Shown here: positions 1-34,462 of the stretch, piece by piece | How the letters are laid out: every line of letters begins with the position of its first letter | How positions within the stretch are numbered: position 1 is the stretch's first letter | From: Candidatus Solibacter sp. | Lineage (GTDB): Bacteria > Acidobacteriota > Terriglobia > Bryobacterales > Bryobacteraceae | Length of the DNA: 34,462 nt | Reading direction: 5' to 3' | NCBI GenBank assembly: GCA_026394025.1 | Contig: JAPKZC010000317.1 | Location: 1-34,462, forward strand | The notes under the pieces: model-generated | Told to the model about the DNA's origin: nothing | Seen by the model: only the letters and a program-made list of their open reading frames with translations | Databases searched by the model: none | Made by a program: the position numbers and the translations under genes

Positions 1-1131
1 GGCGGTGTAACTGATCCGGTTGAGCCCACCTTGGATCAACTCGTGGGCCCGGCAACCTTTCACGTAGACAGTGACATCGCCGGCAAGCTCCCGGACCAGT
101 TCCGGGGACAGTTTGCGCAAGTTCACCGTTCCCATCCGCGGGCCGTGGGGACAGGCTTGAAAGCGTCCGGTCGATCTTTCGCGGGCCAATGGCTGCAGCC
201 ATGGCGATTCCAGGAATCGATCGACATCCTCGTAGGCCAGGTCATTCGCGTGCCTGCCCTTTTTCGGAACCAGCAGGATTGACAAGCCGGAGTACTCGAC
301 CAGCAAGCGTTGCATAAGTACGAGGTCGAACAGCGATTCGATATAGTCGTCGGTGAACCAAACCAGCCGGCGGTTCGATGCCGCTATCTCCGCGGCGAAT
401 GTGTCCCAGTGATCGACCGCGAGGCCGGCGCGGGCGATGCGCTGCAATTCCGCCCAGACCGGGCCGGCCGTGTTCCTTACCGCGCGGTCGGCGACCCCCG
501 CCAGTCGAATGCCCTCCACGGAAAATCCCGAGGCAGCCGCGGCGGCGCCCTTGAGGTCGAGACCGATCAGGCCCGCAGCGATACTGTACGCGAGAAGCTC
601 CTTGGTTGACGGGTTCGACCGCAGCATGTGGTCCTCGATGATCCGCGAGGCCAACTCGAAGCCAATCGTGTTGAACCGTTGATGCGTGTCCAGTTCCTTT
701 GCCGGATCGCCAAACAGGCAGTATGCAATGATCCTTCGGACGACGTCTGGCAGTTCCTGGTTGGTGATGCTCTCTGCGATCGGCGCGTCATGGTGCCGGC
801 AGGCGAGGAATCTGGCGGTTTCGGCGGCGCACGCATCCTCAAGTCCAGGCTCGGCGCCCGCCTCCAGCGCTCCACTCTCGCGCATGCGATCTAACTCCCC
901 GCAAACGATCTCGCGCATCCAGTCGATGCCCGTCGGCTCCGCCCCGCTCAGCGGCGCTCTGCCGTTCAGCCGGTCCGCCACCGTGAACGTGTCGGGGACG
1001 AAATCGGCGCGCGACAGAATCGCCAGGGCCGCGTCGGGGCCAGCCGAATCGTCGCACAGGAAGTGGCGCAGGTTCCGTTGGATGGAGTCGGTAGTCAGAG
1101 AGCGGATCGCCCTGCGTCCCTCTGCGCTCAT
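1..1131 (-). CDS. DUF89/ARMT1-like (damage-control-phosphatase-like) domain protein. Only the N-terminal 377 codons are visible; the ORF runs off the left edge and is absent from the supplied ORF track.
   Basis: Hand translation of the minus strand from ATG (1131..1129) gives 377 codons with no stop down to position 1: MSAEGRRAIRSLTTDSIQRNLRHF...LVWFTDDYIESLFDLVLMQRLLVEYSGLSILLVPKKGRHANDLAYEDV...GTVNLRKLSPELVRELAGDVTVYVKGCRAHELIQGGLNRISYTA. A GGAGGAA Shine-Dalgarno (reverse complement of 1136..1142) lies 4 nt upstream of the ATG. It is a clear paralog of residues ~510-725 of the TIR protein at 4854..7253. The D-D-Y-x-E / N-D-x-x-x-x-D / (K/R)G-x-x-x-(Y/H)E pattern resembles DUF89 motifs, recalled from memory and not searched. 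Confidence 0.6.
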   Translation of the reverse strand, partial: MSAEGRRAIRSLTTDSIQRNLRHFLCDDSAGPDAALAILSRADFVPDTFTVADRLNGRAPLSGAEPTGIDWMREIVCGELDRMRESGALEAGAEPGLEDACAAETARFLACRHHDAPIAESITNQELPDVVRRIIAYCLFGDPAKELDTHQRFNTIGFELASRIIEDHMLRSNPSTKELLAYSIAAGLIGLDLKGAAAAASGFSVEGIRLAGVADRAVRNTAGPVWAELQRIARAGLAVDHWDTFAAEIAASNRRLVWFTDDYIESLFDLVLMQRLLVEYSGLSILLVPKKGRHANDLAYEDVDRFLESPWLQPLARERSTGRFQACPHGPRMGTVNLRKLSPELVRELAGDVTVYVKGCRAHELIQGGLNRISYTA

Positions 1132-1165
1132 TGAGTTCCTCCGTACCGCCGGGCCGCGTCAAGCC

Positions 1166-1744
1166 TCACGAGCCGGCACCGAATCTCAGCGGGTCATCGC
1201 CCGCGTTCAACAGATCGCCCACTCGCAGAAGCACGGCGCGATGCCCACCCGGGTCGTATACCGCTATGGACGGTCCGGGAAATCCTTCTTTGTCCAAAGG
1301 CACGAGCGTTCCAGGGTTGAGGGACAACGTGTTTCCAAAGCGCTCGATGGCGGGGCTGTGGTTGTGTCCGTGGCAGACCAGATCGTACTTACCGCTTGCC
1401 ACCAGTGCCTCGGTGATTTCATTGTGGTCGCCATGATAGATTGCGATGCGGCGGCCGAAGCTCTCGAAGGCAAGAAACCGATCCTGGATGGTTATGGCGA
1501 TGCCGAACTTGCCGGCATACTGGACATGCCGCACAGGGTCTCCGTCGTTGTTGCCAAATACCCCCATGATCTTGCACGGGAGGCCCTTGTAGTATTCGAG
1601 AGAGAACGGTGAGACCCAATCTCCGCAGTGAATCACCAAGGCAGCCTGCCGCTGCGCAAAGTAGCCGACAACCGCCGCGATATTCGCGATATGATCGTGC
1701 GTGTCCGACATGACTCCGATCAATAACCGAGATTCTTCTTCCAT
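1166..1744 (-). CDS. Metallophosphoesterase, YfcE/MJ0936 (Metallophos_2) family phosphodiesterase
   Basis: 192-aa ORF carrying the calcineurin-like motif series: GVMSDTHDH (D-x-H), HCGDW (G-D), GNND (G-N-H/N-D), HGD and GHNH. Its size is typical of MJ0936/YfcE-type enzymes. It lies 84 nt downstream of the NACHT gene and 34 nt upstream of the edge DUF89-like gene, on the same strand. Confidence 0.85.
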   Translation of the reverse strand: MEEESRLLIGVMSDTHDHIANIAAVVGYFAQRQAALVIHCGDWVSPFSLEYYKGLPCKIMGVFGNNDGDPVRHVQYAGKFGIAITIQDRFLAFESFGRRIAIYHGDHNEITEALVASGKYDLVCHGHNHSPAIERFGNTLSLNPGTLVPLDKEGFPGPSIAVYDPGGHRAVLLRVGDLLNAGDDPLRFGAGS

Positions 1745-1828
1745 AATCGAACCCCTCGTCTCGCCAAAACACCGGCGGTATCAGGCGGCTCAGGTACTTT
1801 GCATAGCGCCTTCCGCCTGCGCGTATCT

Positions 1829-4027
1829 CTAGCCTGCGGCCGCGCCCAGTGCCCGCAAGGCCTTTCGGGCCTCGTCCCTGACCTCGGGGTCTTTGTCGTC
1901 CGTAGCCAGTCCCAAAATATCCCGAGCGTTTGACCCTCCCAACTGCCATGCGGTCTGCACTACCGCTTTTCGCACGAGACTGATGGGATCTTTCATCGCC
2001 TGTTGCAGAACGGAGAAGGCAGCGACCCCTCCCAGACGGGCTAGCGCAAGCACCGAGTACTCGCGCACCTCCGGGTCGTCGTCGTGTAGAGCCCTATGCA
2101 ACAGGGTCGGACCCGCCCCCAGGGGGTCAATCATTTCGATCGCCCAGATCATGGAGCGCCGCACTCCGCCATCCGGTTCGTCGGCGAGACGCCCGGTCAG
2201 ATCCAGAGCATGATCCCGGGAGACTTCGCCCATCAGACCCAGCGCCACCGCGGCGTTCTGTCGAATAACTGGTTCGGTGGCGGAGTCTTTCAGACGCTCC
2301 AACAGCAGCCGTGAATCGGCCGGATTGCCCAATAGACCGAGCACAACCTCGGCGATACGGGAGACCCGCCTATCCTGTCCCGGCCTCCGTAGTGCCTCTC
2401 CGATGAGCTGCCTGGCCGCCGGCTCCCGATACCAGCCAAGTTCCATGATGGCCCGCCGCTTCTCCTCCGCCTCCGGGTGGTGCAGCAGGACAGCCCTGGC
2501 TTTTCCGGCCGCCGTTGCGCGGTCCGCGGCGGAACCGCGAAACGGCTGCCGGATCATGGCCCGCAGCGTCACCGCCGAGTTTCTGCGCAGTAGGGCGTAC
2601 TCCATCCCGGGGTAGTTCTCCAGGTAGCCGTGCAATCTCGCGCAACAATCCAGATTGTCCAACATCTGAGCCATGAAGTCGACCACGGCCGCGCCAGGCT
2701 GGACTTTGCTCAACTCCTTCGTGGCGCCCTCGGCATTCGCCAGCACCAGGCCGGCGAGGTGCCGTGCCATGAAATACTCGAGAAAGGACGTATGAACGAA
2801 TGTATAGCTGTCGGGCGGCGCTGCCACGAGAAACGAACAGGTGCCGATGTCATGCTTAAACGCATCCAACCCGGTGCCCGGCAGTGAGAAGCGGACCCGG
2901 AGCTTGTCGCGGATCGTCTTCCACGGAACGCAGTAGCTCCCTTGGAGGCCCATCTCCCACGCAAGTTCCGCCAGGAAAGACGTCTTGTCGTCACGGTCCA
3001 GTGTGGACCTGGAGTGTTGCGAGGCGATCCATTGGTCCGTGTAGGTTTCGTATAGCGCCGCCGAACTCACCGTTCCGGCGCCCAACTGGCCGCGCGTCTC
3101 CAGGATCATTTTCAGAAACAGGGGCGTGCGTGCGAGATCCTTCAGATCGTGGACCTCCGGAATCTCCCACTCCTGTTGGGTCACGGCCTTGATGTATTGC
3201 CTGATTTCCGCATCGGTCCACTTCCGGACCTGTACACGCGCGAAGTGTGCGAACTGGCTTGGCTCGACGCTATCCCGGAAGAAACTGTCGCGGCAGGATA
3301 GGATCAGATGCCCCTGCCGGGTTTGCGAGACAGCCAGTATCTTTTGCGCATTGCTCTGCACCTCGGCCCGGGTGGGACTGAGCGACATTTCGTCGAAGGC
3401 GTCGAGCACCAGCACGAGTTTCCCGGCCAAGCGTGCGTCGGCCAAGACATCGGTCTTCAAGACCACTCCATGCTTCATCAAAGTCCTGGCGACCAGCGCC
3501 GGCAGTGTCTCAGGGACGGCGCAGTCCTTGAGGCTGATGAAAATCGGTGTTCGGGACGCCGAATCCCCGGCCAGGCTCGCTTTCGCCAGTCGGTAAGTGT
3601 ACTCCCGGAGGAAGGTCGTCTTCCCTGTGCCAAAATACCCCAGCAGCAGGACGCATTTTGATTCGCTGGCGTGCTCGAAGAGGTCGTTGAAGCACGCGTC
3701 CAGGGATTCCCCGCCCTTGTAATCGGTTGTCGCGCTGACGTAAAGCTTGTGCTCCGGGCTCTGTTCCCATTCCGATACAAGATGTCTCAAGTACGGGCCG
3801 AAGCCCTGGGGGCGGAGGCGTTTATGACGGGAGATAAGAAGCATCAACGCGGTTGTCACCACAATCGCCACAACAGCGGCTGCGATCGCCCGCATTGGGT
3901 GTTTCTGAAAGAAGACAAGATAGGCTGCGCAGCCTGTGAGGAGTGCGCTCACGATCAAGCTCACGGTGAGCTTTTCGGGTATCTGCGCTCCGACCTTGCG
4001 TACCCACTGCCAGAATGTCACGGTCAC
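1829..4027 (-). CDS. Membrane-anchored STAND NTPase: two N-terminal TM helices, a NACHT-type P-loop NTPase, and C-terminal HEAT (PBS-lyase-like) repeats
   Basis: 732-aa ORF. Hydrophobic helices lie at about aa 21-40 (LTVSLIVSALLTGCAAYLVFF) and aa 46-66 (AIAAAVVAIVVTTALMLLI). Walker A is GYFGTGKTTF (aa 130-139) and Walker B is LVLVLDAFDEM (aa 204-214). A helical/winged-helix-like region follows. The last ~200 aa hold repeated D(P/K)xxxVRxxAxxALxxLG units (DDPEVREYSVLALARLGG, DPISLVRKAVVQTAWQLGG, DKDPEVRDEARKALRALG) typical of HEAT_2 repeats. Confidence 0.8.
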   Translation of the reverse strand: MTVTFWQWVRKVGAQIPEKLTVSLIVSALLTGCAAYLVFFQKHPMRAIAAAVVAIVVTTALMLLISRHKRLRPQGFGPYLRHLVSEWEQSPEHKLYVSATTDYKGGESLDACFNDLFEHASESKCVLLLGYFGTGKTTFLREYTYRLAKASLAGDSASRTPIFISLKDCAVPETLPALVARTLMKHGVVLKTDVLADARLAGKLVLVLDAFDEMSLSPTRAEVQSNAQKILAVSQTRQGHLILSCRDSFFRDSVEPSQFAHFARVQVRKWTDAEIRQYIKAVTQQEWEIPEVHDLKDLARTPLFLKMILETRGQLGAGTVSSAALYETYTDQWIASQHSRSTLDRDDKTSFLAELAWEMGLQGSYCVPWKTIRDKLRVRFSLPGTGLDAFKHDIGTCSFLVAAPPDSYTFVHTSFLEYFMARHLAGLVLANAEGATKELSKVQPGAAVVDFMAQMLDNLDCCARLHGYLENYPGMEYALLRRNSAVTLRAMIRQPFRGSAADRATAAGKARAVLLHHPEAEEKRRAIMELGWYREPAARQLIGEALRRPGQDRRVSRIAEVVLGLLGNPADSRLLLERLKDSATEPVIRQNAAVALGLMGEVSRDHALDLTGRLADEPDGGVRRSMIWAIEMIDPLGAGPTLLHRALHDDDPEVREYSVLALARLGGVAAFSVLQQAMKDPISLVRKAVVQTAWQLGGSNARDILGLATDDKDPEVRDEARKALRALGAAAG

Positions 4028-4149
4028 TCCCCACGCATCGTAACAAGCCCCGACTCGGGGCGCCAGCCCTCAGCCGGCATCGCCGGGATTTTAGGGCTCT
4101 ACAATCTGTTATTCGCCTGGGCTGTCCGGAAATCCCGTGTGCCGTTCGC

Positions 4150-4155
4150 TACAAT
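4150..4155 (+). promoter_or_regulatory. Possible -10 hexamer (TACAAT) placed for a leaderless or near-leaderless HAD-like transcript
   Basis: GCTACAAT ends 4 nt before the ATGATG at 4160..4165. A second CTACAAT sits at 4099..4105. The same CTACAAT box recurs upstream of the MFS gene (8893..8899). Based on the sequence motif only. Confidence 0.25.
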
Positions 4156-4159
4156 TCGG

Positions 4160-4639
4160 ATGATGTTGAACGTTGCGATTCCAGGTAGGGAGCCTCTGGT
4201 GTTACGCAGCCTCGCGCTCGATATCAACGGCACCCTGACCTGTGACGGTCGCTTGCTTCCCGGAGTGCGGGCCTCCATCAAACGCCTCAAACAGCAGTTG
4301 GACGTTTGCCTGATTTCTTGCGATTCGCGCGGCAACGCGCGAGCCATTGCCAAGTCTCTGGCGGTTCCCTTGCACGTCGTGGCATATCACCGCCGCGGCG
4401 AAGCTTTCGGCAAACTCGCCGTTCTACGTAGGCTGGGGCCGTCGGCTACCGCGGCCATCGGCAACGGCGAATCTGACCGCCTGATGTTCGAGGAGGCCGC
4501 CCTGAGCATCGCCGTTCTTGGGAAAGAGGGCGCGGCTGGAACGGCGCTGATGAACGCGGCCGTAGTCGTGCGCGACATCGCCGACGCGTTTGACCTGCTC
4601 CTGCACCCAGCCCGCCTGATTGCGACGCTTCGATGCTAG
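4160..4639 (+). CDS. Small HAD-superfamily protein, soluble P-type-ATPase-like (COG4087-like)
   Basis: This is the C-terminal 159 aa of ORF 3671..4639, starting at the in-frame ATGATG at 4160. The upstream part of that ORF is antisense to the NACHT gene and looks non-coding. Motifs: LALDINGTL (HAD motif I, D-x-N instead of D-x-D/T), CLISCDSRG (motif II-like S/T), GNGESD (degenerate G-D-G-x-N-D). The size matches stand-alone COG4087 proteins. Confidence 0.6.
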   Translation: MMLNVAIPGREPLVLRSLALDINGTLTCDGRLLPGVRASIKRLKQQLDVCLISCDSRGNARAIAKSLAVPLHVVAYHRRGEAFGKLAVLRRLGPSATAAIGNGESDRLMFEEAALSIAVLGKEGAAGTALMNAAVVVRDIADAFDLLLHPARLIATLRC

Positions 4640-4853
4640 GGCGGTATCGCCGTTGCCACGTCCATACCGGCGGAACTCGCCGCCACAACCGGGGAGTTTG
4701 CGACCCTTGCCACCGCCAATCTGCCGTTCATCCGCCAAGGCTTGGTCGAAATCCTGATGTCGCCGCCGCCTCTTGCCCGCATCGCCCACGTGGTCCGGGG
4801 CGGTCCGAACCTGTATAAACTCAGTGGCTGGATTGCGCACGTCCTGGTGGCGG

Positions 4854-7253
4854 TTAGGGCGCCATGCTGGCCCGGATTCCCGCCCAGCGATCCCGATCGT
4901 CCGCAACCGTCCTGGCCGCCAGTTGTTTGCCCCCTTCGATTCTCAGGTGGCGTTCCTTGAATCCCTTGAATGATCGATCTCCGGGCTGATGGACAATGTA
5001 CACAAAAGGCTTCTCCTCCGCCCGGAGCCCCGTAACCGATTCGCTGAAATCCCGGCACACCATAAACCCAAAGTACGCTTCCTTCTTGACCCCCTGCAAC
5101 ATCTCATAGTTCCGGGCCCCGCGTACATCGATCGCCGTACACGTCCGCAACAGGTCCACAATACCTGGGTGAAGCTTCCGTAGATTCACCCCTCCTAACT
5201 TGGGACCGTTGGGTTCCACGATGAAACGCGGGCAGTCCTTCAGGCACTCGAAATGTTCGACCATCTCCTTCACGTCGTTGAATGAAGCATCGTTACTGCA
5301 CCGCATGGACCTCGGGACGAGATGGATCTCTAGATGCGGGAATTGGCGCAGCAGTTCCTCGTAGTACCGGAGCAGAACGATCGTCTCCAGGTAGTCGTCG
5401 GAGAACCCGACCAACGTGAAATCGCGGTGCCGTTTCTCGATCCCCGTAAGAAACGCGTCGGTCGCATCGATGCGGCAAGGCGACTTTGATAACTGCCACA
5501 GTTCTTCGGCTACCCTCTGCACTTCCTGCGCGCGGACCTCGCCTTTCCGGTCCAACTGGATCCCGCTGCCCTCCACAATCTGCGACGTAGCCGCATGGGT
5601 CGGCTTCTCGTCAACACCCAATAAGCCCGCCGCTACCGAAAGGTGCAGCCATTCCCGAATTCCGAGTTTGTAGTGTCGTGTAAGGTAGTCCAACACCTCG
5701 AACAGAAAGTCCCGCCGCAACGAAGTCAGGGCCGGATAGAGGTCCAGTTCCCGATCGGGATCGTTCGTGAGGAAGGTCAGCAGGAGTCGCCGCAATATGT
5801 CCGAGTACTCCTGATACCAGATCTCCTTCTTCAACGATTCTTGCGGGCCCGGAGGATCGAAGTTCAGGGTCTCGAGCACGTTTCGGACGGCCCCGCCCCA
5901 CGCCGGACTCCGGGCAAGCGCGGGGCAGGCCCGGGCAATCACTTTCATGTCGTCCTCGAGAATCCCGCGCACCCAGGGGTCGAAGTCCAACGCCGGCGAA
6001 AGGAAGGGCGCCTGAACCGAAACCGCGTCAATCGTGTTTGTTCCCGCCTCGTAACCCGAGTCAATAAGATCGGAACCCCCGGCCAAACGTTCTTTCGTGT
6101 CCTGGTAACCCAGGATCACGCGGCGCACGTGCGTCCAGCAGTTGAGGTCCGGTCTGCAACAGCGAGTGCTCAGGCAGTTCCCCAGCATGGTCGCCACACG
6201 GCAGTTCCCCCAGTCGTCGTTGTAGTGACCGGCTTGGATCAGGGGTATGGCGGTGGACGATTCCAGCATCTGGGAAACCGAGCCGGCGATGGAGTCGAAC
6301 CACTTCCGGGCGTTGCCATCATCACTGCGGCTCAGTTTGAACTCCGGCACCGCTCCAGCATCTTCGCCATAGAGGTAGAGGCTGACGTAGCATGTCTCGC
6401 CATCGACAAGGATGGTACGAAAACGCGGCATGTAGTCCGTGAGATAGGCGTGAAAGAGGGGCGGCTGCTCGTGGTATTCGGCGATTGTCTTTAAGAAGTC
6501 GATACTGGCCTCGCTACGGCTCCTAAGGGGGTGAAATGGTTCGTGAGCGCGAGCGTAATTGCTGTGCGGATTCAGGAGCATCAGCGTGACGGTGACTCCA
6601 CGGTCGAACAGTTCACCTAAAGCCTTTCGCACCCGGGCGTCGCGAGCAAACCGATCAAGGGCAAGACCCCAAACAGTCAACGAAGATCGAGCCGTGAGCA
6701 TGATCTCGTGCAAATCGGCAAGTTCCGGAACCGGCGGAGCCTGCGGCCATTCGCCGGTGACACCCCACACCAGCCTTCTGAGGCTTTGTTCGTACTCTTC
6801 GTCCTTTCGGAAATCGACCCATTGCAGGATCTGGAGGAACTCGGGCAGTTGGGCATCGCGTAGCAGCACAGGGATTATCCTCGGGGGCTCGTCGGCATCG
6901 TTCATCGACACAAGCGCCCGATTGTACTCGGTCATCACCCAGCGGGAGCCCACAGATTCGGGTGAACAGATCAGAACCACCGCCCGACTTGTTTTCAGCC
7001 CATTTCCTAGTGCTTCAACGAAGAGATCCCCAGGACGGATTTGATCCCGGTCCAGCCAGACGCGCAGGCCCTGCGCCGCCAACCGCTCCTTGAGCCGCTT
7101 CGTCCACACCTCATCGCGGCTGTTGTAGCTCAGAAAGACATCGAAATCGAATCGCGTGGAACAGAGCAAAACGTAACACCCTTCAGGATCGGGCACAATG
7201 CCCACTTCGATGAATTGCCCCACCCGGCATATTCCGTCCGCCGGCGAGAGCAA
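4854..7253 (-). CDS. TIR domain protein fused to a PLD-like/unknown middle domain and a C-terminal DUF89/ARMT1-like phosphatase-like domain
   Basis: 799-aa ORF; the start is uncertain, with TTG at 7253 and several in-frame GTG/TTG codons before aa 30.
- TIR, aa ~36-167 (nt ~6753..7148): FDVFLSYNSRDEVWTKRLKERLAAQGLRVWLDRDQIRPGD...VLICSPESVGSRWVMTEYNRAL, with Glu109 at the position of the catalytic Glu of TIR NADases.
- Middle domain, aa ~178-340.
- Cys-rich stretch, aa 351-375: CRVATMLGNCLSTRCCRPDLNCWTH.
- DUF89-like region, aa ~430-760: FSDDYLE (nt 5385..5405), VPRSMRCSNDASFNDV, IDVRGARNYEMLQG. Confidence 0.8.
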   Translation of the reverse strand: MLSPADGICRVGQFIEVGIVPDPEGCYVLLCSTRFDFDVFLSYNSRDEVWTKRLKERLAAQGLRVWLDRDQIRPGDLFVEALGNGLKTSRAVVLICSPESVGSRWVMTEYNRALVSMNDADEPPRIIPVLLRDAQLPEFLQILQWVDFRKDEEYEQSLRRLVWGVTGEWPQAPPVPELADLHEIMLTARSSLTVWGLALDRFARDARVRKALGELFDRGVTVTLMLLNPHSNYARAHEPFHPLRSRSEASIDFLKTIAEYHEQPPLFHAYLTDYMPRFRTILVDGETCYVSLYLYGEDAGAVPEFKLSRSDDGNARKWFDSIAGSVSQMLESSTAIPLIQAGHYNDDWGNCRVATMLGNCLSTRCCRPDLNCWTHVRRVILGYQDTKERLAGGSDLIDSGYEAGTNTIDAVSVQAPFLSPALDFDPWVRGILEDDMKVIARACPALARSPAWGGAVRNVLETLNFDPPGPQESLKKEIWYQEYSDILRRLLLTFLTNDPDRELDLYPALTSLRRDFLFEVLDYLTRHYKLGIREWLHLSVAAGLLGVDEKPTHAATSQIVEGSGIQLDRKGEVRAQEVQRVAEELWQLSKSPCRIDATDAFLTGIEKRHRDFTLVGFSDDYLETIVLLRYYEELLRQFPHLEIHLVPRSMRCSNDASFNDVKEMVEHFECLKDCPRFIVEPNGPKLGGVNLRKLHPGIVDLLRTCTAIDVRGARNYEMLQGVKKEAYFGFMVCRDFSESVTGLRAEEKPFVYIVHQPGDRSFKGFKERHLRIEGGKQLAARTVADDRDRWAGIRASMAP

Positions 7254-7467
7254 TCATTGAGGCGGTGATGCAGTCTCCATGCGGGCCGCGCACCGGATGA
7301 GCGCGGGATTACAGGCTTTGGCGCGATGCCGCTCAAGTCGAGGTGCTATCCCGTCGGAGGCGAACTCCTATTCGAAATGGATGAAGAACCACCCGAAGAA
7401 ATGCTCTGTGACCCTGGCGGCCTCCCTCTTCCTGTTTGAGAAACCGCCCGCGCGAGTTGCCCCCGGC

Positions 7468-8805
7468 CTACGCCGCCTTCGGCATCGCTACCGTCTTCGA
7501 CTGCAACCCCGCCTTGGCCAGCGCGTAGTAGACCACGAACCCCACGATGAAGCTGTACACCACCGCCGGCTGCACGTACGATTTCGTTTCCGGCGAGAGC
7601 GTGATCGGTAGCACATCCAGCGGCAGTATGCCCACGATGAAGCCCACCGCCCAGGCGATGTAGCCCGCCATATTCACGCCTTCCCTCGGACCGCTCCACT
7701 TCTTGCCCGCCAGCAGATAGTCCGCCACCATGGCCCCGATGATCGGTCCGAAGCTGGCGCCCACAATCGTGAAAAACCCAATCAGGTTGGCCGCCACGCC
7801 CGTGATCGCCAGCAGAACTCCCACCGCCGCCGCCGCCATTGTGCTGGACACGCGCGGCACGCTCGGAATCATCGTATTGAAACTATTGCCCGCTATGAAC
7901 GCGCAGAAGCACGAAGCCGGAATCGATGCGATCGCGAACAGGAACAGCATCGCCGAAGCGATCGGCCCGCCGATGGCCTGCACCACTTCGCCGAAATCCC
8001 AGCTCTGCGTTAATCCGCTGCCGTGGGCTCCCGCCACCGCCAGAAGCGGCAGCCCGCCGGCCACCAGCACGGCCAGCGTGATGCCCACCAGCCCGCCCCA
8101 CCGCACGTCCCTTTCATCGCGCGCGTTCATTCCGAAATCCGCCCCCGCCGCGCCCGCCGTGGCGAAGAATCCGATCACGATGGCGATCATCGTGGTGAAT
8201 GCGCCGAATGAATTCTCCTGCGCCGCCGCCACCTGATAGTTGCTGATCCCGCCCGAGGTCTGAAAGAAGACCACCAGCAGCATCAGCAGCGGAATCGCAT
8301 TCAGAAACAGGGCGATCTTGGACACATACTGCACCCCTTTCGCGCCCGCAAATGCCATGGCGCCGCCCCACAGCACGCACACGATTCCGAAGGACAGCGT
8401 GCCCGGCTTCGACGCCATCCCCATTCCCCGCAGAATGTAATCGGCGGAGAAGAACGTGCCTACCGCGAACCACCCAATCTGCAATACACCCATCAGCAGC
8501 CCGGGCATCACGTAGCCGCCGGCCGTGCCGAAGGTGGAACTGCCCACCACGTACAGCGGGAACCCGGTTTTCATCCCAAGCATAGCCGGAACCCGATAGT
8601 ACAAGGCATAGCTCAGGATTCCAGCCACAGCCAGCGCGACCAGGCATAGCGCCAGTCCGCCATGTTGCAGCGTTCCTCCCGCCATCTGTTGATAGAAGGC
8701 GATCCAGAGAAAAATTCCGGCATAAGTAGGCGCGGTATTGGCATACCACGGCGCGCGTTTCCCCATCGGGTTGGGCACTGCTTTAGCAAGGTAGTCTGGC
8801 AACAT
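7468..8805 (-). CDS. Purine-cytosine/NCS1-type permease-like transporter (about 12 TM)
   Basis: 445-aa, highly hydrophobic multi-TM ORF (...APWYANTAPTYAGIFLWIAFYQQMAGG...GFPLYVVGSSTFGTAGG...). The overall pattern resembles CodB/CytX-like NCS1 permeases. The family call is from memory; the transporter call is solid. Confidence 0.7.
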   Translation of the reverse strand: MLPDYLAKAVPNPMGKRAPWYANTAPTYAGIFLWIAFYQQMAGGTLQHGGLALCLVALAVAGILSYALYYRVPAMLGMKTGFPLYVVGSSTFGTAGGYVMPGLLMGVLQIGWFAVGTFFSADYILRGMGMASKPGTLSFGIVCVLWGGAMAFAGAKGVQYVSKIALFLNAIPLLMLLVVFFQTSGGISNYQVAAAQENSFGAFTTMIAIVIGFFATAGAAGADFGMNARDERDVRWGGLVGITLAVLVAGGLPLLAVAGAHGSGLTQSWDFGEVVQAIGGPIASAMLFLFAIASIPASCFCAFIAGNSFNTMIPSVPRVSSTMAAAAVGVLLAITGVAANLIGFFTIVGASFGPIIGAMVADYLLAGKKWSGPREGVNMAGYIAWAVGFIVGILPLDVLPITLSPETKSYVQPAVVYSFIVGFVVYYALAKAGLQSKTVAMPKAA

Positions 8806-8905
8806 GGCTCTTCCTTTTTAAATTCCGAATTGTGGATCTGAAGCGGCCAGTATACTACACGGCAGTTCACAACTCTGCCCCCCTGGGAACTGCTACAATC
8901 CAATT

Positions 8906-8921
8906 CATGCCTTCAGGCATG
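8906..8921. promoter_or_regulatory. Inverted repeat CATGCC-TTCA-GGCATG just downstream of a TACAAT box (8894..8899) in the divergent NCS1/MFS intergenic region; operator-like
   Basis: Perfect 6-bp arms with a 4-nt spacer, read directly. It sits where a transcription start for the MFS gene (start 8948) would be expected. Confidence 0.3.
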
Positions 8922-8947
8922 TTCGCTTTTCCGAATAATACCCAATC

Positions 8948-10153
8948 GTGATCCGCCGGGTCTTCAAAGCTTTTCAATATCGCGACTTCCGCCTGATGTG
9001 GATGGGCGCCTGCACGTCCAGCATCGGTACCTGGATGCAGATCGCCGCCCAGAGCTGGCTCGTCCTCAAGCTCTCCAACTCGCCCTTTCTGCTCGGCCTC
9101 GATGCCTTCCTCGGCGGCATCCCCATTTTTCTCTTCTCCCTGGTCGGCGGCGTCGTGGCGGACCGCATCGAACGCCGTAAGGTTCTGCTGATTTCGCAAT
9201 GCGTGCAGATGGGCGCCGCCTTCCTGCTCACTGCTCTCATCGGATTCCGTCTCGTCCAGGTCTGGCAGATCCTCTGCCTGTCGTTTATCACCGGCCTCGC
9301 CCAGGCATTCGGCGGGCCCGCCTACCAGGCCCTCATTCCCACCCTGGTCAGTAAAGAAGATATGCCGAACGCCATTGCCCTGCAATCCATTCAGTTCAAT
9401 GTGGCGCGCGTGATTGGTCCCGCGCTGGGCGGCATCGCCCTCACCCAGTTGGGCGAAATGTGGTGCTTCGGACTCAACGGCCTCTCCTTTTTTGCCCCCA
9501 TCATCTCCCTCCTCATGCTCAAGACGCGCTTCTATCCGCGGAAAACCTCGGAATCGATTCTCGCCGGCATGAAGCAGGGCATTGCCTTCATCCGCAACCA
9601 GAGCGCCATGGAAGCCCTCATGGTGCTGGCGTTCTGCATGACGGCCCTGGGTGTGCCCATGATGACCTTCCTCCCGGTCTTCGCCAAAGACATTTTCCAC
9701 CAGGGTCCCGGCATGTTTACCTTGTTCCTCTCCGTCTCCGGCGTCGGTTCCATCGTGGGCGCGCTCACCGTCGCCGCCCTTGGCAATGTGCGCCATAAGG
9801 GACGCATCGCCCTCATCATGCTCACCTGCCTCGGCGCCGGCATCTCGGGATTCGCCCTCTCCACCTCGGTTTGGTTGAGTTGCACGATGCTGTTTCTCTC
9901 CGGAGCATCCCTGATTGCCGTCTTTACCCTGGTCAATTCGCTGGTCCAACTCATCACCACCAACGAAATGCGCGGCCGCGTGATGAGCGTCTACAACTTT
10001 TCCTTCCGCGGCGGCATGCCCATGGGAAACCTGTTGACCGGCTGGCTCGTCCCACTCTTTTCGGCCCCCCTCGTGCTCGCCGTGAACGGTCTCGTCCTCA
10101 TGGCTGTGGCAGTGTATTTCCTCGCGGTGCAACGGCGGGTCGCCGCTCTCTGA
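8948..10153 (+). CDS. MFS transporter (EntS/MFS_3-like)
   Basis: 401-aa ORF. The N-terminus FKAFQYRDFRLMWMGACTSSIGTWMQIAAQSWLVLKLSNSPFLLG...GGVVADRIERRKVL is characteristic of the MFS_3/enterobactin-exporter-like family, with about 12 hydrophobic segments. Confidence 0.85.
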   Translation: MIRRVFKAFQYRDFRLMWMGACTSSIGTWMQIAAQSWLVLKLSNSPFLLGLDAFLGGIPIFLFSLVGGVVADRIERRKVLLISQCVQMGAAFLLTALIGFRLVQVWQILCLSFITGLAQAFGGPAYQALIPTLVSKEDMPNAIALQSIQFNVARVIGPALGGIALTQLGEMWCFGLNGLSFFAPIISLLMLKTRFYPRKTSESILAGMKQGIAFIRNQSAMEALMVLAFCMTALGVPMMTFLPVFAKDIFHQGPGMFTLFLSVSGVGSIVGALTVAALGNVRHKGRIALIMLTCLGAGISGFALSTSVWLSCTMLFLSGASLIAVFTLVNSLVQLITTNEMRGRVMSVYNFSFRGGMPMGNLLTGWLVPLFSAPLVLAVNGLVLMAVAVYFLAVQRRVAAL

Positions 10154-10174
10154 TGTAATAGAGGAGTCGCACTC

Positions 10175-10846
10175 ATGCTCGCCATATTCATCGCCGCATT
10201 CATGGCCGCCGCCGCGCCTTCCCCCCTCGAGGTGGCCCGCGATAAGCAGGATCGCACCACATTGACGGACCTCGCCGCCCAATTCAGCGCCGCCGCCGTC
10301 AAGGCGCCCGACGATCCCGACGCCCAATACCGCGCCGCCCTCGCCAATTGTTATCTCGCCGAGGTGGCCATCGAACTGCGCGATCGCAAAGCCGGCCGCC
10401 AGTTCGCCGAGCAGGGCATCCGGTTCGCCGAGAAGGCCGTGGCCCTCAAACCCGCCAACGCCGAGCACTATCGCCTCCTCGGCACCCTCTACGGCCAGGC
10501 CGTCACCGATATCATGAGCGGCCTCACCTACGGCCCCAAGGCCAAGGAAGCCATCAACAAGGCCGTCGAGAAGGCGCCCAAGTCTTCTATGATGTATGTC
10601 GCTCGCGGCGTCGGCAACTACTATGTCCCAGCCCAACTCGGCGGCGGCGCCAAGCTCTCCATCCCGGATTTCCAGAAGGCCATCGAAATCGATCCCAAAA
10701 ATGCCGAAGCCTGGCTCTGGCTCGGCATCGGCCTCCGCAAGGAGAATCGCGACGCCGAGGCCCGCCAGGCGTTCGCCAAATCGCTGGAGCTCAACCCCAA
10801 CCGCGCCTGGGCCAAACAGCAATTGGAGAAGACCCCGGCGAAATGA
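10175..10846 (+). CDS. Exported TPR-repeat protein
   Basis: 223-aa ORF with an N-terminal hydrophobic signal (MLAIFIAAFMAAAAPSP). TPR-like repeats end in ...DPKNAEAWLWLGIGLRKENRDAEARQAFAKSLELNPN. Its stop overlaps the next start (ATGA at 10843..10846). Confidence 0.75.
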   Translation: MLAIFIAAFMAAAAPSPLEVARDKQDRTTLTDLAAQFSAAAVKAPDDPDAQYRAALANCYLAEVAIELRDRKAGRQFAEQGIRFAEKAVALKPANAEHYRLLGTLYGQAVTDIMSGLTYGPKAKEAINKAVEKAPKSSMMYVARGVGNYYVPAQLGGGAKLSIPDFQKAIEIDPKNAEAWLWLGIGLRKENRDAEARQAFAKSLELNPNRAWAKQQLEKTPAK

Positions 10847-12423
10847 AGTCGCTCGCCACCGCTGCCGCCTGCATTGCGCTCGCGCTGCTCACTTTTTTTC
10901 AGTTCCCCGGCCACACCTGGCTCCAGCAGGATAGCCAGATCTACGCCCCCATCCTCGAACACCTGCGCGACCCCGCCGTCCTGCGCAACGACATCCTGGT
11001 GCTGCACCCCCACGTCGCCTTTACTCTCTACGACGAAACCGCCCTCGCCCTCCGCGCAATCACCGGCGCGGGCTTCCGCGAAGTGCTCGCCGCCCAGCAG
11101 ATCGCCACCCGCGCTCTCGGCATCTGGGGCCTTCTCCTGATGGCGGAAGCGCTCGGACTCGCCTTCGCCCCCGCGTTCCTCGTGGCTGCCCTCTGCTCCC
11201 TCGGCGCCGCCATTGCCGGACCTTCCGTTCTCACCTTTGAATACGAACCCACGCCGCGCGCCTTCGCCGTCCCCCTGATGATCTGCACCATCGGCCTCGC
11301 GGCCCATCGCCGTCACCTTGGCGCCGGAATCGCCGCCGCCGCCGCCTTCCTCTACCATGCGCCCACCGCCCTTCCCTTCTGGGGCGTCTACTTCGTAGTT
11401 GCACTGTGGCCCCACCAGGAACGCCGCGCGCGCCTCGCGGCCCTCATGCCCCTTGCCGCGGCCGTCGCCCTCCTCTCCGCCGCCGCGCACGCCCAATCCG
11501 CTTCCGGCTACGCCCAGCGCGTCTTTGCCCGCCTCGATTCCGCCCAGGAATTCCTCCAGCGCATGCGCACCTCCTACGTCTGGATCTCCGCCTGGCCCAC
11601 CGCCACCATCCTGCATCATCTGCTCGTTCTGTCCGTCCTCGTAGCCGCATTCGTGCGCATCCGCCGCGTCGTCGGCGTGGAATCACGCGTCCTCCTGCTC
11701 GGCCTTGCGGCGCTCGGCCTGCTCACCATGCCGCTCTCCTGGTTGCTCCTTGAGCAGTTCCATTGGGGTCTGGTCCCCCAGGTGCAACCCATGCGCACCC
11801 TCCTCTTTCTCACCCTCGGCATGCAGTTTCTCACCGCCGCCGCCGGCGCCCGCGCCCTGGTCGCGCGCCGCCCCGCCGAAGCCCTCGCCTGGTTCGCCTT
11901 CGCCTACCTGCTCCCCCTCCAACCGGTCCTCACCGGACCCTTCGTCTGGAGCCGCCTCAATCTCGCTCTCGCCTTGGCCGCGCTCACCGCGCTCGCCGGA
12001 ATTCGCTGGGCGCCCGCCGTGGCCCTCGCCGCCTTCGTCGCCATCCCCATGCTGGGCGGCGTGGTGAACTACCCGAGTCTCCACACTCCCGACCTCGCCC
12101 AGCTTTCCGCCTGGGCCCGCGCCAACACTCCTCGCGACGCCGTATTTGTCTTTCCCGACGTCAACCGCGGCCTCGCCCCCGGCATTTTTCGCACTGAAGC
12201 TCTTCGCGCCGTCTACGTCGATTGGAAAGGCGGCGGCCAGGTCAACTACCTCAAGGATCTCGGCGAGCAGTGGTGGTTCCGCTGGCGCCAAACCCGCAAC
12301 TTCAAGCCCACAGCCCTCCCGCAATACGCCGCCAGCGGCATCACCTACGTTGTCCTCCAAGAACCCCTCCCACGCGCGCCGCAATTCCAAAACGCCACCT
12401 ACGTCGTCTACCAACTCAAGTAG
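10843..12423 (+). CDS. Large polytopic membrane protein of unknown function (possibly glycosyltransferase-like fold)
   Basis: Taken from the in-frame ATG at 10843 (MKSLATAAACIALALLTFFQFPGH...) of ORF 10348..12423, giving 526 aa. It is translationally coupled to the TPR gene. There are many TM segments and a soluble C-terminal region (...AVYVDWKGGGQVNYLKDLGEQWWFRWRQT...). The upstream 165 codons of the ORF overlap the TPR gene out of frame and are Arg/Pro-rich. Confidence 0.65.
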   Translation: MKSLATAAACIALALLTFFQFPGHTWLQQDSQIYAPILEHLRDPAVLRNDILVLHPHVAFTLYDETALALRAITGAGFREVLAAQQIATRALGIWGLLLMAEALGLAFAPAFLVAALCSLGAAIAGPSVLTFEYEPTPRAFAVPLMICTIGLAAHRRHLGAGIAAAAAFLYHAPTALPFWGVYFVVALWPHQERRARLAALMPLAAAVALLSAAAHAQSASGYAQRVFARLDSAQEFLQRMRTSYVWISAWPTATILHHLLVLSVLVAAFVRIRRVVGVESRVLLLGLAALGLLTMPLSWLLLEQFHWGLVPQVQPMRTLLFLTLGMQFLTAAAGARALVARRPAEALAWFAFAYLLPLQPVLTGPFVWSRLNLALALAALTALAGIRWAPAVALAAFVAIPMLGGVVNYPSLHTPDLAQLSAWARANTPRDAVFVFPDVNRGLAPGIFRTEALRAVYVDWKGGGQVNYLKDLGEQWWFRWRQTRNFKPTALPQYAASGITYVVLQEPLPRAPQFQNATYVVYQLK

Positions 12424-12482
12424 GGCAACTCCGCGTACCCGCCCACTGCCAGCCGCTCATACTAAACTGATCTCTGTGGGAG

Positions 12483-13416
12483 ATGTCGCAAATGCCGAAA
12501 TTCTCCAGGCGGGGACTCGCCGGATTTCTTCTCGCCCCGCTCTTTCGCCTCAGGGCCCAATCCACGTCCGCGCCACCTGCCGCCAGCGCTCCGGCACTCG
12601 CATCGCGGACCATCGCGGACCCAGTCCCGCACCTATCGTGCCGACGCCGTCATCCTGTTCCTCGGGATTTCCATTTACCGGCGCTCCGCGGTGGGCGGCG
12701 GACAGGCCTCACTTGAGGAGACCGGTGCAGGCTCGTCCCTGCGCCGCACGCTGTTCTTCGCCGCTGGCTCGGACCCCAAGCGCGCCCTCGGATTGAGCCG
12801 CCTCGGTTGGATTCGTGAAGTCGTCCTTGGACCCGCTTCCGCCCCGTCCGAGGCCGCCTACTTCGGCTTGCTCACCTCATCGCCCGAAGACAGCCTGGAG
12901 CATGCCCGTAAGTCGGTCGACACTTCGCCCTCCAGCCGCAGCACCTTCAACGCCGTCAACGGCCGCAATACCACCGGTCGCAGCCGCAGCGCTGTTACTC
13001 ATTTCGAGTTTGCCGCCGGCGCGATCTGGAGCGACCGCGGCCTCATCGAACACGCGCAATCCATGTCTCAGACCAACGTTAATTGGCGCGAGACTTCCTG
13101 GCCAAACTCACCCACCCAGGCGCCGCCTACGTTTCTCCTCCTGGTGGCCACTCTCTTGCAGCAGCGTGCACGCCGCGCCGTGGGCCGCTATGTCTATAGC
13201 GAGCAGGAGTACTCGCTGGAACTCGAAGCCCAGCAACCAGGCCGCAAGCGCGATCGCCTCTTGCCCTTCCGCGGCAAGATCCGCAACCTCCGCACCGGAA
13301 AAGAGACCCTCTTCCGCGTCTGGCTGGAGGAAGGCTCCGATTCCATCGTGCCCCTCCGCATTGAGTTTCAGGCACGCTCGTTCTTGCGCCTCACCTTCGA
13401 AGCCGTGCCTGCCTGA
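12483..13416 (+). pseudogene. Hypothetical exported (Tat-like signal) protein, frame-shifted by a 10-bp tandem duplication
   Basis: ORF 12483..12716 starts MSQMPKFSRRGLAGFLLAPLFRLRAQS (Tat/signal-like). ORF 12691..13416 continues in the +1 frame. Deleting one copy of CATCGCGGAC (12601..12620) fuses them into ...APALASRTQSRTYRADAVILFLGISIYRRSAVGGGQASLEE... Confidence 0.6.
12601..12620. repeat. Exact tandem duplication, 2 x 10 bp (CATCGCGGAC)
   Basis: Read directly: gCATCGCGGACCATCGCGGACcca. A length of 10 is not a multiple of 3, which accounts for the +1 frame change between the two ORF halves. Confidence 0.95.
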
Positions 13417-13531
13417 CCGCGCCGTTGCGTCATGCCATGGCCAGCCCCGGCCTCTGCCTGGCCTCCCGTCCAGCATCCAAGCGTTGTGGAGGAGGTCAGC
13501 AGCGCCAGACGGTGCCCGTCACATTCCATCC

Positions 13532-14044
13532 CTAGACCGGCATGCCCACGCGCCATAGCAGGTATCCGATCGCCTGCTTCACATAGTTCCACCGCTCGTG
13601 AAGCGACCCCGCGCTGTGCTCCCTTCGCGGCGACCCGTACACCTTCAGCCCGCGGGATTGCAGCATCTCCTTCACCCGGTAGATATGGTATCCGTCGCTC
13701 ACCACAATCACCGAATTGAGGCTCATCCGCCGCATGATCTCGCCCGCCATCGCCGTCGATTGCACCGTGCTCTCGCCCTCATTCTCCACGACGCCCGGGC
13801 CGCCCGTCGTCAGGATACGCGGAGCCAGTTTGCCGTTGTACAATTCCAGCGCGTGGTCCAACCGCGCCCGTAGCACCGGCGATGGCCGCCCGCGATATTC
13901 CGCCGCGCCCAGCACCAGAATTACGTCCGCCGGTTGCGCCTCCTCCCGTGTGCTCTGCCGCTCGATCCGCCCGGACAGGAACGCCACCGCGACCACCAGA
14001 CCGATGACCGCCAGCGCGATCGCGTTCCATACTGCCTTTTTCAT
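13532..14044 (-). CDS. YdcF/ElyC-family (DUF218) protein with an N-terminal membrane anchor
   Basis: MKKAVWNAIALAVIGLVVAVAFL... then ADVILVLGAAEYRGRPSPVLRARLDHALELYNGKLAPRILTTGG...VIVVSDGYHIYRVKEM, the typical DUF218 pattern. The ORF track starts 9 codons earlier, at 14071. Confidence 0.8.
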   Translation of the reverse strand: MKKAVWNAIALAVIGLVVAVAFLSGRIERQSTREEAQPADVILVLGAAEYRGRPSPVLRARLDHALELYNGKLAPRILTTGGPGVVENEGESTVQSTAMAGEIMRRMSLNSVIVVSDGYHIYRVKEMLQSRGLKVYGSPRREHSAGSLHERWNYVKQAIGYLLWRVGMPV

Positions 14045-14085
14045 GTGCGCTATTCTGATCGTTTCAAGCAACCTATTGTAAACAG

Positions 14086-14892
14086 ATGTTGACCCCGGAA
14101 ACGATCTCGAGTGCCGCCAACCCGCTGCTGAAGGATGTGCGCCGCGCCGTTGCGCGCGGTTCGCTCACCGCCCAGGGTTGGTGCGTCGCTGAGACTTTCC
14201 ACCTTCTCGAAGAGGCGCTTCGCAGCCCTTGCGTGGTCAAAACCGTGCTCGCCGCTGAAAGCAAGCGCGCCGCCGTCGAAGCTTTTGGGCGCCGTCTCGC
14301 CGGCGTGAAAGTGGCCCTGCTGCCCGACGCGCTGTTCGACTCGATCTCTGCCACCGAAACCAGTCAGGGCGTGATGGCGCTGGTCCAGCCCCGCGAATGG
14401 AAATTCGAGCAACTGCTCCCAGGCAAACCCCTGGTGGTGGTGTTGGACGGGATTCAGGATCCGGGCAACGCCGGCACCATCGCACGCGCCGCCGAAGCCT
14501 TCGGCGGAACCGGCATCCTGTACCTCAAGGGCGCCGTCAGCCCGCACAATCCGAAGACGCTCCGTGCCTCCGCGGGCTCGCTCTTTCGCGTGCCTTTCCT
14601 GCACGGCGTCGCTAACGCAACCGCCCTCGCCACGCTCCGGCAGAACGGCGTCAAACTCTTCGCCGCCATGCCTGCCGCTGCCACCAAGCCCGCCGAATCG
14701 CTGGCGGCCACGGACCTCACCGGCCGGTGCGCCTTGATCGTCGGCAGTGAGGCCCATGGCGTCAGCGTGGAGTGGCGTTCCGCCGCGACCGCTGTTTCCA
14801 TCCCTACCGTGGGCGTGGAATCGTTGAACGCCGCCATGGCCGCCGCCATTCTGCTCTACGAGGCGCGGCGCCAGAGGTTGTTGCGCCCGTGA
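14086..14892 (+). CDS. TrmH/SpoU-family RNA 2'-O-methyltransferase
   Basis: 268 aa with SPOUT motifs: [53 protein letters not shown]. Confidence 0.85.
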
Positions 14893-16189
14893 GCCTCTTC
14901 GATTCCACCCCGCCCGATTCGCCCGGCAGCCAGCGCCCGCTCGCCGAGCGCATGCGCCCCCACGCACTCGAAGACTTCATCGGACAGGATCACATCCTGG
15001 GCCCCGGCAAACCGCTGCGCCGCCAGATCGAACGCGACGAACTCACATCCATCATCCTCTGGGGACCGCCCGGCGTGGGCAAAACCACCCTCGCCAACCT
15101 CATCGCCCACGCCACCAAATGCGAGTTCATTCCCTTCAGCGCCGTGCTCTCCGGCATCAAGGAAATCAAGGCCGTCATGGCGGATGCCGAGCGCTTCCGC
15201 CGCCTCGGCCGCCGCACCATTCTCTTCGTCGATGAAATCCACCGCTGCAACAAGGCCCAGCAGGACGCCTTCCTGCCCTACGTGGAACGCGGCGACATTA
15301 TCCTCATCGGCGCCACCACCGAGAATCCGTCGTTCGAAATCATCGCCGCGCTGCTCTCCCGCTCTCCCGCTCGCGCGTCTACGCCCTGCGCGCCCTCACC
15401 GTCCCTGAGATCGTCACCCTGCTCAAGCGCGCCCTGCCCCTCGTCCACCTGCGCGCCACCGGGGAACTCCTCGAACAGATTGGTATCTACTCCAATGGCG
15501 ACGGGCGCCAGGCGTATAACACCCTCGAAGCCGCCGCCGCCGCTTCGCCCTCTGGCGAACTCTCCGAGGCAGCCTTGCAGGACGCCATGCAGCGCAAGGT
15601 GCTGCTCTACGACAAGAGCGGCGAAGAGCATTTCAACCTGGTCTCCGCGCTCCACAAATCCGTCCGGTCGAGCGACCCCGATGCCGCACTCTACTGGCTC
15701 ACCCGCATGCTCGAAGCCGGCGAGGATCGTCTGTACATCGCGCGCCGCCTCGTCCGCATGGCCATCGAAGATATCGGACTCGCCGATCCGCGCGCCCTCG
15801 AACAGTGCATTGCCGTCAAGGAGGCGGTGCACTTCTTGGGCATCCCCGAAGGCGATCTCGCGCTCGCCCAGGCCGCCATCTATCTCTGCGTCGCGCCCAA
15901 AAGCGACGCCGCCTATCGCGCCCTCGGCGCCGTCAAGGACGACGTCGAGAAGACCATTGCCGAACCGGTCCCCATGCACCTCCGCAACGCGCCCACCAAA
16001 TCCATGAAGGAGTGGGGCTACGGCCAGGGCTACCAGCACGCCCACAACTTCGAAAACGCCATCCCCGATATGCAATGCCTGCCGCCCTCCCTGGCCGGCA
16101 GGCAGTACTACTTCCCCACCGACCGCGGCATCGAAAAGAGAATCCGCGAGCGCCTGGACGAGATCCGGAAGCTGCGCGGAGCCGGGTAG
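14889..16189 (+). pseudogene. rarA: Replication-associated recombination protein A (AAA+ ATPase RarA/MgsA), frame-shifted by an 8-bp tandem duplication
   Basis: The GTG at 14889 overlaps the upstream stop (GTGA). The N-terminal half (frame of ORF 14772..16007) reads [30 protein letters not shown]...[14 protein letters not shown]...[48 protein letters not shown], then becomes nonsense. The C-terminal half is ORF 15575..16189 (MgsA_C-like: ...[48 protein letters not shown]...). Removing one TCTCCCGC copy restores [25 protein letters not shown]..., giving a 430-aa protein. Confidence 0.8.
15355..15370. repeat. Exact tandem duplication, 2 x 8 bp (TCTCCCGC)
   Basis: Read directly: ctgcTCTCCCGCTCTCCCGCtcgcgcg. 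The 8-bp insertion explains the +2 frame offset between the two rarA halves. Confidence 0.95.
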
Positions 16190-16318
16190 GGCGGACACCT
16201 GGACCCGCTTCCCGCGAACCTAAGGGCGATCGCCTGGAACAGCAGGACTATCTCACCCCGCCGCCCGTTGCGTTGCCGCATGCCCATCGAAGACCGCCTT
16301 CCAGCAGATGTCCCATGG

Positions 16319-17635
16319 CTACACCGGCTGCCGCGTTTGCCACTTGCCGCGGGTGAAATCCGGGAATTTCTGCGGCGCGCTGCCATTGGCCACACTCGCC
16401 TCGCTGAGCGGGATGGGGGCGCTCCAGGCGGCGGCGTCGTAGACATCGATATCCGGCGCGAGGCCCAGCTTCATGCACTCCACCAGGCGATATGCCATCA
16501 CGAAATCCATGCCGCCGTGGCCGCCCAGTTCCTTCGCCATCTCGCCGATCCTCTTCCACAACGCGGGCTCGTATTTCTCCTTGTACAAATCGAGCGATTC
16601 GAACGCCTCGCGCCGCGCCCCGTCGATGTAGACGCGCGCCGGATAGTCGCGGAAGATGCCCTTGGTGCCGGCGATCAGGTTGATGCGGTCGTAGGGTTGC
16701 GGGCTGCTGACGTTGTGCTCAAGCTCCAGCACGCGTCCCTTCACGGTGCGGATCAGGCTGACGTTGAAATCGCCTTCCTTGTAGACTTCCTTCTGGCGCG
16801 GGTCGTCCGCGGCGAGTTTCTCCTTACGGTACGCTTGCAGCCCCGCCGAAATGGAGCTCATGGAGACCAGCGTGTCGAAGCGGTCGCCGCGGTTGACGTC
16901 CATGTAGTGCGCCACCGGACCGAGTCCGTGAGTGGGGTAGAGGTTGCCGTCGCGGTTGAGGTGCTCGGCGCGGCGCCAGAGCCCTTCGCCCTGGCTGGAG
17001 AAAAGAATGCCGCGCAAATCGTGGTTGTAGGCGGCGCCCCCGTGTGTCAGCTCGCCGAACAATCCGGCGCGCACCATATTGAGCACCATCATTTCGTTGT
17101 AGCCGTAGCAGCAGTTTTCCAGCTGGATGCAATGCCGCTGGGTGGCCTCGCTGGTGTTGACCATGTCCCAGCACTCTTCCATGGTGCGCGCGGCGGGCAC
17201 TTCGATGGCGACGTGCTTGCCCTGCTTCATGCCGGCCACCGCCATGGGAACATGCCAGACCCAGGGTGTGGCGATCACCACCAGATCGATATCGTCGCGC
17301 TTCAGCAAGCCTTCGAACGCGCGGTCGTCGGAGTGAAACAGCGCGATGGGCTGCGAGGCCTTACCTGCTTTGTCCAACCTGGCCTGCGTGCGGAGCACCT
17401 TGTCCTTGACCGTGTCGCACAGCGCGGTGATCTGCACGCCGGGGACCGAGGAGAAGTTATCCACCAGCGAATTACCGCGGCCGCCGGTTCCGATGACGCC
17501 GATGCGCACCCTCTCCTTGGGGTCAAACTTCATATCCGCGACGCTTTTGGCCGCGGATTGCGGCCGCGCCAGGGCCGCGCCGAGCGACCCGAGCCCGGCC
17601 AGTTTCAATAAGTCGCGTCGTGAAGAATTCTCCAT
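16319..17635 (-). CDS. Tat-exported Gfo/Idh/MocA-family NAD-binding enzyme, GH109-like (alpha-N-acetylgalactosaminidase-like glycosidase)
   Basis: 438 aa. It has a twin-arginine signal (SRRDLLKLAGLGSLGAALA) and a Rossmann motif (RIGVIGTGGRG). The C-terminal ...GGHGGMDFVMAYRLVECMKLGLAPDIDVYDAAAWSAPIPLSEASV resembles GH109 enzymes, recalled from memory. Confidence 0.75.
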   Translation of the reverse strand: MENSSRRDLLKLAGLGSLGAALARPQSAAKSVADMKFDPKERVRIGVIGTGGRGNSLVDNFSSVPGVQITALCDTVKDKVLRTQARLDKAGKASQPIALFHSDDRAFEGLLKRDDIDLVVIATPWVWHVPMAVAGMKQGKHVAIEVPAARTMEECWDMVNTSEATQRHCIQLENCCYGYNEMMVLNMVRAGLFGELTHGGAAYNHDLRGILFSSQGEGLWRRAEHLNRDGNLYPTHGLGPVAHYMDVNRGDRFDTLVSMSSISAGLQAYRKEKLAADDPRQKEVYKEGDFNVSLIRTVKGRVLELEHNVSSPQPYDRINLIAGTKGIFRDYPARVYIDGARREAFESLDLYKEKYEPALWKRIGEMAKELGGHGGMDFVMAYRLVECMKLGLAPDIDVYDAAAWSAPIPLSEASVANGSAPQKFPDFTRGKWQTRQPV

Positions 17636-17645
17636 TGTCTCGCTC

Positions 17646-19328
17646 CTACTTCCAAAGTTTCCTGACCACTTGAATGACCACCAACGCGCTGACCGCGAAC
17701 ACTCCGCCCAGAATCATCGCATACCCGGTCCGCCCGTAGAGGAAATTACCGACCGTAAATAATGCCGACCAGATCATGGTACATCCCATGATCCACCCCG
17801 TGAGCGCCAGGGGAATATTGTCGCCTTCCACGGTGGCGGCGCTGGCCCGCGCCTGAATGTGCCGCCAGCCGGGACCGAAGGGGCGAACCTTTTCGTAGAA
17901 CGCCAGTAGCACCGCGGGGTCGGTCTGCGGGCCGACGTAAGCCGCCACGATCCAGGAGACGGTGGTGATCGCGATCCCGACGACCAACTGCTGCGAGAAG
18001 CCGAAGACCACGCCATTCTTGGAGAGAACCAGAAAGACGATGGCGGCGCCGAAGGAACTGATCATGGCCACGATCTCGCACCAGGCCGTGATCCGCCACC
18101 AGAACCAGCGCAGCAGATAGAGCAAGCCCACGAATAACAGCACCGTGGCATAGCGGCCTGCCAGCACGTAGTGCTTTTCGGGAGCATCGGCCTTGATGAA
18201 GCGGCGGTAGAAATCGTGGACCAGGTAGGAGGCGCCCCAGTTGAGGTGGGTCAGAATGGTGGAGGAGTTAGCCGCGATCAGGCCGCCCAGCATGAGCCCG
18301 ACCCAGCCGATGGGAAGGAAGCGCAGCATCGCGGGAAACGCGATGTCGTGACCCAGCAGTGTCGGGTCCAGATTGGGAAAGGCCTTCTGAATGTCGGACA
18401 GCTCGGGATACACGATCAGCGACGCGAGACCGACCAGAATCCAGGGCCACGGGCGCAACACGTAGTGTGCCACGTTGAAAAACAGCGTGCCGCCTAGCGA
18501 ATCCTTTTCGGATTTGGAGGCCAGCATGCGCTGCGCGATGTAGCTGCCGCCGCCGGGCTCCGCACCCGGATACCAGGTGGCCCACCATTGCACGGTGATG
18601 GGGATGATAAAGACGGCGACCGCGAGATCCCAGTTATTGGTGAAGTCCGGCAGCAGATTGAGGTAGTTCAGACCACCCGGACCCTTCATGACCGAGAGTT
18701 TGGCCACCAGGCCGGTGAGCCCACCCACCTGAGGCAGCGTCACCGCGAAGTAAGCCGCCGCGATTACTGCCGACATCTTGATGAAGAACTGGATCATGTC
18801 GATCACCAGCACTCCCCACAGTCCGGAGTAGGTGGCGAAGACCACGTTGAGCAAGCCCACCGCCAGCAGCGTCTGCCAGCGCTCCAGGCCGAACAGGATG
18901 GCCGCGATCTTGCAGGTGATGCAGTTGAAGAACAGGCCCAGGTACACGGCGCGAAACCCGCGCACGGCGCTGGCCGCTTTGCCGGAGTAGCGCAGTTCGT
19001 AGAATTCCAGATCGGTGAGCACGCCGGAACGCCGCCACAGGCGGGCGAAGAAGAATACCGTGGCCACCCCGGTGAGCGTAAAGGCCCACCACTGCCAGTT
19101 GCCGGCGACTCCCTGCGTGCGGACGAAGTTGGCAACCAGGTTTGGCGTATCGCTGGAAAACGTGGTGGCCACCATGGAGATGCCGGCCAGCCACCACGGG
19201 ACCGAGCGGCCCGAGGCGAAGAACTCCGCTGTGCTTTTTCCGGAGCGCTTTCCGAAGAACAGCGCGGGTACAAAACAGATGGCGACCGACAGGAACGCGA
19301 TGATCCAGTCGAGTGTGTGAAGGTGCAT
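17646..19328 (-). CDS. Sodium:solute symporter (SSS/SLC5) family transporter
   Basis: Taken from the ATG at 19328 (MHLHTLDWIIAFLSVAICFVPALFFGKRSGKSTAEFFASGRSVPWWLAGISMVATTFSSDTP...), giving 560 aa. The 73 upstream codons of the ORF overlap galK and are Arg/Gly/Pro-rich junk. Confidence 0.85.
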   Translation of the reverse strand: MHLHTLDWIIAFLSVAICFVPALFFGKRSGKSTAEFFASGRSVPWWLAGISMVATTFSSDTPNLVANFVRTQGVAGNWQWWAFTLTGVATVFFFARLWRRSGVLTDLEFYELRYSGKAASAVRGFRAVYLGLFFNCITCKIAAILFGLERWQTLLAVGLLNVVFATYSGLWGVLVIDMIQFFIKMSAVIAAAYFAVTLPQVGGLTGLVAKLSVMKGPGGLNYLNLLPDFTNNWDLAVAVFIIPITVQWWATWYPGAEPGGGSYIAQRMLASKSEKDSLGGTLFFNVAHYVLRPWPWILVGLASLIVYPELSDIQKAFPNLDPTLLGHDIAFPAMLRFLPIGWVGLMLGGLIAANSSTILTHLNWGASYLVHDFYRRFIKADAPEKHYVLAGRYATVLLFVGLLYLLRWFWWRITAWCEIVAMISSFGAAIVFLVLSKNGVVFGFSQQLVVGIAITTVSWIVAAYVGPQTDPAVLLAFYEKVRPFGPGWRHIQARASAATVEGDNIPLALTGWIMGCTMIWSALFTVGNFLYGRTGYAMILGGVFAVSALVVIQVVRKLWK

Positions 19329-19333
19329 AGGAA

Positions 19334-20413
19334 CTATGAGTTTACAGCGCCGGGACCCGGTTCGGCATGAAGAATGTGGTCGGGGCTTCCGGAATAGAAA
19401 CGCTCCACCAGGCCCGCGTGTACCTGGGAGAGGTCGGCGCGGCGGCAAAAGACCACCGCACAGCCGCCGAATCCGCCGCCGGTGAGGCGCGCGCCCAGAG
19501 CGCCGGAATCCATGGCGGCCTCCACCAGGCGATCCAGCGCCGGGCAACTGATTTCGAGACGATCGCGCAGGCTGGCGTGGGAAGCGAGCAGCAGGCGGCC
19601 GAAGCGGGCGGAGTCGTCGTCATGCATCGCCTGCACGGCGTGGCGCACGCGGTAGGCCTCGGTGACCACGTGGAGGAACGCGGGCGGCAGATGTTTGGCC
19701 GCAGCCAGGGCGCGAAGCTCCTCCTCGGTCCTGCCCTGAATCGCCTCGGCGTACGATGCGAAACCCGTCTCGCGCAACGCCTCCGTGCCCGCGGTGCGGA
19801 CCGCGTTGTAGCGGTCGCGTACCGCGCCCGATTTCTCGGCCACTTGCAGGCTGTTGGCCACCAGAAAGGCCCAGCCGGCGGGAATCGGAATGTGGTGCAC
19901 CGCGAGCGGCACGAACTCGATGAGCGACGCGCAGCCCTCGCGCGAAGCCAGCGATGCGGCGTGGTCCATGCCACCGCCCCGCGTACCCACGAACTGCTCG
20001 CCATCGGGGAGGATCTCCATCAGCTCTTCGAAGGACGCCACGCGCCGGTTGGCGCGCAGCAGCGCCAGGGTGACGGCGACAATCAGCGCGGACGATGACG
20101 AGAGCCCCGCCGCCGGCGGCAGGTCGGCTTCGATAGTGGCATCGATGCCGTTCATGACTCCCCACTTGCCGGCGATGGCCTGCGCGGCGGCGCGCAGGTA
20201 GTTCTCCCAATCGCCGCGCGCGACGGGCGTGAGGCCGCGCTTCCAGGCAAATTCGCGGTGCCCGTAGGCGCCGCTGGAGACGCGTATCTGGCAATCGGCG
20301 CGCGCCTGGAATTGAATGCGAATCGAGCGGCGGAGCGCCATGGGAAGCACGGGGAGGCCGTGGTAGTCGATATGTTCGCCGATCAGGTTGACACGCCCGG
20401 GAGCCGAGACCAT
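19334..20413 (-). CDS. galK: Galactokinase-family GHMP kinase (galactose or GalNAc 1-kinase)
   Basis: Galactokinase signature APGRVNLIGEHIDYHG, GHMP motif PPAAGLSSSSALIVA, and C-terminal ARLTGGGFGGCAV. The start is taken at MVSAPGRV; the ORF track starts 19 codons earlier, at 20470. The stop lies 5 nt before the SSS start, which implies an operon. Confidence 0.85.
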   Translation of the reverse strand: MVSAPGRVNLIGEHIDYHGLPVLPMALRRSIRIQFQARADCQIRVSSGAYGHREFAWKRGLTPVARGDWENYLRAAAQAIAGKWGVMNGIDATIEADLPPAAGLSSSSALIVAVTLALLRANRRVASFEELMEILPDGEQFVGTRGGGMDHAASLASREGCASLIEFVPLAVHHIPIPAGWAFLVANSLQVAEKSGAVRDRYNAVRTAGTEALRETGFASYAEAIQGRTEEELRALAAAKHLPPAFLHVVTEAYRVRHAVQAMHDDDSARFGRLLLASHASLRDRLEISCPALDRLVEAAMDSGALGARLTGGGFGGCAVVFCRRADLSQVHAGLVERFYSGSPDHILHAEPGPGAVNS

Positions 20414-20491
20414 TGCCCCACGATAACATTCCCGTGGGACAGACCACGCGGGCGGGCCCACAGGCTGCACCGTCCCGCGCGACCCTGTGGC

Positions 20492-21358
20492 TTACGCCGA
20501 AAAGCCCGCCTTCTTCTCTTCCGGGGTGGTATCGAACGTGGCCGGCATTCTGAGTTCGCCCTCTTCAAAGTAAAACTCCCTGATTGCGCGCACGCTCAAC
20601 TTCCTGCCGCCGGAAGTTTCAGCCGCTGCCTGTTCACCTTCCTTCAGCCTGTCCGCAGGGGAGTTCTTCTTCGTTGGTACGGAGATTTTGATTACGCTGC
20701 CGAGTTCGTTGTCGGTCAACTTCAGGCCATCCACGTTCACCGAGAGGATCTGATCGAAATCCGGCGGCTTCACAATCGAGTGGGCGAGAAACAGCTCCTT
20801 TCCGCGGCCGAAAAGGAGATATTCCAGGGCGACCGGCGCCTGTGCGGCGGGATCGAACTTGCGGAAGTGCACAATCTTCTGAATCTTCACAGTGACGTTT
20901 TGGAGGCCACGAATCAGTTTGCCACCGCGCTCCAGGTGTCCTCGCAAGACGGTTCCCTGAAATGACGTTAGCGGGGACGGAGCGGCGACCTGAGGAAGCA
21001 CGAAGTCCTTTGCCGGGCTGACCGTGAACATCTTGATCTCCGGATGGCTCCGCCGGTCCGCGAAATACAGCGGCCCCACGTCACTGCCGCGATTGTTGAA
21101 CGAGGCTTGCAGAATTACCTGGAACCGGTGAGGAGTGAGATAATCGGTCCCTTCCGGATTCAGTTGTTCAAACATCGGAAGGTGAGACAAAAACGCGGTT
21201 TGGCTCCCCACGAGCATCCAGTTGTGAGTCGCCGGAGCCTCATTAGGCGCGGGCTCGCCTCGTGCGGAATTCGATCGCGCAGCGGAGTACCCGGCGAGTG
21301 CAAGTGCGTGCAGCAATCCCCGCCGCGAAACTGCCGGCCCACTCTGTTTTTCGTGCAT
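20492..21358 (-). CDS. Hypothetical exported protein (Tat-like signal)
   Basis: 288-aa ORF with host-like codon usage and an N-terminal SRRGLLHALALAGYSAA signal. I did not recognise any family. Confidence 0.6.
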   Translation of the reverse strand: MHEKQSGPAVSRRGLLHALALAGYSAARSNSARGEPAPNEAPATHNWMLVGSQTAFLSHLPMFEQLNPEGTDYLTPHRFQVILQASFNNRGSDVGPLYFADRRSHPEIKMFTVSPAKDFVLPQVAAPSPLTSFQGTVLRGHLERGGKLIRGLQNVTVKIQKIVHFRKFDPAAQAPVALEYLLFGRGKELFLAHSIVKPPDFDQILSVNVDGLKLTDNELGSVIKISVPTKKNSPADRLKEGEQAAAETSGGRKLSVRAIREFYFEEGELRMPATFDTTPEEKKAGFSA

Positions 21359-21469
21359 ACCCAGTACCCTCCATGCTGGAACTGTTCAGACAGCCTGTAT
21401 CGCCGTCCACCAGCGAACACCAACGGTGTCCAATACTATACACGATGGGGGTTCGCGAGCGTGCGGGAG

Positions 21470-22455
21470 TTACGAGTTGCTCTTGAGCTGGCCGCAGGCG
21501 GCGTAAATATCGAGCCCGCGCGGCTTGCGCACGAAGCAGGGAAGCCCGCGGCGGACGATTGTCTGGAAGCTGGCGACGCGCTCTGGGAGCGGCGTGGCGT
21601 AGGGGATTCCGGGGCCGGGATTAAGGGCGATCAGGTTGACTTTGGCGTTGAGGTTGGCGAGGAGCTTGACGACGCGTCGCGCGTCGGCGTCGCTATCGTT
21701 GACCCGATCGAGTAGCACGTATTCGAACGTGAGTTTCTCCCAGGGGCGCAGCGGATAGGACTTACAGGCGGCCAGCAGATCCTTCAGATGATACTTTTGG
21801 GTGATCGGCATGAGTCGAGTTTGGGACGGACCGGTTCGCGGCCGAGTTCGGCCATCTTGGGGATGATGCCGGCGGTGGAGACGGTGATGCGGCGCGGGGA
21901 GAGCGCAAAGCCGGCGGGGTCTAGCAGAATGCGCGTGGCTTTGACCACATTGGGCAGGTTCAAGAGAGGATCGCCCTGCCCCATCATGACGATGTTGAGA
22001 CGCCCCCCCTCCTGGCGGAGTTGGTTCTCGCGTGCCACCAGCAACACCTGGCCTACGATTTCGCCGGCGGTGAGGCTGCGTTCCAGGCCCATAAGGGCGG
22101 TCATGCAGAACTTGCAATCCACCGGGCAGCCCACCTGGCTGGAGATACAGATGGTGTCGCGCTCGCCTTCGGGCATGAGCACGGTTTCGACGGTGCGGCC
22201 GTCCTCCAGGCGGAGCAGGTAGCGGCGCGTACCGTCGGTGGATTCGAAAAGGCGATCGACCGTGGGGAGGCCCAGGGCGTGGCGTTCGGCGAGATCCTGG
22301 CGCAGGCGGACGGGCAGAGTGGAAATCTGCACCAGGTCCGCGGCTTGGCCGTGGTAGAGGGCTTGGTAAATCTGGCGGGCGCGGTACCCAGGCTGACCGG
22401 GGCCGAGGGCCTCACGGAGATCAGTCAGGTCCATCCCCACGAGCGGTTGGGACAT
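21470..22455 (-). pseudogene. rlmN: 23S rRNA/tRNA m2A methyltransferase RlmN (radical SAM), split by an apparent frame-shifting internal deletion
   Basis: ORF 21784..22455 reads ...[19 protein letters not shown] (CxxxCxxC radical-SAM cluster)...[13 protein letters not shown]...[24 protein letters not shown], then out-of-frame residues and a stop. The frame of ORF 21470..22117 resumes at [23 protein letters not shown]...[12 protein letters not shown]...[13 protein letters not shown]...[16 protein letters not shown]. The conserved A-I-S-L-H/N-A strand expected between the halves is missing. Confidence 0.8.
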
Positions 22456-22567
22456 TCTCTCCAGTCTAGCGGATGTGGAAAGACGACAGACGACAAAAGG
22501 CGATCGTCAGTCCCACTGACGGCCGGAAGGTGCTACAAATGGAATAGGCCCCTTCCGCATTTCCGCA

Positions 22568-23854
22568 ATGACATCACCAAACAACCCTTTACGGGATATC
22601 GAAATGAGCACGCTGGGTAACGGCGTGCGCGTAGTTACCGAGGTCATGCCCCACGTGCGCAGCGTGTCGGTGGGGATCTGGATTGGCTCGGGCTCGCGGC
22701 GGGAATCGACGGAGCAGAATGGCATCGCGCACTTTATCGAGCACATGCTGTTCAAAGGCACCACTAGCCGGTCGGCCGAGGACATCGCGCGCGCGGTGGA
22801 CGCGCTGGGCGGAAACCTGGACGCCTTCACGGCGAAGGAACTGGTGTGTTTCAATACCAAGGTGCTGGATCAGCACCTGTCGCAAGCCTTCGACGTACTG
22901 GCGGACCTGGTGCTGCACCCGATGTTCCGGGAAGAGGATATCGAGAAGGAAAAGGGCGTCATCCTGGAAGAAATCAAGATGGAGGAGGACTCGCCGGACT
23001 ACCTGGTTCACGAGATCTTCTCGGCTAATTTCTGGAAAGATCACGCGCTGGGCAAGCCGATCCTGGGCACGCCGCATAGCGTGCGCCGCTTTGACAGCAC
23101 CATGGTGCGGGATTTCTACAATGCGGTTTACGCGCCGGCGAACCTGCTGGTGACGGCGGCCGGAAACCTGACCCACGAGGGGCTGACGACGCTGGTGAGG
23201 CAGCACTTCGAAGGGCTGCCCAAGGGCGATGCGGCGCCCGCGGAGCAGGTTCCGAGCACGCACGCCCGGATTGCCCTGCGCAATAAGAAATCGTTGGAGC
23301 AGGTGCACCTCTGCCTGGGGGTTCCGTCGTACCCGCTGCCGCACCATGACCGGTTTGCCTGCTACGTGTTGAACACCCTGCTGGGGGGAGGGATGAGTTC
23401 GCGCCTGTTCCAGAATATCCGCGAGCGGCAGGGGCTGGCCTATTCGGTGTTCAGCGAACTAAGCCCCTATCGGGACACGGGCTGCCTCTCCATTTATGCC
23501 GGGACAAGCGTGGAATCGGCGCGCAAAGTGGTGGAGTCCATCACCAGGGAATTCCGCGATCTCAAAGAGCGGCAGGTGAGCGATGAGGAGTTGCGGCGGG
23601 CCAAGGACCACCTCAAGGGTTCGCTGATGTTGGGTCTGGAATCGACGGGTAGCCGCATGTCGAACCTGGCGCGGCAGGAAATGTACTTCGGCAGGTTCTT
23701 CACCCTCGACGAGTTGCTGGAAAGCATCGAAACCGTGACCGCGGGCGACGTGCGGCGCATTGCGCGGACATTTTTCGACCCCAAGCAGATCGCGCTGACA
23801 ATTCTGGGCAATCTGGAGAAGTTCAAAATCGGCCGGGACGACCTGGCCTGCTGA
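22568..23854 (+). CDS. M16-family (pitrilysin/insulinase-like) zinc peptidase
   Basis: 428 aa. It has the inverted zinc motif HFIEH within GIAHFIEHMLFKGT and the downstream E of the M16 signature. An alternative start is at MSTLGNG (22604). Confidence 0.85.
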   Translation: MTSPNNPLRDIEMSTLGNGVRVVTEVMPHVRSVSVGIWIGSGSRRESTEQNGIAHFIEHMLFKGTTSRSAEDIARAVDALGGNLDAFTAKELVCFNTKVLDQHLSQAFDVLADLVLHPMFREEDIEKEKGVILEEIKMEEDSPDYLVHEIFSANFWKDHALGKPILGTPHSVRRFDSTMVRDFYNAVYAPANLLVTAAGNLTHEGLTTLVRQHFEGLPKGDAAPAEQVPSTHARIALRNKKSLEQVHLCLGVPSYPLPHHDRFACYVLNTLLGGGMSSRLFQNIRERQGLAYSVFSELSPYRDTGCLSIYAGTSVESARKVVESITREFRDLKERQVSDEELRRAKDHLKGSLMLGLESTGSRMSNLARQEMYFGRFFTLDELLESIETVTAGDVRRIARTFFDPKQIALTILGNLEKFKIGRDDLAC

Positions 23855-23957
23855 GCTTCTCATTCTACTTGCAGCCAGCCGTTTTGAAACGCGCTGGTGA
23901 AATTGTGCGAACCCGCCAGCCCCTCCCTGCGTATTCCTTGCGAGGGCACTTGATTTC

Positions 23958-26346
23958 ATGAGTCTTTGGCAGGACATCCGTTACGGAGAACGCATGCTCC
24001 GTAAATCGCCCGGCTTCGCCATCATCGCCGTGCTCACGCTGGCGCTCGGGATCGGCGCCACCACCGCTGTATTCAGCGTTTGCGATGCGCTGCTGTGGAA
24101 GCCCATCGCCTTGCCTCGGCTGGAAAGCCTGGTGATGGTCCTGCAGCGCGTTCCGGACGAACCCAACGACTGGAACAGCGCCAACCCGGCCGATCTCGAC
24201 GACGTCCGCCGCCAGACCGCGGCGCTCGAAAACCTGGCCACCTCCGGAACGGGCCATGCAGACGCTGGTGAGCGCCAACTTCTTCACCACGTTCGGCGTC
24301 CAGCCGGTGCTGGGCCGCGGCTTCCAGGAGGGCGAAGACCAACCTGGCCGCGAGCGCGAAGTGGTACTCAGCGACCGCTTGTGGCGCCGCCGCTTCGCCG
24401 CCGACCCCGCCATTGTGGGCAAGAACATACGCCTGGACGACCAGAACTTCCTGGTCACGGGCGTGATGCCGGCCAGCTTCGATTTCCCCTTGGCCACTGA
24501 GCTCTGGACCCCGCATGCCTTCACCCCCGCGCAGCGCGCCGATCGGCGCAGCAACCCGTTGGAGGCCGCGGCCCGGCTCAAGCCGGGCCGCACCCTGGAA
24601 CAGGCCGGGGCCGAACTCACTTCGCTGGGCGCGCGTCTGGAAAAATCCTATCCGGACACCAACAAAGGCCGCCGCCTGATGGCCTGGCCGGCCCGCCGCT
24701 ACCTGGTGGACTCCTATACCCAGCAGTACGTCCTGATGCTATTGGGCGCGGTGATCTTCGTGCTGCTCATCGCCTGCGTGAATGTGGCCAACCTGCAGTT
24801 TGCCCGCGCCACCGGCCGTTTGCGCGAAGTGGCCGTGCGCACGGCGCTGGGCGCATCACGCTGGCGGGTGATCGCCCAACTGGTGACTGAAAGCGTGCTG
24901 CTCTCTGTCGCCGGCGCTGTCCTCGGCCTGCTGATCGCCAGATGGGGAATGGGCATGATCCGCGGTGGAATGCCGCCGGAGATCGAACGCTACATCCTCG
25001 GTTGGAAGGACATGCAGATGGATGGCCGCGCCCTGCTCTTCACCATGGTGGCCGCGGTCTTGAGCGGCATCCTGGCCGGCCTGGCGCCGGCGTGGCAATG
25101 CTCCCGCCCTAACCTCACCAACGCCCTCAAGGATGGCGGCCGCGGAGGCACGGCCGGCGGCGCGCGTCACCGTTTGCGCAATATCCTGGTGGCGAGCGAG
25201 GTGGCGTTGGCGGTGATCCTGTTGGTGGGCGCGGGCCTGATGGTCCGCGGATTTCGCAAGCTGGTGGAGAACGGCGAACGCCTCCAGCCCGCCACCTTGC
25301 TGACCATGCGCCTGGCCATCACCGATAACAAGTACCATGAACCCCACCGGCGCATCGCCTTCTACCGCGACGTGCTGGACCGCATCCGTGTGCTGCCCGG
25401 CGTGCGTAGTGCGGCCGCAGTCACGGCGCTACCCTACACTGGCCATGCCCACGGGCGCGGCTTCACCATCGAAGGCCGGCCTGCGGAACCGGACAAGCTT
25501 CCCAACGGCATGTATCAGGTGACTACCCCGGCCTATTTCGACATCGCGCACATCCCGCTGATGGCCGGCCGCCTGTTGAGCGAATCCGACGGGGCGGAGG
25601 CACCCCTGGTGGCGCTGATCAGCCAAGGCATGGCGCAGCGCTGGTGGAAGAACGAATCGCCCGTCGGCCAGCACATCCGGCTGGGCGGCCTCGATTCCAA
25701 AGCCCCCTGGCTGACCATCGTGGGCGTGGTGGGAGATATCGCGCACAACCCCTACGACCGCGAACCCCGCCGCACCATTTATGTCCCCTTCCCGCAGGCG
25801 CCCCAGTTGTGGATGGATATCGGCGTGCGCACCGCGGGCGATCCCTTGGCGCTGGCGCCGGCCATCCGTGCGGCCGTCCGCGCGGTGGACCGCGAGCAGC
25901 CCATCACCGACCTCCAAACCATGGAGCGGGCGATCCACAATCGCGCCATCGGCCTCAACTATATGGCCGTCCTGATGGGTGTTTTCGGCCTGCTCGCCCT
26001 CTGTCTGTCCGCCATCGGGGTCTACGGAGTCATGGCCTACATGGTTTCCGAGCAGACCCACGAAATCGGCATCCGCATGGCGCTCGGCGCGGAACGCCAA
26101 AACGTGCTCGCCATGGTCTTCCGGAGCGGCATGCTGACCATCGGCGCCGGCCTGGCCGTCGGACTCCCTATCGCCTGGGGTTTCGCGCGCCTCATGGCGT
26201 CGCTGATTTTCGGCGTCACCGCAAATGATGCCGCGACGTTCGTCACCATCCCCCTGGCGCTGATCTCCGCTGCGACGCTGGCGATCTATATCCCCGCCAG
26301 GCGAGCCACCAAAATCGACCCCCTCCTGGCTCTGCGTTACGAGTAA
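23958..26346 (+). pseudogene. ADOP-type (Acidobacterial duplicated orphan permease) MacB/FtsX-like ABC permease, with N-terminal TM1 separated from the rest by a frame shift
   Basis: ORF 23958..24500 starts with the family-typical [41 protein letters not shown]...; sense is lost after ...[11 protein letters not shown] 24256..26346 (+1 frame) continues (PER)[29 protein letters not shown]... through two FtsX-type 4-TM modules to the end ...DPLLALRYE. Confidence 0.75.
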
Positions 26347-26597
26347 TGTACGCGGCAAAGGTGGCGCATGTGGCTCGCGGCGTCTCGACGAATGATGAGA
26401 ATACTGCTCCCCTGTTACGGGTCATGAGGTTTTTGACGCGCTCGACGTTGTTGGTGTCGATTGCCTGCTTGAGTTGCGCGATGGCATCCGGCTCTTGAGA
26501 ATCGTTCGGCATGGCCCCTCGTCCTTTGACGCCGCGGAAATCCTCCCGGAAACCGGCAGGTAGGGAGGGCGCCGGCGGATCAATTACCATAGTTTAC

Positions 26598-27692
26598 ATG
26601 CACGTTTCGGAAATTGACACGCCGGCCCTCGTGGTGGACCTCGATATCTTTGAGCGCAACCTGGCCCGCGTTGCGGACTACGCGCGCGAGCACGGCTTGC
26701 GCTTGCGGCCCCACACCAAGACCCACAAATCGGTGCGCCTTGCCAAACGGCAAATTGCCTCCGGCGCAGCGGGGCTCACGGTAGCCAAAGTCTCCGAAGC
26801 CGAAATCATGCTGGCCGCCGAACCCGATGACCTGCTAGTGGCCTACCCCATCATCGGTCACACCAAACTCGCGCGCCTCACCCAGGTCGCGCGCCAAACG
26901 CGCGTCACGGTGGCGCTGGACAGCACCTTCGCCGCCCGCCAGCTTTCCGACGCGGCCCGTGCCGCGCAGGTGGAGGTCGGCGTGCTCGCCGAAGTCGATG
27001 CCGGCCTCGGCCGCGTCGGCGTCGCCCCCGGCGAGCCGCTACTGCAACTCGCGCGGGCAATCGGGAAACTGCCCCATCTGCGCTTCGATGGGATCGCATT
27101 CTATCCCGGCCACATCAAGAGTCTGGATGAATCCGGCCTCCGCGCCCTCGCCCAACTCTCCGATCTTCTGCGCGGCATACACGAAGGCTTCCGTGCCGCC
27201 GGTATCGAAATCGCGACGGTCAGCGGCGGGTCCACGCCGACACTCTTCCACTCCCACGAAGTCCACGGGCTTACCGAGATCCGCCCCGGCACCTACGTGT
27301 TCAACGACCTCAACACCATTCGCAGCGGCGCGTGCACGCTGCAAGATTGCGCCGCCACCATCCTAGCCACCGTGGTATCCACCTCCCGCCCCGGACAGAT
27401 GATCATCGATGGCGGCTCCAAAACGTTTTCCTCGGACCGCCTGGCGAACACCGCCGAAGCGACGTTCGGGCATCTTGTGGAAGCTCCAGGAGCTCGCTTC
27501 CACAAGATGAACGAAGAGCACGGCTTCATCGACCTGTCCCACGCCGAGGCGGAGTTCAGCGTCGGCGACCGCGTCCGCGTCATCCCAAACCACATTTGCG
27601 TCGCCGTCAATCTCCACGAAAAGGTCCACGGCGTGCGCGGCGACTCGGTGGAGGAGGTGTGGCCGGTGGACGCCCGCGGGAAATTGCAGTAG
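26598..27692 (+). CDS. D-threonine aldolase / D-serine dehydratase-like PLP enzyme (alanine racemase N-terminal fold, D-TA family)
   Basis: Taken from the ATG at 26598 (MHVSEIDTPALVVDLDIFERNLARVADYAREHGLRLRPHTKTHKS...), giving 364 aa. It carries the PHxKTHK PLP-lysine motif and the C-terminal ...EEHGFI...GDRVRVIPNHICVAVNL typical of this family. Confidence 0.8.
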   Translation: MHVSEIDTPALVVDLDIFERNLARVADYAREHGLRLRPHTKTHKSVRLAKRQIASGAAGLTVAKVSEAEIMLAAEPDDLLVAYPIIGHTKLARLTQVARQTRVTVALDSTFAARQLSDAARAAQVEVGVLAEVDAGLGRVGVAPGEPLLQLARAIGKLPHLRFDGIAFYPGHIKSLDESGLRALAQLSDLLRGIHEGFRAAGIEIATVSGGSTPTLFHSHEVHGLTEIRPGTYVFNDLNTIRSGACTLQDCAATILATVVSTSRPGQMIIDGGSKTFSSDRLANTAEATFGHLVEAPGARFHKMNEEHGFIDLSHAEAEFSVGDRVRVIPNHICVAVNLHEKVHGVRGDSVEEVWPVDARGKLQ

Positions 27693-27742
27693 GACAGGCC
27701 TCCTGTGGCCTCCTGGCCTGTTTGGATGGGCGAGTAAAGCGG

Positions 27743-28663
27743 TCAGGCAAACGTCACGCTGTTTTCCGCCGCCACCTTCTGAATGTACTTCTTGCCCTCT
27801 TCGTATTCCTCGGCCGTCTTCAAGTGCTCCAGCATGAGCGGCGCATCCACCGGCAGCTTGGCGAGTTCCCGCCGGTACGCCGCGTAATCGAGACTGCCGC
27901 GTCCCGGAATTACTTCTACGAAATGCACGTTCAACTCCACCTTCCGCTCCAGGTCCTTGGCGTGGCAGGAGGCGATCCATGGACCCAGGGTGCTAAAACA
28001 CTCGCCAATGAATTCCGCGTTGCGGTAGAAGCGCGTGGGACTGTTGATACCATTGCACACGTCCATATGGACGCCGAAGGCCGGGCGGTCCACCGCCTTG
28101 ATCAGCTTCAAATAGCCGTCGGGACCATCGGGCACACTCCACCCCATGATCTCGAGGGTGAATTTGCTGCGCCTGGGTTTCACCGCATCGATCACGTTCC
28201 GGCAATTCTCCACGGTGGCGTCGAAGAACTCCTGGCTGAGATTCTTCGGGTGCGGGCCGTACCAGGACGCGGGGTTGTATGAGCCCGCGATATCCACGCA
28301 GCAGCGCGCGCCCACCGCCTCGGCGAGCGCCATGCGCTGCGCCACGTACTGCCGGTTCTCGCGGCGCTTATCGGCGTCGGGGTCCATCATGTTCTTCCAG
28401 GCGCCCACTTCGGCGATCACCACGTTCTCCGCCGCGAAGGCTTTCACAATCTCCTGATTGCGCGCCGCGTCCTCCACCTTGGACTCGGGACAGTAAGCCG
28501 CACTGTAACCCAGGCGGCGATGCTCGCGCGCCAGTTCCCGCGGGTCGTCGTTCTTCTTGAAGATGGGACCGCCCAAACGGACGGCGCGCGCCGCGGCCGG
28601 CGCCGAGCGGCCCGCCGCCAACACACCGGCCGCGGCCAGGAAAGTTCTTCGCGTCGAGATCAT
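27743..28663 (-). CDS. Tat-exported sugar phosphate isomerase/epimerase-like (xylose isomerase-like TIM barrel) protein
   Basis: 306 aa with a twin-arginine signal (STRRTFLAAAGVLAAG). The body has the AP-endonuclease-2/xylose-isomerase-like TIM-barrel pattern (...FTLEIMGW..., ...ASCHAKD..., ...PLMLEHL...). Confidence 0.75.
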   Translation of the reverse strand: MISTRRTFLAAAGVLAAGRSAPAAARAVRLGGPIFKKNDDPRELAREHRRLGYSAAYCPESKVEDAARNQEIVKAFAAENVVIAEVGAWKNMMDPDADKRRENRQYVAQRMALAEAVGARCCVDIAGSYNPASWYGPHPKNLSQEFFDATVENCRNVIDAVKPRRSKFTLEIMGWSVPDGPDGYLKLIKAVDRPAFGVHMDVCNGINSPTRFYRNAEFIGECFSTLGPWIASCHAKDLERKVELNVHFVEVIPGRGSLDYAAYRRELAKLPVDAPLMLEHLKTAEEYEEGKKYIQKVAAENSVTFA

Positions 28664-28727
28664 GCAACGATTTTATCCATCTCTCCACTCGCGCGGGCGG
28701 CGGGTCGTGTGGCGAACGCTTCACTGC

Positions 28728-28736
28728 TGGTATATT
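28728..28736 (+). promoter_or_regulatory. Extended -10-like element TGGTATATT, 7 nt upstream of the DinB-family ATG (possible leaderless mRNA)
   Basis: Read directly: ctgcTGGTATATTgtggtccATGagc. Based on the motif only. Confidence 0.3.
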
Positions 28737-28743
28737 GTGGTCC

Positions 28744-29220
28744 ATGAGCCCTGAGTGCCAATACTACGACTTTGCCAACCAGTTGCTCTCCAGCAAGGAA
28801 TTCTTCGAGCGCTCTACCAGAGTCCTCGATGAGGCAGACTCCGGCTTCCGTCCGCAGGACGGCATGATGACCGTCGGGCAGCACGTCGCGCACACGGCGC
28901 AGACTCTCGATTGGTTCATCGAGGGCGCATCCCGGCCTGAGGGTTTCGACCTCGATTTCGAGAAACACGCCAAGGCCCTCGATAGCATGACCTCGCTCTC
29001 CACCGCCCGCCAGATGCTCGAGACGGCATATGCGAACGCAATCCACTTTCTGCGCTCGCAGGATCTGGCACGGCCACTGCCGCCGGGCCCGGTCATGGGC
29101 GGCCAACCCATCAGCGAAATCGTGTGGGCCATGGTCGAACACACCGCGCATCATCGCCGCGCTCTAACCGTCTACTCCCGCCAACTCGGAAAAGTGCCCC
29201 CGATGCCTTACGGTGGCTGA
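28744..29220 (+). CDS. DinB-family (DinB_2-like four-helix-bundle) protein
   Basis: MSPECQYYDFANQLLSSKEFFERSTRVL...TVGQHVAHTAQTLDWF...IVWAMVEHTAHHRRALTVYSRQLG shows the conserved His triad pattern of the DinB superfamily. The ORF track starts 3 codons earlier, at a TTG (28735). Confidence 0.75.
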   Translation: MSPECQYYDFANQLLSSKEFFERSTRVLDEADSGFRPQDGMMTVGQHVAHTAQTLDWFIEGASRPEGFDLDFEKHAKALDSMTSLSTARQMLETAYANAIHFLRSQDLARPLPPGPVMGGQPISEIVWAMVEHTAHHRRALTVYSRQLGKVPPMPYGG

Positions 29221-29235
29221 AGGGACCGCATCGAG

Positions 29236-32200
29236 CTACTCCCAGGCGCAGAGCGAATCGGTGTATGCGGCGGAGCCGTCGCGCAGCCAGGCGTCGAGTT
29301 GCGCGGGCTCTTTCAACTGCTGGCCGCGCTGGCGAGGCACCGCGATGAAGCGGCAGTGCAGTTCCGGGAGCGCGGTCATATCTCCCCAAAGCTTTTCGAA
29401 TTGCGCCACGGGGAAGACGTCCTCCTGACCTTTCCCCCAGCGCTTCTTCACGTCCTTGAGGGTGATGTAGGTGGGCATGCGCGCGGCCACGGCACGCACC
29501 GCATCGTTGACGCGGCCGCTATCGGCGAGCGTCCCGCGGGTCAGGCCGAAGACATCCAGCAGGCGATCGATATCCACCCAATAAGTGGCGCTATTGTAAT
29601 AAGACAGGCGCGATTCGAGTTCGTCGTCGGGCAGGGCCAGGCCCTCCACGAGGCGCACGCGGTCGTCAACCCGGGCGAGTCCGCCGCCGCGATCTTCCAG
29701 GTGGCGCGCAATCACTTCGGTGGTGAGCCCCGCGCCGCTGGCGATGTGCTGGCCCAGCAGCGCGGCGTCCACGTCCACCGCGGCGGTATCGATATTGTGC
29801 ACCAACAAATGATTCAGTTGTGGCCGCTCCGCGAGAAGGCGAAGCATCGTGCCGTTGCGCAGCAGGTTGGGCACTTCATACCAGTGCCCCACCGGATGGA
29901 GGCACTGCATGGGCAGATTGCCGGTATAGTTCGAGCCCTCTCCCGCCTGCGCGGCCCACCTGATAAGCGCGGCGTGCAAGCCCTCGCGGACCTTCTGCGC
30001 CTGCTCGTCCAGCATTTGTTGCGGCATCTCTTCCCAGGCAAAACGCAGGTCGCGCTCCATGGGGACCATGCGCAGGCCGATGATGCGTCCGGGCGATAGC
30101 AGCAGCGGGCCGGGGTAATGGCAATTGCCTTCGCGGGCGAGATGCTGCGCAATGGCATCATGCGTCAGGTAACTGGTGGTGACGATGTGCGGCAACAAAG
30201 TACCGCATTCGCGGCCCACGCGCAGGCTCTTAGCCAGATGCACTTCGATGAAGTTGCGGTGCCGCCCGCCGAGCTTGCAGAACGGGTTGAGCGCCTTGAC
30301 CGCGCCCGCGCCCTTGGTCCAGCGGCTGCCCACGCCGCCGGCGAGAGAGACCACGGCGACGCGTCCTTCGGTCAGCGCCTGCATGCCGAGAGCGCGATGG
30401 CGGGGATCGAGATCGTCCGGAGCCGCATCCTGAATGTGGCTGGTGACGGGCAGGCGATTCTGTGCGAGGCCAATGCGGCCGGAACGCAGATCGGTCTGGA
30501 CCTGCTCGTGCTGCACGCGGTCGAAGCCGTGGGTTTCGAGCAACGCTTCCAGGCTCAGAGCGCGGCCGGTCTGCTGAACCTGCGCGCGCGGCAGCAGGTG
30601 ATCGAAGAGGTTGTGCACCATGCCGGAGAAATCTTCCACGTTGCGGCAGGCGGCGGTGAAGCGTTCGAGTTCCGCGCGGCGTCCGGCGGAGAGGTTGCGC
30701 GATTCGGTGCGCAACAGCGGAGGCACGGCGAGCGTGTAATATCCGGCGGGCATGAGGGCGCTCTCGCCCGTGAGCATCCCCGCCTCGGTGCCGCGCTCAT
30801 TGATGGCGAAATTGTAGACCACCGGTTCCATGGCGAACGGCACCGAGTGCTCCATGTCGCGTTTGGTTTCGCTCATGATAGCCTGCATACGCTGCTGCGC
30901 TTCGGGCTTGCGCCGCGGGCTGAAGAGGAATCCCATGCCGCCGCCGGACATGCCGCCGAGCATCCAGAATCCCCAGAAGTGCTCGCCGAATTCGGCGCGC
31001 GCGCGGCGGATCAAGGTATCGGTATACAGGTTGCCGGCCCAGGGAATGATGGTCTGGATGGGTCCGTCGAAGTTCTTCTGGGTACACGCCCCAACGGCGC
31101 CGATATCGCCGTGCTCCAGGTGTCTCACCACTTCATCGAGGATGCCCATGGCCTGTTTGCGGCCCTGCCATTCGGTCTCCGAGCGCAGCAGGTATTTCTC
31201 GGTCACCATCTCCAGGATGGGCCCCACGTCCTGCGCCATGCCGCCGTGCACCAGCACGAGGCTCTGCTGCAATTTCTCGCGCGTCGATTGCGAAACCCGG
31301 TCGACGTTGAAGATCTCATGGTTGGGCAGCAGGCAGCCGCGGCTGATGCCGAATTCCGGGTCGCCCTCGCCCGCCTTGACGCCGTGGATCAACTTGATTC
31401 CCGGCCAGACGCCGCCGGAATCCTGCCAGCCGCCGCCGCTGCCGCCGAGCCATTCGCCTAGGATGGCGCGCGCGGCCACCAGACGGCGGTCGTGTTCCTC
31501 GAGTGAGCCGGTGAGCGCGTGGATCTGGTTGGTGGCGCGCATGCACACGGCAATCAGGCAGGCCAGCAAATTGGTGGAGACGGCGAGGCGCGAGCCCTTC
31601 GGAATGTCATTCACCTTGCTGACGATTTCGATGCCGTGGCCGGGCTTGCCGGTAAGCTGCGCAAGCAGTTCGGAGAGTGGCTGGGTGGCCCCCTCCATGC
31701 CCGGAGGCACAAGGCCGCTGGCGATTACGGCGGCCTTCAACAGGCCGAGATAGTCGCGCGCGAAATCGAAGACCTCGGCGATCGAGGTGACGTCGGCCGA
31801 GGCATGCAGATCCACGCTGGTGAGGCGCAGTACGGGTTCGTCGATGACGCGGAAGTAGGCTTCCACCGGCGGTTTCGGCTCGCCATCCTGCGTAGCGGCG
31901 CTGCGCACGGCGAGATCGATGGAGATGTTCAGCACTCGGGCGCCTTCGGGGAAATCCATGCCGAGGAAGAAAATGTCACTCCAGCCGCTGTGGGTCAGGT
32001 CCATGCGGACTGGTGTGGTTTCGCGCAGGATGGGGAAGACGGGCGCGCCGGCAAGAAGTTCGGGGCGCAGGCCCAGCGGGTAGTCGGCGGGATGCCCGGC
32101 ACGGAACATCCACTGGTTGCCGCGCACGCTGCGCACGCTGCGGCGCACCTGGTCGGCCAGCGTCTGGAAGGCGAGAGATTTGTAGCCGGCGGCGAGGGCG

Positions 32201-32538
32201 CTGGAGATGGCGGCGCTGCTCCCGCGCTCGGCTTGCGCGGCCAGGAAGAGGTCAATGGCCTCTTCGAAGCGGCGCTTGAGCAGGTTGGAATATCCTGTGA
32301 AGGGAATCTGCGCGGGCGTGCAGGCGGCGGGGCGCAAGGGAATGTGGAAGCGGTGTATGGCGTAGAGGAAGAAGAGCGCGCGCACGCGTTCGTAGAGGTT
32401 ATCGTTGGTGCGGCGGAAACGGTCGAGCGCCTGGCACTCGGCGAGTAACTCTTCGAGCGGCAAGTGGCGGCAGAGAGCGTCGAGCGAGCGGTCGCGCTGC
32501 TCGCCGCTCGCGGTAATCACGCCGGTGAGCAGGCTCAC
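29236..32538 (-). CDS. 1100-aa fusion: N-terminal region with a fucokinase-type GHMP-kinase-like module plus a C-terminal UDPGP-family sugar-1-phosphate nucleotidyltransferase-like module
   Basis: The GTG start overlaps the upstream stop (GTGA at 32535..32538). GHMP-like elements: [22 protein letters not shown] (degenerate motif II), [20 protein letters not shown] (fucokinase-type GGGWQD), [12 protein letters not shown]. The C-terminal ~450 aa has [27 protein letters not shown], a nucleotidyltransferase L-x-G-G-x-G-x-R loop, in a UDPGP-like context. Confidence 0.65.
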
Positions 32539-33374
32539 TGGCGGGCTCCTCCCGCGGCGGCGCGCAATTCGCGATCGGCGAGGAGTTCGAGCATTTGGGA
32601 GAGCACTTGCACGCGATCCTGCCCGTTGAGGGCCAATGCCAGTTGGGCGACCAGCAGTCCGTAGCGCGCGCCCAGATCGTAGCGGCGGCCCTCATCTTCC
32701 AGCGCGAGGAACTGCTCATGCCGCGCCAGTTCGGCAAGCGCGGCGGAAAGCGTGGGAGCGCCCTTTTCGAGGAATTCCATCACCGTGGGGGTAAGCACGT
32801 GGATACCGAAGAAGCAGAGGTAGTAGCCGGCGCGAATGCCGGGCACCATGAGACGCTGCTCGGCCTCGGTGGGAGTAGGCTTCTCGATAACGGTATCGAC
32901 GCGGTAGAGGTCGCTCCGGCCCTCAACGCGGCGTCCGGCGACGGTGCCGAAGCGCGGCAGCAGGCTCTCGCGCGTGGGCTGCACGCCGGAGACGGAGCAT
33001 TCCGCGGCTTCGGCGAGCGCCAGCAGGCGGTGGGCGGGGGGCTCCGTGCCGGCGGAAATGTAGAGATGGTCGCCCACCATGTGGAGGAAGGCGTCGGCGC
33101 CGGTGAACCCGCGGGCGCAGAGGATGGCGTTGCCATAGCCCTTCGGCTCGGGCTGGGGGACAAAACGCACCGCGGAAGCGTGCCGGCCGGCGGCGTCGGC
33201 GTAGCGGGCCTCGTCGCCGGGCCAGACGACGACGCAGATCTGCGCTGAGAGCGCCTGCTCGATCAGGATACTGAGAACGGGTTTCTCCTGCCCGTCGCGA
33301 TCGATGAGGGTCTGTAGCGGCAGCGCGCGCTGGCTCTGCCCGGCGGCGGTAATGACTGCTTTCTTGATGCGCAA
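32535..33374 (-). CDS. GalU-like sugar-1-phosphate nucleotidyltransferase homolog with a degenerate G-x-G-T-R loop
   Basis: The start is taken at the TTG at 33374 ([23 protein letters not shown]...), preceded by AGGAGC (reverse complement of 33379..33384). The ORF track starts 15 codons earlier, at a TTG (33419). It resembles UTP-glucose-1-phosphate uridylyltransferases (KAVIPAAGLGTRFLP...; ...EKP...; ...YDLG...), but the signature loop reads AAGQSQR. Confidence 0.7.
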
Positions 33375-34462
33375 AGAAGCTCCTGGGTGGGCAGACGCGA
33401 AGAGCTGCCCAGAAAACAATTGTAGCCCTCAGTGGCGACGGCTCCGCATTGGGCAGGGTGGATGACCGGGGACGGCCGGGGCTGGGTGAGTTGTGACGCA
33501 AACAGCGGGAGCTAGAGGGATTTCTCGTAGTGTGTAAGGTTCTTTTTTTGCTGCGGGTTGCGGGGAGGGCGGGAGATTCTGTGACGCAAACCGGAGGATC
33601 TCCCGGACGCCTCCGAGGGTACGGTGACCGGGGGATTGGGTGGAGGCCAGAAAGGCCGTCGGATTTGGGTGGGGTGCACATCTCGCCAATTCGAGCCTAG
33701 CACTGGGCCTGGACAGAGTCCGACTTTCAGATCTGCAAGTACCTGAAAAGATGGAAAAAAGAAAGGTGAAGTTTGCGTGATGGACTTGCAGAACTCGGCA
33801 CGAATTCGGGGTGTGCCCTTCCTGGTGGGGTTGGCGGCTCGGATTTTTGGAGAGCAAATTGCCGTCTACGGGGTTTTGCCGCGAGCCTGCGAGGTAGATG
33901 CTCTATTGATTGGGGTTCAATAAACACGTTCTTTGAATCCGCTTTACAATGCAAAGTACGAGCCCAAAGTACGGGCCGCAGGTGGGCGGCGGGAGGGCCA
34001 AAGGTCAATGGACGACAATGCCACTTTCGAGGAACTTGCCATGGACGGTTCCCAACGGGGTTCGTAAACACTAGCGTTTTTGGCGGGCGATCCGGTCAAC
34101 ACATTTGGCCCGCGTGGGGCCACTCTACGAGAAGGCGGTATCACGGCCCCAATCGGGTTGGCAACCCAATCCGGCCGGTGTTGGAAGGCGTTTGACTACC
34201 TGGCACAGGCCGCTTCGGGACCACTACCGATTGGCCATCCAGAGTTATCGCATCGCCCGACTGGCGCTTTGCGAAACCTGTTTTCACGCAGGGCATCTTG
34301 CGGTAGGCCGCAGTAGCAGCATTACAGCGCGATTTCCGCCGCGCCTGGCTCCGTTCATGGAAATTCTCAACCGGCATCAGGTCACTGCCGGACTGGCCGT
34401 CAACTCCGATGTCCTTGCCGGATGTGACACCACTTCTCGCCCCTGTCCGCCGAAACTAGAAA

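Follow-up and report, generated by a model that had tools for sequence, protein, structure and literature searches.

A five-gene island in an acidobacterial chromosome

The stretch that we analysed (the window) is contig JAPKZC010000317.1 of Candidatus Solibacter sp. (assembly GCA_026394025.1), 34,462 nt long, in which the cluster described here occupies positions 1–7253. It comprises five genes over ~7.3 kb in the chromosome of a soil acidobacterium close to Candidatus Solibacter (Table 1). All five open reading frames proposed in an earlier sequence-only reading were recovered at the same coordinates; they are long and unbroken, and their codon-position GC is of the coding type. The last three genes, all on the minus strand, are separated by gaps of 84 and 34 nt, as that reading had stated, and no terminator-like site was found between the NACHT-HEAT, YfcE and DUF89 genes. 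The HAD gene points towards the TIR gene and away from the NACHT operon.

Table 1. Genes and domains of the cluster, in window coordinates
Feature	Coordinates	Strand	Basis
TIR – PLD-fold – helical/DUF89-fold protein, 799 aa	4854..7253	(-)	ORF, Pfam, AlphaFold/Foldseek
TIR domain, residues ~37-166	6756..7145	(-)	Pfam TIR_2 over residues 39-162
Middle domain, single-lobe phospholipase-D fold, residues 175-345	6219..6731	(-)	Model and Foldseek
Helical region and DUF89-fold phosphohydrolase-like domain, residues ~346-792	4878..6218	(-)	Foldseek, motifs
Small HAD-superfamily-like protein, 159 aa	4160..4639	(+)	Pfam Hydrolase, borderline
2TM – NACHT – HEAT STAND NTPase, 732 aa	1829..4027	(-)	Pfam, family alignment A2
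MJ0936/YfcE-type metallophosphodiesterase, 192 aa	1166..1744	(-)	Pfam, NCBIfam, PDB
Stand-alone DUF89-like paralog, N-terminal 377 aa, cut by contig end	1..1131 (1131..<1)	(-)	ARMT1-like profile

The cluster had also been described as a lower-GC island. Its genes do have a lower GC3 than their neighbours (0.69–0.78 versus 0.80–0.85), but the contrast is mild. In a search of 5.8 billion sequences the island proteins were singletons, and the flanking permease fell into a 90%-identity cluster with 245 members, one Solibacter MAG among them. The singleton proteins, the widely shared permease and the lower GC3 together indicate that the island is accessory, and the cluster is rare and was probably acquired horizontally.

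Domain architecture of the TIR fusion protein

Database gene callers start the TIR fusion at residue 11, giving 789 aa, and the GTG at this position is probably the true start. The TIR assignment was borne out by Pfam (TIR_2, 109.6 bits, 1.8e-31), and TIR structures were matched in Foldseek with a TM-score, normalised to the target, of ~0.8. Glu109 lies within the motif W-V-x-x-E-Y, and this Glu is kept in 16 of the 17 TIR-bearing homologs of family alignment A1.

The middle domain, which the sequence-only reading had left unnamed, was found by modelling (pLDDT 86, pTM 0.84) to have a PLD fold, with Foldseek matches to the PLD 7e0m (E 5e-7), vaccinia F13, Nuc, Zucchini, FAM83 and TrmB; the homolog P0012 gave a weak DUF5919 match. 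At the position of the HxKxxxxD motif the window protein carries R277-F-R279-T-I-L-V-D284 (RxRxxxxD), in which the catalytic His is absent. Since RxRxxxxD stands where HxKxxxxD was expected, the domain is probably non-catalytic, and its sequence points to a probable ligand-binding role. It also departs from the family at four near-invariant positions (H197L, T198A, K201R and E244R).

The remaining region scored 21.5 bits with the ARMT1-like/DUF89 profile of Pfam, below the cutoff of 25, and its DUF89 fold is established from structure (AlphaFold pLDDT 83.9; Foldseek to PH1575/2g8l, TMt 0.72–0.74, E 1e-9), with further matches to 1xfi, 2ffj and 7t7k. Mapped against P0195, a protein that carries the canonical DNNGE, the motifs of this copy are D619-D620-Y-L-E623, N654-D655 and R711-G-A-R-N-Y-E717. 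The active-site motifs, whose residues have catalytic roles described in PMC9062747, are retained in both DUF89 copies of the window and in most of the family. The window protein stops at the conserved RWEGG boundary, without the C-terminal SAM methyltransferase (MTase) that nearly all full-length homologs possess (A1).

The NACHT-HEAT operon and the HAD gene

The NACHT-HEAT protein was recognised as such by Pfam (NACHT, 39.2 bits against a cutoff of 26.7; HEAT_2, 85 bits), with GYFGTGKTT as Walker A and LVLDAFDEM as Walker B, and the 2TM call agrees with hydrophobic N-terminal helices at residues 19–42 and 43–69. A ~150-aa N-terminal soluble domain found in all close homologs (A2) is missing from the window protein. 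The YfcE-type enzyme scored 97.6 bits with Metallophos_2 and 79.8 bits with TIGR00040 (cutoff 56.25), as anticipated; it matches MJ0936 in the PDB (1s3l, E 6e-27) and its metal-binding motifs are complete (DTHDH, GDW, GNND, YHGD and GHNH). The stand-alone DUF89 paralog, whose ATG is preceded by a GGAGGA ribosome-binding site, was likewise confirmed (ARMT1-like, 36.1 bits, cutoff 25). It retains the motifs DDYIE, NDLA and KGCRAHE, and the two DUF89 paralogs of the window are 30% identical over 257 aa (E 2e-30). Homologs of the stand-alone copy are 460–493 aa long, and at least ~110 aa of the window protein lie beyond the contig end, possibly with a fused MTase among them.

The mini-HAD call was upheld in part: the protein scored 26.7 bits with Hydrolase, over the cutoff of 26.4, but this is borderline and the motifs are altered (DINGT for DxDxT, GNGESD for GDGxND). 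Other HAD-like matches were weak P-type ATPase and PSP-like hits in NCBIfam and the phosphoserine phosphatase 1f5s in the PDB (E 0.03), and the codon-position GC of the gene is coding-like.

The same parts recur at other loci

The synteny count covers the three readable NACHT-HEAT loci (the window, L043 and L044), and five further homologs stand outside it. A YfcE ortholog lies directly 3′ of the NACHT-HEAT gene in all three, and their operons each also encode a DUF89-like protein, a SAM methyltransferase or both. At L043 the order is NACHT-HEAT (48% identity), YfcE (61%) and MTase, and at L044 it is a 714-aa DUF89-MTase protein (39.5% identical to the window's stand-alone paralog), Exo_endo_phos, NACHT-HEAT (38%) and YfcE (51%), with a TIR-HAD fusion 1.8 kb away; TIR-phosphatase fusions recur. 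An operon of overlapping genes at L001 encodes a distant NACHT-HEAT homolog (E 7e-20 over 641 aa), an MTase, a TIR-PLD-DUF89-MTase protein, a GT4-conflict glycosyltransferase and AIRS (PurM-like), and at L042 a giant NACHT gene is divergent from a TIR-PLD-MTase gene, with DUF89 as a separate gene. The synteny check was thus borne out in part: at the readable loci the arrangement of NACHT-HEAT, YfcE and DUF89 or MTase is conserved, but the TIR-DUF89 protein is usually encoded without the NACHT operon, which raises the alternative between one system and two cooperating or adjacent modules.

The TIR-PLD-DUF89 family usually ends in a SAM methyltransferase domain, whose best structural and sequence relatives are small-molecule MTases (TehB, TPMT and phosphoethanolamine MTase); besides the window protein, P0021 and L030/L031 lack it. 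On a constant core the N-terminus is swapped: it is TIR in most members, Trypsin_2 in P0012, caspase plus TIR in P0204, a PNP_UDP nucleosidase in P0088 and 2TM in P0018, P0021, L030, L031 and L021. In P0014 a metallophosphoesterase is fused onto the TIR-DUF89-MTase protein. The DUF89 catalytic residues are lost in P0020, indicating that DUF89 catalysis is not universally required. The distribution is very sparse, with 7 loci in 185,579 species genomes, and the databases searched held ~8 NACHT-HEAT clusters and 233 DUF89-like clusters. Members often lie within defence islands, whose other genes include a type IIG restriction-modification gene, GmrSD and AbiEii in one set and, in others, PRTase-CE with an ORC-CDC6-like gene, BrxC/D-like with Trypco1, or extra TIR genes; ThiF with a prokaryotic E2 gene is also among these contexts.

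A candidate conflict system and its alternatives

We view the cluster as two modules that recur together elsewhere. One is an operon that encodes a NACHT-HEAT STAND NTPase anchored in the membrane, a phosphodiesterase of the MJ0936/YfcE type and a phosphohydrolase with a DUF89 fold; in other loci a SAM methyltransferase is fused to this third protein or takes its place. The other is a single chain of a TIR domain with catalytic Glu109, a PLD-fold domain without the catalytic His and a second DUF89-fold domain. Because the same parts recur together elsewhere, the cluster looks like an undescribed anti-phage-type system. The reading that we prefer, with roughly even confidence, is a STAND/TIR conflict system, so far undescribed, whose phosphoesterases would process nucleotides, forming a rare accessory island of the anti-phage type. 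The interpretation first made from the sequence is supported in this respect, and the profile and structure, named-system and synteny checks did not refute it.

Gene content, folds, motif conservation, the swapped N-termini and the conserved synteny are observed. In the scheme that we infer for defence function, ligand and direction of information flow, the NACHT-HEAT protein would be an ATP-dependent infection sensor, and the TIR domain, whose place is taken in relatives by a protease, nucleosidase or 2TM segment, would be the output and cleave NAD+. The invariable part, PLD-like plus DUF89 (plus MTase) and presumably enzyme-derived, would act as a switch for a small molecule, phosphorylated and derived from a nucleotide, that it either binds or converts. 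Its partners, the phosphodiesterase, the phosphatase and the methyltransferase, would make, edit or destroy this molecule, whose processing would couple sensing to TIR activation, or reset the system.

Several findings weigh against the conflict-system reading. No recognisable signal synthase other than the TIR is present in the cluster. Most TIR-PLD-DUF89-MTase genes (e.g. those of L003, L005 and L020) have no NACHT-HEAT or YfcE gene nearby, so this protein may be self-sufficient. The loss of DUF89 catalytic residues in P0020 also counts against the reading. An ortholog of the HAD gene is missing from the related loci, the HAD of the L044 fusion belonging to a different subfamily, and superfamily-level recurrence is the only argument for its membership. 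The window copy itself, with its missing MTase, its shorter NACHT-HEAT protein and its four PLD-domain substitutions, may be trimmed or decaying.

The main rival, which we consider rather unlikely, is that two independent defence systems are neighbours here, a single-gene effector-PLD-DUF89(-MTase) and a three-gene NACHT-HEAT, YfcE, DUF89(-MTase), sharing the DUF89-like domain as a common building block and not through physical or functional coupling. Defence genes cluster in islands, the TIR-PLD-DUF89-MTase gene is solitary at L003 (beside PGM), L020 (among housekeeping genes) and L005, the 11.5-kb L043 contig has NACHT-HEAT, YfcE and MTase but no TIR gene, and an oppositely oriented HAD gene lies between the window's modules. 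Yet both families, very rare as they are, occur together in the window, at L001 (in the same operon, with overlapping genes), at L044 and at L042, and DUF89-like and MTase modules shift between the two gene sets, fused or separate. It is improbable that the window copy is a remnant without current function of what may be a real system elsewhere: its five genes are intact and of coding type, the catalytic motifs are retained in the TIR domain, in YfcE and in both DUF89 copies, as are Walker A/B, P0021 and L030/L031 are natural members equally devoid of the MTase, and the paralog may hold an MTase past the contig end, like the L044 protein. Such decay would nevertheless account for the loss of the MTase precisely where the domain would begin, only 214 nt short of the next gene, and for the replaced near-invariant residues, the NACHT-HEAT shortened by ~150 aa and the degenerate HAD motifs.

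We hold it to be quite improbable that the cluster processes or modifies phage or host RNA/DNA ends instead of a small-molecule signal, with YfcE, DUF89, HAD, Exo_endo_phos (in relatives), methyltransferase and the PLD-fold domain as actors, in the manner of Pnkp/Hen1 healing plus 2′-O-methylation or of nuclease effectors. The enzyme set does recall enzymes known to process ends: the 3′-phosphatase of bacterial Pnkp is a metallophosphoesterase, the phosphatase of T4 Pnkp is of the DxDxT type, and Hen1 belongs to the SAM MTases. The DUF89 active site has been compared with the T4 3′-phosphatase (PMC9062747), the PLD-fold domain is likened to the nucleases Nuc, Zucchini and PLD3, and Exo_endo_phos genes adjoin the module in L044 and L031. 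However, the His nucleophile is missing from the PLD domain (RxR for HxK), the MTase domain resembles small-molecule enzymes most closely, the substrates of characterised DUF89 enzymes are small phospho-metabolites and PPi (PMC9062747), and a ligase or kinase partner is absent. An ordinary metabolic or "damage-control" cluster (e.g. for sugar-phosphate or cofactor repair) with no role in conflict is highly unlikely, given that fusions with TIR, trypsin, caspase and PNP effectors form a non-metabolic pattern, that the module is coupled in operons to STAND NTPases, that its surroundings are defence islands or mobile elements, and that it is so sparsely distributed. The points in its favour are that DUF89 enzymes are damage-control phosphatases (NCBIfam name; PMC9062747) and that some relatives lie near PGM/PMM, NTP_transferase, GT4 and AIRS genes.

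Comparison with known systems

As the sequence-only reading had suspected, the cluster matches no named system, and no named system with DUF89 was found. PADLOC returned domain-level TIR and HEAT matches only, with none for the YfcE, DUF89 and HAD proteins, no NCBIfam equivalog covered the cluster proteins, and literature searches did not tie DUF89, ARMT1 or DUF5919 to defence. A precedent for the proposed conflict system is offered by the Kongming system, whose nucleotide-modifying enzymes feed an NADase effector.

Gene content and setting of the island

An ORF list with its translations returned the same five island genes as the sequence-only reading (see the table). The 84- and 34-nt gaps among the three co-directional genes at the left end were likewise recovered, and no terminator-like site was found between these genes. 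The leftmost gene, which encodes a stand-alone DUF89-like protein (the paralog), continues past the end of the contig. The description of the island as lower in GC is borne out by a GC3 of 0.69–0.78 in its genes as against 0.80–0.85 in their neighbours, although the effect is mild. Promoter, terminator and repeat scans of positions 1–9000 were uninformative and detected no repeats flanking the island. There are no tRNA genes in the window, and no mobile-element genes were identified in its remaining 27 kb, which is ordinary chromosome encoding permeases, SpoU, MgsA, GH109, GalK, M16 and MacB/FtsX proteins, among others. Many long antisense or overlapping ORFs on both strands of positions 1–9500 (e.g. 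686–1612+, 5643–6494+ and 8867–10822−) arise simply from the high GC content; they have no coding-type codon-position GC pattern and do not merit annotation as genes.

Coordinates of the island genes and of the adjoining permease gene in the window
Feature	Position	Strand	Characteristics
DUF89-like paralog	<1–1131	−	
YfcE-type metallophosphoesterase	1166–1744	−	
NACHT-HEAT protein	1829–4027	−	
Small HAD-like protein	4160–4639	+	Motif I DINGT (DxDxT); motif IV GNGESD (GDGxND)
TIR-PLD-DUF89 fusion	4854–7253	−	
Cytosine/purine permease adjoining the island	7468–8805	−	Belongs to a 90%-identity cluster of 245 members, among them a 'Candidatus Solibacter sp.' MAG protein

The cluster membership of the adjoining permease places the window in the Acidobacteriota. 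The island proteins are singletons in the database clusters, and the island is accessory within a well-sampled acidobacterial lineage. The permease cluster also offers many related contigs for locating the empty site of the island.

Domains of the TIR fusion protein

The TIR assignment was upheld by PF13676 (TIR_2; 109.6 bits against a cutoff of 28) and by Foldseek matches to TIR structures, with a TM-score normalised to the target (TMt) of ~0.8; in the AlphaFold model of the whole 799-aa protein (pLDDT 83.9, pTM 0.75), it is the N-terminus that matches TIR domains. The catalytic-type glutamate, E109, lies in a W-V-x-x-E-Y motif and is kept in 16 of the 17 TIR-bearing homologs in our alignment of the TIR-PLD-DUF89(-methyltransferase) family (A1). 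In fold, profile and glutamate the domain agrees with bacterial immune TIR-domain NADases, and it may have NAD+ cleavage or cyclase activity.

The middle domain, left unnamed in the sequence-only reading, has a phospholipase D (PLD) fold. Residues 175–345 modelled alone (pLDDT 86, pTM 0.84) form a single lobe, which Foldseek matched to PLD 7e0m (E 5e-7), vaccinia F13, Nuc, Zucchini, the FAM83 pseudo-PLD and the TrmB sugar-binding domain; a weak DUF5919 match in one homolog agrees with this fold. The catalytic HxK(x)4D motif of HKD enzymes is absent from the domain, the His nucleophile included. At the HxKxxxxD spacing, from which the position was assigned in A1, stands R277-F-R279-T-I-L-V-D284, which is invariant or near-invariant in the family. 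The modelled domain would thus be a non-catalytic pocket, probably for phosphate or another ligand. Four positions of the PLD-like domain that are otherwise near-invariant are substituted in the window copy (H197L, T198A, K201R and E244R).

The DUF89 calls stood at the profile level for the paralog (ARMT1-like, 36.1 bits, cutoff 25), whereas the TIR-fused copy scored below threshold in Pfam (21.5 bits) and is backed by Foldseek. Across the homologs, PF01937 scores range from 20 to 42 bits (gathering threshold 25). The C-terminal half of the 799-aa model matched PH1575 (2g8l; TMt 0.72–0.74, E 1e-9), with further matches to At2g17340, AF1104 and fission-yeast Duf89 (PDB 1xfi, 2ffj and 7t7k). A PDB search with the A1 sequence profile gave TIR and methyltransferase matches and no DUF89 entry among the top 60, so the DUF89 assignment rests on Pfam and Foldseek. 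That the two copies in the window are paralogous is clear from their 30% identity over 257 aa (E 2e-30).

To locate the active-site residues we relied on a sequence alignment, rather than a structural superposition, with P0195, a homolog that carries the canonical D-N-N-G-E. D619-D620 of the fusion align with its D-N pair, an Asn-to-Asp change; N654-D655 is kept, as is R711, which is K in the paralog. In this alignment, D619-D620-Y-L-E623, N654-D655 and R/K711-G-x-x-N-Y-E correspond to the Asp-Asn nucleophile/metal pair, the second metal Asp and the phosphate-binding Lys region, residues whose roles were defined in work on fission-yeast Duf8901 (PMC9062747). The motifs are retained in both window copies, which may act as phosphohydrolases. 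By contrast, the homolog P0020 (locus L001, 10001–12943) has lost DUF89 catalytic residues (D620T, N654T, D655Y and E717R) in an intact ORF within a six-gene operon. Catalysis is therefore possibly dispensable in some members, which hints that the DUF89 domain can have a non-catalytic role.

A rare family with a constant core and exchangeable effectors

Only ~20 full-length relatives of the fusion protein were found among 5.8 billion proteins. Nearly all are ~1000 aa long and end in a class-I SAM methyltransferase, a domain that the sequence-only reading did not include and that is usual in the family. The window protein terminates a few residues into the conserved 'RWEGGHLA' boundary seen in A1, only 214 nt separate its end from the HAD gene convergent with it, and the window as a whole yielded no methyltransferase remnant; the window copy is thus truly devoid of this domain. 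An exhaustive HMMER search of 1.84 billion representatives with residues 175–799 retrieved just 233 clusters (E ≤ 1e-3), and a scan of 185,579 species genomes yielded seven family loci, all in MAGs. The PLD-DUF89 core had no tblastn match in 72,556 plasmids, in which the NACHT-HEAT query found generic NACHT matches only, and neither family was found in IMG/VR viral contigs.

The constant core of the family consists of the PLD-like domain, with or without DUF89, plus the methyltransferase. Its N-terminus may be TIR, a trypsin-like protease (P0012), caspase plus TIR (P0204), a PNP/UDP-type nucleosidase (P0088) or two transmembrane (TM) helices (P0018, P0021, L030, L031 and L021). TIR is at the C-terminus in L020, DUF89 is encoded by a separate gene in L042, and extra fusions bring in a metallophosphoesterase (P0014) or a GT4-conflict glycosyltransferase (P0196). 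Immune proteins show this pattern, in which a constant core carries interchangeable effectors of the classic abortive-infection kind. In Thiohalocapsa sp. PB-PSB1 (L023/L039, 9821–13819), the family member is split into three ORFs of 306, 384 and 285 aa, the last with TIR; it appears pseudogenised or rearranged, and transposase-like ORFs lie close by.

The NACHT-HEAT, YfcE-type and HAD-like proteins

The proposed NACHT domain was recovered by PF05729 (39.2 bits, cutoff 26.7), with Walker A and Walker B motifs present, and the HEAT repeats by HEAT_2 (85 bits), which matched three C-terminal stretches, best at residues 640–725. GxFGTGKTT and LDAFDEM are invariant in our alignment of the NACHT-HEAT family (A2), which is tiny (~8 full-length clusters). 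The N-terminus of the window protein consists of two TM helices only, whereas the homologs have two TM helices plus a soluble domain of ~150 aa, located at ~100–260 aa in P0073–P0078. The pattern G-F-S-I-E ... R-G-I-D ... V-A-V-x-x-E in this domain resembles Mrr-type restriction endonucleases, and the tail of the domain can be aligned with the last part of the P0082 Mrr_cat region; from these sequence features the soluble domain may be Mrr-like.

The YfcE-type protein was assigned to the MJ0936/YfcE group by Metallophos_2 (97.6 bits) and TIGR00040 (79.8 bits, cutoff 56.25), and its DTHDH, GD, GNND, HG and GHxH metal-binding motifs align with those of the solved MJ0936 (1s3l; E 6e-27). The HAD call is borderline (PF00702, 26.7 against 26.4 bits): the gene has a coding-like codon-position GC pattern, but its motifs are altered, with Asn for the second Asp of motif I and Asn for the first Asp of motif IV. 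The best PDB match was phosphoserine phosphatase (E 0.03). The protein could be an atypical phosphatase or an impaired one, similar to soluble P-type-ATPase-like HADs.

Gene neighbourhoods of relatives

We read the neighbourhoods of three NACHT-HEAT genes, those of the window, L043 and L044, leaving out P0074, P0075, P0077, P0078 and P0079. In L043, the NACHT-HEAT gene (48% identity) is followed after 49 nt by a YfcE gene (61% identity) and after a further 42 nt by a SAM methyltransferase gene. The order in L044 is DUF89-methyltransferase, Exo_endo_phos, NACHT-HEAT and YfcE; the first is 39.5% identical to the window paralog, and the last two show 38% and 51% identity to their window counterparts. 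A gene for a TIR-HAD fusion lies 1.8 kb upstream on the opposite strand. In L001/L002, one operon of overlapping genes encodes TIR-PLD-DUF89-methyltransferase and a remote homolog of the NACHT-HEAT protein (E 7e-20 over 641 aa), together with a methyltransferase, a GT4-conflict glycosyltransferase and an AIRS/PurM-like gene. In L042, a gene for a 2248-aa NACHT protein is divergent from genes for a TIR-PLD-methyltransferase protein and a separate DUF89 protein. These loci indicate that the NACHT-HEAT/YfcE/DUF89(-methyltransferase) operon is conserved and repeatedly tied to TIR-phosphatase fusions. The synteny is only partial, however, since many TIR-PLD-DUF89-methyltransferase genes stand alone (L003, L005 and L020); the linkage of the two modules is modular, not obligatory.

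The TIR-HAD fusion of L044 was compared with the window proteins. When hhalign was used to look for a PLD-like middle domain shared with the window fusion, it gave TIR similarity only, and BLASTP gave no match between its HAD part and the window HAD-like protein. The recurrence of HAD is at superfamily level only.

An all-against-all ORF comparison of ~30 non-redundant loci counted GT4 as a neighbour in five, NACHT-HEAT in four, AIRS in three and Exo_endo_phos in two; YfcE occurs in four, plus a possible frameshifted remnant in L010–L012 and the P0014 fusion. In L010 (9609–10013; also L011 and L012), the YfcE-like metallophosphoesterase lies between AIRS and GT4 and is split between two reading frames, either perhaps as a remnant with a frameshift or perhaps through an error of assembly. 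A phosphohexomutase gene (PGM/PMM) adjoins TIR-DUF89-methyltransferase in L003/L004 (10938–12284) and the NACHT-HEAT/YfcE/methyltransferase operon in L043 (6921–8843), and a sugar-1-phosphate nucleotidyltransferase gene adjoins another family member (L010, 3617–4486). Beside GT4 and AIRS, these neighbours suggest a possible sugar-nucleotide link.

The wider contexts of relatives contain further defence or mobile genes, including a type IIG restriction-modification gene, GmrSD and AbiEii; Trypco1, a BrxC/D-like gene and a Cas4-like gene; extra TIR genes and SLATT; and a TIR-NB-ARC-TPR gene. Directly downstream of the TIR-DUF89-methyltransferase/GT4/AIRS operon of L001 lie a DNA methylase gene and a conflict system of PRTase-CE and ORC-CDC6-like genes (16591–21812), with group II intron reverse transcriptases and a Mu-type transposase on the flanks (1–1693 and 22205–22943), which marks a dense defence/mobile island. 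Between them, L043 and L044 have ThiF and prokaryotic E2 genes, a KAP NTPase, IS1 and SNF2 in their surroundings. E1-like ThiF genes occur near both NACHT-HEAT/YfcE operons (L043, 365–1171 and, as a fragmentary second copy, ~9915–10264; L044, 17659–19154), with a Prok-E2_D gene also in L044. They could belong to an unrelated neighbouring ubiquitin-like conflict system or be a recurrent partner.

Interpretation of the island

With the corrections made here, the initial interpretation of the island as an immune or signalling system came through the computational tests proposed with it, covering profiles, structures, named systems and synteny. Taking the folds, motifs, effector swaps and synteny together, we give roughly even chances to the window island being a single conflict system. 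In such a system, TIR would be the NAD+-consuming output, the PLD-like/DUF89(/methyltransferase) core would be a switch of enzymatic origin that works on a phosphorylated ligand derived from a nucleotide, and NACHT-HEAT would be the sensor, while YfcE and the second DUF89 protein, with the methyltransferase in relatives, would process that ligand. The solitary TIR-PLD-DUF89-methyltransferase genes favour two independent systems that merely adjoin each other, and the operon shared in L001/L002 joins the two modules; we regard two systems as rather unlikely. A trimmed, non-functional remnant in this particular genome is improbable: the window copy is atypical and trimmed, but its DUF89 motifs are intact. 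The family as a whole is very rare and comes from uncultured environmental bacteria only. We are more sceptical still of a system for processing nucleic-acid ends (the PLD fold is that of Nuc and Zucchini, and the HKD motif is lacking), and we give very little credence to plain metabolism, beside which stands the exchange of effectors among relatives.

A more specific version of the single-system reading is at present speculative and on the whole doubtful. In it, the DUF89 phosphohydrolase, the SAM methyltransferase and YfcE would perform a novel small-molecule chemistry of immunity, producing, altering or removing a messenger that derives from NAD or a nucleotide and is methylated and/or dephosphorylated. 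The non-catalytic PLD fold would read this messenger, which would connect STAND sensing at the membrane with exchangeable effectors (TIR, protease or nucleosidase). If so, the pathway would differ from signalling by cyclic oligonucleotides, cADPR isomers, His-ADPR, SAM-AMP or dITP. More generally, a functional island would bring three parts into STAND/TIR immunity, namely a DUF89-fold phosphohydrolase, a pseudo-PLD domain and a methyltransferase of small-molecule type, and would give a physiological context to a DUF89 subfamily without a known role. It raises the question of whether an immune signal derived from a nucleotide owes its creation or its resetting to phosphatases, a phosphodiesterase and a methyltransferase, or whether infection is sensed by a domain of enzymatic origin. 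The exchange of TIR, trypsin, caspase, PNP and 2TM modules on one core provides clean material for structure–function comparison.

Comparison with known systems

As anticipated, the island matched no named system: PADLOC gave matches at the TIR or HEAT level only and none for YfcE, DUF89 or HAD, and NCBIfam gave no equivalog. Full-text literature searches found no paper linking DUF89, ARMT1 or DUF5919 to TIR or anti-phage defence, and DUF89 and ARMT1 do not occur in the paper defining GT4-conflict systems (Kaur et al. 2021, PMC8195603). The island would represent STAND/TIR-type immunity with components absent from the catalogues and literature searched. Thoeris was rejected on a sub-threshold ThsB_TIR score (14.9 bits, cutoff 21.2), partial PADLOC ThsB matches and the lack of SIR2, SLOG or Macro in the five genes. 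For CBASS, TIR-SAVED and TIR-STING, the PADLOC SAVED_TIR match covers TIR only (38–120), and there is no cyclase, SAVED or STING domain. Retron-TIR systems fail on their defining features, with domain-level or far-sub-threshold PADLOC/NCBIfam matches only, as does EruA (NF058535, 25.4 bits, cutoff 1000). No named Avs or bNACHT model was matched either, PADLOC giving HEAT-region matches only.

The NACHT-HEAT protein resembles the Avs/bNACHT STAND NTPases in its NACHT P-loop with intact Walker A/B motifs, its C-terminal helical (HEAT) repeats and an N-terminal module at the effector position, but differs in its 2TM N-terminus and its operon with YfcE and DUF89/methyltransferase, and PADLOC gave no STAND-level match. 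TIR-SAVED, TIR-STING, Cat1 CARF-TIR, SPARTA TIR-APAZ and ThsB share with the fusion protein an N-terminal TIR with a catalytic Glu on a larger constant region, and a further likeness is that other abortive-infection effectors take the place of TIR in relatives. Here, however, the constant region is PLD plus DUF89 (plus methyltransferase) rather than SAVED, STING, CARF or APAZ, and the window locus lacks a CD-NTase, Cas10 and ThsA (SIR2/SLOG/Macro).

The DUF89/ARMT1-like damage-control phosphatases (PH1575, At2g17340, YMR027W and S. pombe Duf89/Duf8901) have the same fold (TMt up to 0.74), and their nucleophile/metal Asp, their second Asp and their K/R-G-x-x-N-Y-E segment have apparent counterparts here. 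The present proteins nevertheless form a distinct, small subfamily of 233 clusters with D-D-Y-[IL]-E for D-N-x-G-E and an additional helical region at the N-terminus, in which fusion to a SAM methyltransferase, a PLD-like domain and immune-type effectors is habitual. With the GT4-conflict/ternary systems (PMC8195603), the TIR-DUF89-methyltransferase relatives share adjoining GT4-conflict glycosyltransferases and Trypco1 and a swappable effector repertoire (TIR, caspase, trypsin and PNP), but the window locus has neither a GT4 nor an AIRS gene. The likeness to Kongming (KomABC) is conceptual only: nucleotide-metabolising enzymes make a non-cyclic nucleotide signal that turns on an NAD+-depleting effector, and nucleotidases and SAM methyltransferases adjoin variant effector modules. 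Its signal is a base-modified nucleotide. A deaminase and HAM1-like and SIR2-like components are all missing from the window locus, and homology was not detected. By analogy, the closest functional counterparts of the island would be STAND sensors of the Avs/bNACHT kind, TIR effectors joined to ligand-sensing domains, and Kongming.

Follow-up and report, generated by a model that had tools for sequence, protein, structure and literature searches.

The DNA analysed here, called the window below, is a 34,462-nucleotide stretch of a Candidatus Solibacter sp. contig. Its segment 4854..7253 carries on the minus strand a single uninterrupted ORF of 799 codons, from a TTG at 7253 to a stop codon at 4854-4856; translation of the plus strand of this segment is riddled with stops. 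The start codon is uncertain, with TTG 7253, GTG 7223 (the gene caller's start, which gives the 789-aa protein P0001) and TTG 7169 (with GAAGGG ahead, and in agreement with the start position of homologues) as candidates, and domain content is identical under all three. Along the ORF we found, in order, a TIR domain, a PLD-like module, a Cys4 knuckle and a DUF89-like module, and no methyltransferase (Table 1). A sequence-only reading had proposed a TIR domain, a PLD-like/DUF5919-like module, a Cys cluster and a DUF89-like domain. All four calls were correct. Its residue numbers, given without a strand, differ by no more than ~1-13 residues from those counted along the 799 codons (FDVFLSY begins at 37 and SLTVWG at 191; CRVATML...CWTH spans 351-375 and SDDYLE 618-623). 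The architecture is not a product of chance, as ~20 full-length homologues (31-57% identity) have the same domain order.

Table 1. Features of the TIR gene and its neighbours in the window
Feature	Position (nt)	Strand	Evidence or remark
Whole ORF	4854..7253	-	799 codons from TTG; alternative starts 7223 and 7169
TIR domain	6768..7139	-	ORF residues 39-162; Pfam TIR_2 1.8e-31
Glu109 (catalytic-type, within W-V-M-T-E)	6927-6929	-	Alignment to RUN1, AbTIR
PLD-fold module, single-lobe	6204..6719	-	AF2 and Foldseek
R-F-R-T-I-L-V-D, HxKxxxxD spacing	6402-6425	-	On beta-strand
Cys4 knuckle C-x4-C-C-x5-C-W	6135..6176	-	PLD-like/DUF89-like junction; candidate Zn site
DUF89 (ARMT1-like) fold module, D-D clade	4869..6038	-	AF2, Foldseek, profile match to 2g8l
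SDDYLE, Asp nucleophile position and Asp for canonical Asn	5385-5402	-	
N-D pair	5289-5294	-	
R-G-A-R-N-Y-E, Arg for canonical Lys	5103-5123	-	
Weak HAD-like ORF	4070..4639	+	Pfam Hydrolase 1.4e-5, just under cut-off; status uncertain
NACHT-HEAT STAND NTPase, hydrophobic N-terminus	1829..4027	-	Pfam NACHT, HEAT_2; downstream of TIR gene
Metallophos_2 (calcineurin-like) phosphoesterase	1166..1744	-	Pfam 9.6e-28
Second DUF89-like gene, D-D clade	1..1131	-	Cut by left window end; own HMM 3e-46; ARMT1-like 36 bits vs cut-off 25

Downstream of the TIR gene lie genes for a NACHT-HEAT protein, a Metallophos_2 phosphoesterase and a second DUF89-like protein, none of which had been noticed in the earlier reading, nor had the missing methyltransferase. 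The NACHT-HEAT protein shares 24% identity over 640 aa (E 2e-22) with another NACHT-HEAT protein, encoded two genes upstream of the homologue P0020, and its relatives make up a small family in which the N-terminus is exchanged (trypsin, Mrr). Such a gene adjoins in 2 (perhaps 3) of ~15 distinct loci with usable flanks, an adjacency that could be explained by a shared defence island. The second DUF89-like gene, 3.7 kb downstream, shares 30% identity with the TIR protein's own DUF89 module, has the motifs TDDYIE, AND and KGRHE, with the Lys kept, and finds its best relatives in ~715-aa DUF89-methyltransferase proteins (P0113, P0161, P0126 and P0111). The order HEAT protein, Metallophos_2, DUF89-methyltransferase recurs on one other metagenomic contig, the one carrying P0113. 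The 830-bp gap between the TIR and NACHT genes holds the HAD-like ORF, whose codon-position GC is coding-like, and a permease gene is also among the neighbours.

Domains of the TIR protein

The TIR_2 match over residues 39-162 scores 109.6 bits (cut-off 28). In phmmer alignments to PDB entries, a comparison of sequence only, W-V-M-T-E109 pairs with RUN1 WCLDE and AbTIR WTNYE, in which E100 and E208, respectively, are the catalytic Glu residues. Both the TIR_2-type domain and the assignment of Glu109 to the W-x-x-x-E position, as first proposed, are thereby confirmed. Of 41 TIR domains adjoining a PLD-like module, 37 retain this Glu.

The core of the PLD-like module is predicted with high confidence in the AF2 model, and Foldseek matches it to PLD-superfamily structures (F13, PLD, PssA, Nuc, Zucchini and NucT) with E values of 5e-6 to 1e-3, and its matches include TrmB/TrmBL2 and FAM83. 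The HxK(x)4D catalytic motif was not found in the module, nor a catalytic His or Lys; its only segment with HxKxxxxD spacing is RFRTILVD, taken as the equivalent from spacing and strand, not superposition. No Pfam cut-off is reached: DUF5919 (cut-off 23.5 bits) matches the window copy at 12.6 bits (E 0.12) and 6 of 19 family members weakly (best E 2.8e-5). These matches bear out the earlier description of a PLD-like/DUF5919-like module that lacks HxK. As in the non-catalytic PLD-fold domains (the C-terminal domain of TrmB/TrmBL2, DUF1669 of FAM83 and DUF5919), the module is single-lobed and without HxK, but the family has its own signature (G-H-T-L, N-P, A-H..H..E, Y-x-P-R-F-R-x4-D and Y-x-Y-G-x-D) and is joined to death effectors rather than to DNA-binding domains. 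Judged by its motifs the module is catalytically dead, and it is the candidate non-catalytic ligand binder, a role assigned by analogy.

The Cys4 knuckle follows, in a region of low pLDDT. Five Cys and a His had been pointed out in residues 351-375 and are literally present there, but homologues conserve neither the first Cys nor the His; the conserved residues are C360, C365, C366 and C372 (ORF numbering), kept in 19, 19, 16 and 16 of 21 homologues, respectively, and the following Trp. The knuckle is absent from TIR-PLD-methyltransferase relatives that have no DUF89 module.

The C-terminal domain adopts, in its AF2 model (pLDDT 93.4), what is unambiguously a DUF89 fold: all of the top 20 Foldseek matches in the PDB are DUF89 proteins, with E values from 9e-12 (2g8l) to 1e-4, and 2g8l is also matched by profile search. 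The DUF89-like call thus stands, although the domain spans ~390 aa and not the ~330 first estimated. With Pfam ARMT1-like_dom the window domain reaches 21.5 bits, under the gathering cut-off of 25, whereas relatives of the same clade, the window's second DUF89-like gene included, pass at 31-50 bits. In Duf8901, for which nucleophile, metal ligands and phosphate clamp have been defined, D248 is the nucleophile and a metal ligand, D286 is the second metal-binding Asp, and the canonical Asn is essential, N249A being inactive (PMC9062747). An hhalign alignment to PH1575 pairs S-D609-D610 with T-D-N, N644-D645 with N-D and R701-G with K-G (P0001 numbering; a profile alignment, not a structural superposition), and D609 and D645 map onto the positions of D248 and D286. 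Both Asp of the Asp/Asn/Asp metal ligands are therefore retained, but the Asn is Asp610, and the Lys of the canonical clamp K-G-x-x-N-[YF] is not retained.

The SDDYLE in place of D-N, singled out in the sequence-only reading, proved to be general. D-D, N-D and [K/R]-G-x-R-x-x-E are the hallmarks of a 131-member clade in which these residues are 88-100% conserved (85-99% for the D609 and D645 positions), and Asp occupies the Asn position clade-wide (91-99%). Among the 96 stand-alone members D-D is 97-99% conserved, N-D and E707 are also kept, and the Lys position, which is Arg701 in PLD-fused members, is Lys in 72%. On this conservation SDDYLE is a clade signature, not decay.

A second line of evidence comes from neighbouring genes. 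PurM-like and GT4-conflict genes adjoin only loci in which DUF89 is absent or its nucleophile Asp mutated. They flank all three loci with S, G or N at the nucleophile position (L001, L022 and L041) and none of 11 intact-DD loci whose flanks extend for at least 2.5 kb to each side (Fisher p = 0.003), an anti-correlation that amounts to three independent loci. The pattern suggests that the lost function is compensated rather than dispensable, and DUF89 enzyme activity thus appears to matter; we regard the D-D module as a predicted metal-dependent phosphohydrolase, with a turnover role assigned by analogy. These observations bear on an earlier suggestion, that the DUF89 module is a non-catalytic ligand sensor gating the TIR domain. 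On this reading, phosphatase activity would have been lost through the D-N to D-D and K to R changes, and the module would only bind a phospho-ligand. Asp does replace the Asn that is essential in Duf8901, as Arg does the Lys, the window domain falls under the Pfam cut-off, and in three homologues a mutated nucleophile position is tolerated. However, the retention of D-D, N-D and E707 in the stand-alone members, most of which also have the Lys, is what an active site would show, and the nucleophile-mutated members are exactly those beside PurM-like and GT4 genes. The idea of a regulatory region fits, that of a non-catalytic one does not, and we consider this reading as a whole quite improbable.

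In most relatives, P0002 (the closest homologue, at 57% identity) among them, the protein ends in a SAM methyltransferase of class I and small-molecule type, with phosphoethanolamine N-methyltransferases as nearest PDB relatives. The window ORF ends exactly at the DUF89/methyltransferase boundary, and no trace of a methyltransferase was found anywhere in the window. In the window copy, moreover, three highly conserved residues of the PLD-like pocket are replaced (H187L, T188A and E234R; P0001 numbering). These losses would fit the decaying remnant of a four-domain ancestor that no longer functions. We hold this to be very unlikely, given an ORF of 799 codons free of frameshifts and internal stops, the retention of all catalytic-type residues of the TIR and DUF89 domains, a paralogous DUF89(-methyltransferase?) gene downstream, and the independent recurrence of methyltransferase-less architectures (P0063, P0066, P0069 and ~10 others). 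Deviations in the window copy, at 9 of 163 family-conserved columns (5.5%), are also within the family range of 2.7-10%, so the gene looks alive. It may nevertheless work differently or less well, with those pocket residues and the methyltransferase lost.

Domain swaps and genomic context among homologues

The PLD-like module was found in ~55 representatives, among 422 matches in 1.84 billion proteins. A search of 185,579 species genomes gave 9 loci, spread over unrelated phyla. The TIR plus DUF89 architecture, for which a database survey had been proposed, belongs to a rare, patchy and undescribed family rather than to a common and already annotated one, and such patchiness is typical of mobile defence genes.

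TIR is the commonest N-terminal partner (~40 of 55 PLD-containing proteins), but its position is interchangeable. It is taken by a trypsin-like protease in P0012, which has a Trypco1 gene upstream, by a PNP_UDP nucleosidase (PNP_UDP_1) in P0062 and by transmembrane segments in P0021 and P0018. P0148 adds an N-terminal caspase to a TIR-PLD-methyltransferase chassis without DUF89; other TIR-PLD-methyltransferase proteins and a minimal TIR-PLD protein of 330 aa likewise have no DUF89 module. In P0014, which has a fused C-terminal Metallophos domain, the TIR Glu is lost and the chassis intact. Because the N-terminal position is interchangeable among homologues, the TIR domain is most likely the effector, predicted from its sequence to cleave NAD+.

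These swaps weigh on the earlier proposal that NAD(P) cleavage or cyclization is coupled to dephosphorylation. As a pathway enzyme, the TIR domain would make a nucleotide from NAD(P)+, which DUF89 would dephosphorylate and, in relatives, the methyltransferase would methylate; the outcome would be either a signal in its mature form or, during infection, a barrier to making NAD+ anew. Such coupling would agree with the dominance of TIR as a partner, the intact DUF89 motifs, the small-molecule type of the methyltransferase, the separate TIR genes that adjoin stand-alone DUF89-methyltransferase genes (L017/L042 and L037) and the C-terminal position of TIR in L012. It is disfavoured because a protease or membrane segment cannot supply a nucleotide to a phosphatase; the DUF89-free proteins and the Glu-less TIR of P0014 also speak against it, and we judge it unlikely.

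Homologue loci are set among defence genes: MmeI-type restriction-modification, GmrSD, AbiEii, BrxC/D-like, Cas4-like, GT4-conflict, PRTase-CE, ORC-CDC6-like, TIR-RyR, TIR-NB-ARC, ThsB-like and SLATT genes are found nearby. Defence neighbours are lacking at some loci (L019, and L013, which adjoins rpoC), and L001 has a weak Nuc_deoxyrib_tr plus methyltransferase gene. The latter observations, with partners that are all small-molecule enzymes (DUF89, class I methyltransferase, GT4 and AIRS/PurM-like), would suit an enzyme that makes or modifies small molecules or nucleosides outside immunity, within a secondary-metabolite or modified-nucleotide pathway in which the TIR-like fold acts as an N-glycosidase among phosphatase, methyltransferase, glycosyltransferase and PurM-like steps. 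The protease, caspase and transmembrane segments swapped into the TIR position, the Trypco1, GT4-conflict, restriction-modification, GmrSD, AbiE, STAND and SLATT neighbours, and the rare, patchy spread all argue against such a pathway, which we consider highly improbable.

Relation to known systems and a proposed mode of action

The DUF89/ARMT1-like phosphatases PH1575 (2G8L), AF1104 (2FFJ), At2g17340 (1XFI), YMR027W of yeast (5F13) and Duf89/Duf8901 of S. pombe (7T7K/7U1X) share with the window module the fold (best E 9e-12, target TM-score 0.71), motif order, nucleophile Asp, N-D and G-x-x-x-[YF]-E. The module differs in its D-D for D-N, in the Arg that PLD-fused members have for Lys, in an extra N-terminal helical region and the Cys4 knuckle, and in being fused to a TIR and a PLD-like domain, with a methyltransferase added in most relatives. 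The DUF89 proteins known so far either stand alone as housekeeping enzymes or are fused to PanK4, and a literature search found no published link between DUF89 and immunity.

With the TIR NADase effectors (AbTIR, ThsB of Thoeris, TIR-SAVED, TIR-STING, retron-TIR and TIR-pAgo) the protein shares an N-terminal TIR_2 domain with its Glu and the logic of effector and sensor in a single chain, and its homologues share their defence-island context. The sensor part, however, is not SAVED, STING, SLOG, a STAND NTPase, Argonaute or reverse transcriptase, and PADLOC and NCBIfam models matched the TIR segment alone. Two assignments were rejected: Thoeris, as ThsB models match weakly and only the TIR part, with no adjacent ThsA (SIR2-, TM- or Macro-SLOG), and STAND/NLR-type systems (Avs, bNACHT), as the TIR protein contains no P-loop module and the NACHT-HEAT protein is encoded by a separate downstream gene.

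Closer parallels are found in biological-conflict systems, which have in common with this family TIR, caspase and trypsin effectors, Trypco1 and GT4-conflict as neighbour or fusion, and a rare, patchy distribution (PMC7159879, PMC8195603). The systems of Kaur et al. 2020 and 2021 are built on NTPases (STAND, MoxR-vWA and AP-GTPase), whereas the core here is a PLD-like module and methyltransferase with DUF89 or with PurM-like and GT4. DUF89 and PLD are mentioned in neither paper; methyltransferases go unmentioned in PMC7159879 and appear in PMC8195603 solely in unrelated contexts (histone methyltransferase complexes).

We propose, at about even chances of being right, that the protein is a single-chain sensor-effector acting in biological conflict, as in anti-phage defence or abortive infection. 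The N-terminal TIR domain would be the effector, an NAD+-consuming enzyme; the PLD-fold pocket (RxRxxxxD and conserved His, Tyr, Asp and Arg) would bind a phosphate-containing small molecule or a sugar; the Cys4 knuckle would be the third piece of the regulatory chassis; and the D-D DUF89 phosphohydrolase would turn over the pocket's ligand or a related phospho-metabolite. The missing methyltransferase would probably be supplied in trans by the NACHT-HEAT, Metallophos_2, DUF89(-methyltransferase?) operon. In the uninfected cell the enzyme module would hold the ligand low. On infection, ligand would build up or the enzyme be blocked, such that the PLD-like pocket becomes occupied and the protein self-associates; the TIR domains would then form composite active sites and deplete NAD+. 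Of this scheme, the domain identities, conserved catalytic residues, effector swaps and defence-island settings were observed; the ligand, the way control runs and the part played by neighbouring genes are inferred.

More tentatively, and with a fair measure of doubt, the PLD-like/DUF89/methyltransferase chassis can be seen as a new class of enzyme-coupled immune receptors with swappable death effectors. Its pseudo-PLD pocket would sense how much of a phosphorylated sugar or nucleotide metabolite is present, a dedicated DUF89 phosphatase of the D-D type and the methyltransferase would clear that metabolite continuously, and the resulting set-point would control TIR, caspase, trypsin, nucleosidase or membrane effectors. 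The two enzymatic back-ends, DUF89 or PurM-like plus GT4, would be interchangeable, and some genomes, that of the window included, would have the receptor wired to a NACHT-HEAT, metallophosphoesterase and DUF89-methyltransferase operon. If true, the DUF89 family of 'metabolite damage-control' enzymes would thereby gain its first role in immunity.

Domain composition of the TIR protein

The interval 4854-7253 is a single unbroken minus-strand ORF of 799 codons, with a TTG start at 7253 and a stop at 4854-4856, and residue numbers from the sequence-only reading agree with this 799-codon numbering; on the plus strand the interval translates with many stops, and that reading was rejected. Two further start candidates are a GTG ten codons downstream, used by the protein-database gene caller (P0001, 789 aa), and TTG 7169, which is preceded by GAAGGG and agrees with the start site of homologues. 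All domains are unaffected by the choice among the three. A promoter and terminator scan of window 3900-7600 found no signal exceeding shuffled expectation.

The TIR domain is matched by Pfam TIR_2 (residues 39-162, 1.8e-31), as first read, and was the only part of the protein matched by PADLOC and NCBIfam defence models. In a phmmer comparison with solved TIRs, W-V-M-T-E109 (799-codon numbering) aligned with RUN1 WCLDE and AbTIR WTNYE, whose Glu residues are the established catalytic ones, bearing out the catalytic-type Glu109 suggested previously. This Glu is kept in 37 of 41 TIR domains adjoining the family's PLD-like module. One homologue, P0014, has Gly at this position and an intact PLD-DUF89-methyltransferase (MTase) chassis; it gains a metallophosphoesterase at its C-terminus, as though the effector function had been relocated.

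An AlphaFold model of the PLD-like middle module (19 homologues as input) had a confident core, and its best Foldseek matches in the PDB were single lobes of the PLD superfamily (vaccinia F13, bacterial PLD, PssA, Nuc, Zucchini and NucT), along with the non-catalytic TrmB/TrmBL2 and FAM83 domains. Fold comparison alone succeeded here, as a sequence-only PDB search with the module profile gave nothing meaningful. The module indeed lacks HxK, and HxKxxxxD spacing occurs in it only once, in R-F-R-T-I-L-V-D on a beta-strand, which we infer to be equivalent to that PLD motif. Pfam DUF5919 weakly matched 6 of 19 members, in agreement with the DUF5919 likeness noted in the sequence-only reading. Across 55 proteins the module carries a strong signature (G-H-T-L, N-P, A-H..H..E, Y-x-P-R-F-R-x4-D and Y-x-Y-G-x-D), from which the window copy deviates at three positions (L at H187, A at T188 and R at E234, P0001 numbering). 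We rejected 'AHEPFH' as an HExxH-like zincin site, because four homologues have Ala, Gln or Asp in place of its Glu and the model shows this segment as a loop. Given the non-catalytic fold, the ligand- or partner-binding relatives and the dense conserved polar signature, this pseudo-PLD pocket is the part of the protein best suited to be a candidate ligand-binding site.

The Cys cluster was originally described as five Cys and a His. Four Cys and a Trp are conserved (C-x4-C-C-x5-C-W), but neither the His nor the first of the five Cys is, and the cluster is found only in proteins whose PLD-like module precedes a DUF89 module.

For the C-terminal module, Pfam ARMT1-like fell narrowly under its cut-off (21.5 versus 25 bits), and PH1575 was the only match of the family profile to PDB sequences. 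Structure comparison established the DUF89-like call, with an AlphaFold pLDDT of 93.4 and DUF89 structures making up all of the top 20 PDB matches. By hhalign to PH1575, S-D609-D610 corresponds to T-D-N, N644-D645 to N-D, and R701-G-A-R-N-Y-E to K-G-Q-G-N-F-E (P0001 numbering); this predicted pairing of D-N with D609-D610 supersedes a HMMER alignment that had placed D-N on V-G. In Schizosaccharomyces pombe Duf8901, the counterparts are an Asp that is nucleophile and metal ligand, an Asn touching metal and phosphate, a second metal-binding Asp and a Lys phosphate clamp, and a D-to-N change of the nucleophile abolishes activity (PMC9062747). The D-D that had been noted in place of the canonical D-N is a clade-wide feature: among 131 members, conservation is 85-99% for D609 and D610, 88-99% for N644-D645, 100% for G702 and 91-98% for E707; at position 701 every PLD-fused member has Arg, and 72% of stand-alone members have Lys. 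Judged by this conservation, D-D is the hallmark of a selected subfamily and not a mark of decay. Most likely the module works as an active phosphohydrolase, with a small phospho-metabolite as its predicted substrate.

A rare family with an exchangeable N-terminal domain

A word-indexed search returned about 20 full-length homologues (31-57% identity), and HMMER, run with a PLD-plus-DUF89 profile over all 1.84 billion representatives, returned 422 matches, a small family. We annotated 204 retrieved proteins with our own module HMMs and Pfam. TIR-PLD-DUF89-MTase was found 17 times (plus 2), TIR-PLD-MTase without DUF89 13 times, PLD-DUF89 with another or unrecognised N-terminus 10 times, the window protein's type (TIR-PLD-DUF89) 5 times and PLD-DUF89-MTase 4 times; DUF89-MTase accounted for 17 proteins, DUF89 alone for 86 and PLD-MTase-GT4 for one. 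A trypsin-like protease encoded downstream of a Trypco1 gene, a PNP_UDP nucleosidase or transmembrane segments can stand in the TIR position, and one TIR-PLD-MTase relative has an additional N-terminal caspase. Two permuted proteins were also observed, one with DUF89 separate or trailing and a canonical-looking K-G, the other with TIR at the C-terminal end (L045 and L012 in the table). Public annotations of the family read only 'TIR domain-containing protein' or 'SAM-dependent methyltransferase'.

The MTase is of small-molecule type, and its nearest PDB relatives are phosphoethanolamine N-methyltransferases. The window protein stops exactly where its relatives enter the MTase. No MTase remnant was found by tblastn throughout the window, and a frameshifted or split MTase was rejected for want of any such trace; the MTase-less form arises independently in other lineages.

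Pattern scans of 185,579 species genomes yielded only 9 loci (in Aminicenantes, UBA2214, Zixibacteria, Anaerolineales, Chloroflexi, Chlorobium and Thiohalocapsa), and metagenomes yielded 23 more; the window itself was absent from those species genomes. Full-length relatives were absent from phage and plasmid collections, which contained only TIR matches and one TIR-PLD protein, and no family member turned up in phages. This sole plasmid relative, from the cultured bacterium Rhodoferax antarcticus, carries only a TIR annotation; ~5.5-7 kb upstream of it, the same plasmid encodes a metallophosphoesterase and a HAD-domain protein.

Defence-type neighbours were frequent around homologues and absent from some loci. 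They included MmeI-type restriction-modification, GmrSD, AbiEii, BrxC/D-like, Cas4-like and DNA methylase genes, as well as GT4-conflict, PRTase-CE, ORC-CDC6-like, TIR-RyR, ThsB-like, SLATT and TIR-NB-ARC genes. PurM-like (AIRS) and GT4-conflict genes adjoin members without DUF89 (P0141; fusion in P0179) and members mutated at the DUF89 nucleophile position, which have S, G or N instead of Asp (PSTLLS in P0020, PGDYLA and SNE in P0009, and PNDYIE at L041), and were found at no locus with an intact D-D. With the comparison restricted to loci flanked by 2.5 kb or more on each side, a small sample, the count was 3 of 3 versus 0 of 11 intact loci (Fisher p = 0.003). This exclusion speaks for a role of DUF89 catalysis and for PurM-like plus GT4 as a substitute enzymatic back-end. 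Because members have one or the other, an intact DUF89 nucleophile or an adjacent PurM-like and GT4 pair, the pattern provides a concrete, testable handle on the chemistry.

Two related units in the window

Downstream of the TIR gene lie a NACHT-HEAT STAND gene, a phosphoesterase gene and a second DUF89-like gene of the D-D clade, which is cut by the window's left end and whose product shares 30% identity with the TIR protein's own DUF89 module. The closest relatives of this second gene are DUF89-MTase proteins of ~715 aa, so an MTase may lie just past the window's left end. One of them, P0113 (43% identical), is encoded on a contig with the same gene order as the window: HEAT protein, Metallophos_2, DUF89-MTase. 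Together with a NACHT-HEAT homologue near P0020 and the C-terminal Metallophos fusion in P0014, this shared order indicates that the window holds two related units side by side, the second of which may provide the missing MTase. NACHT-HEAT was rejected as a universal partner and is not counted as a core component, since among 47 loci it occurs only in the window and at L001/L002, plus the HEAT protein on the P0113 contig.

Coordinates of window genes and of loci carrying family members
Feature	Location	Strand	Details
NACHT-HEAT STAND gene	window 4027..1829	minus	downstream of TIR gene
Metallophos_2 phosphoesterase gene	window 1744..1166	minus	E 1e-27; between NACHT-HEAT and second DUF89-like gene
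Second DUF89-like gene, D-D clade	window 1131 to past position 1	minus	TDDYIE/AND/KGRHE; Pfam 36 bits
Weak HAD-like ORF	window 4070-4639	plus	Pfam Hydrolase 1.4e-5, under cut-off
Long ORF	window 8867-10822	minus	no Pfam match
Long ORF, overlapping the previous	window 8948-10153	plus	favoured by codon-position GC
NACHT-HEAT homologue	L001 3732-6551		P0020's operon, two genes upstream of P0020; 24% identity, 640 aa, E 2e-22
PurM-like/GT4 site	L001 10940-13493		
PurM-like/GT4 site	L008 2232-4504		
PurM-like/GT4 site	L022 8518-11603		
PurM-like/GT4 site	L041 4179-9460		
Permuted protein	L045 9220-12308		TIR, PLD, MTase, then DUF89
Permuted protein	L012 9872-12943		PLD-DUF89-MTase, then TIR
Minimal TIR-PLD protein	L048 6941-7933		330 aa; R. 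antarcticus plasmid NZ_CP019242.1

Third-position GC is 0.71-0.75 in the TIR (4854-7253) and NACHT (1829-4027) genes and 0.80-0.85 in flanking housekeeping genes (GH109, M16 peptidase and permease; 16319-17635, 22568-23854), consistent with horizontal acquisition of the TIR/NACHT islet.

The N-terminus of the NACHT-HEAT protein is hydrophobic and probably consists of two helices, at a place where homologues have ~150-200 extra residues; its relatives form a small family (8 close homologues), in which trypsin or Mrr makes up the N-terminus of some members. The HAD-like ORF is antisense, has coding-like codon-position GC and lies in the 830 bp that separate the TIR gene from the NACHT gene; a weak HAD-like segment also occurs upstream of DUF89-MTase in the homologue P0108. 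Elsewhere in the window, two long ORFs overlap on opposite strands.

A candidate sensor-effector of the conflict-system type

The swappable N-terminal domain, the set of domains occupying that position and the genomic neighbourhoods point to a conflict-system sensor-effector in which TIR is the effector. The ligand would activate the TIR, and the DUF89 and MTase enzymes would clear it. The coupling of NAD cleavage to dephosphorylation, proposed in the sequence-only reading, stays a minority rival: no other partner is as common as TIR, which occurs even as its own gene next door.

TIR effectors are common to bacterial, plant and animal immunity, and how they are switched on varies between systems and is their least understood aspect. 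We rate a TIR-effector defence protein as a known kind; what is new are the attached modules, not previously linked to immunity in the literature searched. This family joins TIR and other death effectors to a D-D-clade DUF89 'damage-control' phosphatase, a pseudo-PLD pocket and a small-molecule MTase. Our literature searches found no link of DUF89/ARMT1 or DUF5919 to TIR or defence, and the architecture is not mentioned in the two Aravind-lab surveys of conflict systems in which Trypco1 and GT4-conflict were defined (PMC7159879, PMC8195603). The existence of a relative in a cultured organism, the R. antarcticus plasmid TIR-PLD protein, makes experiments feasible. Should the chassis prove to sense or clear a metabolite, this would represent both a new route to detecting infection via metabolism and a second biological role for the poorly understood DUF89 family.
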